DNA from: a bacterium
GTDB lineage: Bacteria > Calditrichota > Calditrichia > RBG-13-44-9 > J042
Direction: 5' to 3'
Assembly (NCBI GenBank): GCA_015494485.1
Contig: WGBF01000221.1
Span: forward strand, 1-32,108
DNA: 32,108 bases
Shown: in pieces, positions 1 to 32,108 of the stretch
Numbering within the stretch: the stretch's first letter is position 1
How the letters are laid out: each line of letters begins with the position of its first letter
The notes under the pieces: model-generated
What the model was told of the DNA's origin: nothing
Databases searched by the model: none
What the model saw: the letters and a program-made list of their open reading frames with translations, nothing else
Translations under genes and position numbers: made by a program

Positions 1-421
1 GCTCTTTTTTAAAAAAGGGCCCCACAAATTTTGTCGGATTTTTAATGGACGGATCATCCTTGTTTACAATGACCTGCGTTACCACACAGGCAATTTGCTT
101 TGGGATACCATGATCATGGCACAAATTCAACAAGGATTGCTCAATCATATACCCCATTCCGCCTTCTGTATCCGCTACGATAATTCCCAGCGGCAACGGC
201 GGAACCAGATGCCGCGCTTCCTCTACACGGATGAGGTAATTCCCCACCTGGGGGCCATTTCCATGGGTAATAATGACCCGATGCCCCAGCCGGAGGAGCT
301 CCACCACCCCTTCCAGACTGCGGCGAGTATTGGCAAATTGCTCGTAAATGTTGCCCTCTTCAGAGGGTTGTGTAATGGCATTTCCGCCGAGGGCAACGAC
401 GATGGTTTTTGATTTCCCCAT
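1..421 (-). CDS. arcC: carbamate kinase, N-terminal 140 codons (3' end runs off the window)
   Basis: Absent from the ORF track because no stop lies inside the window. Manual minus-strand translation from the ATG at 421 gives MGKSKTIVVALGGNAITQPSEEGNIYEQFANTRRSLEGVVELLRLGHRVIITHGNGPQVGNYLIRVEEARHLVPPLPLGIIVADTEGGMGYMIEQ... The VALGGNA and THGNGPQVG motifs are the amino-acid-kinase / carbamate kinase signature. A GGAGAAA RBS lies just upstream. Confidence 0.85.
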   Translation of the reverse strand, partial: MGKSKTIVVALGGNAITQPSEEGNIYEQFANTRRSLEGVVELLRLGHRVIITHGNGPQVGNYLIRVEEARHLVPPLPLGIIVADTEGGMGYMIEQSLLNLCHDHGIPKQIACVVTQVIVNKDDPSIKNPTKFVGPFFKKE

Positions 422-494
422 CCGTTTCTCCAGTGTTGTTTAAATTCCCGGCAGGGTGTGAGGACACCCCACCAGGATACTTTCACTTACTTAC

Positions 495-1811
495 TTACTT
501 TAAGAAATCCTTTAATGCATCCGTTAAGTCCGGAGAACCAATTTCCTGCAATTCATAAATTACCCGGACGGCTGGCTTATTCAATTTAACCAGCTTGCGC
601 AAATCGATGGGTGTACCAACGATTACCAGGTCTGCTTCCGTATGGTTAATGGTTTCTTCCAGATCCTTAATTTGCTGAGGGCTGTATCCCATCGCTGGCA
701 GCAATGTTCCAATCTCCGGATATTTTTCAAACGTTTGGGTAATGGTACCTACCGTATACGGCCGCGGGTCTACCAATTCCGCCGCCCCAAATTTCTGGGC
801 CGCAACCACGGCGGCACCGTATTGCATTTCGCCGTGGGTTAAGGTGGGGCCATCCTCCACTGCCAGCACGCGCTTGCCTTGAATCAAGTGATAATCTTCA
901 ATAAAAATAGGCGATGCTGCTTCAATCACCATGGCGTCTGGATTGACCTCAAACACGGATTCCCGGACGGCAATGATGTCTTCCGGTTCAGCGGTATCAA
1001 TCTTGTTAATGATTACCACATCTGCCATTCGCAAATTGGCTTCTCCGGGATAATAATAGCGTTCATCTCCCGGCCGGTGCGGATCAACAACCGTAATGTG
1101 CAAATCCGGCTTAAAGAAAGGCAAATCGTTGTTGCCTCCATCCCACAAGACAATGTCAGCTTCCTTTTCCGCTTCCCGCAAAATAGCTTCGTAATCCACG
1201 CCCGCAAACACCACATGACCTCGGGTAATATGCGGTTCATACTCTTCCCGTTCTTCGATGGTGCATTTGTAGCGGTCCAGGTCTTCCATTGTTGCAAACC
1301 GTTGCACCTTTTGTTCCACCAGGTTACCGTAGGGCATCGGATGGCGAACCACCGCTACCTTTTTACCCGCCTCCCGGAGCATCTGGGCAATTTTACGGGT
1401 GGTCTGGCTTTTCCCGCATCCGGTCCGGACGGCACACACGGCAATTACCGGTTTACTGGACTTTAACATGGTATGTTTGGGGCCCATGACTTTAAAAGCA
1501 GCTCCGGCAGCATTTGCAATGGCCGACCGTTCCATCACGTAATCATAGGGCACGTCCGAGTACGAAAATACCACTTCGTCCACATCGAATTTTTTTATCA
1601 GTTCGGGCAATTGTTCTTCCGGGTAAATATCAATCCCATTGGGATATAATTTTCCCGCCAGTTCGGCTGGGTATTTTCGTCCTTCAATGTTGGGAATCTG
1701 GGTTGCGGTAAACGCCACCACCTCATACTGCTCATTATCCCGGTACACCATGTTAAAATTGTGGAAATCCCTCCCGGCGGCCCCCATAATCAAGACACGT
1801 GTTCGCTTCAT
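495..1811 (-). CDS. COG2403-type predicted P-loop GTPase (family often annotated cyclic 2,3-diphosphoglycerate synthetase-like)
   Basis: 438-aa ORF with ATG at 1811 and an AAGGAGG RBS. N-terminus is VLIMGAAGRDFHNFN. Walker-A-like AVRTGCGKSQTT. The gene sits 73 nt upstream of arcC on the same strand. Confidence 0.7.
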   Translation of the reverse strand: MKRTRVLIMGAAGRDFHNFNMVYRDNEQYEVVAFTATQIPNIEGRKYPAELAGKLYPNGIDIYPEEQLPELIKKFDVDEVVFSYSDVPYDYVMERSAIANAAGAAFKVMGPKHTMLKSSKPVIAVCAVRTGCGKSQTTRKIAQMLREAGKKVAVVRHPMPYGNLVEQKVQRFATMEDLDRYKCTIEEREEYEPHITRGHVVFAGVDYEAILREAEKEADIVLWDGGNNDLPFFKPDLHITVVDPHRPGDERYYYPGEANLRMADVVIINKIDTAEPEDIIAVRESVFEVNPDAMVIEAASPIFIEDYHLIQGKRVLAVEDGPTLTHGEMQYGAAVVAAQKFGAAELVDPRPYTVGTITQTFEKYPEIGTLLPAMGYSPQQIKDLEETINHTEADLVIVGTPIDLRKLVKLNKPAVRVIYELQEIGSPDLTDALKDFLK

Positions 1812-2004
1812 GGGTATATTCCTCCTTGGTTAAGTGAATTAAAATGTTGTTCGCAGATTGGGTTAAATGAAGTACAATGCACGGCATGCGGTTAACTGAA
1901 ACCGTACCACTGCTGGCAGGCAACCAAATAAATTTCGGTTACTGAAAGCACCATGTGTTTTCCCGTTCCGTTGGATTCCAATATAATAATTTTTCGCTAA
2001 CATT

Positions 2005-2034
2005 GCAGGGGTTTGAATAATTTTACTCCCCTGC
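2005..2034. other. 7-bp GC-rich inverted repeat (GCAGGGG-N16-CCCCTGC) in the divergent promoter region
   Basis: Read directly: arms at 2005-2011 and 2028-2034, with AT-rich loop TTTGAATAATTTTACT. No U-tract follows on either strand, so it is not a canonical terminator. Confidence 0.3.
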
Positions 2035-2142
2035 GGAATAGTTCTTTCCGATAAAAAATTTTTCACCTTAAGAAGTTCTCAAACTTCCGATAATGGACAT
2101 CGGGGTAACTCAAGTAAAAACAATAATCATTCAGGGGTAGGC

Positions 2143-2820
2143 ATGACATTAACCGACATTCAAAAAAGCATCCAGACATTTGGGTTTTCCAAAACTCTAT
2201 TTGATTTAACCTATAAAGCGGTGAATTCCCTTACTTATGCCCGCATTTTGCAGGGGATGACGGTCACAATGGAAACGCTGGACCCCAAATACCTGAAGGG
2301 ACCGGAACAATACACCTACCGTATTTTAACCCCGGAACAGGTTACCGAATTTGCCAAGGACCCTACAAACAACCTCCCGGAAGAGTTCTTAGACTATGCC
2401 CGAAGCAAAGGCGATGAATGCTTTGCCATTCTGGATGGCGACCGACTGGCTGCCTACGGGTGGTATTCCTGGAAGCCCACCCGCCTCTCCTCCCAATTGA
2501 CGTTAACCTTTTCCCCGGAATGGGTCTACATGTACCGCGGCTTTACGCACCCGGATTACCGGGGTCAACGGCTGCATGCCATTGGTATGGCAAATGCCCT
2601 CCGCCATTATTCCCAGAAGGGCTTTAAGGGGCTAATTTCGTATGTGGAAGTAAACAATTACCGCTCCCTGCGGTCGGTGTATCGCATGGGATATCGGAAT
2701 TTTGGCAAAGTGTATGTGCTTCAACTGGGACCGCGTTTCTGGATCCACGCGGATAAGGGGTGTGAACCATATGCATTTAACGTGATCCCAACCCCTCACC
2801 ACCATACGGTTGTGGCATAA
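2143..2820 (+). CDS. GNAT-family N-acetyltransferase
   Basis: 225-aa ORF. The C-terminal half has an acetyl-CoA-binding-type motif, YRGQRLHAIGMANAL (R/Q-x-x-G-x-G/A), flanked by beta-strand-like segments typical of GNAT folds. Confidence 0.65.
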   Translation: MTLTDIQKSIQTFGFSKTLFDLTYKAVNSLTYARILQGMTVTMETLDPKYLKGPEQYTYRILTPEQVTEFAKDPTNNLPEEFLDYARSKGDECFAILDGDRLAAYGWYSWKPTRLSSQLTLTFSPEWVYMYRGFTHPDYRGQRLHAIGMANALRHYSQKGFKGLISYVEVNNYRSLRSVYRMGYRNFGKVYVLQLGPRFWIHADKGCEPYAFNVIPTPHHHTVVA

Positions 2821-2824
2821 CGGG

Positions 2825-3472
2825 TTATTCGTTGGGTTCCAAAAGACGAAGAAACAGCCGGAAATACTCCCACAACATGGGCAACACCTCTACCATGCCA
2901 TGGTCCGCATGCAGTAAAATAAGCTGCGCCTGTTCATTTTCCCGAAGATACCGGAAACTAGCATCAAAAGGGATCACTTCGTCTTCCAGCCCATGGACAA
3001 TCCACGCCGGTACATTGCGGGTAAAAGACACTCCATCGTATTTTCGCGCATCTTCAACAAATTCGTAATGCAGCGGTACGGACTTTTGCAAATGATGATG
3101 GAACACGTCCAGCACCCCCCGGCGCTGCCATTCGTTCAATGCCTTTTCCCCCATAATCTGTTTGCGGCGGGCATAAAAATCAAAACCGGGGGCCATCACA
3201 AAAATGCCCTTCACCGTAGGTACCTGCTCAGCCACCAGGGCAGCCAAAAAACCACCTAGGCTGGATCCCAGCAACACAACAGGGTCATCCGCCTGCTGAA
3301 TAAGATGGCGCACCACGTCCAGTTGTTTTGAAATGGTCGTGTGGGAAAAATCTCCGGCGTTCAAATCGGGAATGAGTAAGGGAATACCCTCCTCAGCCAA
3401 TCGTTTTTTAAAATACTGCCCTTTTCGGGTACCAGGGCCAGAGGCGAAGCCGTGTAAATAAATGTACCGCAT
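2825..3472 (-). CDS. YqiA/UPF0227-type alpha/beta-fold esterase
   Basis: MRYIYLHGFASGPGTRKG N-terminus, GSSLGG nucleophile elbow, late Asp and His (HADHGM). I chose the start at ATG 3472, which has a GGAAGGAG RBS. The track start at 3538 would overlap the upstream gene by 50 nt. Confidence 0.75.
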   Translation of the reverse strand: MRYIYLHGFASGPGTRKGQYFKKRLAEEGIPLLIPDLNAGDFSHTTISKQLDVVRHLIQQADDPVVLLGSSLGGFLAALVAEQVPTVKGIFVMAPGFDFYARRKQIMGEKALNEWQRRGVLDVFHHHLQKSVPLHYEFVEDARKYDGVSFTRNVPAWIVHGLEDEVIPFDASFRYLRENEQAQLILLHADHGMVEVLPMLWEYFRLFLRLLEPNE

Positions 3473-3488
3473 GTAAGCACTCCTTCCC

Positions 3489-4022
3489 TCAGGATTCCGT
3501 GGTGTCCGAAGGCTCTGTTGTACTTTCCGTTCTGGCATTCAACTGCCGGCGCTCCCGCAAACCATGGACCAGCATCAGCACCCCAATTCCGATTAACAGC
3601 ACTGGCCAGAATAAATCGGGATTGGCTTCCAAGACAAAAAAGGCAATTGCCAGTACGGTTAAAAACGAACCCGTTCGCAGGTGGCTACTTTCCCGTGGAC
3701 CTAAAAAATACACGGCCAGAAACCCAAGCCCCGGCACCAGAATAAAAACGGGCCAAAGGGTGTGCATTTCTCCCAAATGGAACGAATACGCTCCCAGAAA
3801 CAGCAGTCCGTATCCCAGAAGAATTGTTCCCGGAAGCACCAGCCGGTAGTGCGCCCGATTCATAACTGCCACCCCCCAGAAAATCAGCCCCGGAATCACC
3901 AGCAACCAGGGCCATACGCCCCGGAATTCAAATGTGATAATCCCGACGTTTTTCAACAAGAAGGCAATACCCAGCAAAATAAGCAAACTTCCCATAACCA
4001 TCCGGCGAATGGAATCTGTCAT
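3489..4022 (-). CDS. hypothetical polytopic membrane protein
   Basis: 177-aa ORF with a GGAGG RBS. It has 5-6 hydrophobic helices (LLILLGIAFLL, WLLVIPGLIFWGVAV and others) and a polar C-terminal tail. The gap to the downstream esterase gene is 16 nt. Confidence 0.65.
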   Translation of the reverse strand: MTDSIRRMVMGSLLILLGIAFLLKNVGIITFEFRGVWPWLLVIPGLIFWGVAVMNRAHYRLVLPGTILLGYGLLFLGAYSFHLGEMHTLWPVFILVPGLGFLAVYFLGPRESSHLRTGSFLTVLAIAFFVLEANPDLFWPVLLIGIGVLMLVHGLRERRQLNARTESTTEPSDTTES

Positions 4023-4227
4023 TGGTACCTCCAGATTTTGACTTACCTTCTACTACGGAGGGTTTCAAAATAGGTTACTCATCCAGGGGAAGCAATTCTC
4101 AATTTAATGCCTGTAAAAATCCTTGCTCCATGGTAAGCGGAACGTCTATATTTCGTTTCGTTCAAAGTGGAAACTCACAGGGTACACGGATGCCCTTTCA
4201 TTATTCATTAAACACGGTATGTAAGCG

Positions 4228-5415
4228 ATGAAATTTTTATACCTGGATTGTGCCGGCGGTGCCAGCGGCGACATGCTGCTGGGGGCGTTTCTGGATTCTC
4301 TGGTTCCACAGGAATACCTGGAAAAAGAACTTCAAAAATTAAAATTAAAACATTACACCTTAACGACCCGGGACGTTGAGCGCCATCATATTCATGCCAA
4401 AAAGGTGGACATCACCGTTTCCGACAAGAAACACCCCCATCGCACCCTGGCGGACATTGAAAAGATACTGGACAAAAGCAACCTGTCCGAATTTGTAAAG
4501 ACCCACAGCAAAGCCATTTTTCGGCGGTTGGCTGAAGCCGAAGCCCAGGTACACCGCAAAACCCCCGATGCGGTGCACTTCCATGAAGTGGGGGCACTGG
4601 ATGCCATTATTGATATTGTAGGCACGGTAATTTGCATTGAGTATTTAAATCCCGATGCCATTTATTCTTCTCCCTTACCGGTTTCCGAGGGCACGATTCA
4701 GGCAGCCCATGGTACACTGCCGGTTCCTGCCCCGGCCACTTTAAACCTCATTCGTGATTTTCCCGTGCATCGGGTGGATGTTACCGGGGAGCTGGTAACC
4801 CCCACCGGTGCCGCGCTGGTAACGTATTTTTCGCAGGGGAGAATCCCCGAACGCCTTTCCTTCCGCATTCAGTCCATTGGGTATGGGGCTGGTAGCAAAT
4901 CGTTTGACGATATCCCCAATTATTTGCGCATCTGGCAGGGCCAATTGGATGTGCAAAGCATTAAGGAGATTGCCCTTCAGATTGAAACCAACATTGATGA
5001 TTTGAACCCGGAGGTGTACCCCTATCTGGCGGAGCAACTGTACCAGGCCGGTGCCCAGGATGTGAGTTTTTATCCCGCCATCATGAAAAAAGGGCGCCCT
5101 GGTGTGCTGGTTACCATTATTGCTCAGCCGCCGCTCCTTACCTCTTTGAAGGAAATTCTCTTTCGGGAAACGACCACGATTGGATTGCGATTCCACTACA
5201 TTTTCCGGGAAAAACTGGACCGGGAGTTTGTGACGGTTGAAACCGAATGGGGTGCCGTGAAGGCGAAAAAAGTCACCATTGACGGCGAAACGCGCATTTA
5301 CCCGGAATTTGAAGAGTGCAAACGCATTGCCCGCATTTCCGGCAAACCCTTAATTGAAATTCAACAGCAGATACTCCAGATTTTTCACCAAACCCATTCC
5401 CGGTCCAATGATTGA
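4228..5415 (+). CDS. larC: nickel pincer cofactor biosynthesis protein LarC (DUF111)
   Basis: 395 aa. The N-terminus MKFLYLDCAGGASGDMLLGAFLD and the HFHEVGALDAIIDIVG motif are characteristic of LarC/DUF111. Confidence 0.88.
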   Translation: MKFLYLDCAGGASGDMLLGAFLDSLVPQEYLEKELQKLKLKHYTLTTRDVERHHIHAKKVDITVSDKKHPHRTLADIEKILDKSNLSEFVKTHSKAIFRRLAEAEAQVHRKTPDAVHFHEVGALDAIIDIVGTVICIEYLNPDAIYSSPLPVSEGTIQAAHGTLPVPAPATLNLIRDFPVHRVDVTGELVTPTGAALVTYFSQGRIPERLSFRIQSIGYGAGSKSFDDIPNYLRIWQGQLDVQSIKEIALQIETNIDDLNPEVYPYLAEQLYQAGAQDVSFYPAIMKKGRPGVLVTIIAQPPLLTSLKEILFRETTTIGLRFHYIFREKLDREFVTVETEWGAVKAKKVTIDGETRIYPEFEECKRIARISGKPLIEIQQQILQIFHQTHSRSND

Positions 5416-6154
5416 ATCCACCCAAATTATTGCCGGTAAAAATCCGGTTATCGAGGCGCTGCAACAGGGTACACCGGTGGAAAAAATTTACGTCGCCCAC
5501 GGACATCAGGATGGTAAAATCCGGCAGATTTACAAATTGGCCCGTCGCGCCGGAATTCCCATTGTAACTGCCGACCAACGCAAGCTCAAGCAACTGGCAC
5601 CCCGTGTTGCCCACCAGGGGGTGGTGGCCATTGTGTCACCCATTGAATTGCTTTCTCTGGAGTCGCTTCTGGAACAGGCCAGAAAGCAAAGCAGTCCTCA
5701 TTTCCTTGCCCTTCTGGACCGCATTCAGGACCCCCAGAATCTGGGAGCCATTATTCGCAGTGCGGAGGTGCTTGGCGCTGCCGGGTTAATCATCCCCTCC
5801 CGGGATGCAGCCCCCATTACTGCAACAGTCATTAAAACTTCGGCCGGGGCTATTTTTCACCTGCCTATTGCACGGGTGAACAATCTGGCCCAGGCGGTGC
5901 GCCAATTAAAAGAGGCCGGTTACTGGATTTACGGCTCACAGATGCACGCCGAATCCCTGCTATGGGAAGTGGATTTTCGGCGCAACTGTGCCATTCTTAT
6001 TGGCAATGAAGCGCAAGGCATCCGCCCGGCGCTTTTAAATGCATGTGACGTGGTCTTTTCCATTCCCCAGAAAGGCAAAACCGAATCCCTGAACGCCAGT
6101 GTGGCGGCAGGGATAATCTTCACGGAATTCCTTCGCCAGAACCGGTCTGCGTAA
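5408..6154 (+). CDS. rlmB: TrmH/SpoU-family 23S rRNA (guanosine-2'-O)-methyltransferase, RlmB-like
   Basis: Contains a SpoU substrate-binding-like N-domain (GKNPVIEALQ), plus NLGAIIRSA, ILIGNEAQGI and SLNASVAAGI motifs. The ATG at 5408 overlaps the larC stop (ATGATTGA). The track start at 5354 is a TTG. Confidence 0.85.
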   Translation: MIESTQIIAGKNPVIEALQQGTPVEKIYVAHGHQDGKIRQIYKLARRAGIPIVTADQRKLKQLAPRVAHQGVVAIVSPIELLSLESLLEQARKQSSPHFLALLDRIQDPQNLGAIIRSAEVLGAAGLIIPSRDAAPITATVIKTSAGAIFHLPIARVNNLAQAVRQLKEAGYWIYGSQMHAESLLWEVDFRRNCAILIGNEAQGIRPALLNACDVVFSIPQKGKTESLNASVAAGIIFTEFLRQNRSA

Positions 6155-6205
6155 TCCCCAGTTTGCACAAAATACAAACTCATTGGAATTTCCCGCCCCC
6201 AACAC

Positions 6206-6213
6206 TAAATTTG
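6206..6213 (+). promoter_or_regulatory. candidate -7 box TAAATTTG (TAnnTTTG type) upstream of mazG
   Basis: Exact match to TAnnTTTG, 30 nt upstream of ATG 6243. A TTGG lies 19 nt further upstream (6183-6186). This placement argues for the 6243 start. Confidence 0.4.
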
Positions 6214-6242
6214 TAAAAAATACAAACGCAAAGGGATTACGG

Positions 6243-7013
6243 ATGGGATATCTGGAAGAATTTCAACGCTTGGTTCACATTATGAAAGAACTCCGGCAGA
6301 AATGCCCCTGGGACCGCAAACAAACCCCCCAGTCGTTGCGCCAGTACATTCTGGAAGAAGCCTACGAAACCGTGGAAGCCATTGACAACGAAGACTGGAA
6401 TGAATTAAAGAAAGAGCTGGGGGATTTGCTGCTGCAGATTGTGTTTCAGGCGGAAATTGCCGAGGAAAACAAACGTTTTGTGCTGGAAGACGTTATCCGC
6501 CATATCAACGAAAAATTAATTGAACGGCATCCGCATGTTTTTGGGGACGTCCGGGTAAACACAGCCGAAGAGGTTAAGGACAATTGGGAGCAAATAAAAT
6601 ACAAAACCGAAAACCGCACATCGGTGCTGCAGGGTGTTCCCCGCCATTTGTGCGCCTTATTGCGGGCCCAACGCATTCAGGATAAAGCATCCCATGTGGG
6701 TTTCGATTGGGAGAATCCCCGCCAGGTGCTGGAAAAGGTGAAAGAGGAAATTACAGAACTGGAACATGCCGTGGAGCAGAAAAACACGGAACAGGCCGAG
6801 GAAGAAATCGGCGACTTGCTTTTTTCACTGGTTAATTTAAGTCGCTTCTTAAAAATCAATGCCGAAGACGCCCTGCGAAAAACAACCAACAAATTTATTG
6901 CCCGCTTTCAGTATATTGAAGAGCGGCTGGCGGCGCAAAAGAAGGACATTCATCAGGTTAGTCTTGAAGAAATGGATGCCCTGTGGGATGAAGCCAAAAA
7001 GCGCGGGATGTAA
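6243..7013 (+). CDS. mazG: nucleoside triphosphate pyrophosphohydrolase MazG
   Basis: Tandem MazG domains, each with an EEAYE / EExGDLLF-type motif (ILEEAYETVEAI...ELGDLLLQIVF and EEIGDLLFSLVNL). The ATG at 6243 is preferred over the TTG at 6183. Confidence 0.9.
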   Translation: MGYLEEFQRLVHIMKELRQKCPWDRKQTPQSLRQYILEEAYETVEAIDNEDWNELKKELGDLLLQIVFQAEIAEENKRFVLEDVIRHINEKLIERHPHVFGDVRVNTAEEVKDNWEQIKYKTENRTSVLQGVPRHLCALLRAQRIQDKASHVGFDWENPRQVLEKVKEEITELEHAVEQKNTEQAEEEIGDLLFSLVNLSRFLKINAEDALRKTTNKFIARFQYIEERLAAQKKDIHQVSLEEMDALWDEAKKRGM

Positions 7014-9032
7014 ATGGTAACCTGGGGCACGGTGACACAGTTTGGCCTTGCGGCAGGGGGTGTTATTTCCCTGATTACGCTCTGGTTACTCATTCACCAG
7101 AAGCGTTTCAGCATCTTTACATCACTTTTCGCCTACTTAAACGCCCTGTTTTTTATTGAAATTATGGCTACAGTCATTACTGCCTCAACGCCGAAGACCA
7201 GTGCGGTGGTCATCGCCCATGGCATCCGTGTTATTACTGCCCTGTATATCCCGGCAATTCTTTTTTCCCTAATTTTCAACCGCTTTGATTCTACATTCTC
7301 AAAAAAACACATCGCCGTTACTGTGGCGGTATGGGGCAGTGCCACGTTGCTGGCCCTGCCGCTTGTGAACGGCACCTATTTTTCCCACCCAATCCCTCTG
7401 GAGCATTTTTCGTTACCGGAATATTCATCGTATTATTGGCTTATAATTGCCTATCTGGGGATGGTATTTTTCTTCTCCGCTCTCCTGTTATACCGGGGCT
7501 CCCATCTTCTTTCCCCGGCGGATCGTCGCCTTGCGGTTACGGTACTGTTTCCTTTTACAATTGGATTTTACACCGTTGTTCACATCCTCCCGGTTTGGGG
7601 TATATTTCACCCGGTATTTCTGCTGCTCTACCCCACAGGCGCGCTGATCATCTTCTACAGCATGCTTCACTTTCGGTTGCTGGAATCATCGCCGCGGGTT
7701 CAATTTGTTCTTCCCTTCTTGCTTCTTTTTACCATTCTGCTGGCCATTTTTTACATCGTGGTTCCCCCTGTTCCGGACTATGTTGTGCATTTTGCCATTG
7801 TGGTATTCACTGCACTGACCATCATCACCGGCACGGAATTCACCTTAATCATACATCGTCAATCTACGGAATCCCAGGCCGCGGCACATCAGACGCTGGA
7901 GAAACAACTGGCCACGTTTTCGGAAAAAATTACCACCTACCTGGAACCGGAAAAATTCTGGGAATACGTTGGCCACTTTTGCCATTCGACGTTCGGATAC
8001 AACCGCTGCGCCATTGTCACCTTTCAATACGACGTGCAGCCCTATAGAATTGCCTTCATTAGCGGATTTGAAACGGACCGTTTTCAATCCATGTTAACCG
8101 GCAATCCTTCCGTTATTCTGGACGAACTGGAACGCCAACGGCAAATTCTGAGCGTTCAACAATATCCGCCGGGTTCGGTGTTGCATGATGCCTTAACCCG
8201 CATGGGAATTGAAATCATTGTGCCCATTTTTGAAGACAGAAGTTTGGCAGGTATCATTTTCCTGGGCGGTGAAGGCCACTCCCCGGCCGATATCAAATCC
8301 ATGCAGCACCGGTTGTCGTTATTTGCCAACCATGTGGCAATTGCTTACAAAAATTTAAAGATTATCCGCCAGACAATGCAGGCCCAAAAAATGGCCGAAA
8401 TCGGGATGCTGGCCTCCCAGCTGGCCCACGATTTCCAATCCTTTATTTCCCTGGTAAAGCTGGAAAATGCGGATAATTCCCGCCTTGCGGAACATGCCCA
8501 GTACATGGAAAAACTGGTCAGCGATTTGCTGCAATTTGTCCGGCCACAGGAATTGCGCTTAACCCCGGTGAACATCAACGATTTGATTGACATGACACTG
8601 GACGTGTTGAACATTCCACCGGACGTCATTCTTGAAAAACATTACGCGGAGGAACTACCGGAGGTGAAGGTGGACATTAGTGAAATGCGGCGCGTGTTTA
8701 TGAACCTGCTGGAAAACAGCCTTCGGGCAATGCAGAATTCCAGCCACAAACGGATTAAAATTACCACCCGGCGGCTGCGACCCATCTCCCGGTTTCAACT
8801 CTCCCCCTGGTTGTACATCGAAATTCTGGACGAAGGGGAAGGCATTCCGGAAGAATATCTGGACAAAATTTTTGATCCGTTTTTTACCACGTACAAACAT
8901 CGGGGCGGCAACGGACTGGGGCTGGCCATTGTTAAGCAAATTGTAACCCGGCATCAGGGATACATTGACGTTGCCAGCCGTCCCGGTAAGGGAACTATTT
9001 TTAGCATTCGAATACCGTTCTTACTGCATTAA
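7014..9032 (+). CDS. sensor histidine kinase: polytopic membrane N-domain, GAF-like domain, HisKA, HATPase_c
   Basis: 672 aa. About 8 hydrophobic helices fill the first ~290 aa. H-box ASQLAHDFQSF, N-box MNLLENSLRAM, G1 ILDEGEGIPEE, G2 GGNGLGLAIVKQIV. The ATG directly abuts the mazG stop (TAAATG). Confidence 0.85.
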   Translation: MVTWGTVTQFGLAAGGVISLITLWLLIHQKRFSIFTSLFAYLNALFFIEIMATVITASTPKTSAVVIAHGIRVITALYIPAILFSLIFNRFDSTFSKKHIAVTVAVWGSATLLALPLVNGTYFSHPIPLEHFSLPEYSSYYWLIIAYLGMVFFFSALLLYRGSHLLSPADRRLAVTVLFPFTIGFYTVVHILPVWGIFHPVFLLLYPTGALIIFYSMLHFRLLESSPRVQFVLPFLLLFTILLAIFYIVVPPVPDYVVHFAIVVFTALTIITGTEFTLIIHRQSTESQAAAHQTLEKQLATFSEKITTYLEPEKFWEYVGHFCHSTFGYNRCAIVTFQYDVQPYRIAFISGFETDRFQSMLTGNPSVILDELERQRQILSVQQYPPGSVLHDALTRMGIEIIVPIFEDRSLAGIIFLGGEGHSPADIKSMQHRLSLFANHVAIAYKNLKIIRQTMQAQKMAEIGMLASQLAHDFQSFISLVKLENADNSRLAEHAQYMEKLVSDLLQFVRPQELRLTPVNINDLIDMTLDVLNIPPDVILEKHYAEELPEVKVDISEMRRVFMNLLENSLRAMQNSSHKRIKITTRRLRPISRFQLSPWLYIEILDEGEGIPEEYLDKIFDPFFTTYKHRGGNGLGLAIVKQIVTRHQGYIDVASRPGKGTIFSIRIPFLLH

Positions 9033-9050
9033 ATCATTGAGGGAGGTCCC

Positions 9051-10397
9051 ATGAAACCCAACAATAAAGTACTCATTATTGAAGACAATGTCGCGTGGGG
9101 GGAAAGCTACAAAAAATGGATTGGGGACCAATATCAGGTAAAACTGGCCTTCAACAAAAGCGAAGCCCTGCAACAACTGGAAAATTTTGACCCGGACCTG
9201 GTCATTCTGGATTTGGGCTTGCCCCAGATTAAAGATGGATTTGAAATTCTGGATACCATCATCCGGCAGGGGAAGGATACCCAGATTATTGTGGTGACAT
9301 CCTTTAAAGACCATCATTATGCGCTGGAGGCCCAACGCCGCGGTGCCTATGCCTATTTTTCCAAAGGGGAAAATATTGAAGAAGAACTTCCGTATCTGGT
9401 CAAACAGGCCATGAAGATGCAGCGCCTGGAGCGCGAAAACAAAGAACTTCGCTCCAAATTACACTCCAACATTCGGTTTGACAACATCGTGGCCGTTTCC
9501 CGCCAAATGCAGGAAATTCTGTCCTTTATCGAACAAATCAAAAACAGCAAAGAACCCATTTTAATTACCGGTGAATCCGGGGTGGGTAAAGAGGTAATTG
9601 CCCGGCACATATTTGAAAGCAGCGACAATTACCGCAATAATTTTGTGGCCATCAATTGCGCTGCTCTTCCTCCCAACCTGCTGGAAAGTGAATTGTTTGG
9701 TTATGAGAAAGGGGCTTTTACCGGGGCTGTTCGGTCTACCCGGGGCAAACTGGAATTAGCCCACAACGGAACGTTATTCCTGGATGAAATTGGGGATATG
9801 CCGCTGGAATTGCAGAGTAAACTCCTGCGGGTTCTGGAAAGTAAGCGGTTTTATCGCCTGGGTGGTGAGGACGAAATCAGCGTGGATTTCCGCCTGATTT
9901 CGGCTACCAATCAACCCCTGGCGGAACTGGTAAAAAATGGCAAATTTCGACAGGATCTGTACTACCGGATTAACGTCATCCCCATTCACATCCCTCCGTT
10001 GCGGGAACGCCCGGATGACATCCCGGCCATGATTGAATTCTTCGCACAAAATTTTTGCAGAGAGAATGACCTCCCTTTGCCCAAATTTACCAATCGGGTC
10101 ATTGCTTTTCTGTCCCACCTGCCCTGGAAAGGCAACGCCCGGGAACTGGAAAACACCATTAAACGCCTTATCCTGATGAACCGTCCCCAGATTGACATCC
10201 AGGATCTTCCGCCGGACATCTTGGAGGAATCGGACAATTTTTTGGACCGGGCCCTGGCAGAAGAACTGACCCTGGAAGAAGTATCCCGCATTTACGTAAA
10301 AATGGTGTTGGAGCAGAAAGGGGGCAACAAACGCGAAGCCTGTAAAGCCCTGAATATCAATTACCGCACGTTGATGCGGAAACTGCAAGGAAAATGA
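9051..10397 (+). CDS. sigma-54-dependent Fis-family (NtrC-type) response regulator
   Basis: Intact receiver ([22 protein letters not shown]). The AAA+ domain has GESGVGKE Walker A, the GAFTGA sigma-54 contact loop and FLDEIGDM Walker B. C-terminal Fis-type HTH ([20 protein letters not shown]). GAGGGAGG RBS. Confidence 0.92.
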
Positions 10398-10398
10398 T

Positions 10399-10443
10399 TG
10401 CACAAAATACAATCAGCAACTTGACGATTTTGCATTTTGTACA
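10399..10443. promoter_or_regulatory. imperfect inverted repeat TGCACAAAATACA-N19-TGCATTTTGTACA, candidate enhancer (UAS) for the adjacent NtrC-type activator
   Basis: The arms at 10399-10411 and 10431-10443 match in 11 of 13 positions as reverse complements. The centre lies about 125 bp upstream of the -24/-12 element, the usual distance for bacterial enhancer-binding proteins. Confidence 0.35.
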
Positions 10444-10545
10444 CCCCGTCTGTTAAAATTCCACCCTTAACACAGTAAAAACAGCAACTTAACAACAACA
10501 TTAATTCAAATTGTTGTTTTTATTATAATTAACAGCGTTTCATTC

Positions 10546-10561
10546 TGGCACTCCGTTTGTT
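10546..10561 (+). promoter_or_regulatory. candidate sigma-54 (-24/-12) promoter TGGCACTCCGTTTGTT
   Basis: TGGCAC-N5-TTGT has the correct GG-to-G spacing relative to consensus TGGCACG-N4-TTGCW, but the -12 element reads GT instead of GC. It is intergenic, correctly oriented, and about 35 nt upstream of the GTG at 10595, with an AAGGGGAAGG RBS in between. Confidence 0.5.
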
Positions 10562-10594
10562 GTATAGGTTGGTAAAAAACAAGGGGAAGGTTCG

Positions 10595-10852
10595 GTGGAA
10601 CAGGGGAACGTATTATTACAGGCAAACATGCTTCTGGAGCAGGTATCTGAAGAAAACGGAGTCCGGTATTATCGGCTTACCATAACCGGAAAAGACAACA
10701 TTCAGGTAACCCTTACGGATGTTGAACTCCGCAATTTAATGCACCAGGTACCTGACTTTCTGGAAGCCGTAATCGAAACCCAGGTACTAATTGAAAAACC
10801 CAAAACACGGAGGGGTAAGCGCAATGAAAGTATTGATATTGGAAACCACTAA
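10595..10852 (+). CDS. hypothetical 85-aa protein (GTG start)
   Basis: It is the only ORF downstream of the sigma-54-type promoter and has a good RBS. I recognise no family. Its last 29 nt overlap the next gene. Confidence 0.45.
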   Translation: MEQGNVLLQANMLLEQVSEENGVRYYRLTITGKDNIQVTLTDVELRNLMHQVPDFLEAVIETQVLIEKPKTRRGKRNESIDIGNH

Positions 10853-11204
10853 AGACCGGGCCAAATTGATTCAGGATTTACTGACCAATTACCGGTACAA
10901 AATTCAGGTAGCCATTGAGGGGGAAAATGTTATTAACAAAATCCGGGAAGAGAAACCGGCATTAATTATCCTGAACGCCAATCTCCGCCCTTTTTCCGGG
11001 ATTGGAATACTGGAAAAAATTAAAAGCGACCCGCGCTACAAAAAAATCCCGGTTATCCTGATTTCGAATTTCGATTCCAGCGAAATGGCCAACAAGGTCA
11101 AAGAATATCCCAACGTAGACCTGTTAAAGGAGCCGTTTAAAATTAAAAATTTCCGCCACATGGTAGAACGGTGGATTAATTTCCGCAGCCTGTATGTAAA
11201 CTAA
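10824..11204 (+). CDS. single-domain CheY-like receiver protein with non-canonical phospho-acceptor site (Asn in place of Asp)
   Basis: 126 aa with a GGAGGGG RBS before ATG 10824. The receiver fold pattern is clear (KVLILE..., ALIILNANLRP, PVILISNF, LLKEPF). The acceptor position is N51 (codon AAC at 10974-10976) and the N-terminal acidic pair reads ET. Confidence 0.8.
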   Translation: MKVLILETTKDRAKLIQDLLTNYRYKIQVAIEGENVINKIREEKPALIILNANLRPFSGIGILEKIKSDPRYKKIPVILISNFDSSEMANKVKEYPNVDLLKEPFKIKNFRHMVERWINFRSLYVN

Positions 11205-12211
11205 TCGGTGGAAGGATTTTCGGAATCCGGTGCAGGGGTATGCTGAAACCCAAATCCCTGAAACAGAAAGCGGTTCAACAACGGTGAAAACTTGCTCCAC
11301 CCCCGCCGGGGATCCACATCACTGTGTAAAATGCGGTCCACGGCATTCATTTTTTTATCCATGTCATTCAGTAACCACAGGGCAATAGCCTCCCGGGTTT
11401 GCGGAAGCACCGGTGCCCCGTCTGCGTGTTGGCCGGGATGGCTTATCACCAGATGCAGTAACGCGGTCCGGTACTCCCGGGGAAAATCCGGCAGCTCCGC
11501 CATTAACCGGGTGAGGTACGCACTGCCTAACACCACATGCCCGATTAAGCGCCCTTCAGTATTGTAATCAATAAATCCCCGGGAATATTCAAAGCACCAC
11601 AGTTTGCCAATATCATGAAAAATAATGCCGGTTTTTAACAATTGGTCATCCATATCCGGGTATAACGCTACCAGGCTTTCGGCCAGTTGCAACATACCCA
11701 CCACATGGTGAAGCAGACCACCCAGATACACATGGTGCCACAATTTCCCGGCCGGTACCTGATAAAATCGCCGCCGAACCGCATCGTTGCTGAAGGCCCG
11801 TTCCAGCAAGGATTGCCACACCGAATGGTCAATTGTGTTCAGGTAGTGTTCGAATGTTTCAATCAAATGCTCCATATTGCCGGGATACCGGGGTAAAAAT
11901 TCCAGGTATTCCTCTCCGGTCGTTGCTTTCACCATCGTTATGGCATGAATTTTCAATTCCCGCCGATCCTGAAAAATGTACGGCGTACACTCCAATTCCA
12001 AGATGGTTCCCGGCACCAGACGTTGCTGCCACTTCTCAAATTTCTCCCACAACCGGGCTTTTAACCGGCCACTAAAATCGCCAACTTCCAGTTCCAGATA
12101 AGGCTTTCCCTGAGTAGTGTACTTCAGGCACACATCCCGTACAACACAACGGGCGGTAAACCGCTTATCCAGCGGTGCCTGTTTAATTCCAATTTTATTT
12201 GCAGAAACCAT
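11201..12211 (-). CDS. OB-fold + HD-domain 3'-5' exoribonuclease, YhaM-like
   Basis: 336 aa. It has an N-terminal OB-fold-like segment (CVVRDVCLKYTTQGKPYLELEVGDFSGRLKARLW) and an HD domain (HHVYLGGLLHHV ... IFHDIGK ... GHVVLG). Confidence 0.75.
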   Translation of the reverse strand: MVSANKIGIKQAPLDKRFTARCVVRDVCLKYTTQGKPYLELEVGDFSGRLKARLWEKFEKWQQRLVPGTILELECTPYIFQDRRELKIHAITMVKATTGEEYLEFLPRYPGNMEHLIETFEHYLNTIDHSVWQSLLERAFSNDAVRRRFYQVPAGKLWHHVYLGGLLHHVVGMLQLAESLVALYPDMDDQLLKTGIIFHDIGKLWCFEYSRGFIDYNTEGRLIGHVVLGSAYLTRLMAELPDFPREYRTALLHLVISHPGQHADGAPVLPQTREAIALWLLNDMDKKMNAVDRILHSDVDPRRGWSKFSPLLNRFLFQGFGFQHTPAPDSENPSTD

Positions 12212-12257
12212 CGGTTTTGTATTTAATTATTTTTTTAACATGAACAAAGGCAGGTAT

Positions 12258-12743
12258 ATGAAGATAGGGATTATTTCAGACACACACAACAGGTTAAACC
12301 CGAAAATTCTGGATATTTTTCAAAATATTCCGGTGATTATTCATGCCGGTGATGTCGGTAGTGCCATGATCCTGCACCGTCTGAAATCAATTCCCGGCGT
12401 GGAAACCGTGTATGCCGTGCTGGGTAATACGGATGACCCCTGGGAACTTTCCGGGGTACCAATTGAACTGGAGCTGTCGTTCGATTCTCACAACATTCTG
12501 GTCCGCCACATTTTAACCTCCCCCCAATCCTTTTTAACAGAACGCCGAAAAGCGAAAAAAGAAATGCCCGAAATTGTTATTTTCGGGCATACTCACGAAC
12601 CGTATTTTAAGAAAATTGACGATGTTTATTTTTTAAATCCGGGCAGTGCCACCTCCCCGCGCCACGTCCAATATCCTTCAGTTGCTATCCTTACATTAAC
12701 CTCTACTGCTCCGGACGTGGATTTCGTGGAGCTGGGTCCTTAA
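12258..12743 (+). CDS. YfcE/MJ0936-family metallophosphoesterase
   Basis: Motifs MKIGIISDTHN, HAGDV, GNTD and FGHTHEP. The track start at 12117 is a GTG inside the divergent gene. ATG 12258 (or 12240) fits the family N-terminus. Confidence 0.85.
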   Translation: MKIGIISDTHNRLNPKILDIFQNIPVIIHAGDVGSAMILHRLKSIPGVETVYAVLGNTDDPWELSGVPIELELSFDSHNILVRHILTSPQSFLTERRKAKKEMPEIVIFGHTHEPYFKKIDDVYFLNPGSATSPRHVQYPSVAILTLTSTAPDVDFVELGP

Positions 12744-12928
12744 CTCCACGCTTCCTTTTCGTTGCATTTGCAAACTTTCAAATTCTGGGTCAAATATTTG
12801 TAGCTACCGGTTTTTTCGGATTTGTACGTGGTGACCTTCTTCAAAAACAGATATTTTTCCCCGCACACCGGGCATGTGGGGATATCTGTTTTCATCATCT
12901 TTTGTGCGAACGACACTTTTTTTGCCAT
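12740..12928 (-). CDS. small 4-Cys zinc-ribbon protein (hypothetical)
   Basis: 62 aa with an AGGAG RBS. CPVCG...CKC pattern. It is the last gene of the ECF-sigma operon, 19 nt after the upstream stop. Confidence 0.55.
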   Translation of the reverse strand: MAKKVSFAQKMMKTDIPTCPVCGEKYLFLKKVTTYKSEKTGSYKYLTQNLKVCKCNEKEAWS

Positions 12929-12947
12929 GACCTGCTCCTAAAAATTT

Positions 12948-14675
12948 TTACACATATATTTTAATTTTCTCATTCTCATCGGTAGCCGCCTGAGTCACTA
13001 CCTGTTCTGCTTTTACCATAATGTCCAGCGGGTCATTTCCTGCAGTGGGGAACTCCACCAATCCCCACGACTGCTGCACCCCTGGAATTTCTCCACCACA
13101 CCAAACAGCTTTAACGGATATTTCCTTTTCCAGCTGTTCAATGTGGTCCATTACCTGGCGGCTGTTGCGATCCACCCAAAGCACCGCAAACAACCCGCCC
13201 GAAAGCCGGTAAATATAATTCATTTTCCCAAGATAAGGCAAGATGAAAGACAAATATTCCTTCAGAAATTGATCTTGAAGGACCTCGGGCAATTGCTCGA
13301 TGTTCGGTTCCAGAAGCTGCAAGTAGGCCAGCGTGGATACTCCCTTCCGTTCCTTCATCCGAATCAGTTCCTTCTCCAGATGTTCCTTAAACGCGGTAAA
13401 ATTGCCCAGCCCCGTCTGGAGATCGTATTTACTGGTTCGCACCCATTGCTCAATAAGGCGTTGTTTTTCAATAAATACCCCCACCATGGCACCAATGCCT
13501 TTTAACACTTCCCGGGTTTGTTCGCTAAAATGATTTGGTGCAAAACTTTCCAGAATGGTTACGACTGCATCTTCCCCATTAAAAATAAACGGTACGCCTA
13601 CCAGCGACCGGTACTCTCTGGCAGGGGGTTCATTTTCCATGAAACGGGGGATGTAATTTTCCTTAACGCTGAAATCGTCCACCAGTAAATCTTTTCCATT
13701 GCGAATTAACCATCCTACCAGTCCTTCCGTCAAACTGAACTCCGCTTCCGGCAATATTCCCCGAAAATCCCCGGCGGTAAACACAACCATTCCCGTTTCT
13801 GGACCCACCCGCCTGGCAAATGCCACCCGGTCCGCACCAAAATATTTTTTAAATGCCCCGGCTAAAAATTCCCACAGGTGTTCCAGGGTCTTTACATGAA
13901 GCAGCCCACGGGCAAAGTCAATATACACGGTATTTTCCCAGGACTGTTGCTCATATTGGAACATGCGACTGCTTTGCTGCAGCTCCAGTTCCAGAAGCCG
14001 GGCGTAATGCTGAAGTAAATCCACATCATCCGGGCCAAATGCCCCCTCACTGGCGGACGCCACAAACAACACCCCAATGGGTTTCCCCTGATATTCAACC
14101 GGAACGCCGGCAAACGATTGGACCGCTGGTGCCTGCGCCGGATGCGGGGGAATCAATTGATCGATTCTGCCGCTCAACTGATTTTCAATTAACGGCTCCT
14201 TTTGTTTAAACACCAATCCGGGCAACGTTGCTTCTCCGGCAAACTGTTTCTGCTGAGGCGCATGGCCATCCTGATGCAGAAAGTAACGGATGTGAAAGGT
14301 GTGCTTACCGGGATTTACCAGCAGAAAGGCGGCTTCATCTGCCACCAGCGTATTCAAAATGATGGGGAAAAGGGCATGAAGAAATTGCTGGTAATATTCC
14401 TGGGATACGTGTTCTTCCGGGCCATCATTGGGGTCCGACACCAGTTCTACTTCCAGCTGTTCCGGCTCTTCCGCCGGTTCCGCAGAGTCCGGTGCGCTAA
14501 GGACCTCCTTTTTTGTCAGGAAAAAGAAAGTTCCCCCAATGGCTGCCAGAATAACACCAACCTTAATAATAACAAAAAGGGTAGAATTTGGAAGGAAGGA
14601 GAGCACTGCCAATGCAATAAATACGGCCCCTGCCACCCCCCACAGCGTTGAACGTTCCTCAAGCATACTACTCAC
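12948..14675 (-). CDS. membrane-anchored tandem-GAF protein with degenerate GGDEF domain (SGGLF)
   Basis: 575 aa with two N-terminal TM helices and two GAF-like regions. The C-terminal GGDEF-fold region reads DLQTGLGNFTAFKEHL...YRLSGGLFAVLWVD. The signature codons at 13188-13202 read SGGLF instead of GG(D/E)EF. The start is GTG 14675; the alternative is ATG 14666. Confidence 0.78.
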   Translation of the reverse strand: MSSMLEERSTLWGVAGAVFIALAVLSFLPNSTLFVIIKVGVILAAIGGTFFFLTKKEVLSAPDSAEPAEEPEQLEVELVSDPNDGPEEHVSQEYYQQFLHALFPIILNTLVADEAAFLLVNPGKHTFHIRYFLHQDGHAPQQKQFAGEATLPGLVFKQKEPLIENQLSGRIDQLIPPHPAQAPAVQSFAGVPVEYQGKPIGVLFVASASEGAFGPDDVDLLQHYARLLELELQQSSRMFQYEQQSWENTVYIDFARGLLHVKTLEHLWEFLAGAFKKYFGADRVAFARRVGPETGMVVFTAGDFRGILPEAEFSLTEGLVGWLIRNGKDLLVDDFSVKENYIPRFMENEPPAREYRSLVGVPFIFNGEDAVVTILESFAPNHFSEQTREVLKGIGAMVGVFIEKQRLIEQWVRTSKYDLQTGLGNFTAFKEHLEKELIRMKERKGVSTLAYLQLLEPNIEQLPEVLQDQFLKEYLSFILPYLGKMNYIYRLSGGLFAVLWVDRNSRQVMDHIEQLEKEISVKAVWCGGEIPGVQQSWGLVEFPTAGNDPLDIMVKAEQVVTQAATDENEKIKIYV

Positions 14676-14695
14676 AAATTCCCGTTTGGCCGTTT

Positions 14696-15241
14696 TTAAT
14701 CACCCACCAGTTGCACAGGCCGTCCTGCTGTTCGGGGCACTGTGGCGTTATTTTTGGTGGAATCCAGTTGCGTTTCCGTCGGAGATGTCAGTGCTTTGGC
14801 GGGTGCAGCCGTGGCACCGGGAATTCCTGTCGGTGCGGCAACGGATTGCCGGATTGACGTCCGAAACTCGGTATTACCGGACTGCGCGGTATTGGGTTGC
14901 GGTGGGGATAACAACAGTACACCCAGAATTACAATTGATGCCACCGCTGAACCTATGGCTGGTATTTTCCAATTGTGTTTTAAGTTCAGTAACGGTCCCA
15001 TCCATGGTGAGGTATTGTTTAACTGCGCAATCCTGTCCTGAAGTTGGCGTTCAAAATGGGATGAGGTGGTAATTGGGGGAAGAGATTGAAGCGAACGGCG
15101 AATAATTTTAATCTGATAAATGGCTTCGCTGCAATCGGTACATACAGCGAGATGTGCTTCCAATGCCTGCCGTTCTTCTGAGAGCAATTCACCTTCAATG
15201 TAGCTGGAAAAATGAACCCGGAACTTGTCGCATTCTTGCAT
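14696..15241 (-). CDS. anti-sigma factor (zf-HC2 type) with one TM helix
   Basis: MQECDKFRVHFSSYIEGELLSEERQALEAHLAVCTDC matches the H-x3-C-x2-C anti-sigma zinc motif. There is a central TM helix (IPAIGSAVASIVILGVLLL). ATG 15241 is preferred over the TTG at 15247. Confidence 0.75.
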   Translation of the reverse strand: MQECDKFRVHFSSYIEGELLSEERQALEAHLAVCTDCSEAIYQIKIIRRSLQSLPPITTSSHFERQLQDRIAQLNNTSPWMGPLLNLKHNWKIPAIGSAVASIVILGVLLLSPPQPNTAQSGNTEFRTSIRQSVAAPTGIPGATAAPAKALTSPTETQLDSTKNNATVPRTAGRPVQLVGD

Positions 15242-15250
15242 AGGCAATCC

Positions 15251-15877
15251 TCATATTTTTGATTCCTCTTTACTCTTTTCTTCGTTCTCGAACAAAAATT
15301 TTAAATCTTCCTGCAATTTCAAACGTCCACGGTTCACCCGCGATTTCACGGTACCCAGGGGAATGTTCAATATCTGGCTAATTTCTTCATATGAAAACCC
15401 CTGCACATCCCGCAATAAAATCACCTCTTTAAATTTCGGCGGTAACTTTTCAATCGCCTTCTGAATAATATCATCTTTTATGGTTCCATCCACTTCCAGT
15501 TCCGGATTCTTATCTTCGTCTGGAATTTCATAATCTTTTTCTTCATTCATAAAATTACTAACGCTGAAAAGCTTTCTTCGTTTCCGTTTCCGCAATTCTG
15601 TTTTAGCTAAATTCCCTGCAATGGTGTAAATCCAGGTCGAAAACTTGGCAATTTCCTTATAGTAATGTTTATTTTTATAAACCCTCAAAAATGTTTCCTG
15701 AACAATATCTTCGGCATCGTTGCGGTTTCCCACAAAACGATAAACGAAGTTCAACAATTGGTCTTTATAGCGATGAACCAGAATGTCAAATGCCTGCTGA
15801 TCACCCTGCTGGAAACGTGCAATAAGTTCTTCATCCGTTACCTTTTGGGGTTTATTGTTCTTTTTTTTACCTGTCAT
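15251..15877 (-). CDS. ECF-subfamily RNA polymerase sigma-70 factor
   Basis: 208 aa. Region 2 (DAEDIVQETFLRVY, FSTWIYTIAGN) and region 4 (VILLRDVQGFSYEEISQILNIPLGTVKSRVNRGR). Confidence 0.9.
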   Translation of the reverse strand: MTGKKKNNKPQKVTDEELIARFQQGDQQAFDILVHRYKDQLLNFVYRFVGNRNDAEDIVQETFLRVYKNKHYYKEIAKFSTWIYTIAGNLAKTELRKRKRRKLFSVSNFMNEEKDYEIPDEDKNPELEVDGTIKDDIIQKAIEKLPPKFKEVILLRDVQGFSYEEISQILNIPLGTVKSRVNRGRLKLQEDLKFLFENEEKSKEESKI

Positions 15878-15926
15878 ATTAAAGTCGAATGTTTTACTGT
15901 TTGCAAGGTTTTGAGTTCCCGTTATA

Positions 15927-16934
15927 TTAAATCAAATTTATTAACCGGCCCAGCAAAATGTCAAGCAATAACTCAGGGGCCATCTGAGAGGATTTTAGTG
16001 CACCGTCCGTATCTTTTACGATCCGGAGGGCATCCTGCAATTCCTTCCATTTCCAGCGGCTGGCCTGATGGCGGTATTCCTGATAATGGCGGGAATAAAG
16101 CCCCAGCGCTTTTTGAACTTCCCGTTCAGTGTAGGTTTTGTCCAGGGCATATCCCTTAATTTTCCACATCAACAGCAGGGTGCGCTGGATGTGGAAAAGA
16201 ATGGAAAAGGGACTTTCCCCCCGTTCAATTAGCTGATGCAAATAGTTGAACGCCATTTTTTTATTTTTCTCACCCAGAGCACGGGTAAAATCGAACACCG
16301 TTTTGGTGGGGCGCTGGCGGACAAAATCCTCTACATCCTGAACCCGAATCGTTTCCTGCTGTTCGTAATAGTTGAATAACTGAACCAATTCCAGCCGAAT
16401 ATCCTGCAACTGATTTCCCACGTAAAACAAAAAGGTCTTTACCGCTTCCGGTTCAATGGTTTTGCCTTTTTTCTTGGCTTCCTGAAGAATCAGCCGTTCC
16501 AGGGCGCTGGAATCCAGGGTGCTGATCTCCACAACGGAAATAAGCGATTGGATTTTTTGAACAAACCGGGGCAACACCGCATCGCGAACCTGTAAAATCA
16601 GCAAAACATCCGGATTGGGTTGTTTTAAATAGGCAAGCAGCGGGTCCAGTTTTTTGGACTTTACTGCCTGAAAATCCCGATATTCCACCACCTTTTTTTC
16701 ACTGAACAGACTACCCCCGCCCCAGAGAGGTACCAGAGCCTGCAAAGGGGTTTCCGTTGCGTAACGGATAAAATAATTTATTTCTTTTTCCGGGGTGCCC
16801 AGGAAAGCCTCCACCAGTTCGCGCGTCACATCATCAATCAGGGCGGTTTCCTCCCCGTAAATTAAATACGCTGGCTGCAGTTGCTTTTCCTGCAGGGCTT
16901 TTTTTAATGCGGTGTAGTTGAGCAATGCGTTCAT
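15927..16934 (-). CDS. holA: DNA polymerase III subunit delta
   Basis: 335 aa. The N-terminus ...LQPAYLIYGEETALIDD, and the length and helical C-terminal domain, are typical of HolA. Confidence 0.8.
   Translation of the reverse strand: MNALLNYTALKKALQEKQLQPAYLIYGEETALIDDVTRELVEAFLGTPEKEINYFIRYATETPLQALVPLWGGGSLFSEKKVVEYRDFQAVKSKKLDPLLAYLKQPNPDVLLILQVRDAVLPRFVQKIQSLISVVEISTLDSSALERLILQEAKKKGKTIEPEAVKTFLFYVGNQLQDIRLELVQLFNYYEQQETIRVQDVEDFVRQRPTKTVFDFTRALGEKNKKMAFNYLHQLIERGESPFSILFHIQRTLLLMWKIKGYALDKTYTEREVQKALGLYSRHYQEYRHQASRWKWKELQDALRIVKDTDGALKSSQMAPELLLDILLGRLINLI
15933..15940 (-). promoter_or_regulatory. candidate -7 box TAAATTTG for the ECF-sigma operon
   Basis: The plus strand reads CAAATTTA, an exact TAnnTTTG on the minus strand, 56 nt upstream of ATG 15877. 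It lies inside the last codons of holA. Confidence 0.25.
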
Positions 16935-17035
16935 TTTACCTTTTCACTTTTCCAGGCTTTGCGTAAAAAATAGATAAAACCGCCCCAGATGATTGTCAAT
17001 TCAATGACCATCACAATAATGCTAAATGTTTCCAT
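16931..17035 (-). CDS. MetS-like small subunit of the NSS transporter (34 aa, single TM)
   Basis: Too short for the ORF track. Manual translation gives METFSIIVMVIELTIIWGGFIYFLRKAWKSEKVK. An AAGGGGG RBS precedes it. The ATG lies 14 nt inside the 3' end of the NSS gene, and its TGA overlaps the holA ATG (ATGA). Confidence 0.55.
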   Translation of the reverse strand: METFSIIVMVIELTIIWGGFIYFLRKAWKSEKVK

Positions 17036-18482
17036 TTTCCCCCTTTATCCACTTTGCTAACTTTGCATTCATGAATAGCAATGTACCGATTAAAATACCC
17101 CATTGCAAAAGGCAGGTCCCCAGACTGAACGGGATAAACGGGTTCCACCAATCCTGCGGATACCATTGCACGGATTGAATAAACCACCAGCCCAGTAAAA
17201 CAACCACTTCCACCGGAATCAAAAATTTCATTAAATAATCAAACCAGCGCCCCACCTGAATGTCATTGGTTGGAATTGCCAAAAAGGTTTCCCGAAAGCG
17301 GGTTACGCCATAATGAAGGACTGCAAATGTAAAAAATCCACCACTAATGATTAAGCCCAGCCCCCAAACCCAATCCTGGTTATCAAATACCTTCAGGGAC
17401 AGGGCGGAAGGGGCTCCCAGAATGGCGGTTAGTCCGGCGGTCACCATCAACGCCCGTTTTCGGGTCAGGCCAAAATCCATGAACACCCGCGTGCTTAATT
17501 CGAACATGGCAATCAATGAACTTAAGGCGGCAAAAAACAATCCAAGGAAAAATACCGATTGAAAAATAACCGCGCCTTTCAGGGTGGAAAACAATTGCGG
17601 AATGGCAATAAAGCTTAACCCCTGATTTCCCTGTTGCAGGGCGTTGAGCGCGTCTTCCGGTGAGGGGCTTAACGAAAACACCGATGGAATAATCGCCAAC
17701 CCGGCCAACAGGGAGGCAGAATTGTTCCCAAACCCGGCGATGAACGCATTGAGGGTGGTATCTTCTTTTTCCCGCATGTAAACCGCATAGGTTAATACCA
17801 ATCCCCACCCCGCACCGGTGGACCATGCCGATTGCGACAACCCTTCAAGCCACACTCTGTAATTAAACAGAGAGGCGGACTTAAACCCGAACAGGTAGTC
17901 CAGGCCCAGATTGGCATTGGGCAACGTCAACGCCCGCACAACGCCAATAATCAACAGAATAAGTAACGATGGCAGCAAAATTCGGTTCGCCCGTTCAATG
18001 CCGTTTACCACTCCCTGAACAATGACCAGTGACGCAATGGTCAAGGCAATAAAATGGTAGAGCAAGGGCTGATAACTGCTCTGGGTAAATTGATTCCAGA
18101 ATGCCGCCGGTTCTGTGGAGATCAGCGTTCCCTGAACGGCTGCCACAAAGTACCGCAGTGCCCATCCCGTTACCACGGAATAATAGAACATGATGCCCAT
18201 GGTACAGAATGCAACAAAGGCCCCCATCCATGTGTATTTTTTGCCCACAAAATCAGCAAAAGCGCCAATAGGCCCCTTCCGGGTGGTTTTACCCATGGAA
18301 AACTCCACCATGATCAGGGGAATGGACCATAATATCAGAAACAACGTCCAGGGGATGAGAAATGCACCACCGTATTGCCCCGCCAACCGCGGAAATCGCC
18401 AGATATTTCCCGCTCCCACCGCCATTCCCAGCGTGGAGAGCAACAACATCCATCGGGAAGAGAAAACTTCTTTCCGTTCCAT
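17022..18482 (-). CDS. sodium-dependent transporter, neurotransmitter:sodium symporter (NSS/SNF) family
   Basis: 486 aa with about 11-12 TM helices. The GAGNIWRFP motif in TM1 is diagnostic for NSS. Confidence 0.9.
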   Translation of the reverse strand: MERKEVFSSRWMLLLSTLGMAVGAGNIWRFPRLAGQYGGAFLIPWTLFLILWSIPLIMVEFSMGKTTRKGPIGAFADFVGKKYTWMGAFVAFCTMGIMFYYSVVTGWALRYFVAAVQGTLISTEPAAFWNQFTQSSYQPLLYHFIALTIASLVIVQGVVNGIERANRILLPSLLILLIIGVVRALTLPNANLGLDYLFGFKSASLFNYRVWLEGLSQSAWSTGAGWGLVLTYAVYMREKEDTTLNAFIAGFGNNSASLLAGLAIIPSVFSLSPSPEDALNALQQGNQGLSFIAIPQLFSTLKGAVIFQSVFFLGLFFAALSSLIAMFELSTRVFMDFGLTRKRALMVTAGLTAILGAPSALSLKVFDNQDWVWGLGLIISGGFFTFAVLHYGVTRFRETFLAIPTNDIQVGRWFDYLMKFLIPVEVVVLLGWWFIQSVQWYPQDWWNPFIPFSLGTCLLQWGILIGTLLFMNAKLAKWIKGENGNI

Positions 18483-18548
18483 TAGCGCCTCATTGTGAAT
18501 TTTCGTTGCGAATTTTAACTATTTCCGTCCGTATTCCAAAACCAATAT

Positions 18549-19718
18549 CTAAAATGAAGCACGGGCTTTGCGGTGCAAATGCCAGAAAGCACCAGCCGAA
18601 ATCAATTGCAAGACCACCACTACGCTGAGCATTACCGCCAGTTGCATTTCGTACAACCAGCCAATTAGGGTACTACCGGCAAACCAGGCCAGACCAAAGA
18701 TGCCGTTAAACAGACCGAATGCTGTTCCCCGCCGTTCCGCGGGCACCAGATCGCTGACAACCGCTTTTAAAATGGATTCCCGGGCACCCATGGCAACCCC
18801 CCACAGCACAATACCGGCTACCACCCACTGCGCAGAAAAACCAAACAAAAACAACGGGGCAACGGCACTAAACAACGCAGCAAACGCCATTACCTGAATA
18901 CCAGAACGGTCGTACCACCGCCCCAGCCCAAGGGCCGCCACTGCATCCACCCCCATGGCAACCGCGTAAACAACCGGAATCCAGGCATCCGCAATGACCG
19001 CACTGGCTTTCAGGTGATACGCAACCAAGGGAAAATCCACAAACCCGGCCCCTAAAAACACCGCCGCGAACAGAAATTGCTTAAACGTAAACGGCAATTG
19101 ATTGTCAGTCGGCGAAACGTTCTGCGTTTCAAACTCCTGGGGACGGGGAAAGAGTACCCGACCCACCACCAGCAGACTAAACGCAATGAGGGCCGGGATC
19201 AGCAACACAGCGTATCCCTGGCGGTAGGTATCATGCACAAACAAAATCCCCGCAAGCAGTAAAGGCCCGGCAACGGCGCCAATCTGGTCCATGGCTTCGT
19301 GCAGTCCAAACCCCCATCCGCTTCCCACGCTTCGGGTTGCTCCGGAAAGGAGCACATCCCGCGCCGGGGTGCGAATGGCTTTTCCCAACCGTTCGGCGAT
19401 CACCAGAGCCACAGCAACTTCCCACTGCCCGGCCAATGCCAACAGGGGTACTGCAAATAAATTCAAGGCATACCCAAAAAAGGTAAATCCCCAATACCAG
19501 CGGGTTTTGTCGCTCCAATAGCCAAACAGCATCCGCAGGGTAACGGAAACAAACTCCCCAAAGCCGGCCACCATGCTGACTACCAGTCCGGAGGCTCCCA
19601 GAATTTGCAAGAACGGTCCAATGGTGCTACGGGCGCCTTCGTAGGTCATATCCGCAAACAGACTTACCAGCCCCATCAAAATAATAAAATAATACGGAGA
19701 TGATTTTTTTACCGCCAT
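18549..19718 (-). CDS. MFS transporter
   Basis: 12-TM pattern. I set the start at ATG 19718 (MAVKKSSPYYFIILMGLVSLFADMTYEG), which has a GGAGG RBS. The 131-codon N-terminal extension in the track ORF is low-complexity and runs across the divergent promoter. Confidence 0.85.
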   Translation of the reverse strand: MAVKKSSPYYFIILMGLVSLFADMTYEGARSTIGPFLQILGASGLVVSMVAGFGEFVSVTLRMLFGYWSDKTRWYWGFTFFGYALNLFAVPLLALAGQWEVAVALVIAERLGKAIRTPARDVLLSGATRSVGSGWGFGLHEAMDQIGAVAGPLLLAGILFVHDTYRQGYAVLLIPALIAFSLLVVGRVLFPRPQEFETQNVSPTDNQLPFTFKQFLFAAVFLGAGFVDFPLVAYHLKASAVIADAWIPVVYAVAMGVDAVAALGLGRWYDRSGIQVMAFAALFSAVAPLFLFGFSAQWVVAGIVLWGVAMGARESILKAVVSDLVPAERRGTAFGLFNGIFGLAWFAGSTLIGWLYEMQLAVMLSVVVVLQLISAGAFWHLHRKARASF

Positions 19719-19838
19719 CCGCTGCCTCCTCTGTAAGCCGTACCCGCAAGTTACAAAACCCCGGCCATTTCCCCAAGATGCCCGGGAATTTCCGGGAGCA
19801 TTAAAACATTTTTTCATTGCACGATAATATGTGAGAAT

Positions 19839-19846
19839 TATATTTG
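19839..19846 (+). promoter_or_regulatory. candidate -7 box TATATTTG with TTGC -33 element, ClC gene promoter
   Basis: Exact TAnnTTTG, 27 nt upstream of ATG 19873. TTGC at 19817-19820 gives an 18-nt spacer. The box lies inside the GTG-19831 reading frame, which favours the 19873 start. Confidence 0.45.
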
Positions 19847-19872
19847 AACGCTTAGACAAAACCCAGGATACC

Positions 19873-21936
19873 ATGGAAAAATCGCGTTTAAACCGCTGGC
19901 TGACGCAGCTTTCCGACACGCTGGACCAAACGTTTTTTCGGTTCCGCTCTACCGAGCACACCTTTATGGTCATTATGGCTATCATTATTGGTATTGTGGG
20001 CGGCTTTGGCGCGGTTGGTATCCAGTTCCTGATTAAGGTGTTTGTAAAACTGTTCTGGAACACCTGGGAATTTTCCATCGAATACGCCCGAACAGTTCCG
20101 CTGTACGTCAAAATCGGTGCTCCTGCCGCCGGCGGTGTAATCGTGGGGTTTATCGTGCACTATTTTGCGCAGGAAGCCAAAGGGCACGGGGTTCCGGAAG
20201 TAATGGAAGCAATTGCCCTCCGCAACGGGGTCATTCGGCCGCGGGTGGTGATTGCCAAATTGCTGGCCTCCTCTGCTTACATTGGCTCCGGGGGTTCCGT
20301 AGGACGGGAAGGTCCCGTTATCCAAATCGGGTCTTCCGTGGGTTCTACCGTGGGACAATTGCTACGGGTGAATCCCAAGCGGATGAAAATTTTTGTGGCC
20401 TGCGGGGCCGCAGCAGGCATTGCCGCTGCATTTAACGCCCCGGTTGCCGGCGCATTGTTCAGTGTGGAAGTCATTCTGGGGGATTTTGGCGTTGCCCAGT
20501 TTAGCCCCATCGTTATTTCTTCCGTGATGGCAACCGTGGTTTCCCGCCATTTTCTGGGGGATTTTCCCGCTTTTGAAGTTCCGGCCTACGAACTGGGTTC
20601 CCCCATGGAACTGGCCTTTTACATTGGATTGGGCCTCATTGCCGGTTTAATCTCCTTACTGTACATCAACACCCTGTATAAATTTGAAGACCTGTTTGAT
20701 GAATGGTCCATTCATCCGGTGCTGAAACCCATCATCGGTGGCCTCATTGTGGGCGTACTGGGGGTATTTGTTCCCCATATTTACGGCGTCGGGTATAACA
20801 CCATGAACCATGCCCTGCACGGGCAGTTATTGCTGGGCACCATGGTTGGCTTGATTTTTCTGAAAATATTTGCCACGTCGATTAGTTTGGGTTCCGGTGG
20901 TTCCGGTGGTGTATTTGCCCCGTCGCTCTTTATTGGTACCATGACCGGCGGCGCATTTGGGATTATCGTCAACCAACTGGTGCCGTTTGCATCTTCCCCC
21001 GGTGCGTATGCTCTTGTGGGAATGGGCGCCGTGGTTGCCAGTGCCACCCATGCCCCCATTACGGCCATTTTAATCATTTTCGAAATGACCAACGATTACA
21101 AATTAATTCTCCCGCTGATGATTTCCAGCGTCATTGCCACCCTTCTTACGACCAAACTGAAACGGGAATCCATTTACACCCTCAAATTAATCCGCCGTGG
21201 TATCGACTTGTTTCGCGGCCGGGAAATCAATTTACTGCGCTCCATTCCCGTCCGGGAAGTAATGCGTACCGACCCGGTAGTTATTCCGGCCAATACCAGC
21301 TTCAAAAAGCTCATGCAATTACTGGTTCACAGTGACCACACCCAGTTTTACGTGCTGGATTTCAACAACAATTTTGAGGGTTCCGTATCCCTCCACGAAG
21401 CGCGAAAAGCCCTGCTGGACGAGGAATATGTAGCGGATTTGTTAATTGCTCACGACCTGGTCAATCCCAACGTCCCCCGGCTGCGGCCATCCGACACGCT
21501 GGATGAAGTAATGAAAATTTTTGGCCAGGTGGATGCCGAAGAGCTGCCGGTAGTGGACGAAACAGACCCCGGGAAAGTCATTGGTACCGTATTTTACAAG
21601 GACGTCATCGAAGCCTACAACCGGGAAGTGGTGAAACGGAATCTGGTGGAAGAGATGAGCTCATCCATCAAATTGCTGGAAAAACATCACCAGATTCCTT
21701 TTCTGGATGGCTACGCCATGGCAGAAATTCCCGTGCCCCTCAGTTTTGTGGGAAAAACCTTGCGCGATTTGAACATTCGGGCCCGGTTTGGCGTTAACGT
21801 CATCATGATAAAACGACAACAGGATGGTCAGGAACCCACGGAAATTATGCCCTCACCGGATGAAACCATTCAGGCCGGTGATGTTTTAATTGCGGTAGGG
21901 CCGGAAAAAGATCTTGAGGTGCTACGACACTTATGA
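19873..21936 (+). CDS. ClC-family voltage-gated chloride channel/antiporter with C-terminal CBS pair and TrkA-C (RCK_C)-like domain
   Basis: Selectivity motifs GSGGSVGREGP, GVFAPS and GAAAGIAAAFNAPV. Two CBS-like repeats are followed by FGVNVIMIKR...IQAGDVLIAVGP. Confidence 0.9.
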   Translation: MEKSRLNRWLTQLSDTLDQTFFRFRSTEHTFMVIMAIIIGIVGGFGAVGIQFLIKVFVKLFWNTWEFSIEYARTVPLYVKIGAPAAGGVIVGFIVHYFAQEAKGHGVPEVMEAIALRNGVIRPRVVIAKLLASSAYIGSGGSVGREGPVIQIGSSVGSTVGQLLRVNPKRMKIFVACGAAAGIAAAFNAPVAGALFSVEVILGDFGVAQFSPIVISSVMATVVSRHFLGDFPAFEVPAYELGSPMELAFYIGLGLIAGLISLLYINTLYKFEDLFDEWSIHPVLKPIIGGLIVGVLGVFVPHIYGVGYNTMNHALHGQLLLGTMVGLIFLKIFATSISLGSGGSGGVFAPSLFIGTMTGGAFGIIVNQLVPFASSPGAYALVGMGAVVASATHAPITAILIIFEMTNDYKLILPLMISSVIATLLTTKLKRESIYTLKLIRRGIDLFRGREINLLRSIPVREVMRTDPVVIPANTSFKKLMQLLVHSDHTQFYVLDFNNNFEGSVSLHEARKALLDEEYVADLLIAHDLVNPNVPRLRPSDTLDEVMKIFGQVDAEELPVVDETDPGKVIGTVFYKDVIEAYNREVVKRNLVEEMSSSIKLLEKHHQIPFLDGYAMAEIPVPLSFVGKTLRDLNIRARFGVNVIMIKRQQDGQEPTEIMPSPDETIQAGDVLIAVGPEKDLEVLRHL

Positions 21937-22772
21937 GCATTTTAAAAACATTCAACATTCGGGACGGACGACAACGCAAGCAAACCATTGAGGTTCTGTA
22001 CGAAGACGACCACCTGGTCGCAGTAAATAAACCCGCGGGCTTACGGGTTATCCCCGATAGTTTTAACGCAGCGCTCCCCAATTTATTAACCATGCTGGAA
22101 TCCCGCTACCGGAAAGCGCTTGGGCAGGAAGGACAGCAACTGTGGGTGGTACACCGCATCGATATGCACACCAGTGGCGTAGTTATTTTTGCCCGCACCC
22201 CGGAAATGCACCGGCATTTAAACCGGATGTTTGAACACGGCGAGGTGCACAAAACATACTGGGCCGTTGTCCGGGGCTACGTTCAACCGCGGGAGGGACG
22301 CATTGACTTTCCCATGGCACCGCACCCGTCCCGCAGCCGCATGATGATTATTTCCGAAAAAGGTAAACCGGCCCGCACGGACTACCGGGTGCTGGAGGAA
22401 TTTGAACATTTTACCCTGGTGGAAGTGTATCCCCGTACCGGCCGCACCCATCAGATTCGGGTGCACTTTCAGGCCATAGGAAATCCCCTGGCCATTGACC
22501 CCATTTACGCCAAAACGCTCAGCATCGACATTTCCAATTTAAAACGGGATGTGGTTCGCAAACGGCATTCCCTGGACGAAACACCACCGGCTTTAATGCA
22601 ACGGCTTACGCTTCACGCTTTGCGCCTTTCCTTTACTCACCCGCTAACCGGAAAATCGTTTGAAGTGGAGGCAGCGCTTCCCAAAGATTTTCGGGCATTG
22701 CTTTCCGCCCTGCGGAAGTGGGATAAGCGGAAATCCCCCACGGAGTCTCCATCACTACCTGACTCTCAATAA
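21933..22772 (+). CDS. RluA-family pseudouridine synthase
   Basis: HRIDMHTSGVVIFA (catalytic Asp motif), KTYWAVV and GRTHQIRVH. The ATGA overlap with the ClC stop suggests translational coupling. Confidence 0.9.
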   Translation: MSILKTFNIRDGRQRKQTIEVLYEDDHLVAVNKPAGLRVIPDSFNAALPNLLTMLESRYRKALGQEGQQLWVVHRIDMHTSGVVIFARTPEMHRHLNRMFEHGEVHKTYWAVVRGYVQPREGRIDFPMAPHPSRSRMMIISEKGKPARTDYRVLEEFEHFTLVEVYPRTGRTHQIRVHFQAIGNPLAIDPIYAKTLSIDISNLKRDVVRKRHSLDETPPALMQRLTLHALRLSFTHPLTGKSFEVEAALPKDFRALLSALRKWDKRKSPTESPSLPDSQ

Positions 22773-22831
22773 CCCAACCCAGGCACCCCAAGAACTTTCA
22801 ATTCCCCTTTTATTTTCTTCTAAAAATTGTG

Positions 22832-22839
22832 TATTTTTG
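22832..22839 (+). promoter_or_regulatory. candidate -7 box TATTTTTG upstream of asd
   Basis: Exact TAnnTTTG, 27 nt upstream of ATG 22866, with a GAGGG RBS in between. Confidence 0.4.
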
Positions 22840-22865
22840 GCGCTAAAAATGTAGTGAGGGTTAAA

Positions 22866-23861
22866 ATGTTTACTGTAGCTGTGGTTGGCGCCACGGGTCT
22901 GGTGGGGCAAAAAATGTTAAAAGTCCTGGAGGAACGAAATTTCCCCGTCAAACGGTTGATTCCCATTGCATCCCGTCAATCCGCCGGGGAAAAAATTCGT
23001 TTTCGGGGAGAAGAACTTACGGTTCAGCCGCTCTCCGAAACGGTATTCGACGGTGTTGATTATGCCCTGTTTTCCGCAGGGGCCGCTATTAGCCGGGAAT
23101 TTGCCCCAAAGGCAGTGGCCCAAGGCGTGACCGTTATCGATAATTCCAGTGCGTGGCGAATGGACCCAAAGGTGCCATTGATTGTCCCGGAAGTAAATCC
23201 CCATGCCGTTTCCGCCGAAGACCGGCTCATTGCCAATCCCAATTGCTCTACCATTCAGATGGTAGTGGCCTTAAAGCCCCTACATGATCGGTTTCGGATT
23301 AAACGAATTGTGGTAGCAACCTATCAGGCAGTAACAGGAAGCGGCAAGCAGGCCGTCCAGCAATTGCATGAAGAATTGACCAGCGGGACTGCCAGCAATC
23401 CCTTTTACCCACACCCCATTGCTTTTAATTGTTTGCCGCATATTGATGTGTTTCAGGAAGATGGCTACACCAAAGAAGAACACAAGATGATATTTGAAAC
23501 CCATAAAATCATGGAAGACGACACCATTGGCGTATCCCCCACCGCGGTCCGGGTTCCCGTACTGGGTGGGCATTCGGAAGCCATTAACGTGGAATTTGCC
23601 CACTCCTTTAACCTCAATGAAGTGTACGAAATTCTTCAACAAGCGCCGGGAGTTACGGTGGTGGACAAACCTGCCCAAAACGAATACCCCATGCCGCTGT
23701 ATGCCGAAGATAAAGATGATGTATTCGTAGGGCGCATCCGGCGGGACCCTTCAATTCGGAATGGCTTGAATTTGTGGGTTGTAAGCGATAACTTGCGCAA
23801 AGGTGCGGCAACCAATGCGGTACAAATTGCGGAATTGATGATAACCAAACGGAGCCAATAG
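22866..23861 (+). CDS. asd: aspartate-semialdehyde dehydrogenase
   Basis: VAVVGATGLVGQ dinucleotide-binding motif, NPNCSTIQMVVAL active-site Cys, and SGGHS-like (LGGHSEAI) and DNLRKGAA motifs. The track start at 22827 is a TTG. Confidence 0.92.
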   Translation: MFTVAVVGATGLVGQKMLKVLEERNFPVKRLIPIASRQSAGEKIRFRGEELTVQPLSETVFDGVDYALFSAGAAISREFAPKAVAQGVTVIDNSSAWRMDPKVPLIVPEVNPHAVSAEDRLIANPNCSTIQMVVALKPLHDRFRIKRIVVATYQAVTGSGKQAVQQLHEELTSGTASNPFYPHPIAFNCLPHIDVFQEDGYTKEEHKMIFETHKIMEDDTIGVSPTAVRVPVLGGHSEAINVEFAHSFNLNEVYEILQQAPGVTVVDKPAQNEYPMPLYAEDKDDVFVGRIRRDPSIRNGLNLWVVSDNLRKGAATNAVQIAELMITKRSQ

Positions 23862-23916
23862 ATTGCGGAAACCGAAGGCTAAACGTCCCGTGGCCTCCCC
23901 CACCTCTGCTCCGGTC

Positions 23917-24654
23917 ATGCCGGGTGCAGAACCAATTTTCATAGACCAGGGTGAAAAGGGCCTACTATTCTTGCACGGTTTTACCGGTTCCCCCTACGAG
24001 GGGCGCGATTTTGCGGAATATTTCAAAGAAAAAGGATACACCATCTGGGTTCCCTTACTCCCCGGACACGGGACGCATCCCCGGGATATGGAACACGTTA
24101 CCTGGGAAGATTGGTACCGCGCCGCCCGCAATCATCTGTTCAAATTGCAACGCAAATGCCGCAAGGTAGCCGTGGTGGGGCAATCCATGGGTGCCGCCCT
24201 GGCCATGAATCTGGCGGCCCATTACCCATTTGATGCGCTGGTTACCCTGGCAGGATTTGTTTTTTTAACCGACTGGCGTTTGAAATTGCTGCCAGTAGCC
24301 CGGCACGTTTTGCGCTACCAGTACAAGTCCAAGGGACCGGACATTCACTCCAGGGAAGCGAAGAAAAGGAGCGCCTCCTACCACAAATATCCGGTGAAGA
24401 GCATCCAGCAACTACTGGCATTAATTGAACACGTACGGGGGGATTTACTGGATATTCACATTCCAACGTATTTAGTCCACGCCAAACGCGACCATGTTGT
24501 GCCGTATTCCAACCTGGACTACCTGTACAATCACATCGGTTCTAAAATCAAAAAACGACTGCTGGTGGAAAATTCATACCACATTGTCAGCGTGGATTAT
24601 GACAAAGATTTAATATTTAAAGAATTGGACGCCTTTTTCAAAAAGTATTTATAA
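23917..24654 (+). CDS. alpha/beta hydrolase, Est30-like carboxylesterase / lysophospholipase type
   Basis: LLFLHGFTGSP, the GQSMGA nucleophile elbow, and late D (KRDHVV) and H (NSYHIV). The start is uncertain: ATG 23917 or TTG 23863. Confidence 0.78.
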   Translation: MPGAEPIFIDQGEKGLLFLHGFTGSPYEGRDFAEYFKEKGYTIWVPLLPGHGTHPRDMEHVTWEDWYRAARNHLFKLQRKCRKVAVVGQSMGAALAMNLAAHYPFDALVTLAGFVFLTDWRLKLLPVARHVLRYQYKSKGPDIHSREAKKRSASYHKYPVKSIQQLLALIEHVRGDLLDIHIPTYLVHAKRDHVVPYSNLDYLYNHIGSKIKKRLLVENSYHIVSVDYDKDLIFKELDAFFKKYL

Positions 24655-24677
24655 TGTAAGAATACACTACGTTCGCT

Positions 24678-24929
24678 TTAGCATCCCTCTTCTTCTTCCC
24701 CTTCATGGAGCTGCATTTCCGGCGGCACTACCGGTTTTTGTGGCTGTGCTTGTATATTCGCGCCCCGTTCCACAGTTCGTGCCGTCGGACGATTCCACAA
24801 TTGCTGATACCGTTGCAACTTGCCGGCATTCAATTGCTCCGCAGACGGAAATGAAAACGCTACAATCAAAGCAATAACCATCAGAACAATCGATAACACT
24901 GTAAGAATTTTTAAATTTTCGTTGTTCAT
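24678..24929 (-). CDS. 83-aa membrane-anchored protein with acidic C-terminal ...HEGEEEEGC tail (hypothetical; candidate sulfur-carrier arm)
   Basis: AAAGGAGAA RBS. One N-terminal TM helix (ILTVLSIVLMVIALIVAFSF), then a Pro/Gln-rich linker. The single Cys is the last residue. The tail is paralogous to that of the 26250-26882 product. Confidence 0.65.
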   Translation of the reverse strand: MNNENLKILTVLSIVLMVIALIVAFSFPSAEQLNAGKLQRYQQLWNRPTARTVERGANIQAQPQKPVVPPEMQLHEGEEEEGC

Positions 24930-24948
24930 ACCCCATTCTCCTTTAAAC

Positions 24949-24976
24949 GCGGTGGGGAATAGAAATTCCCCACCGC
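24949..24976 (-). terminator. intercistronic perfect 12-bp stem-loop (GCGGTGGGGAAT-N4-ATTCCCCACCGC); possible attenuator or mRNA-stability element
   Basis: Read directly; 8 of the 12 pairs are G:C. On the minus strand it starts 10 nt after the rhodanese stop. It is followed by GTTTAAAGGAG, a weak U-tract that runs straight into the RBS of the next gene. Confidence 0.5.
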
Positions 24977-24986
24977 TGGTGTTTCC

Positions 24987-25862
24987 TTATTTGCATGCAG
25001 CGCAGGCAATGGCACAATCCGCGCAACTTGCCCATTCGTTCATCGAACCATCGTACAACCGCGCCGGTAATTTGGCAATTTCATTAAAAGCAAACCACCC
25101 AATAGAAGCGATATTCCCCGAATTACAAAAATGGATAGCAGGCGTACCCACGCCCTTTACTTTTGCCAGCGCTTTAATGGCATCTGCCGATTTGAAGGTC
25201 CAATCCGCATTAAAATACATCGTAAAGGGAATATTTATTGCGCCTTTAATGGTACCTGGCTTGGCCACCACTTTGTGTTTCTTCTTACCCAGATAGAAAT
25301 CTGCCGGCCGGTCATCCACAAGATATTTGGCTTTTTTCACGTCTTCCAGAGTGGCCAGAGCGGTTTTATTGAAATCCTTTAACGTGATATTGCCTTTTTT
25401 GGTAATCGTCGGTACTTCGGTGGATACCTTATATCCGTTAGCTTTCCAGGCTTTTAAACCACCATCCAGCACGGAAACGTTCACCCCAAAGTTTTTTAAG
25501 GTGAAGTAAGTCCGGGTGGCATAATACACCATTTTCAACTTCGTATCCGGCCATACCACAATAACGTGGGAATTGTTGGAAATCCCCAGGTCCCGGAGGT
25601 ACTGCTGTAATGCCGCCTTATCCGGCAACTCTGCCACCAATCCGTTCCGTTTGACTTCAATTTTTTTGAAGTCGGCCCGAATGGCCCCGGGGATATGCCC
25701 CTGCGCGTACACTTTGGCTGAGGACACATCCAGCACCACCACATTGGGCGCGTTTAAATTGTCATGAAGCCACTTGGCGAAAACCAGTGGTTGGGCATTA
25801 CCAATTGTTGCAGCGGCAAACACAAAAATCAGAATAAGGTACAACCATTTTACGGACCGCAT
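24987..25862 (-). CDS. secreted two-domain rhodanese (thiosulfate/3-mercaptopyruvate sulfurtransferase architecture) with Cys-rich C-terminal tail
   Basis: Sec signal peptide MRSVKWLYLILIFVFAAATIGNAQ. The N-terminal domain is inactive (VVWPDTK). The C-terminal domain is catalytic, with the loop HFCNSGNIAS. The protein ends in SCADCAIACAACK. AGGAGGG RBS. Confidence 0.85.
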   Translation of the reverse strand: MRSVKWLYLILIFVFAAATIGNAQPLVFAKWLHDNLNAPNVVVLDVSSAKVYAQGHIPGAIRADFKKIEVKRNGLVAELPDKAALQQYLRDLGISNNSHVIVVWPDTKLKMVYYATRTYFTLKNFGVNVSVLDGGLKAWKANGYKVSTEVPTITKKGNITLKDFNKTALATLEDVKKAKYLVDDRPADFYLGKKKHKVVAKPGTIKGAINIPFTMYFNADWTFKSADAIKALAKVKGVGTPAIHFCNSGNIASIGWFAFNEIAKLPARLYDGSMNEWASCADCAIACAACK

Positions 25863-25964
25863 TTTTCTGCCCTCCTATTTTTCTCTATATATTGGAGGAG
25901 TTACGATACATTTATCTTTCTGCATGATTAACACAGTACCCAAATTATTTATACGGCAACGAAA

Positions 25965-26012
25965 GAGGAAATTCCTCCTTTTCTATTGCACCTTATTCTT
26001 CTATCGCACCTT
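25965..26012. repeat. 13-bp palindrome GAGGAA-A-TTCCTC followed by two 14-bp direct repeats TTCTATYGCACCTT (18-bp period)
   Basis: Read directly. The palindrome is at 25965-25977 and the repeats are at 25981-25994 and 25999-26012 (13/14 identical). They lie 100-150 nt upstream of the rhodanese ATG (25862), within a 387-nt AT-rich spacer. Confidence 0.4.
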
Positions 26013-26249
26013 CTATTAAACTTGCATGGTAATTCATTATTCAAAACTGACAAATTAATCTATACTTTATATATGTGAAGAACCCGCTCTGATACAACCT
26101 TCTAAATCTAAAGATTCCAAATACAAAAGCCTTTTCCACTTATTTCCTGCTATGCTACACGAACAACTGACCAAAAGTCTTTAATGGTAATATGTATATC
26201 ATCCAAAGAACACATCTCTCTTAAAACCCGAAACATCCGCGTGTGACAA

Positions 26250-26882
26250 TTAACATCCTTCATCTTCTTCTTCAGCTTCCTGCAAGACAATATGCCGTTT
26301 TTTAGGTTTTTGGGGTTTAGACTGCGCAGCTGTAACTCCGATTCCTCCTTTGTTAAAATATTGGGAAGCTGCTTTCCGGAAGCTAAACTGCAGTACTTCC
26401 GTATCCGAAGACAAATCACTGGGAGGATTGGGATTCAAAATAGCTTTTGCCCAGTAGTTTAAGCCACCAAGCAAATAATAACTATTAATGCCCAACGTTT
26501 TTAGAATAACCCAGGCTTGCGCGCTATAACGGTCACCATTAGAATAAAGAATGAGGGTTTTGGTCCTCCGAAGCCATTTTATGTTTTCTGGAGAAACCAA
26601 CTGCCCCAGGGGTATATTTTCTGCGCCTTCAAGATGGTATTGCATATATTCATCTTTACGACGCAGGTCAATAATTGTAATACCCGGTTTTTTGTTAATA
26701 ATCCAATCGGCTAATTGTTCTGCCGTCACATAATCACTCTGGCTTAAAATAGAATTAATAATATCCTGTGGGGAAAAACGTTGAAATTTTTTTTCTCCTG
26801 CAGGAGAGATTGCCAGTAAAAATCCAAGTAAAAGTAACACTAAAATGCCAACTTCTTTGGTGAATAGTTGTTTTAGTTTCAT
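26250..26882 (-). CDS. membrane-anchored single rhodanese-like domain protein lacking the catalytic Cys (Ser114), with acidic ...QEAEEEDEGC C-terminal tail
   Basis: N-terminal anchor or signal KEVGILVLLLLGFLLAIS. The rhodanese fold pattern (ITIIDLRRKDEY..GHLEGAENIP...LILYSNGDRYSAQAWVILKTLG) has TCT (Ser) at 26541-26543 where the C-x5-R loop Cys is expected. The only Cys is the last residue. Confidence 0.8.
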   Translation of the reverse strand: MKLKQLFTKEVGILVLLLLGFLLAISPAGEKKFQRFSPQDIINSILSQSDYVTAEQLADWIINKKPGITIIDLRRKDEYMQYHLEGAENIPLGQLVSPENIKWLRRTKTLILYSNGDRYSAQAWVILKTLGINSYYLLGGLNYWAKAILNPNPPSDLSSDTEVLQFSFRKAASQYFNKGGIGVTAAQSKPQKPKKRHIVLQEAEEEDEGC

Positions 26883-26911
26883 GACCTTCTCACCCCTAAC
26901 AATTATTTTTA

Positions 26912-27523
26912 TTATTCCATTGGTGTTTCACCTTCAATAATTTCACCGAATTTCTTTTCAATTAGTTCAGCTACTTTAAACAATCCCCATGCCATCAGAA
27001 TAACTAAAAAGGCAACAACACCTGGTCGCCATCCTAACCATTCAGGTAGCGTTACCCTACCCATAGGATGGCCATTAATGAAATTTTGAACAAAAGGATA
27101 TATCTCACCAAATATCCACATTCCAAATAACGCACCGCCCACATAAAACATTCCATCCAATTTCCCAATGGCACTGGCTACCAGAGAAGTTCCAGGACAA
27201 AATCCACCAATAACAAACCCTAAGCCCATTAGAACCCCACCCAGAATTTGTCCATTTAAAATGGTTGGTGGCACATATACTAAAGAAATGTCCAGAATTT
27301 CAGCCCAATTTAGATATAGCAATCCTACCATAGCCACAACGATAGCGGTAAACATGACTTTCAACACAGCCATATCCTTCAAATAGAATTGGTAAGCCAA
27401 TTTTCTGGAATTGCCAAAGCCTGAACTTTCCAAAATGTAGCCAAATAACAATCCGATAATGAATGCGAAAATCAAGCTGGTATCAAATCCAAAATATCCC
27501 AATTTGTATAATGGTGCAATCAT
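26912..27523 (-). CDS. YeeE/YedE-family sulfur-transport membrane protein (half-size, second of pair)
   Basis: 203 aa with 4-5 TM helices. It carries the conserved GGFCPGTS motif of the PF04143-type 'sulphur transport' repeat. GTGAGGT RBS. Confidence 0.82.
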   Translation of the reverse strand: MIAPLYKLGYFGFDTSLIFAFIIGLLFGYILESSGFGNSRKLAYQFYLKDMAVLKVMFTAIVVAMVGLLYLNWAEILDISLVYVPPTILNGQILGGVLMGLGFVIGGFCPGTSLVASAIGKLDGMFYVGGALFGMWIFGEIYPFVQNFINGHPMGRVTLPEWLGWRPGVVAFLVILMAWGLFKVAELIEKKFGEIIEGETPME

Positions 27524-27538
27524 GATTTTTACCTCACA

Positions 27539-28057
27539 TTATATCCATTGTTTACGCAAAAAATACGCGAACGCATATGCCGCAATAAACATTACCCAGA
27601 GGAAAATCCAGCTTCCCAAACTCAACGTGGCCCCTCCGGTAAGCCCCTGGCCACTGGTACATCCACGAGCAATACGTGCACCAATACCCATAGTCATTCC
27701 ACCCAGAAAAGCTAATAGCCAGCGTCCTTTATTGGAAATGCGGGGTCCATGATCGGTTTTAAAGCCTAATCGGCCATGGATATAGCCTGATAAGAAACCA
27801 CCAAAGAGGACACCCAGAATTTCAAATACCAACCAGGCTTTCAAGGGAGAACCACCTTTTAAATATTTGGCAAAATAAGGGTTAGCTTGAGCATGTTCAG
27901 GGCTGACTAATGATAAAATGTAGGTAACCAATCTCATTTCTCCGCCAGATGCTCCCAGGCCCCGTCCCATGATAAAAAAGGTCATCAATAACAAAAGGCC
28001 TAACATCAATCCAGCAAAATAAGGATTCCAATACGGTTTAGACTGCGGCTTTTTCAT
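27539..28057 (-). CDS. YeeE/YedE-family sulfur-transport membrane protein (half-size, first of pair)
   Basis: 172 aa with 4 TM helices and the conserved ARGCTSGQGLTG motif. AAGGAG RBS. Confidence 0.82.
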   Translation of the reverse strand: MKKPQSKPYWNPYFAGLMLGLLLLMTFFIMGRGLGASGGEMRLVTYILSLVSPEHAQANPYFAKYLKGGSPLKAWLVFEILGVLFGGFLSGYIHGRLGFKTDHGPRISNKGRWLLAFLGGMTMGIGARIARGCTSGQGLTGGATLSLGSWIFLWVMFIAAYAFAYFLRKQWI

Positions 28058-28078
28058 TAGGTTTCTCCTTTATCATTA

Positions 28079-29014
28079 TTAGAACGAACTCAATTGTCCC
28101 GCTTGAACAAAAATAAATCGCATTAAAATGCCCCCAAATAAAATCAATACTGCTGCCACACGGGTTCGCTTTCCTAAATTGGATATTTCCAGTGTTTCCA
28201 AAATAGCGGGTATTATAATACCTAATCCCACAACCAAAACCCAAAACGAAGCAGTATAGGGACCACCTAAGAATAATTTAGCAGCTTGTATTTTCACTTC
28301 ACTGGAAGCCAGTAATCCCATAAATAGATGGATGATAAAAAACAATTCAAGACTTATGGTCATCAAATCAATCTTGTTTAATAACAAATGTTCCTCATGA
28401 TTTTTAGAAAGTAACATTAGAAATGCTAGACCTGTGGACAGACCGGATACTAAGAATAGAGGCCCTAAAATTGCAGAATTCCAGAAAGGACGGGCATTAA
28501 AAGCACTAAGTAATATTCCGGTATACATTCCTAAAATCATCGACAATACCATTAAAATCCAGGCCAGAAGCTTGCTCTTTTTTTGAGTATAGGAAACAAC
28601 AGATTGAAAAACCGGATGCGGCCATCGCCATTTTGGAAATACCGATGTAATGTGCAACATCGCCCATAAGATACTCAAGGGTAATATAGTGATTAGGGTC
28701 CATGCCCCCCAAGACATAGGCGATTTCAATCGTAATGTCATATAAAATCGAAACAAATGGAGTTTATAATCCAGATCTAGAAATAATGCAAACATCCCAA
28801 TTGCCAATAAAATAGGGGCCCAAATAGCTCCCAATCGAACAATAGCGGGATATTCCTCCTCTTTTCCGCGTAAATAATATAAAGCAGAAAAGAAGAGTAA
28901 CCCTGCCACTAAGCCACCTAAAAACAAATAGGTTGGAATTTGCCAGTGCCAGATGGTTAAATATGGGTCAATCAAGTGGTTATGGCGTCCGCTAACGATC
29001 GTCACTTCGTGCAT
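28079..29014 (-). CDS. nrfD: NrfD/PsrC-family molybdoenzyme membrane anchor subunit
   Basis: 311 aa with 8 predicted TM helices. The N-terminus W.IPTYLFLGGLVAGL is typical of the NrfD/PsrC family. It directly follows the 4Fe-4S subunit gene. Confidence 0.88.
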   Translation of the reverse strand: MHEVTIVSGRHNHLIDPYLTIWHWQIPTYLFLGGLVAGLLFFSALYYLRGKEEEYPAIVRLGAIWAPILLAIGMFALFLDLDYKLHLFRFYMTLRLKSPMSWGAWTLITILPLSILWAMLHITSVFPKWRWPHPVFQSVVSYTQKKSKLLAWILMVLSMILGMYTGILLSAFNARPFWNSAILGPLFLVSGLSTGLAFLMLLSKNHEEHLLLNKIDLMTISLELFFIIHLFMGLLASSEVKIQAAKLFLGGPYTASFWVLVVGLGIIIPAILETLEISNLGKRTRVAAVLILFGGILMRFIFVQAGQLSSF

Positions 29015-29029
29015 GGCTCGACCTCACTA

Positions 29030-29566
29030 TTACGTTAAATAGAACACTTTGGGTTTAGTCCCCGCCTCTGGGTGCAATACATGATGATGGCGGGTCTTTA
29101 ACAATTTGGATACTTCACTTTCCGGATCATCCAGATCACCAAAATGCATCGCATGTGTAGGGCAAACTTCCACACATGCTGGCAGCAAGCCTTCCTTCAA
29201 GCGATGTTCACAAAATGTACATTTATCCACATACCCTTCCGGATGGACATACCGGGCATCATAAGGGCAGGCTGCTATACATGCTTTACAACCAGTGCAC
29301 TTATCCTTATCCACCAGTACAATTCCCCCTTCCACCACGTGGCTGGCGCCGGTAGGACAGCACCGAACACAAGGAGGATTTTCACAATGATTACATCGTT
29401 CGGATCGAATTTCCATATATAATTCCGGAAATAATCCCTGTACATCCTGCACAATCCAATCCCGACAATACCCCACCGGGACGTTATTCTCCGTCTGGCA
29501 GGCTACCACACAATCGCCACACCCGACACATCGTTGCGTATCAATTACCATTCCATATCGGGCCAT
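29030..29566 (-). CDS. 4Fe-4S dicluster-domain electron-transfer subunit (PsrB/PhsB/NrfC type)
   Basis: Four Cys clusters: CVGCGDCVVAC, CNHCENPPCVRCCP, CTGCKACIAACP and CTFCEHRL...CVEVCP. GGAGGA RBS. Confidence 0.9.
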   Translation of the reverse strand: MARYGMVIDTQRCVGCGDCVVACQTENNVPVGYCRDWIVQDVQGLFPELYMEIRSERCNHCENPPCVRCCPTGASHVVEGGIVLVDKDKCTGCKACIAACPYDARYVHPEGYVDKCTFCEHRLKEGLLPACVEVCPTHAMHFGDLDDPESEVSKLLKTRHHHVLHPEAGTKPKVFYLT

Positions 29567-29584
29567 GATGTCCTCCGTTATTGC

Positions 29585-31837
29585 TTAAGCGGTTAGCTTT
29601 TTTACTTTTCGAAATGTAACAAAATTGGTTCGTAAACCTGTTCCCCCCATAACGGGGTCCGTTTTTACTTTCGTAATTAATTTTGCGGTTGAAGCACCTT
29701 TTTTATAGGCGCGTTTTAAACGCCTATCCCAGTGACCAAAACCATGGACCATATAGACACAATCATGCCGGATGCGTTCGGTTACTTTTACACGGATTTT
29801 ATTACTGCGCGCGCCATCCTGATTTTCTAATATCACATATTCCCCATTTTTAATGCCATGCAATTGGGCTACTGTCGGATGCACCCATACTTCATTCTCC
29901 TTCATCAATTGATATAATAGAGGATTATTGGTAGTACGGCTAAAGCTATGCATTGGTGCACGCCCATAAATCAATCGATAATACCCCTCTGGAGGTTCTT
30001 CGGGATGTTCATAAGTGGGTAAGGGATCAAACCCTGCAGCTTCCATTACGGTGGAATATAATTCGATCTTACCTGTGGGAGTTCTAAACCGCGGCTGAAT
30101 ACCTTCTTCAAAATAAATCGGCGTTTTTTGTTCGGGTAAACGAACCACCCCTTTCTTTTTTAGTTCCGCTAGCGATAAGCCAACTTGCTTAAGACGATAA
30201 TCCAGATACTCTTCAATATCATTCCATGGGAACCATTTATCCAGCCCCAGACGATGTGCCAATTGTTTCGCCATCCACCAGGAAGGTTTGCTTTCCCACC
30301 TCGGCGGGAAAGCCGGGGCTCGCAATGCAATGGTAGGCATTTTCCCTTGAGAAATCCGTAAATCATCATACCGTTCCAGATATGTACATTCCGGTAATAC
30401 CACATCCGCCCAGCCAGTAATTTCGGAGGGGATAATATCTATGACGGCAATGAAATCTAATTTCTGGATAGCATCAATAGTTTTTTGCGGTTCTGGCAGA
30501 GTCATTAAAAGATTTGTAGCATTTACCATCCAACCTTTGATTGGATGTGTAGCATTATCTCCTTGCAAAGTTACATCACGAAGCACATTTGTTGGTGCTT
30601 TACGTGCTAATGGATATTGATCTAGGGTTAAATCTTTCCAAGTCCACCGCGGCTCCGGGAAGGGTGGGAGAGGATATTTAGGTACCCGAGCTTTGTTTGG
30701 ATAATAGTACCCTCCCCGTCTACCCCAGGAACCGAGCAAAGCGACTAGTATGGCTAATGCCCGTTCCCGTTGGGTATCGTTGCCATACCAAGTAACGTGG
30801 CGCCCGGGATGAATCAAAGTTGCCGGTTTTTGCATGGCCATCTCCCGAGCAGTTTGTCGAATGATATGAGGTTTGATTGTAGTAATTGGGTAAGCCCATT
30901 CCGGGGTGTAAGGCTGAATAAATTTCTTTAATTTATCAAAACCATAAGTATATTTTTCTACATATTCCTTATCATATAAATTTTCTTGAATCATTACATT
31001 GATCCAGGCCAGTAATAAAGCTAAATCTGTTCCCGGCCGAATGGGTAACCAATATTTTGATTTACTAGCTGCAGTGGAATAACGAGGATCCACTGTAATG
31101 ATTGTTGCACCTCGAGCCACCGCGTCAGAAAATTCCTGAACCTGAGAATTCAACATATTTTCACCAATATGACTCCCTATCAATACAATACAACGCGCAT
31201 TAGGGATATCAATCCGTTCTGGAGAACCAATTCCCTCTCCAAATGTTAAGCGAAATCCTTCCTCCCTGGGCCCACGGCATTGGGCATAAGAAGGTTCAGC
31301 AATTGTGTCAGAACCAAAAGCTTTGAATAACGGTTCAAAAAAACGGCTCCCAGAACCATGGGTAAACAACGCCATGCTTTCCGGACCATATTTATCCGCA
31401 ATTTTCTTCATATTTTCTGCAATAAAATCCAATGCTTCTTCCCATGTTACTTGAACAAATTGTTGCTTTCCTCGCACAACCTTTCGCATTAAAGGATATT
31501 TTAATCGTTCGTTATCCGTATATGCCCCTATGCCACCTGTTCCCCGGGGACACAATCGTCCATTGCAATTCGGATCGTCTTTATGCCCAACGATCTTCCA
31601 AGGTTTGCCATCAACTTTGTATACCCAACCAGCACATTTCCAGAAACAAATCTCACAATATGTGGGACTCACTTCCAGGTTTCCCGGGGTATTAGGACCA
31701 ACCAACGGTAAAGCATCAGCTTGAGGCCACTCGGACTCGGAAACAATAGCCTCCAGAGCTTTACCCCCAATTGCCAAACCCGCAACACCTATTCCACTAA
31801 TTTTAAGAAACTCCCGCCGAGTAAACTTCGGACTCAT
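29585..31837 (-). CDS. Tat-exported molybdopterin (bis-MGD) oxidoreductase catalytic subunit, PsrA/PhsA (polysulfide/thiosulfate/tetrathionate reductase-like) family
   Basis: 750 aa. Twin-arginine signal FTRREFLKISGIGVAGLAIG. N-terminal FS0 motif CEICFWKC-x28-C. RLKYPLMR and a candidate Mo-ligand Cys in SYAQCRGP. There is no in-frame TGA. AAGGAG RBS. Confidence 0.88.
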   Translation of the reverse strand: MSPKFTRREFLKISGIGVAGLAIGGKALEAIVSESEWPQADALPLVGPNTPGNLEVSPTYCEICFWKCAGWVYKVDGKPWKIVGHKDDPNCNGRLCPRGTGGIGAYTDNERLKYPLMRKVVRGKQQFVQVTWEEALDFIAENMKKIADKYGPESMALFTHGSGSRFFEPLFKAFGSDTIAEPSYAQCRGPREEGFRLTFGEGIGSPERIDIPNARCIVLIGSHIGENMLNSQVQEFSDAVARGATIITVDPRYSTAASKSKYWLPIRPGTDLALLLAWINVMIQENLYDKEYVEKYTYGFDKLKKFIQPYTPEWAYPITTIKPHIIRQTAREMAMQKPATLIHPGRHVTWYGNDTQRERALAILVALLGSWGRRGGYYYPNKARVPKYPLPPFPEPRWTWKDLTLDQYPLARKAPTNVLRDVTLQGDNATHPIKGWMVNATNLLMTLPEPQKTIDAIQKLDFIAVIDIIPSEITGWADVVLPECTYLERYDDLRISQGKMPTIALRAPAFPPRWESKPSWWMAKQLAHRLGLDKWFPWNDIEEYLDYRLKQVGLSLAELKKKGVVRLPEQKTPIYFEEGIQPRFRTPTGKIELYSTVMEAAGFDPLPTYEHPEEPPEGYYRLIYGRAPMHSFSRTTNNPLLYQLMKENEVWVHPTVAQLHGIKNGEYVILENQDGARSNKIRVKVTERIRHDCVYMVHGFGHWDRRLKRAYKKGASTAKLITKVKTDPVMGGTGLRTNFVTFRKVKKLTA

Positions 31838-31960
31838 ATGAGTCTCCTTTTCGTTTTGGCCTTTAATTGGTTATAATTATCTTTTCGCATGTTTAAACCA
31901 CTCTCGTCAAGTAATAGACATATTCAGAAAATATACCTGATTTTTTTTATTTTCATTTTC

Positions 31961-32005
31961 TCATTCACAATACTGTAAAATTTCACTCGTTCAATCATTC
32001 ACAAT
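31961..32005. repeat. two exact 11-bp direct repeats TCATTCACAAT, 34 bp apart, upstream of the molybdoenzyme operon
   Basis: Read directly at 31961-31971 and 31995-32005. They lie 124-168 nt upstream of ATG 31837, and each contains a TCACA half-site. Confidence 0.4.
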
Positions 32006-32050
32006 GAAAAATAATTACTAAATAAATAAAACACAATATAAAATATTTTT

Positions 32051-32066
32051 TGTGAAATATATCCCA
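32051..32066. promoter_or_regulatory. CRP/FNR-family-like site TGTGA-N6-TCCCA
   Basis: 9/10 match to TGTGA-N6-TCACA, 214-229 nt upstream of the psrA-like ATG. It could equally serve an unseen divergent gene beyond the window. Confidence 0.25.
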
Positions 32067-32108
32067 AATATTTTGGCCCAAAAACCGACTTTTCGTAAGG
32101 TTCACTAC

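Follow-up and report, generated by a model that had tools for sequence, protein, structure and literature searches.

A periplasm-facing Psr-type gene cassette with a candidate cysteine-tipped sulfur arm, apparently swapped into a Calditrichota locus beside two genes of another cassette

Among known precedents, the Sud protein delivers polysulfide sulfur to the Psr enzyme of Wolinella, and SoxY carries sulfur on an arm with the motif GGCGG. For MES, a bis-MGD enzyme, it has been proposed that the molybdenum centre is resulfurised by a protein persulfide (PMC9516567). Those members of the YeeE family that have been characterised act as importers and depend on Cys residues and on a thiol partner (PMC11582611; PMC13047784); in TsuA, Cys293 and Cys91 are functionally essential, and their counterparts have been described for PmpA/B (PMC11582611). 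A phsABC–pmpAB–sulfurtransferase gene cluster is already in print, its function being called unclear (PMC9324843, PMC5317091), and Caldithrix abyssi has been reported to carry a homologous cluster (PMC5317091). Unlike this cluster, the C-terminal cysteine tail that accompanies it has no description that we could find in the literature.

The window, by which we mean the whole 32,108-nucleotide stretch of Calditrichota DNA that was analysed, contains a locus of eight co-oriented open reading frames on the minus strand. Its features are as follows.

29585..31837, minus strand: A, PsrA/PhsA-type Mo-bisPGD catalytic subunit (750 aa; Tat signal TRREFLK; Pfam domains), without a C-terminal tail
29030..29566, minus strand: B, PsrB-type four-cluster iron–sulfur subunit (178 aa; Fer4_11 and related Pfam matches)
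28079..29014, minus strand: C, PsrC-type NrfD quinol-oxidising membrane anchor (311 aa; Pfam NrfD, 160.6 bits)
27539..28057, minus strand: Y1, half-size YeeE/YedE protein, PmpA-like, corresponding to the C-terminal half of YeeE (172 aa; Sulf_transp profile positions 174-309)
26912..27523, minus strand: Y2, half-size YeeE/YedE protein, PmpB-like, corresponding to YeeE's N-terminal half (203 aa; matches to DUF6691 and to positions 9-150 of the Sulf_transp profile)
26250..26882, minus strand: RhGC, Cys-less rhodanese with a Gly-Cys tail (210 aa; Pfam Rhodanese)
26253..26351, minus strand: flexible arm at the C-terminus of RhGC (residues 178-210; last residues ...EAEEEDEGC; AF2 pLDDT)
24987..25862, minus strand: Rh2, Sec-exported two-domain rhodanese with an active-site Cys and the Cys-rich end CADCAIACAACK (291 aa; domain search)
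24678..24929, minus strand: T83, single-pass membrane protein with the C-terminus ...PPEMQLHEGEEEEGC (83 aa)
24949..24976, no strand: 12-bp G+C-rich hairpin between Rh2 and T83 (sequence and terminator-like scan)
25888..31993, no strand: apparently swapped segment, comprising the six-gene cassette and most of the 387-nt spacer (blastn against locus L087; drop in G+C)

The gene identities originally proposed agree with the Pfam and NCBIfam domain matches, as does the spacing with the coordinates: the first six genes (A-B-C-Y1-Y2-RhGC) are separated by 18, 15, 21, 15 and 29 nt, and RhGC lies 387 nt from Rh2, which is followed by T83 after 57 nt. The count of nine genes, by contrast, was one too high: no credible ninth gene came to light, and the one further spacer reading frame (26150-26419) shares sequence with RhGC in a different frame. 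The hairpin between Rh2 and T83 has no T-run behind it on the coding strand.

Subunit A combines its twin-arginine motif with Molybdopterin, Molydop_binding and Fe4S4 domains (Pfam). Its closest solved relative is the polysulfide reductase of Thermus thermophilus, with whose PsrA (2VPW/2VPZ) it aligns at 683 bits and from which it keeps, in the same alignment, the equivalents of the Mo-ligand Cys173, of His145 and of Arg332. The match to the NCBIfam PhsA model (482 bits) lies under the cutoff of 694, and ArrA (133 bits) and TtrA (33 bits) score lower still; within the lineage that unites PsrA, PhsA and SrrA, however, similarity alone cannot assign the substrate (PMC7331816). Subunit B, a 4Fe-4S dicluster protein, is 64-85% identical among related loci. 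As originally proposed, the system faces the periplasm.

The three accessory proteins of the cassette share a marked economy of cysteine: Y1, Y2 and RhGC of the window contain three Cys in total, one in each. That of Y1 (C133, in the motif RGCTSG) is invariant in 69/69 homologues and that of Y2 (C109, in GGFCPG) is present in 69/70; they match TsuA Cys293 and Cys91. The best NCBIfam match of Y1 is YedE/FdhT, far under its cutoff.

RhGC consists of an N-terminal signal or anchor helix, a single Cys-less rhodanese domain, one further helix and a disordered tail that ends in Gly-Cys (QEAEEEDEGC). Its catalytic position is occupied by Ser, within a Y-S-N-G loop that never contains Cys among homologues and whose pocket is strongly conserved. 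As expected at the outset, the terminal Cys is retained in orthologous loci: all 16 homologues retrieved from the database end in GC, and among the complete homologues from loci, down to 29% identity, Cys is the last or next-to-last residue in 81 of 84; exactly one Cys is present in 65 of 79 homologues. Since the genes for RhGC and T83 both stop at TAA, selenocysteine read-through is not involved. The acidic EEGC arm, on the other hand, does not generalise: the usual tail of the family, in homologues from loci, is a Lys-rich stretch followed by x-x-G-G-C, and the acidic version is specific to the lineage of the window, where it resembles the T83 tail. Charge thus ranges from polybasic to polyacidic, which implies no single docking surface. 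In the AF2 model of RhGC, residues 178-210 have a pLDDT of 42-55, compared with >90 for the rhodanese core, and the tail is left unplaced.

Although the original prediction regarded the genes as one nine-gene sulfur system, the locus is, to judge from its sequence, a composite of a six-gene cassette (module 1, 26250-31837) and of Rh2 with T83 (module 2, 24678-25862), and the latter two appear to be leftovers of a different Psr cassette that module 1 replaced at the same site. In a blastn comparison with L087, the window is 98.3% identical from 25887 down to 19000 and 89.6% identical at 32108-31994, whereas only short weak matches are found between 25887 and 31994; G+C is 0.37-0.45 in the swapped segment and 0.48-0.53 in the flank. 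An alternative Psr cassette occupies the same site in a strain with 98% identical flanks, and in L085-L091 Rh2 comes after such a cassette, distinguished by a fusion of cytochrome b with YeeE. Rh2 and T83 always occur together and are absent from all the other six-gene-cassette loci that were fetched, including the closest relatives (L094-L096).

Rh2 has a Sec-type signal (...GNA/QPL), two rhodanese domains and its active-site Cys in HFCNSG; its Cys-rich end is found only in homologues of at least 76% identity, and it matches, far under the cutoff, the NCBIfam model of ExtH, a rhodanese of a selenite/tellurite reduction operon. In the database, T83, whose C-terminus reads HEGEEEEGC, has homologues in only two clusters (96% and 72% identity), which share its exact tail; the 80-aa homologue of L091 keeps the tail as well, although its middle part has diverged. 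The charges flanking the membrane segment of T83 do not decide on which side the tail lies.

Module 1 itself is widespread: among the 58 loci with at least 5.6 kb of upstream flank, the order A-B-C-Y1-Y2-RhGC is colinear in 57, all from the FCB group, and cassette loci come from Calditrichota, KSB1, Bacteroidales, Marinilabiliales and related groups. The cassette is common in sediment bacteria related to Bacteroidota, most carriers being fermentative FCB anaerobes, and at a few loci it is adjoined by SQR-like, DsrC and DsrE_2 genes.

Cysteine-terminated tails are not confined to rhodanese scaffolds. In the alternative cassette, where a YeeE half is fused to an FdnI-like cytochrome b anchor, it is the Tat-exported PsrA that ends in ...PPMEEVEEEEGC (...EEEEGC). 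Two more PsrA clusters, P0149 and P0151, have Cys-terminated extensions, so that at least three carry a fused tail; the P0151 tail is disordered and unplaced in its AF2 model (pLDDT <55), and a YeeE pair is encoded at its locus, as is a rhodanese-like protein with the C-terminus GGGEGC. In the fetched loci and the window, 109 of 9543 reading frames with a minimum length of 40 aa have GC as their last two residues; the RhGC, T83 or tailed-PsrA families account for all but 17 of these. A homology-free metagenome scan for EEEEGC-stop returned about 18 distinct reading frames of at least 75 aa, at least ten of which encode exported rhodanese-like, TPR-like or small membrane proteins with lipoprotein or Sec signals that place the tails outside the cytoplasm. 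Eight of the scan proteins adjoin Psr and/or YeeE genes (L101, L115/L135/L202, L146, two in L157, L186, L190 and L195); those of L157 and L186 lie with Psr and without YeeE, and the one in L211 precedes a full-length YeeE by 20 nt and has no Psr in its neighbourhood. The neighbourhoods of GC-ending tail proteins are thus strikingly tied to Psr-type enzymes, as had been anticipated.

From these patterns we infer what the tail carries, which partners it visits and in which direction sulfur moves. The reading that we favour, to which as a whole we give an even chance, is that of a two-module locus in which the terminal Cys of RhGC is a sulfur-carrying swinging arm for PsrA and YeeE; most likely, the tails carry persulfide in the periplasm and, as arms, serve both the enzyme and the channel. 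The constant association of the enzyme with a YeeE pair and a single-Cys tail protein suggests that the enzyme handles arm-bound sulfur and not only free sulfur compounds. Module 1, a conserved operon, joins a periplasm-facing, quinol-oxidising PsrABC-type (polysulfide/thiosulfate-type) molybdoenzyme to a PmpA/PmpB-like split channel and to an exported RhGC, whose rhodanese domain has lost its catalytic Cys and whose one Cys is at the tip of a disordered tail of about 30 residues. Sulfane sulfur from S8, polysulfide or another donor would be loaded onto this swinging-arm thiol, forming a persulfide or a polysulfide chain, possibly with the aid of a rhodanese at loci that have one. The arm would then bring the sulfur into the active site of PsrA, where quinol-derived electrons would release H2S and restore the thiol. 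Sulfur may also pass between the arm and the one invariant Cys in each YeeE half, in which case a part of it would move through the membrane; the direction is probably inward, as for characterised members of the YeeE family.

It is possible, though well short of probable, that the arms mainly serve the YeeE channel, as the periplasmic partner of the PmpAB-like pair in Cys-to-Cys sulfane transfer across the membrane – a role like that proposed for SoxYZ with SoxT, and mirroring that of cytoplasmic TsuB with TsuA. PsrABC would then reduce free polysulfide or thiosulfate alone, co-encoded only because the same sulfur pool is supplied or consumed. The exactly three, invariant Cys of the accessory trio, the L211 tail protein and the dependence of known YeeE-family importers on Cys and a thiol partner (PMC11582611; PMC13047784) point this way, but the fusion of the tail to PsrA itself and the tail proteins that accompany Psr without YeeE argue for an arm that serves the enzyme. 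The scheme of the original prediction, by which Rh2 would move the sulfane sulfur of thiosulfate to the EEGC arms of RhGC and T83 and Psr would reduce only the protein persulfide, we regard as improbable. Rh2 is indeed exported, has its active-site Cys and is inseparable from T83, and in the window lineage RhGC shares the acidic tail character of T83, in contrast to the basic tails elsewhere in the family; yet both proteins belong to a different cassette and are missing from the other six-gene-cassette loci. As no active rhodanese lies within 10 kb of the cassette in any other fetched locus of this type (L157 and L186 are among a few distant relatives that do have one), rhodanese loading cannot be the general mechanism. 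Nor would an arm bypass the unfavourable reduction of thiosulfate, as had been supposed: the E0' of thiosulfate to HS- and sulfite is about -400 mV, compared with about -74 mV for menaquinone, and an intermediate carrier leaves it unchanged and brings no energetic gain to the reaction with menaquinol, whose overall free energy is the same by any path. A carrier could help only if sulfite were removed.

Running the system in the oxidative direction – the Psr-like enzyme oxidising sulfide to sulfane sulfur on the arm thiol and giving the electrons to menaquinone, and the YeeE pair then importing the persulfide sulfur, to be used in the cytoplasm or oxidised further – likewise seems unlikely. Redox potentials favour it, as the step from sulfide to sulfane sulfur is exergonic when menaquinone is the electron acceptor, and the reverse is near equilibrium; so do the importer nature of characterised YeeE relatives and the SQR-like, DsrC and DsrE_2 neighbours at some loci. 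These sulfur-oxidation neighbours are limited to few loci, however, most carriers are fermenters, the closest solved relative of A is a polysulfide reductase, and C. abyssi makes sulfide from S0 and thiosulfate (PMC5317091). Against the reading that we favour, C. abyssi does so only in peptone fermentation, for which its authors credit other enzymes, and shows no S0 or thiosulfate respiration with H2 or acetate (PMC5317091). We think it very improbable that the locus is a selenium system, with an SrrA-like selenite reductase, YedE-like selenium transporters and a selenopersulfide on the arm Cys: the lineage of A includes SrrA (PMC7331816), and Y1 best matches YedE/FdhT and Rh2 also matches ExtH, both far under cutoff, but A is very similar to Thermus PsrA (among the PsrA, PhsA, ArrA and TtrA references compared), sulfur-specific neighbours occur at a few loci, and the recurrent neighbour families contained no genes for selenium utilisation. 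Hardly any weight, finally, falls on a terminal Cys that carries no chalcogen and acts instead as a metal-binding, redox-sensing or assembly/tethering element or as an auto-inhibitory plug. The widely varying tail charge and AF2 models that give no docking information would be compatible with such a role, but the tail occurs exclusively with partners that handle sulfur (PsrA, YeeE and rhodanese scaffolds), and one Cys in each of the three accessory proteins is an economy typical of persulfide relays.

The locus at window positions 24678–31837, for which the original prediction had claimed nine genes, contains eight minus-strand open reading frames (ORFs), and an ORF survey of this interval found no ninth gene. 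Pfam and NCBIfam agree with the domain calls made before any database search, and the ORF coordinates confirm the predicted spacings: gaps of 15–29 nt in the six-gene part (18 nt between A and B, 15 nt between B and C), followed by a spacer of 387 nt and a last gap of 57 nt. The genes, with the short names used here, are the following:

29585–31837, minus strand: A, PsrA/PhsA-type Mo-bisPGD subunit, 750 aa (twin-arginine motif TRREFLK; Pfam)
29030–29566, minus strand: B, multi-cluster ferredoxin subunit (Fer4_11, 88.7 bits)
28079–29014, minus strand: C, NrfD-type membrane anchor (NrfD, 160.6 bits)
27539–28057, minus strand: Y1, half-size Sulf_transp (YeeE/YedE) protein, 172 aa (profile positions 174–309, the C-terminal half)
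26912–27523, minus strand: Y2, half-size Sulf_transp (YeeE/YedE) protein, 203 aa (profile positions 9–150, the N-terminal half)
26250–26882, minus strand: RhGC, single rhodanese domain (Pfam)
24987–25862, minus strand: Rh2, two-domain rhodanese with a Sec signal (Pfam/NCBIfam)
24678–24929, minus strand: T83, 83-aa protein with no family match in Pfam or NCBIfam

The tails of RhGC and T83 end in …EEEDEGC and …EEEEGC, respectively; selenocysteine read-through past the tail Cys is ruled out, as both genes stop at TAA. A promoter scan of the 387-nt spacer, with a tool that lacks FCB-type promoters, gave no more matches than expected from shuffled sequence. Between the Rh2 stop and the T83 start lies a 12-bp G+C-rich hairpin (24949–24976) with no T-run on the coding strand, which could set the relative expression or stability of the Rh2 and T83 messages.

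The profile and alignment matches support the assignment of A–B–C as a predicted Psr/Phs-type complex iron-sulfur molybdoenzyme. A scores 683 bits against PsrA of Thermus thermophilus (PDB 2VPW/2VPZ), and the equivalents of Cys173 (the Mo ligand), His145 and Arg332 are identical in the phmmer alignment to 2VPW_A. Molybdop_Fe4S4, Molybdopterin and Molydop_binding all exceed their Pfam cutoffs, and the N terminus carries both an FS0 cluster motif and a Tat export signal. Against ArrA the score is 133 bits and against the NCBIfam model of TtrA 33 bits, and the cutoff of the PhsA equivalog (NF012032, 694 bits) is reached neither by A (482 bits) nor by A′, the PsrA of an alternative cassette discussed below (541 bits in locus L085; L-numbers denote comparison loci from genomes and metagenomes). 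As PsrA, PhsA and SrrA belong to one lineage, within which similarity cannot give the substrate (PMC7331816), A is assignable as “Psr/Phs-type” and not to an exact substrate.

RhGC combines an exported rhodanese fold – with a predicted N-terminal signal or anchor helix – with a conserved place in the operon beside psr genes. All 16 homologues in the protein database end in Gly-Cys; among 84 complete homologues, the last residues are GC in 73, GGCS in five, GGCD in two and SC in one, with GGC (49 of the 84) as the commonest ending. What is conserved is a terminal (G)GC after a Lys/Arg-rich stretch. The acidic run, which had been taken for a general feature, is limited to the window’s own subclade. 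The terminal Cys is the only one in 65 of 79 distinct homologues, and the catalytic-loop position holds Ser in 73 of the 79 and Gly, Thr or Ala in the others, Cys being found in none. The Y-S-N-G around this loop is nearly invariant, which indicates that the pocket is under selection, although it is no conventional sulfurtransferase site. The AlphaFold2 (AF2) model comprises an N-terminal helix, a rhodanese core with pLDDT above 90, one further helix and a disordered tail (residues 178–210) with pLDDT below 55, for which the model gives no docking position. A Foldseek search with this model returned generic single-domain rhodaneses and no specific relative.

Y1 and Y2, encoded next to each other in all loci, have one conserved Cys per protein: C133 (GCTSG) in 69 of 69 homologues of Y1 and C109 (GGFCPG) in 69 of 70 homologues of Y2. 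From their sequence context, these two residues appear to match the pattern described for PmpA/PmpB, whose Cys pair has been related to the essential Cys293 and Cys91 of TsuA (PMC11582611). With one conserved Cys each in Y1, Y2 and RhGC, the accessory trio thus amounts to three cysteines, all of them conserved.

The six-gene cassette is widespread. With one genome scanned per species, an RhGC relative is encoded at 262 loci, and the best 80 of these 262 come from Calditrichota, KSB1, Bacteroidales, Marinilabiliales, Cytophagia-labelled MAGs and Neomarinimicrobiota, with Labilibaculum manganireducens and Ancylomarina sp. DW003 as cultured carriers. A literature search on the sulfur physiology of Labilibaculum manganireducens yielded nothing useful. 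In tblastn searches with the eight window proteins, the order A–B–C–Y1–Y2–RhGC was found in 57 of the 58 loci whose upstream sequence spans 5.6 kb or more, and all 23 shorter contigs fit it. Rh2 and T83 are absent from the examined six-gene-cassette loci, the sole exception being a contig identical to the window, so that an active rhodanese is not the general component it had been thought to be. One 4.5-kb contig (L005, WAPZ01000430.1), about 100% identical to window 24.5–29 kb, belongs to a MAG labelled Candidatus Heimdallarchaeota; the label is most likely a binning error, because all flanking genes and relatives are bacterial (FCB group).

Among recurrent neighbours are Moco genes (MobA in 27 loci, as judged from its sequence and the NTP_transf_3 match of the L002 member), a Cys-rich MerR-type regulator (13 loci) and Crp/Fnr-like regulators, and a few loci have SQR-like, DsrC or DsrE_2 genes near the cassette. 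The MerR-family protein, with a Cys-rich C-terminal region (e.g. CWALRPC…C…C…C…C…CRVC), is encoded just upstream of psrA in L001, L003, L006, L009, L011, L012, L016, L018, L026, L035, L046, L047 and L050, and may be the operon’s sensor; the window ends before the equivalent region. Some loci have a tandem second RhGC-like gene (L074, 2124–2552; L075, 10633–11034; L101, 5535–6164; L157, 8482–9072), so the number of tail proteins per operon varies.

The locus in the window, which the original prediction had treated as a unit, consists of two modules. Contigs with relatives of T83 or close relatives of Rh2 have the window’s downstream genes (alpha/beta hydrolase, asd, pseudouridine synthase and CLC channel), and upstream of Rh2–T83 they have another cassette. 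This alternative cassette encodes a TorD-like chaperone, a Tat-exported PsrA of 778–780 aa, which scores 805 bits against Thermus PsrA and shares 50% identity with A, a 243-aa FeS subunit, a 498-aa fusion of an FdnI-like cytochrome b with one YeeE half, and the other YeeE half. The closest relatives of the window cassette, L094–L096 (about 75% nucleotide identity), occupy the same site, adjoining the hydrolase gene, without Rh2 or T83. In a blastn comparison with L087, identity is 98.3% from 25887 down to 19000 and 89.6% at 32108–31994, while the sequence between 25887 and 31994 is unrelated except for short conserved stretches; the G+C content of the swapped segment is lower than that of the flank. 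Synteny, the site in L094–L096, the blastn breakpoints and the difference in G+C together indicate that the six-gene cassette took the place of five genes from another Psr cassette, of which Rh2 and T83 remained. Such a strain-level swap at one site – in effect, a natural experiment in the window and L087-type strains – shows the two Psr cassettes to be interchangeable units. Immediately before the variable cassette site, L090 (1–892) and L095 (461–712) have small GIY-YIG domain ORFs, each of about 82 aa and in L090 arranged as a tandem of three, upstream of the cassette; they might be linked to its exchange.

Database relatives of T83 form two clusters, both from the same narrow lineage and with an identical tail, so that the conservation of this tail rests on three or four sequences; the flanking charges of T83 are ambiguous for its membrane orientation. 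Rh2 has a four-Cys motif at its C terminus (window 24987–25025), C-x2-C-x3-C-x2-C-K (CADCAIACAACK), found only in homologues of at least 76% identity from the same lineage as T83. As a general feature this Cys-rich end can be dismissed, being missing at 47% identity and below.

The alternative cassette also connects the tail with the catalytic subunit. Its PsrA ends in …PPPKTIPPMEEVEEEEGC, so that a tail of this kind is joined covalently to a Tat-exported catalytic subunit, which puts it in the periplasm and ties it to PsrA; the fusion of a YeeE half to the quinol-oxidising cytochrome b speaks for the YeeE pair being a physical component of the complex. A comparison of A with 1.84 billion representative proteins revealed two further PsrA clusters whose C-terminal extensions are Pro-rich and end in Cys, P0149 (…KVKLEDSC) and P0151 (…KSEGC). 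In the P0151 locus, TorD and the tailed PsrA are followed by PsrB, an unfused cytochrome b, two YeeE halves and a degenerate rhodanese (…GGGEGC); the AF2 model of P0151 is confident for the core and shows the tail as disordered (residues 754–791, pLDDT below 55), again with no docking position. The P0149 locus (L219, 3414–8197) has a gene for a 386-aa GILT thiol-reductase-domain protein upstream and a PsrB::cytochrome b fusion downstream.

A homology-free scan of metagenome contigs for DNA encoding E-E-E-E-G-C-stop gave at least 120 loci. Most of the matches listed close no real ORF; the exceptions are about 18 distinct ORFs of 75 aa or more, at least ten of which are exported rhodanese-like, T83-like anchored (non-homologous to T83 itself) or TPR-like proteins, several with lipoprotein or Sec signals. 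Eight of these listed ORFs lie beside Psr and/or YeeE genes (L101, L115/L135/L202, L146, two in L157, L186, L190 and L195); L186 encodes a rhodanese with both an active Cys and the tail, and in L157 and L186 Psr is present and YeeE absent. Of the 9543 ORFs of 40 aa or more in the earlier-examined loci and the window, 109 end in GC, and all but 17 of these belong to the RhGC, T83 or tailed-PsrA families. The arrangement first noticed is real and far beyond chance, and the enrichment of Cys-tail proteins beside Psr and YeeE genes that a pattern search had been expected to reveal is borne out by both counts. In L211 (8543–10364), a signal-peptide TPR-like protein ending in EEEEGC is encoded 20 nt upstream of a full-length two-domain YeeE/YedE protein (397 aa), among cobalamin and glycine-cleavage genes and without Psr in the vicinity; a homologue of this TPR-like tail protein occurs in L199.

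The best-supported reading of this anatomy is a carrier arm, all steps past the anatomy itself being inferred. The terminal Cys would act in the periplasm as a swinging-arm thiol, bearing sulfane sulfur in persulfide form, with PsrA as its main client and the YeeE pair as a second one. This reading is favoured by the single-Cys economy, disorder and extracytoplasmic place of the tails, by their repeated independent attachment to PsrA, to dead or live rhodanese scaffolds and to a bare anchor, and by the exclusive company they keep with sulfur-handling partners. Precedents are Sud, which works with Wolinella Psr, the GGCGG arm of SoxY, DsrC and the proposed sulfuration of a Mo centre in MES (see below). 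Rival readings are less well supported: the arms might chiefly serve the YeeE channel, the complex might work oxidatively, or the terminal Cys might have a role other than that of a carrier. The same holds for a selenium system, which would fit with the membership of SrrA in the PsrA/PhsA lineage and with YedE and ExtH matches that are weak and below cutoffs.

The proposal of a carrier arm tied to Psr therefore survives in spirit. It is to be given up where it takes the locus for one system, where it treats the acidic motif and the active rhodanese as general, and in its energetics. The carrier had been thought to ease the reduction of thiosulfate by menaquinol, but an intermediate carrier leaves the overall free energy of this reaction unchanged. 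Sulfite removal would be the sole way to help, and that the YeeE pair does so is speculation. Further-reaching, and in our view rather improbable, is the idea that the persulfide on the terminal-Cys arm is the enzyme’s physiological substrate and that the arm, the YeeE cysteines and the quinol-oxidising anchor form one supercomplex, coupling quinol oxidation to Cys-to-Cys transmembrane sulfur movement. In some lineages the arm is part of PsrA, and in others a dead rhodanese or a bare membrane anchor bears it; if true, the supercomplex would be a respiratory analogue of SoxY/DsrC chemistry on a molybdoenzyme.

Like the window complex, the PsrABC enzymes of Thermus (2VPZ) and Wolinella have a Tat-exported, Cys-ligated Mo-bisPGD subunit, a four-cluster subunit and an NrfD anchor; to our knowledge, classical Psr systems have no YeeE pair. 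Wolinella Sud resembles RhGC as a periplasmic rhodanese-fold helper co-encoded with psr, yet it holds sulfur on its active-site-loop Cys, whereas RhGC mostly has Ser there and its Cys at the end of a disordered tail. Salmonella PhsABC belongs to the same PsrA/PhsA lineage, and its PhsC, a haem b anchor of the FdnI type, resembles the FdnI-like cytochrome b of the alternative cassette (L085–L091, L217); the Salmonella system lacks YeeE halves, tail and rhodanese, and the PsrA proteins of the window and L085 fall below the PhsA equivalog cutoff.

PmpA and PmpB, by description, are two half-size Sulf_transp proteins with one conserved Cys each, as are Y1 and Y2, and association with a thiol-bearing partner protein is common to them, TsuA(YeeE)–TsuB(YeeD), SoxT and Y1/Y2. 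At 172 and 203 aa, however, Y1 and Y2 are longer than PmpA/B (about 130 aa) and set in a Psr operon, with a fusion to the quinol-oxidising cytochrome b in one variant, and their candidate partner lies in the periplasm, unlike the TusA-like partner in the cytoplasm. SoxY (GGCGG) and DsrC share with RhGC – mostly x-G-G-C, sometimes GGCS or GGCD – a flexible C-terminal arm with a Cys after Gly-Gly, and the same proposed role of a covalent sulfur carrier offered to an enzyme. Unlike these, RhGC-type arms sit on a rhodanese domain, a bare membrane anchor or PsrA and have no SoxZ partner; RhGC has one Cys, compared with two in DsrC, and the client would be a Mo-bisPGD reductase. The RhGC fold is that of a rhodanese (Pfam, AF2, Foldseek), not of SoxY, and no SoxY or SoxZ domains are reported for loci with precomputed Pfam annotation or among the annotated neighbour families. 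For MES, the metallopterin-dependent ergothioneine synthase of Caldithrix abyssi, it has been proposed that a protein-borne persulfide sulfurates the bis-MGD Mo centre through a Cys relay (PMC9516567), much as suggested here, but MES is cytoplasmic, biosynthetic and fused to a cysteine desulfurase; it is no respiratory complex and lacks a terminal-Cys tail.

The closest match is a phsABC-pmpAB-sulfurtransferase cluster reported from Ca. Electryonea clarkiae, Ca. Lernaella stagnicola and Caldithrix abyssi (Williams et al. 2022, PMC9324843) and, in C. abyssi, described as psrABC with two sulfurtransferases (Kublanov et al. 2017, PMC5317091). As described there, its six-gene layout is that of the window and its carriers are from the same broad bacterial group, so that the window cassette very probably belongs to it. 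In both papers the last gene is called a sulfurtransferase, and the function and the transported species are called unclear; neither mentions that the catalytic Cys has been lost, nor a conserved terminal-Cys tail, PsrA variants with a tail or a cassette swap. A literature search found no terminal-Cys carrier with Psr beyond these cluster descriptions and MES, and no description of a Cys-less rhodanese, terminal-Cys tail, tailed PsrA, cytochrome b::YeeE fusion or cassette swap.

Nearly all metagenomic surveys of sulfur cycling count Psr/Phs-type enzymes, which are assumed to act on free polysulfide or thiosulfate. The cassette version is found in at least 262 representative species genomes (one per GTDB species), with FCB-group bacteria as the best matches, and if a tethered persulfide and a sulfur channel are indeed involved, predictions of “polysulfide/thiosulfate respiration” from genes would have to be revised for these abundant sediment and gut-related bacteria. 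The principle of a carrier arm, known from SoxY and DsrC, would then extend to a Mo-bisPGD respiratory enzyme, and the PmpA/B half-transporters, so far poorly understood, would gain a defined partner. It would also be a possible reason why C. abyssi, which reduces S0 and thiosulfate during peptone fermentation and does not respire them (PMC5317091), has the genes nonetheless.

The window’s first 19 kb (1–19000) look ordinary, encoding a LarC-type Ni insertion protein, SpoU methylase, MazG, GNAT, LiaF-like and HD proteins, a histidine kinase with a sigma-54 response regulator and, by synteny with L087, an ECF sigma/anti-sigma pair, DNA polymerase III delta and SNF and MFS transporters.

Follow-up and report, generated by a model that had tools for sequence, protein, structure and literature searches.

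Cys-tipped tails encoded beside polysulfide-reductase-type genes as candidate sulfur-carrying arms

Why should two nearby proteins share a short charged tail that stops on its cysteine? The question is raised by a 32,108-nucleotide stretch of DNA from a bacterium of the Calditrichia (hereafter, the window), on the minus strand of which an 83-aa open reading frame (24678..24929) ends in ...PQKPVVPPEMQLHEGEEEEGC and a 210-aa one (26250..26882) ends in ...PQKPKKRHIVLQEAEEEDEGC, each followed by TAA. An earlier note on this DNA had reported that both end in acidic-EGC-COOH, that exactly 17 residues separate PQKP from the stop in each, and that each protein has a single Cys, always its final residue, and the translations bear this out.

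Such an end is not attributable to chance or low complexity, and the suggestion that the tail is a conserved functional module is upheld. Of the 243 ORFs in the window that are 40 aa or longer, no others finish in GC or GCx, the Gly-Cys is kept in relatives, and when 2.9 million viral contigs were scanned as a control for [DE]E[DE]EGC followed by a stop, 39 matches came up, compared with approximately 28 expected by chance on a rough estimate. Errors of sequencing or assembly are likewise excluded as the origin of the stops and of the Rhd-GC/Rhd2 junction: an independent contig (L001) is 98.9% identical over the whole of 24523-29037, a region that takes in one stop codon as well as the junction of the two genes, and the orthologues terminate at the same end.

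The 210-aa protein, here called Rhd-GC, is organized as follows.

26250..26882, minus strand: Rhd-GC gene (210 aa), with an N-terminal helix, a Cys-less rhodanese domain, a helix, and a disordered Cys-tipped tail
26808..26858, minus strand: residues 9-25, signal-anchor or cleavable signal peptide, a helix in the AlphaFold2 model
26433..26735, minus strand: rhodanese homology domain, residues 50-150, pLDDT above 90
26535-26546, minus strand: active-site loop YSNG, with Ser where catalytic rhodaneses carry Cys
26253..26351, minus strand: disordered tail, residues 178-210 (33 residues), no secondary structure, pLDDT 42-55
26283-26318, minus strand: basic patch and HIVL of the tail
26259-26279, minus strand: acidic run of the tail
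26253-26258, minus strand: terminal Gly-Cys, with G209 and C210 invariant in alignment A1

The rhodanese alpha/beta fold of Rhd-GC is supported by its Pfam domain (E 2.6e-13), profile matches to PDB entries, the AlphaFold2 model (mean pLDDT 80.6), and Foldseek (probability 1.00), the best matches of which are single-domain rhodaneses. When aligned by profile to PDB rhodaneses, its Y-S-N-G faces the Y-C-G-G of 6mxv, and a Cys at the catalytic position of the loop occurs in 0 of 111 relatives (YSNG in 60 of the 111, the rest mostly YG..). By profile and loop, Rhd-GC is a rhodanese homology domain protein and not a canonical catalytic rhodanese. With the catalytic Cys replaced by Ser or Gly, the only thiol therefore sits in the tail, where the Cys is last or next-to-last, and always preceded by Gly, in 110 of the 111 unique relatives; it is the sole Cys in 92 of those 110, and the Gly-Cys end is retained down to approximately 27% identity.

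What surrounds this end is less constant. Specifically, a right-aligned profile of 72 tails shows that most are basic (KKKK-[AV]-x-[GE]-G-C) and that their spacing is strongly conserved, positions -6 to -9 being taken by the basic run, -5 by [AV], and -2 by G; one clade has Ala/Pro-rich linkers (P 24%, A 19%) resembling known swinging-arm linkers. The acidic run, which the earlier note had proposed to test for conservation, is confined on the rhodanese protein to the window's own clade, a basic run being the family norm, and PQKP plus exactly 17 residues fails as a rule (P0018 has QKKP, P0052 SPKP, P0002 VQKP, and P0003 VAKP). An orthologue alignment thus preserves the terminal Gly-Cys of the proposed signature but not its acidic run, PQKP, or 17-residue spacing; the pattern that does recur is a looser one of basic patch, short hydrophobic stretch, acidic run, and GC. 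Structure prediction agrees with the flexible tail that had been proposed, with disorder predicted in both proteins, and the N-terminal membrane anchor claimed for each holds insofar as both AlphaFold2 models begin with a hydrophobic helix (residues 9-25 of the 210-aa protein and 2-26 of the 83-aa one), which may be an anchor or a cleavable signal peptide. In Rhd-GC, this helix has the family motif LLLGALLAISPAG, and L19, G20, A24, and P27 are each at least 90% conserved in the alignment.

The genomic surroundings of both tails point to sulfur respiration, and they include the following.

29585..31837, minus strand: PsrA, Mo-bisPGD catalytic subunit (Pfam, NCBIfam), with Tat motif TRREFLK and Mo-ligand motif AQCRGPR
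29030..29566, minus strand: PsrB, four-cluster FeS (Pfam, NCBIfam; Fer4_11)
28079..29014, minus strand: PsrC, NrfD type (Pfam, NCBIfam)
26912..28057, minus strand: split YeeE/YedE-family channel, both halves, Pfam Sulf_transp on each
27539..28057, minus strand: YeeE N half (172 aa), motif ARGCTSG
26912..27523, minus strand: YeeE C half (203 aa), motif GGFCPGTS
24987..25862, minus strand: periplasmic tandem rhodanese (291 aa), Pfam rhodanese in two stretches, Sec-type signal peptide
24678..24929, minus strand: small protein (83 aa), AlphaFold2 helix at residues 2-26 (24852-24926), remainder disordered
24681-24686, minus strand: terminal Gly-Cys of the small protein
25888..31993, no strand assigned: segment differing from sister strains (blastn, gene maps)

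A Tat-exported Mo-bisPGD subunit with a Cys Mo-ligand, together with FeS and NrfD subunits, makes this a Psr/Phs-type complex iron-sulfur molybdoenzyme. The window PsrA matches Thermus thermophilus PsrA (2VPW) at 683 bits (E 3.6e-204) and the NCBIfam PhsA model at 482 bits, which is below its cut-off of 694. Each YeeE half carries one conserved pore Cys, in ARGCTSG and GGFCPGTS, and matches NCBIfam models far below their cut-offs; a TusA-like partner gene (YeeD/TsuB, YedF) is absent from the cassette and the remaining window. The second domain of the tandem rhodanese has a Cys in its loop (HFCNSGNIAS) and the C-terminal part a CxxCxxxCxxC motif; the protein weakly matches ExtH and SseA-type models.

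Two cassette types underlie this arrangement. In the first, PsrA-PsrB-PsrC-YeeE(N half)-YeeE(C half)-Rhd, Rhd-GC is the sixth gene; we examined the best 80 of 262 genome loci and the best 80 of 356 metagenome loci, and this order, on one strand, was found in nearly all 80 loci retrieved with the Rhd-GC query wherever the contig reached that far, the YeeE pair being always directly upstream of Rhd-GC in the loci examined. Carriers belong to the Bacteroidales, common anaerobes of sediments and of gut type, and cultured ones include Labilibaculum manganireducens (L073) and Ancylomarina (L066). The second type, TorD-MoA-FeS-cytb::YeeE-YeeE-(Rhd)-small protein, has no Rhd-GC and instead has a small helix-plus-tail protein after YeeE_C; its cytochrome b subunit and YeeE_N form one fused protein, implying that YeeE associates physically with the reductase. 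Relative to sister strains, the window carries, at 25888..31993, PsrABC-YeeE-YeeE-RhdGC and a 362-bp spacer in place of TorD-MoA(tail)-FeS-cytb::YeeE_N-YeeE_C, as compared across the gene maps of L125-128, L081, L129-131, and L132. In blastn against L125, identity is 98.5% over 14678-25887 and 89.6% over 31994-32108, with weak homology only between them. On these alignments and maps, the two cassette types have recombined naturally in the window, and the two tails stem from cassettes joined by recombination rather than from the duplication within the genome that had been suggested.

The native place of the small protein is the last gene of the cytochrome-b-type cassette, where, in this lineage, its partner is the tandem rhodanese (synteny in L081, L125-128, L132, and L135). 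A word-index homology search with the 83-aa protein found only two close relatives and a full HMMER search of 1.84 billion representatives found one more (P0052). Its orthologues are P0017, P0018, and P0052; more distant ones, 83-92 aa long with an acidic-EGC end and directly after YeeE_C, were found solely through cassette position (L136, L137, L138, L141, L144, and L149). The earlier note had regarded the two tail bearers as unrelated scaffolds, and this is not supported, as the 83-aa protein and its positional orthologues share an N-terminal helix motif with the rhodanese protein (LLLGxILAIGYPxG in the small proteins versus LLLGALLAISPAG in Rhd-GC). With hhalign, a profile of nine small proteins aligned to the Rhd-GC family over 49 columns (92% probability, E 5.5e-7), whereas the single 83-aa sequence aligned by its tail alone, and weakly (E 0.0027, 11% probability). 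The small protein is probably an Rhd-GC-like protein minus the rhodanese domain, with the caveat that matches between hydrophobic helices can be inflated.

Truly unrelated scaffolds with a Gly-Cys tip do occur elsewhere, the catalytic subunit of a molybdoenzyme among them. At least six different proteins adjoining polysulfide-reductase genes, in several bacterial lineages, carry the tip. Eleven metagenome loci, the loci L081, L125-128, and L132, and three protein fragments have it fused to MoA itself, as an acidic-EGC end. Counted after VNFV, this extension is 47-52 residues long in the 10 metagenome cases that were measured and longer in fragments P0020 and P0051; a search for C-terminal fragments of tailed catalytic subunits returned mostly short ones. 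Because the tailed MoA has a Tat motif, its tip should be periplasmic. A basic-hydrophobic element, PKKR-IVV, is common to the MoA extensions, the small proteins, and the Rhd-GC of the window. Further, Psr loci without YeeE encode three more signal-peptide proteins ending in AGC, SGC, or GGC (GC-tipped proteins at such loci: L151, L176, L206, L190, and L213). Pfam and NCBIfam hold no model for the tail, the small proteins, or the 71-aa and 107-aa GC proteins. Since the tip recurs on such varied Psr-adjacent proteins, it resembles a swinging arm that carries sulfur to an enzyme. Among loci chosen by MoA similarity alone and with at least 4.5 kb downstream, 29 cassettes had both YeeE and a tail, none had YeeE without a tail, 3-4 had a tail without YeeE, and seven had neither; given these tail-less Psr-like cassettes, the arm is not required by every such enzyme.

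Our main reading, to which we assign a probability of roughly 55%, is that the Gly-Cys end is the working tip of a flexible periplasmic arm serving the Psr-type molybdoenzyme and the co-encoded YeeE-family channel. Between an arm, a tag, and a modification site, the roles raised by the earlier note, the sequence itself does not decide, and an arm best fits the data. First, the lone terminal thiol would attack sulfane sulfur (polysulfide, S8, or thiosulfate), yielding a Cys-persulfide, -polysulfide, or -thiosulfonate. Second, the small Gly and the free chain end would allow the tip to thread into the narrow funnel of PsrA, a docking step that we infer purely. There, the S-S bond would be reduced by quinol electrons arriving via PsrC or cytochrome b and then PsrB; sulfide would leave, and the tip thiol would be regenerated. 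The basic patch upstream, sometimes with a short hydrophobic stretch, might hold the arm against the complex or against the surface of the membrane, and the YeeE pair might feed or drain sulfur species at the arm's site. Such an arm would be a tethered equivalent of Wolinella Sud, constructed like the carrier arms of SoxY and DsrC, and could come on a Cys-less rhodanese protein, on a minimal protein of helix plus tail, or on the catalytic subunit as an extension. Against an arm of this kind, the charge next to the tip flips by clade (KKKK versus EEEE), which is hard to accommodate in a single docking site, and the cassettes that have a tail without YeeE (3-4) or neither (seven) also count against it; a further reservation is that this PsrA clade scores under the PhsA cut-off. 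Against service to the Mo site in particular, the strong YeeE link suggests that the arm may serve the channel.

That last possibility can be stated as an explanation in its own right, in which the tip exchanges persulfide or thiosulfate with the Cys-lined YeeE pore, as a periplasmic counterpart of the cytoplasmic TusA-like YeeD/TsuB, and the reductase merely supplies or consumes sulfur species. A tail protein in 29 of 29 YeeE-containing cassettes and its absence from most YeeE-less ones would follow from such a role, as would the invariable position of Rhd-GC or the small protein immediately after YeeE_C, the Cys kept in each YeeE half, and the lack of a TusA-like gene in cassette and window; YeeD, beside YeeE, binds thiosulfate on a Cys (PMC13047784). 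We nonetheless consider it unlikely, because one of the cassette types has the tip as part of its catalytic subunit and GC-tipped proteins occur at the five YeeE-less Psr loci above. It overlaps with the arm-to-reductase reading, and both may be parts of one relay.

It is doubtful that the cassette reduces selenite or tellurite instead of sulfur, with the terminal thiols holding Se or Te as RS-Se-SR-type adducts in place of glutathione in the periplasm. PsrA has a relative in SrrA, a respiratory selenite reductase, the YeeE halves weakly match selenium-linked YedE models, the best NCBIfam match of the tandem rhodanese is ExtH, of a selenite/tellurite reduction operon (102 bits versus a 200-bit cut-off), and each cytochrome-b-type cassette has two thiol tails, the number that a selenotrisulfide needs. 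Every match to a selenium model, however, is far under its cut-off, the closest solved relative is the Thermus polysulfide reductase (683-805 bits), Psr-type cassettes have a single tail gene, and the sediment and gut-type habitats of the carriers make sulfur compounds the obvious substrates. A non-covalent role strikes us as similarly improbable, whether as a docking, assembly, or gating peptide (e.g., a funnel plug or a tag keeping the accessory protein on the complex) or with the Cys as merely a redox-sensing or disulfide-forming switch. The strongly kept spacing (basic -6 to -9, [AV] -5, G -2) and the resemblance of the shared PKKR-IVV element to a binding motif would suit it, but a docking peptide needs neither an invariant terminal Cys that is the protein's only one nor a Gly before it across lineages of opposite flanking charge, and the replacement of the rhodanese Cys while a tail Cys was gained points to a moved nucleophile. 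Permanent modification of the Cys (lipidation, cross-linking to protein or envelope, or cofactor attachment) is very improbable: a polybasic run before a C-terminal Cys superficially recalls eukaryotic lipid-anchoring tails, but no modifying enzyme is conserved in any of the cassettes examined, membranes would repel the acidic tail variants, the protein already carries an N-terminal hydrophobic helix, and the tip also occurs on a soluble, Tat-exported enzyme.

To our knowledge, the access of insoluble or dilute sulfur to the buried Mo site of polysulfide/thiosulfate reductases is a long-standing problem answered only for Wolinella, via Sud. A genetically obligate Cys-tipped arm would offer a testable answer for many anaerobes, among them common Bacteroidales of sediments and of gut type. 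The Cys-tipped tail itself was not described in the literature that we searched, Pfam, or NCBIfam: the Marine Group A psr paper mentions only a 'rhodanese-like' gene, the MOLY cluster, from sulfur disproportionators, is a separate system that lacks an anchor, and the cable-bacteria and Dissulfuribacter papers treat YeeE, YeeD, and Psr separately. More tentatively, many Psr-type reductases may act on arm-tethered sulfur rather than on free polysulfide, with arm and reductase-bound YeeE forming a new periplasm-membrane sulfur relay; the lineages concerned would be, with the same reserve, Calditrichota, KSB1, Bacteroidota, Marinimicrobia, and one more from soil/peat metagenomes. If this is true, protein-bound sulfur carriers would comprise a third class in addition to SoxY and DsrC, and it would be the first to serve a reductase in sulfur respiration. 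Through the cytochrome b::YeeE fusion, the split YeeE/YedE channels, which are poorly understood, are physically linked to an enzyme of respiration, and across the natural series of three kinds of tail bearer, the rhodanese domain can be dispensed with but the arm cannot. For annotation, G-C-x(0,1)-COOH after a charged linker, adjoining psrA, could serve as a rule for proteins now called 'hypothetical' or 'rhodanese-like'.

Among known systems, Thermus thermophilus PsrABC (2VPW-2VPZ) resembles the enzymes herein in its catalytic subunit (683 and 805 bits, with a Tat signal and a Mo-ligand Cys motif) and in the PsrB and NrfD-type PsrC of the window, but alignment reaches residue 752 of its 765, leaving no space for a 47-52-residue extension. 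A YeeE-family channel with a small YeeD/TsuB partner that binds sulfur species on a single Cys has been described (PMC13047784). The pairing of a channel with a small single-Cys partner recurs here; however, YeeD is cytoplasmic, with a TusA fold and an N-terminal CPxP Cys, whereas the Cys partner here is predicted to be periplasmic, the channel comes as two genes or as a cytochrome b fusion, and a TusA-like gene is absent.

Carrier arms offer closer analogies. DsrC has a C-terminal swinging arm whose penultimate Cys, after Gly (...GCV-COOH), enters DsrAB; it is cytoplasmic, with a globular DsrC fold and a second Cys ten residues upstream. The tails studied here share with DsrC/TusE a Cys at or next to the C-terminus and the Gly before it, but they belong to proteins with one Cys, a signal or anchor helix, and neither a DsrC domain nor a Cx10C-x pattern. 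DsrC-like ORFs ending in PQGCV lie near three cassettes. In SoxY, which is periplasmic, the invariant Cys lies in GGCGG-COOH at the end of a flexible arm, and carries covalently bound substrates into its partner enzymes, which include the molybdoenzyme SoxCD. Our tails are predicted to be disordered and end in GGC, EGC, or GCS (overall G-C, G-G-C, or G-C-[STD]), with the exact GGCGG motif absent and the Cys last or next-to-last. They differ in having no relation to SoxY in sequence or fold (the cassette proteins have no SoxY or SoxZ Pfam match, and rhodanese is the only Pfam match of the tail protein), in neighboring Psr and YeeE genes rather than SoxZ or Sox enzymes, in a Psr-type reductase as partner, and in an arm of 30-60 residues with a putative charged docking element. 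Finally, the periplasmic Sud of Wolinella succinogenes has a rhodanese fold and takes up polysulfide sulfur on a Cys; Sud-bound polysulfide is a substrate donor for Psr, which belongs to the enzyme family of the partner here. The Rhd-GC profile matches Sud (PDB 1QXN) weakly (E 9.7e-4). Rhd-GC shares the Psr association and lacks the active-site Cys: in Sud this Cys is in the rhodanese loop, where Rhd-GC has Ser or Gly, its only Cys being at the end of a disordered tail, and the arm also occurs without any rhodanese domain. With its loop Cys and signal peptide, the 291-aa tandem rhodanese is a better Sud-like candidate than Rhd-GC.

Two minus-strand reading frames of the window close on the only cysteine in their protein, and the translations and Cys counts confirm the acidic-EGC endings that the earlier note had reported for both. 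The longer one encodes a 210-aa rhodanese-like protein with a Gly-Cys end (Rhd-GC), the last gene of a co-directional run of PsrA, PsrB, PsrC, and two half-size YeeE/YedE genes.

Features of the window's cluster
24678..24929, minus strand: 83-aa protein (the small protein), C-terminus ...PQKPVVPPEMQLHEGEEEEGC, then TAA
24987..25862, minus strand: tandem rhodanese with signal peptide, beyond a 387-bp gap after Rhd-GC, the 83-aa gene being next
26250..26882, minus strand: 210-aa protein (Rhd-GC), C-terminus ...PQKPKKRHIVLQEAEEEDEGC, then TAA
26912..27523 and 27539..28057, minus strand: two half-size YeeE/YedE genes
28079..29014, minus strand: PsrC, NrfD-type
29030..29566, minus strand: PsrB
29585..31837, minus strand: PsrA, with Tat motif TRREFLK, Mo-ligand motif AQCRGPR, and 683 bits to the Thermus polysulfide reductase 2VPW

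Both Cys-tipped frames are preceded by plausible ribosome-binding sites, as read from the sequence. The window has 243 ORFs of 40 aa or longer, and no others among them terminate in GC or GCx. A control scan for [DE]E[DE]EGC-stop in a viral collection produced 39 matches versus ~28 estimated by chance. Assembly error as the source of the stop codons was ruled out by an independent contig (L001, WAPZ01000430.1), which is 98.9% identical over window positions 24523-29037, so that neither the stops nor the Rhd-GC gene junction are artefacts. That contig was deposited under a Candidatus Heimdallarchaeota MAG and is probably misbinned, as its genes and the names on near-identical proteins indicate Calditrichia. 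The rest of the window holds no TusA, DsrE, or Sox genes, the remaining genes being housekeeping or regulatory. For the window itself, the names carried by identical or near-identical proteins likewise lead to Calditrichia. The cluster also contains a second, different Cys-rich C-terminal tail: the 291-aa periplasmic tandem rhodanese ends in C-x2-C-x3-C-x2-C-x (24987-25025), conserved in the window and in the related loci L081 (9063-9938) and L132 (6683-7558) (CADCAIACAACK, CADCPIACAACN, CSDCPIACAGCQ). Between its stop and the 83-aa gene start lies a perfect hairpin with a 12-bp stem (GCGGTGGGGAAT-AGAA-ATTCCCCACCGC, 24949-24976), which could be an attenuator or RNA-stabilising element.

A genome scan with the Rhd-GC family alignment yielded 262 relatives. 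Among the best 80 of these 262 loci, the hosts were Calditrichota, KSB1, Bacteroidota (Marinilabiliales, Bacteroidales), Marinimicrobia, and other FCB-group bacteria, with two cultured isolates (Labilibaculum manganireducens and Ancylomarina sp.), and the order PsrA-PsrB-PsrC-YeeE_N-YeeE_C-Rhd-GC, the Psr-type cassette, was almost constant where the contig was long enough. Across 111 unique relatives, from the genome set and a second set from a metagenome scan, the C-terminus was G-C in 72, G-C-[S/T/D] in 37, and G-S-C in one, with the terminal motif missing from one; 92 have no further Cys, and none of the 111 has a Cys in the rhodanese loop. In Rhd-GC, this loop has YSNG in place of the Y-C-x-G of catalytic rhodaneses, so Ser stands where the catalytic Cys would be. 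Right-aligned, the G-C tails are basic from -6 to -9 (76-96% K/R), followed by [AV] at -5, a variable -4, [G/E/A] at -3, G at -2, and C at -1. The expectation that orthologues would conserve the tail was borne out for the terminal GC and failed for the acidic run, which on Rhd-GC is confined to the window's clade (the window, P0002, and P0003); nor do the relatives keep PQKP. The suggested flexibility is upheld by structure prediction: the AlphaFold2 model of Rhd-GC (mean pLDDT 80.6) has a hydrophobic helix (9-25), a confident rhodanese domain (50-150), a further helix (160-177), and then residues 178-210 without structure (pLDDT 42-55). In two Bacteroidales loci, Rhd-GC is tandemly duplicated (L070 1507-2750 and L071 9989-11232), both copies ending ...EAAGGGCD. 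Separately, in three Calditrichota/KSB1 loci, the Psr-YeeE-RhdGC cassette has a DsrC/TusE-like ORF only a few kb away (L008 3517-3825, L014 12670-12987, L022 13445-13762); these ORFs encode 102-105 aa with the C-terminus ...GLPKPQGCV.

For the 83-aa protein, sequence searches returned close relatives only (P0017, 96% identity; P0018, 72%), and HMMER, run in full against 1.84 billion representatives, added only P0052 (50%). On the contigs of all three, its gene is natively last in a different, cytochrome-b-type cassette, ordered TorD-like chaperone, molybdoenzyme catalytic (Mo) subunit (~780 aa), FeS subunit (243 aa, with a C-terminal helix), cytb::YeeE_N fusion (~498 aa), YeeE_C, tandem rhodanese, and small protein. 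The Tat-exported Mo subunit, 50% identical to the window PsrA and scoring 805 bits to 2VPW, has its own tail, ending ...PPKTIPPMEEVEEEEGC. A metagenome scan seeded with the C-termini of tailed Mo subunits (best 80 of 356 loci inspected) revealed 11 further loci with a Mo subunit extension ending acidic-EGC; in the 10 that were measured, the extension adds 47-52 residues beyond VNFV. Every one of the 11 cassettes is of the cytochrome-b type and lacks Rhd-GC. In the seven whose contig runs past YeeE_C, a small protein of 83-92 aa comes next, which combines a helix, basic stretch, spacer, and acidic-EGC end; in L135 it is the 83-aa orthologue itself, placed after the tandem rhodanese, whereas the sequences of the other six no longer recognisably resemble it. 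When nine small proteins were combined into a profile, it matched the Rhd-GC family in the region of the N-terminal helix (hhalign probability 92%, E 5.5e-7, 49 columns; LLLGxILAIGYPxG versus LLLGALLAISPAG), and the tails of the two also align, if weakly. From these alignments, the small protein is best read as Rhd-GC without the rhodanese domain rather than as the unrelated scaffold first supposed; the truly unrelated scaffold bearing the same tip is the tailed Mo subunit. In L081 (6915-8411), L125 (5906-7402), and many of L135-L214, the reductase subunit that oxidises quinol, a dihaem-type cytochrome b (PF01292), is fused to the YeeE N half, which implies a YeeE channel built into a respiratory complex.

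Among genomes that are close relatives, one chromosomal site, adjoining the abhydrolase and asd genes, is occupied by three cassette arrangements.

Cassette arrangements at the shared site
A (L081, L125-128, L132): cytochrome-b cassette whose last two genes are the tandem rhodanese and the small protein
B (L129-131): PsrABC-YeeE-YeeE-RhdGC, with the abhydrolase gene directly after
C (window, L001): the six genes of B, then the last two genes of A

Relative to L125, the window is 98.5% identical over 14678-25887 and 89.6% over 31994-32108, and the 6.1 kb between (25888-31993) is replaced. The window is a hybrid of two cassette types; hence, its two tails were joined by a cassette swap rather than by a duplication in situ. 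Small GIY-YIG nuclease genes (~82 aa) just upstream of the site (L128 1-892, three in tandem; L130 461-712) may be tied to cassette exchange.

The tip also varies. Some 30 loci, the majority of them in soil and peat metagenomes, show an untailed Mo subunit-FeS-cytb::YeeE_N-YeeE_C-Rhd order, with a rhodanese protein whose Pro/Ala-rich linker precedes a K[KR]LKLG[RKH]GC[ST] end. In L141 (a 647-kb contig) and L144, the two cassette types are adjacent, with acidic tips in the cytochrome-b cassette versus a basic tail (...KRKREGC) on the Psr-type Rhd-GC.

A lone invariant Cys after Gly closes a tail that is predicted to be disordered and is often Ala/Pro-rich, whose linkage to Psr-type reductases, and above all to YeeE, is obligate. 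The rhodanese domain is dispensable, its catalytic Cys is lost, and in some cassettes the tail is fused directly to the Tat-exported catalytic subunit. We infer a periplasmic tip from three features: this carrier is exported, other carriers have signal peptides, and the N-termini are positively charged ahead of the helix. We favor, at a probability of roughly 0.55, a Cys tip that acts as a carrier arm feeding the reductase. The terminal thiol would carry sulfane sulfur or thiosulfonate, delivering it inside the PsrA funnel, passing it to or taking it from the YeeE pore, or serving both sites, and a basic or basic-hydrophobic tail element would dock the arm. Alternatively, the arm might mainly be a YeeE-directed relay, which we consider unlikely and which is compatible with a reductase-feeding arm. 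In a set of loci selected on Mo-subunit similarity only, each with 4.5 kb or more of downstream sequence, those with YeeE had the tail in 29 cases and lacked it in 0, and those without YeeE had it in 3-4 and lacked it in 7. Further, L190 and L213, loci of another lineage, encode an NrfD-type PsrABC without YeeE and have three more signal-peptide proteins ending in GC.

GC-ended proteins of the PsrABC loci without YeeE
L190 6287-6610 and L213 6118-6441: 107-aa protein, ...KKTAGC
L190 11828-12043 and L213 11977-12192: 71-aa Lys/Glu-rich peptide, ...SGC or ...AGC, directly after PsrC
L213 15682-16989: 435-aa lipoprotein-like rhodanese, ...APGGC

Nearby genes encode a triple rhodanese, a DUF3373 protein, and a porin. 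Metalloid binding, non-covalent docking or gating, and permanent modification each carry still less weight.

A reductase-feeding carrier arm would have its closest functional neighbors among known sulfur carriers, each of which has at least one defining trait that is missing here. SoxY has a C-terminal GGCGG-COOH arm, DsrC/TusE has a GCV-COOH arm, and Sud is a rhodanese donor to Psr; the SoxY and DsrC folds are absent from the Cys-tipped proteins, and the rhodanese catalytic Cys that Sud would require is absent from Rhd-GC. YeeD is a Cys partner of YeeE (PMC13047784), whereas the YeeE pair here has no TusA-like partner. Neither the tail nor the small proteins are represented by any Pfam or NCBIfam model, the NCBI label of the 83-aa protein is 'hypothetical', and the literature searched, an incomplete library, yielded no description of the Cys-tipped tail. 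The tail would thus extend a known kind of device, the carrier arm with a C-terminal Cys, to a respiratory reductase.

Follow-up and report, generated by a model that had tools for sequence, protein, structure and literature searches.

Known and candidate sulfur carriers beside channels and reductases

Channels of the YeeE/YedE type and reductases of the Psr/Phs type are widespread in anaerobic sulfur cycling. The periplasmic rhodaneses Sud and SbdP are accessory sulfur binders of the Psr-type polysulfide/sulfur reductases, and they bind sulfur on the active-site cysteine of a folded rhodanese domain. Other carriers use a flexible arm. In Sox thiosulfate oxidation, the periplasmic protein SoxY of SoxYZ ends in a flexible arm whose single, Gly-flanked cysteine (GGCGG) ferries sulfur adducts between enzyme active sites; SoxY itself is a soluble protein with a folded domain that bears a Tat signal, pairs with SoxZ and serves oxidation. 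The flexible C-terminal arm of DsrC/TusE (PF04358) enters the active site of DsrAB and carries a persulfide or trisulfide, and its cysteine stands beside a glycine near the very end (...P-T-G-C-V). DsrC is a cytoplasmic protein whose arm has a second cysteine and whose folded domain is helical.

Small cysteine-bearing proteins are also found as partners of YeeE-family channels. The gene for YeeD/TsuB lies beside that of the channel YeeE/TsuA, and its product is a soluble cytoplasmic protein with the TusA fold and a CPxP motif. According to work cited in Li et al. 2024 (PMC11582611), YeeD is needed for the function of a YeeE-family channel. The same paper proposed a transfer of sulfane sulfur from the SoxY cysteine into YeeE-like SoxT channels, as well as a YeeE-like heterodimer formed by the half-size proteins PmpA and PmpB.

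The window, i.e., the whole 32,108-nucleotide stretch of DNA analysed (contig WGBF01000221.1), encodes a Psr/Phs-type molybdenum reductase, a split YeeE/YedE channel, two rhodanese-like proteins and an 83-residue protein made up of an anchor, a linker and a Gly-Cys-tipped tail (Table 1). Comparison with the described systems sets this last protein apart from each of them. Unlike SoxY, it is membrane-anchored, lacks a folded domain or Pfam match, ends in E-G-C-COOH and belongs to a reductase operon; it has neither the SoxY fold nor the GGCGG arm nor a SoxZ partner, and the Pfam-scanned genes between 23863 and 31837 include no SoxZ-like gene. It has one cysteine where the DsrC/TusE arm has two, and it shows neither the PF04358 fold nor any sequence relation to these proteins. 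The TusA/YeeD fold and CPxP motif are likewise absent (no Pfam or NCBIfam match), and the tail is probably periplasmic whereas YeeD is cytoplasmic. The rhodanese alpha/beta domain (PF00581), on which Sud and SbdP bind sulfur, is also missing, as only ~55 residues follow the helix.

A further likeness lies within the operon itself. The anchored 210-residue rhodanese, which has no catalytic cysteine, shares with the 83-residue protein the type of anchor motif, a sole cysteine tipping a disordered tail and a position after the C-half of YeeE. Judging from sequence, it appears to be a domain-bearing relative. The 83-residue protein lacks the entire rhodanese-like domain (about 130 residues), and its anchor places an aromatic residue ahead of proline (FSFP / GYP), in contrast to ISPAG.

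A small gene under purifying selection

The open reading frame at the end of this operon starts with ATG and encodes MNNENLKILTVLSIVLMVIALIVAFSFPSAEQLNAGKLQRYQQLWNRPTARTVERGANIQAQPQKPVVPPEMQLHEGEEEEGC. The product is predicted to be a bitopic inner-membrane microprotein with a single anchor helix at the N terminus and without a folded domain. AlphaFold2 gives a helix at residues 2-26, a low-confidence helix at 30-45 and disorder over the remainder, the tail included, and no match to Pfam or NCBIfam was found at E up to 0.01. The arm comprises ~55 flexible residues and ends in the acidic sequence ...HEGEEEEGC-COOH, with the sole cysteine as the final residue. The tryptic C-terminal peptide, after R55, is GANIQAQPQKPVVPPEMQLHEGEEEEGC.

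The original prediction, made from the DNA letters alone, had described a transmembrane helix at residues 8-27 followed by a Pro/Gln-rich linker, a ribosome-binding site belonging to the gene itself and a strong hairpin downstream of the neighbouring rhodanese, and these features hold up. The helix corresponds to a hydrophobic run, and the linker (residues 28-75) has 8 glutamines and 6 prolines in 48 residues. The Shine-Dalgarno-like sequence is well placed, and its GGAG is equally spaced in two orthologous loci, L002 and L011. The hairpin starts 10 nt past the rhodanese stop and has 12 bp and a minimum free energy of -24.9 kcal/mol (z = -3.35), with equally good folding in 0 of 200 shuffles. 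It lacks a U-tract on the minus strand and appears terminator-like in a plus-strand scan; L002 and L011 have a hairpin of different sequence at the matching position. The tail had been read as EEEEGC, which is correct for the ending but too short, the conserved block being KP-x-VPPEM-x-LHEGEEEEGC. An ending of the form E-[DE]-[DE]-[DE]-G-C-stop occurs in only two open reading frames of the 3.5-Mb assembly, the 83-residue frame and the 210-residue rhodanese located 1.3 kb upstream, and a control with the reversed pattern gave 0 matches.

Table 1. Features on the minus strand of the window, ordered by position
Feature	Position	Strand	Remarks
83-aa anchor, linker and Gly-Cys-tipped tail gene	24678..24929	(-)	Stop codon 24678-24680
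Invariant tail KPVVPPEMQLHEGEEEEGC, residues 65-83	24681..24737	(-)	Cys codon TGC 24681-24683
Transmembrane helix, residues 8-27	24849..24908	(-)	Hydrophobic run; conserved LAFSFPS motif at helix end
Shine-Dalgarno-like AAAGGAG	24938..24944	(-)	8 nt ahead of ATG of 83-aa gene
12-bp GC-rich hairpin	24949..24976	(-)	Between rhodanese stop and 83-aa gene
Secreted two-domain rhodanese, 291 aa	24987..25862	(-)	PF00581, two stretches; upstream neighbour in this clade only
Anchored 210-aa rhodanese-like protein, ending ...EAEEEDEGC	26250..26882	(-)	PF00581; catalytic Cys absent
Split YeeE/YedE channel	C-half 26912-27523, N-half 27539-28057	(-)	PF04143 / PF20398
Psr/Phs-type reductase	28079..31837: NrfD anchor 28079-29014, 4Fe-4S subunit 29030-29566, Mo subunit 29585-31837	(-)	Pfam + NCBIfam

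Homologues had been expected outside the strain, and they exist, both as foreign small proteins and as orthologues in syntenic loci with 96%, 72% and 50% identity. The gene is under purifying selection. Against the 72%-identical orthologue of L002, synonymous sites are saturated (pS 0.78) while pN is 0.17, falling to 0.10 over residues 1-30. The last 19 codons differ by 8 synonymous and 0 non-synonymous changes, leaving the tail identical, and in the 50%-identical protein of P0019 the tail differs at two positions only (V67A and Q73H). The reading frame is unbroken in genomes down to 50% identity, and the ribosome-binding site and position of the gene are kept in three genomes. Protein searches across 5.8 billion clusters and 1.84 billion representatives brought up relatives of the 83-residue protein in one narrow clade only, and a six-frame search of 37 genomes of the order gave no match. 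A scan of JGI metagenomes with the small-protein alignment likewise yielded no relative that passed tblastn, a filter beyond the reach of such short tails. Such proteins were said to be left hypothetical or missed by annotation pipelines; public gene calls do include this one, with neither a name nor a Pfam domain. Taken as a whole, the open reading frame is very probably a real gene and a domain-less member of the family of Gly-Cys arms described below.

A family of Gly-Cys-tipped arms

The genomic context is what unites the family. Directly after the C-half of YeeE, a protein ending in G-C(-x) is encoded in 118 of the 119 cassettes examined that combine a molybdenum reductase with a split YeeE (77/78 of the Psr/NrfD type and 41/41 of the cytochrome-b::YeeE type), against a background of 1.9% of open reading frames with such an ending. 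This protein is usually the anchored, Cys-less rhodanese. The small anchor-plus-tail form was found in six loci, all metagenomic and all of the cytochrome-b type. Its gene directly follows that of the YeeE C-half in L097-L100 and L146, and the order in L002, L011 and L096 is YeeE C-half, 291-residue rhodanese, small gene. In L098 and L099 it closes the cassette, with no rhodanese over the 3-5 kb examined downstream. In the window, the 291-residue rhodanese and the small gene form a pair behind a Psr/YeeE cassette that was probably swapped in, and the small gene is co-directional with, and placed after, the YeeE C-half of a Psr/Phs-type molybdenum reductase operon.

The adjacent two-domain rhodanese had been suggested as a partner that co-occurs with the small protein across genomes, and this did not stand, as the pairing is limited to a narrow clade. 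Its homologues at or below 47% identity lack the Cys tail and lie in different contexts, and therefore it is not the conserved partner; a six-frame search of 86 genomes of the phylum gave no match to it at E <= 1e-30. The constant context is instead the split YeeE together with the Psr/Phs-type molybdenum reductase, and the YeeE halves are neighbours of all Gly-Cys-tipped proteins examined. Where operons combine a periplasmic Psr/Phs-type molybdenum reductase with a PmpAB-like, two-piece YeeE/YedE channel, a Gly-Cys arm is an obligatory accessory.

Sequence comparison links the members across scaffolds. A profile drawn solely from the five small proteins of L097-L100 and L146, all of other lineages, was used to search the full set of 18,687 open reading frames of the source genome. 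The 210-residue rhodanese came first (E 7.5e-6) and the 83-residue frame second (E 4.2e-4, with residues 3-83 aligned), followed by an unrelated frame at E 0.32. With an N-terminal profile of the 210-residue rhodanese family, the 83-residue frame also ranked second of the 18,687, at E 0.17. The C-terminal profile of that family, in which a polybasic stretch dominates, fails to pick up the acidic tail. A profile-profile comparison of the small-protein alignment with the rhodanese family aligned 14 transmembrane columns only, with a probability of 6%, and says little for sequences this short and low in complexity. The small open reading frames are barely linked by sequence search, and for this reason they were found only through their context. 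Their likeness rests on a transmembrane helix and a short low-complexity tail, and some of it could come from convergence on one partner and not from descent.

The single N-terminal anchor that marks the family has the motif LLGxxLA[IVF][GS](Y/F)P, which the 83-residue protein matches as VIALIVAFSFPS; in the foreign small proteins, the anchor to which its helix aligns reads LLGxxLA[IV][GS][YF]P. Members also have a single terminal or penultimate cysteine after a glycine on a disordered tail, ending in GGC, EGC, GGCS, GGCD or RGCS (...EEEEGC in the 83-residue protein). Every small protein has exactly one cysteine, and it is the final residue. Ahead of Gly-Cys, most members have a polybasic segment and those in the clade of the 83-residue protein an acidic one, and AlphaFold2 models the arm as disordered on both the 83- and the 210-residue scaffold. 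The gene of the 210-residue family stands last in a six-gene cassette in 80 of 80 loci. Two cultured bacteria, Labilibaculum manganireducens and Ancylomarina sp. DW003, also have this cassette, with the arm in its domain-bearing form. The family alignment shows G209 and C210 to be invariant. The active-site position is occupied there by Y113-S114-N115, of which N115 is invariant and Y113 and S114 are found in at least 90%. The Gly-Cys tail is not described in the literature consulted on YeeE, Psr, rhodanese, the Srr selenite reductase and the psr genes of Marine Group A, so the arm is apparently an undescribed family, with the 83-residue protein as its smallest form.

The tail on the molybdenum subunit

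The same tail is found on the catalytic subunit in related loci. The molybdenum subunits of L002, L011, L098-L100 and L104 have N-terminal Tat motifs of the form S/T-R-R-x-F-[LI]-K and end in ...EETDEEEGC, ...EEVEEEEGC, ...SEEDEGC and similar sequences, which reach ~45 residues past the end of the PsrA of the window, itself Tat-exported. Fragments of this subunit from L096 and L097, with their N-termini cut off, have a tail of like kind. The occurrence of one tail on a bare anchor, a rhodanese and a molybdenum subunit suggests that the tail is a portable module and that the rhodanese fold is dispensable. From these sequence signals, the tail is predicted to be periplasmic at least on the Tat-exported scaffold, and its presence there and in the anchored rhodanese family is consistent with a position outside the cytoplasm.

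A candidate tethered carrier and competing roles

Since the arm is always found with a molybdenum reductase and a two-piece YeeE channel, its probable role is to carry sulfur on the outer side of the cytoplasmic membrane. A carrier mechanism on the periplasmic side, by analogy with known cysteine arms, is favoured with moderate confidence, and the predicted architecture of the 83-residue protein fits a tethered carrier arm. In such a mechanism, one arm would be presented on three scaffolds, namely the bare anchor, the Cys-less anchored rhodanese and, in relatives, the C terminus of the molybdenum subunit. The arm would act at the periplasmic face of the membrane, where its terminal thiol would load sulfane sulfur as a persulfide or polysulfide; the donor here would probably be the adjacent secreted rhodanese. 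It would then swing the sulfur among the rhodanese, the funnel of the reductase and the mouth of the YeeE channel, like the C-terminal cysteine arms of SoxY and DsrC. With a run of glutamates at its side, the thiol would be expected to have a raised pKa, and anionic polysulfide or thiosulfate would be repelled, which is odd for a sulfur acceptor.

A broader proposal is tentative: the Gly-Cys arm, and not free polysulfide or thiosulfate, could be the working substrate handle of the whole Psr/Phs-like class. Sulfur would be covalently bound to protein while it is shuttled between channel, rhodanese and molybdenum site, no folded domain would be needed, an anchor and string of 83 residues being sufficient, and an enzyme could even bear its own arm.

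The arm might instead dock or gate. Its acidic Gly-Cys end would plug or regulate a positively charged YeeE mouth or the reductase funnel, or nucleate a supercomplex of reductase and channel, and the cysteine would be a ligand or latch (e.g., through a reversible disulfide with a channel cysteine) with no transport of sulfur. This would agree with the constant company of the YeeE halves and with the fusion of the reductase anchor to the YeeE N-half in the cytochrome-b cassette, which points to a supercomplex. The acidity would mimic an anionic substrate, and the LLGxxLA[IV][GS][YF]P motif is conserved more than a plain anchor requires. However, the charge before Gly-Cys changes from mostly polybasic to acidic in this clade, which makes a single electrostatic docking mode unlikely, and Gly-Cys alone is invariant, which points to thiol chemistry. 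A docking role is considered unlikely.

Sulfur could also be handled on the other side of the membrane. With an N-out/C-in topology, the tail would be cytoplasmic and the protein a membrane-tethered analogue of YeeD/TsuB (TusA-like) that takes thiosulfate or sulfane sulfur at the inner YeeE mouth. The charges flanking the helix are ambiguous for the 83-residue protein (0 on the N-terminal side, +1 on the C-terminal side) and for several small relatives too. In favour of this topology, the N-flank has no net positive charge, K37, R40, R47, R51 and R55 follow the helix, a TusA/YeeD partner is absent from the operon, and YeeE-mediated uptake in E. coli requires YeeD according to work cited in PMC11582611. 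Against this, the Tat-exported molybdenum subunit of the closest relatives bears the same tail, as does the anchored rhodanese family, in which the N-flanks are positive. The N-flanks of the small proteins of L097 and L098 have charges of +5 and +4, and the adjacent rhodanese bears a signal peptide of the Sec type. The inverted topology seems quite improbable, and the N-in/C-out arrangement of the original prediction would apply to the periplasmic carrier.

Features of the neighbouring 291-residue rhodanese bring up another role. Its catalytic cysteine lies in HFCNSGN and its C terminus has the form CxxCxxxCxxC; this Cys tail is kept, along with the signal-peptide-like N terminus, in L002 and L011, i.e., the four-Cys tail is present in all three genomes with the small gene. 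Its best NCBIfam match, below the cut-off, is ExtH, a protein of selenite/tellurite operons. Cys83 might accordingly swap disulfides with the rhodanese tail, or the Glu4-Gly-Cys end might chelate a metal or metalloid (e.g., selenium, or Mo/W in maturation). Selenium transporters are found among the YedE family and rhodanese-domain genes in the Srr selenite reductase operon. Such a thiol-redox or metal-binding partnership is nonetheless very improbable, because L098 and L099 have the small form without such a rhodanese nearby, chelation by carboxylates and thiol leaves the polybasic members unexplained and, in about 120 loci, no selenocysteine variant of the terminal cysteine (G-TGA-stop ends) was found.

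The last alternative, that the gene is a spurious frame or a decaying, functionless remnant of an anchored rhodanese gene from which the domain was lost, could draw on its likeness to both ends of the 210-residue family, its place as the last gene behind a terminator-like hairpin and its lack of a domain match, but it is extremely improbable in view of strong purifying selection at saturated synonymous divergence with a perfectly conserved 19-residue tail, a frame intact down to 50% identity, a conserved ribosome-binding site and small forms at a like position in five further lineages.

Implications for protein-bound sulfur transfer

The putative carrier arm bears on how insoluble or reactive sulfur passes between YeeE/YedE channels and Psr/Phs reductases. 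What these operons constantly have as an accessory is not the rhodanese fold but a flexible arm with a Gly-Cys end, and this arm appears portable among a lone membrane anchor, a catalytically dead rhodanese and a catalytic subunit. A peptide of ~28 residues or the 83-residue, single-Cys protein offers a minimal object for the study of protein-bound sulfur transfer that can be synthesised, and a change of the cysteine to serine is a simple genetic test of the arm. For annotation, small open reading frames like this one are labelled "hypothetical" in public genomes. If the arm is indeed a substrate handle, the 83-residue protein would be the first domain-less, membrane-tethered sulfur-carrier microprotein, and the role of split YeeE/PmpAB channels in anaerobic sulfur respiration would be redefined.

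Probable history of the locus

The molybdenum reductase of the window has PhsA as its best match, at 482 bits and under the 694-bit cut-off, and its substrate could be polysulfide, thiosulfate, tetrathionate or selenite. Synteny suggests an ancestral cassette made up of a NarJ-like chaperone, a molybdenum subunit with an EGC tail, an FeS subunit, a cytochrome b fused to the YeeE N-half, the YeeE C-half, a rhodanese and the small protein. In the window, the front of this cassette appears to have been replaced by a PsrABC/YeeE/rhodanese-GC cassette of lower GC content, and the source genome gave no match to a cytochrome b or NarJ-like protein. After the cassette swap, the locus would now have two arms. 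The GC content is 36-46% in the Psr cassette and 49-55% in the flanking genes.

A Small Gene Downstream of the Secreted Rhodanese

The original prediction described the product of the small open reading frame (ORF) behind the secreted rhodanese gene as a transmembrane helix, a Pro/Gln-rich linker, and an EEEEGC end, and this architecture is borne out. A hydrophobic helix (residues 8–27) leads into a 48-residue linker with 8 Gln and 6 Pro, and the sole Cys is the last residue, after HEGEEEE-G. AlphaFold2 models of four orthologues contain a helix at 2–26 and a weak helix at 30–45, then disorder to the C terminus. The gene does have its own ribosome-binding site (AAAGGAG, 8 nt 5' of the ATG), and the spacing of the GGAG site is kept in orthologous loci.

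The protein is not confined to this strain. Three further clusters in public collections, P0001, P0002, and P0019 (96%, 72%, and 50% identity over 80 aa), are unnamed and without a Pfam domain. All three share the position downstream of the 291-aa rhodanese, and next to all three, in convergent orientation, are the genes that neighbour the window copy (alpha/beta-hydrolase, asd, pseudouridine synthase, and ClC). In the comparison with the 72% orthologue, synonymous divergence has reached saturation (pS 0.78) and pN is 0.17, with values of 0.10 in the helix segment, 0.33 in the linker, and 0 over the last 19 codons, where there are 8 synonymous changes. On this comparative evidence the ORF is judged to be a real gene, and both decay and a spurious ORF are ruled out.

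Two ORFs lie across the small gene in different reading frames (77 aa at 24703-24936, minus strand; 49 aa at 24705-24854, plus strand). The longest open stretches in these frames are much shorter in the orthologous locus L002 (79 to 43 and 71 to 42 residues), so the frames are not conserved and the ORFs were treated as spurious.

The strong hairpin predicted behind the secreted rhodanese is also present, with a minimum free energy of -24.9 kcal/mol (z = -3.35); 0 of 200 shuffles fold as well. A strong GC-rich hairpin lies directly 3' of the rhodanese stop in three genomes, those of the window, L002 (~9949-9977), and L011 (~7568-7592), and the sequences at this place differ, so conservation is of structure and not of letters. 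On the coding strand the window hairpin has no U-tract behind it; it is terminator-like in a plus-strand scan, and antisense transcription running in from the convergent hydrolase gene may also end there. The same three genomes, all those with the small gene, share the C-x2-C-x3-C-x2-C-x end of the 291-aa rhodanese (24990-25025 in the window), an end that homologues at ≤47% identity lack.

Features of the window and of comparison loci
Feature	Source	Coordinates	Strand	Remarks
83-aa ORF	Window	24678-24929	minus	ATG start; 83 residues
12-bp GC-rich hairpin	Window	24949-24976		10 nt after stop of upstream 291-aa rhodanese
Secreted two-domain rhodanese (291 aa)	Window	24987-25862	minus	Catalytic Cys; CxxCxxxCxxC end; upstream of small gene
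Spacer upstream of 291-aa rhodanese	Window			387 nt
Six-gene block	Window		minus	Tat-exported PsrA/PhsA-like Mo subunit, 4Fe-4S subunit, NrfD anchor, two half-size YeeE/YedE, 210-aa rhodanese-like protein
Mo subunit with EGC extension	L002	3814-6153		
Mo subunit with EGC extension	L011	1423-3759		
Mo subunit with EGC extension	L098	2760-5135		
Mo subunit with EGC extension	L099	1283-3703		
Mo subunit with EGC extension	L100	41-2383		
Mo subunit with EGC extension	L104	381-2717		

A Domain-Less Member of the G-C-Arm Family

Only two ORFs in the 3.5-Mb assembly end in E-[DE]-[DE]-[DE]-G-C-stop, the 83-aa ORF and the 210-aa rhodanese gene (26250-26882), and the reversed pattern gave 0 matches in the same whole assembly. 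The anchored 210-aa protein carries Ser where the catalytic Cys would be; its tail, with the end ...EAEEEDEGC, is disordered in the AlphaFold2 model. Its 262 relatives (one genome per GTDB species) are found in Calditrichota, KSB1, Bacteroidota, and Marinimicrobia, with Labilibaculum manganireducens and Ancylomarina sp. as cultured carriers. G209 and C210 are invariant, the stretch before the [EG]-G-C end is polybasic in most members, and the gene closes a PsrA–PsrB–NrfD–YeeE_N–YeeE_C cassette in 80 of 80 fetched loci. In some Bacteroidales metagenome-assembled genomes (MAGs), tandem paralogues, both ending ...AAGGGCD, close the cassette (L082:1501-2747, L083:9971-11229). A protein with GCS2 (glutamate–cysteine ligase family 2) and CBS domains was seen once, two genes past the G-C-tailed rhodanese of a KSB1 MAG (L006:8681-10603).

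A hidden Markov model built from five foreign small proteins only, searched without any filter against the complete set of 18,687 ORFs in the window genome, ranked the 210-aa rhodanese first (E 7.5e-6) and the 83-aa ORF second (E 4.2e-4, profile 5–89 on residues 3–83); the next ORF scored 0.32. With the first 40 columns of the rhodanese-family profile, the 83-aa ORF was second in the genome (E 0.17), and the L011 orthologue scored 0.006. Some of this similarity may be convergence, since the scores rest on the helix and a short tail. Taken together with the identical gene position, the profile scores justify assigning the protein as the domain-less member of the family with a G-C-tipped arm.

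The Arm on Other Scaffolds

A cytochrome b::YeeE fusion was used to probe JGI metagenomes, and the 80 loci returned were annotated. In most of them, from soil, peat, and sediment, the gene after the YeeE C-half encodes an anchored rhodanese of the 210-aa type ending ...KLKLGRGCS. In five (L097–L100 and L146; probe identity 49–58% in L097–L100, with only the YeeE part matched in L146), small proteins of 83–133 aa come directly after the YeeE C-half. These share the window architecture, with one helix ending LLA[IV]GYP, a variable and often Lys-rich linker, a Pro stretch, an acidic ...[DE]EGC end, and a single Cys in each. No rhodanese follows the small gene in the 3–5 kb fetched downstream in L098 and L099, where the 3' genes are unrelated (a deaminase, a restriction–modification pair, and sugar enzymes). 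The rhodanese fold is dispensable.

Counted without a transmembrane filter, a protein ending G-C(-x) comes just after the YeeE C-half in 77 of 78 Psr/NrfD-type loci and 41 of 41 cytochrome-b-type loci. The background, taken over every ORF of ≥60 aa in these loci, is 1.9%. The ends of the other members of the family are GGCS, GGCD, or GSC, and no selenocysteine variant of the terminal Cys was seen among the loci examined. The split YeeE channel and a Psr/Phs-type reductase are constant companions of the arm. Cytochrome b is fused to the YeeE N-half at L002:6915-8411, L011:4523-6028, and ~45 metagenome loci (L096-L142, L146, L156, L158), and this fusion argues that reductase and channel work as a single physical complex.

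The same tail is found on the Mo catalytic subunit in the small-protein lineages and in L002, L011, L096, and L104, as a ~45-residue Pro-rich C-terminal extension ending ...EETDEEEGC, ...EEVEEEEGC, ...SEEDEGC, and similar. The window PsrA (29585-31837) has no such extension. A twin-arginine signal is present on the extended subunits wherever the N terminus is, so the arm works in the periplasm at least on this Tat-exported scaffold. The G-C-tipped arm is thus a portable module on three scaffolds.

A Putative Sulfur Carrier

The 83-aa protein is classed with the sulfur carriers that use a C-terminal Cys arm, with carrier function as a putative assignment. The nearest precedents for such an arm are SoxY (GGCGG) and DsrC. 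Sulfur on the SoxY cysteine has been proposed to enter YeeE-like SoxT channels, and a YeeE-like heterodimer has been proposed for half-size PmpA/PmpB (Li et al. 2024, PMC11582611). The 83-aa protein, itself neutral in charge bias, would have its arm on the periplasmic side. There the thiol would be loaded with sulfane sulfur, probably by the adjacent secreted rhodanese, and would carry it back and forth among rhodanese, reductase, and channel. The acidic run beside this thiol fits poorly with the binding of anionic sulfur species; we infer that it might steer the arm into positively charged partner pockets.

It is unlikely that the tail serves instead as a docking or gating peptide, and a step less likely that the protein is an inward-facing acceptor like YeeD. 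That the tail is a partner, in redox chemistry or metal binding, to the four-Cys end of the rhodanese is improbable. That the ORF is a remnant is very improbable, and this is the sole rival contradicted outright, by the substitution pattern against the 72% orthologue.

We found no description of the G-C tail in the literature searched. New here are a recurring variant that has an anchor only and an arm borne by a Mo subunit, from which it follows that the functional unit is the arm.

History of the Locus

The loci L002 and L011 have a cassette homologous to that of the window but different, 5' of the rhodanese and small gene. It runs from a NarJ-like chaperone through a Tat Mo subunit that shares 52% identity with the window PsrA, an FeS subunit bearing a helix at its C terminus, and cytochrome b::YeeE N-half to the YeeE C-half. 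No cytochrome b or NarJ-like match occurs in the window's own genome, an 86%-complete MAG whose phylum, a small one in the FCB group, counts 86 species genomes. GC content is 36–46% across the Psr/YeeE/rhodanese-210 cassette (25863-32108) versus 49–55% in flanking housekeeping genes (20000-24600). The Psr cassette looks like a replacement by horizontal transfer, and the simplest history is that an incoming Psr cassette replaced the front of the ancestral one, with the rhodanese and small gene left in place.

A 4516-nt contig (WAPZ01000430.1) binned as 'Candidatus Heimdallarchaeota archaeon S146_22' has NrfD, both YeeE halves, the 291-aa rhodanese, the small gene, and a 210-aa rhodanese that matches the window protein at 100% identity. 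Almost certainly the contig is bacterial, belongs to the window organism's species, and was mis-binned.
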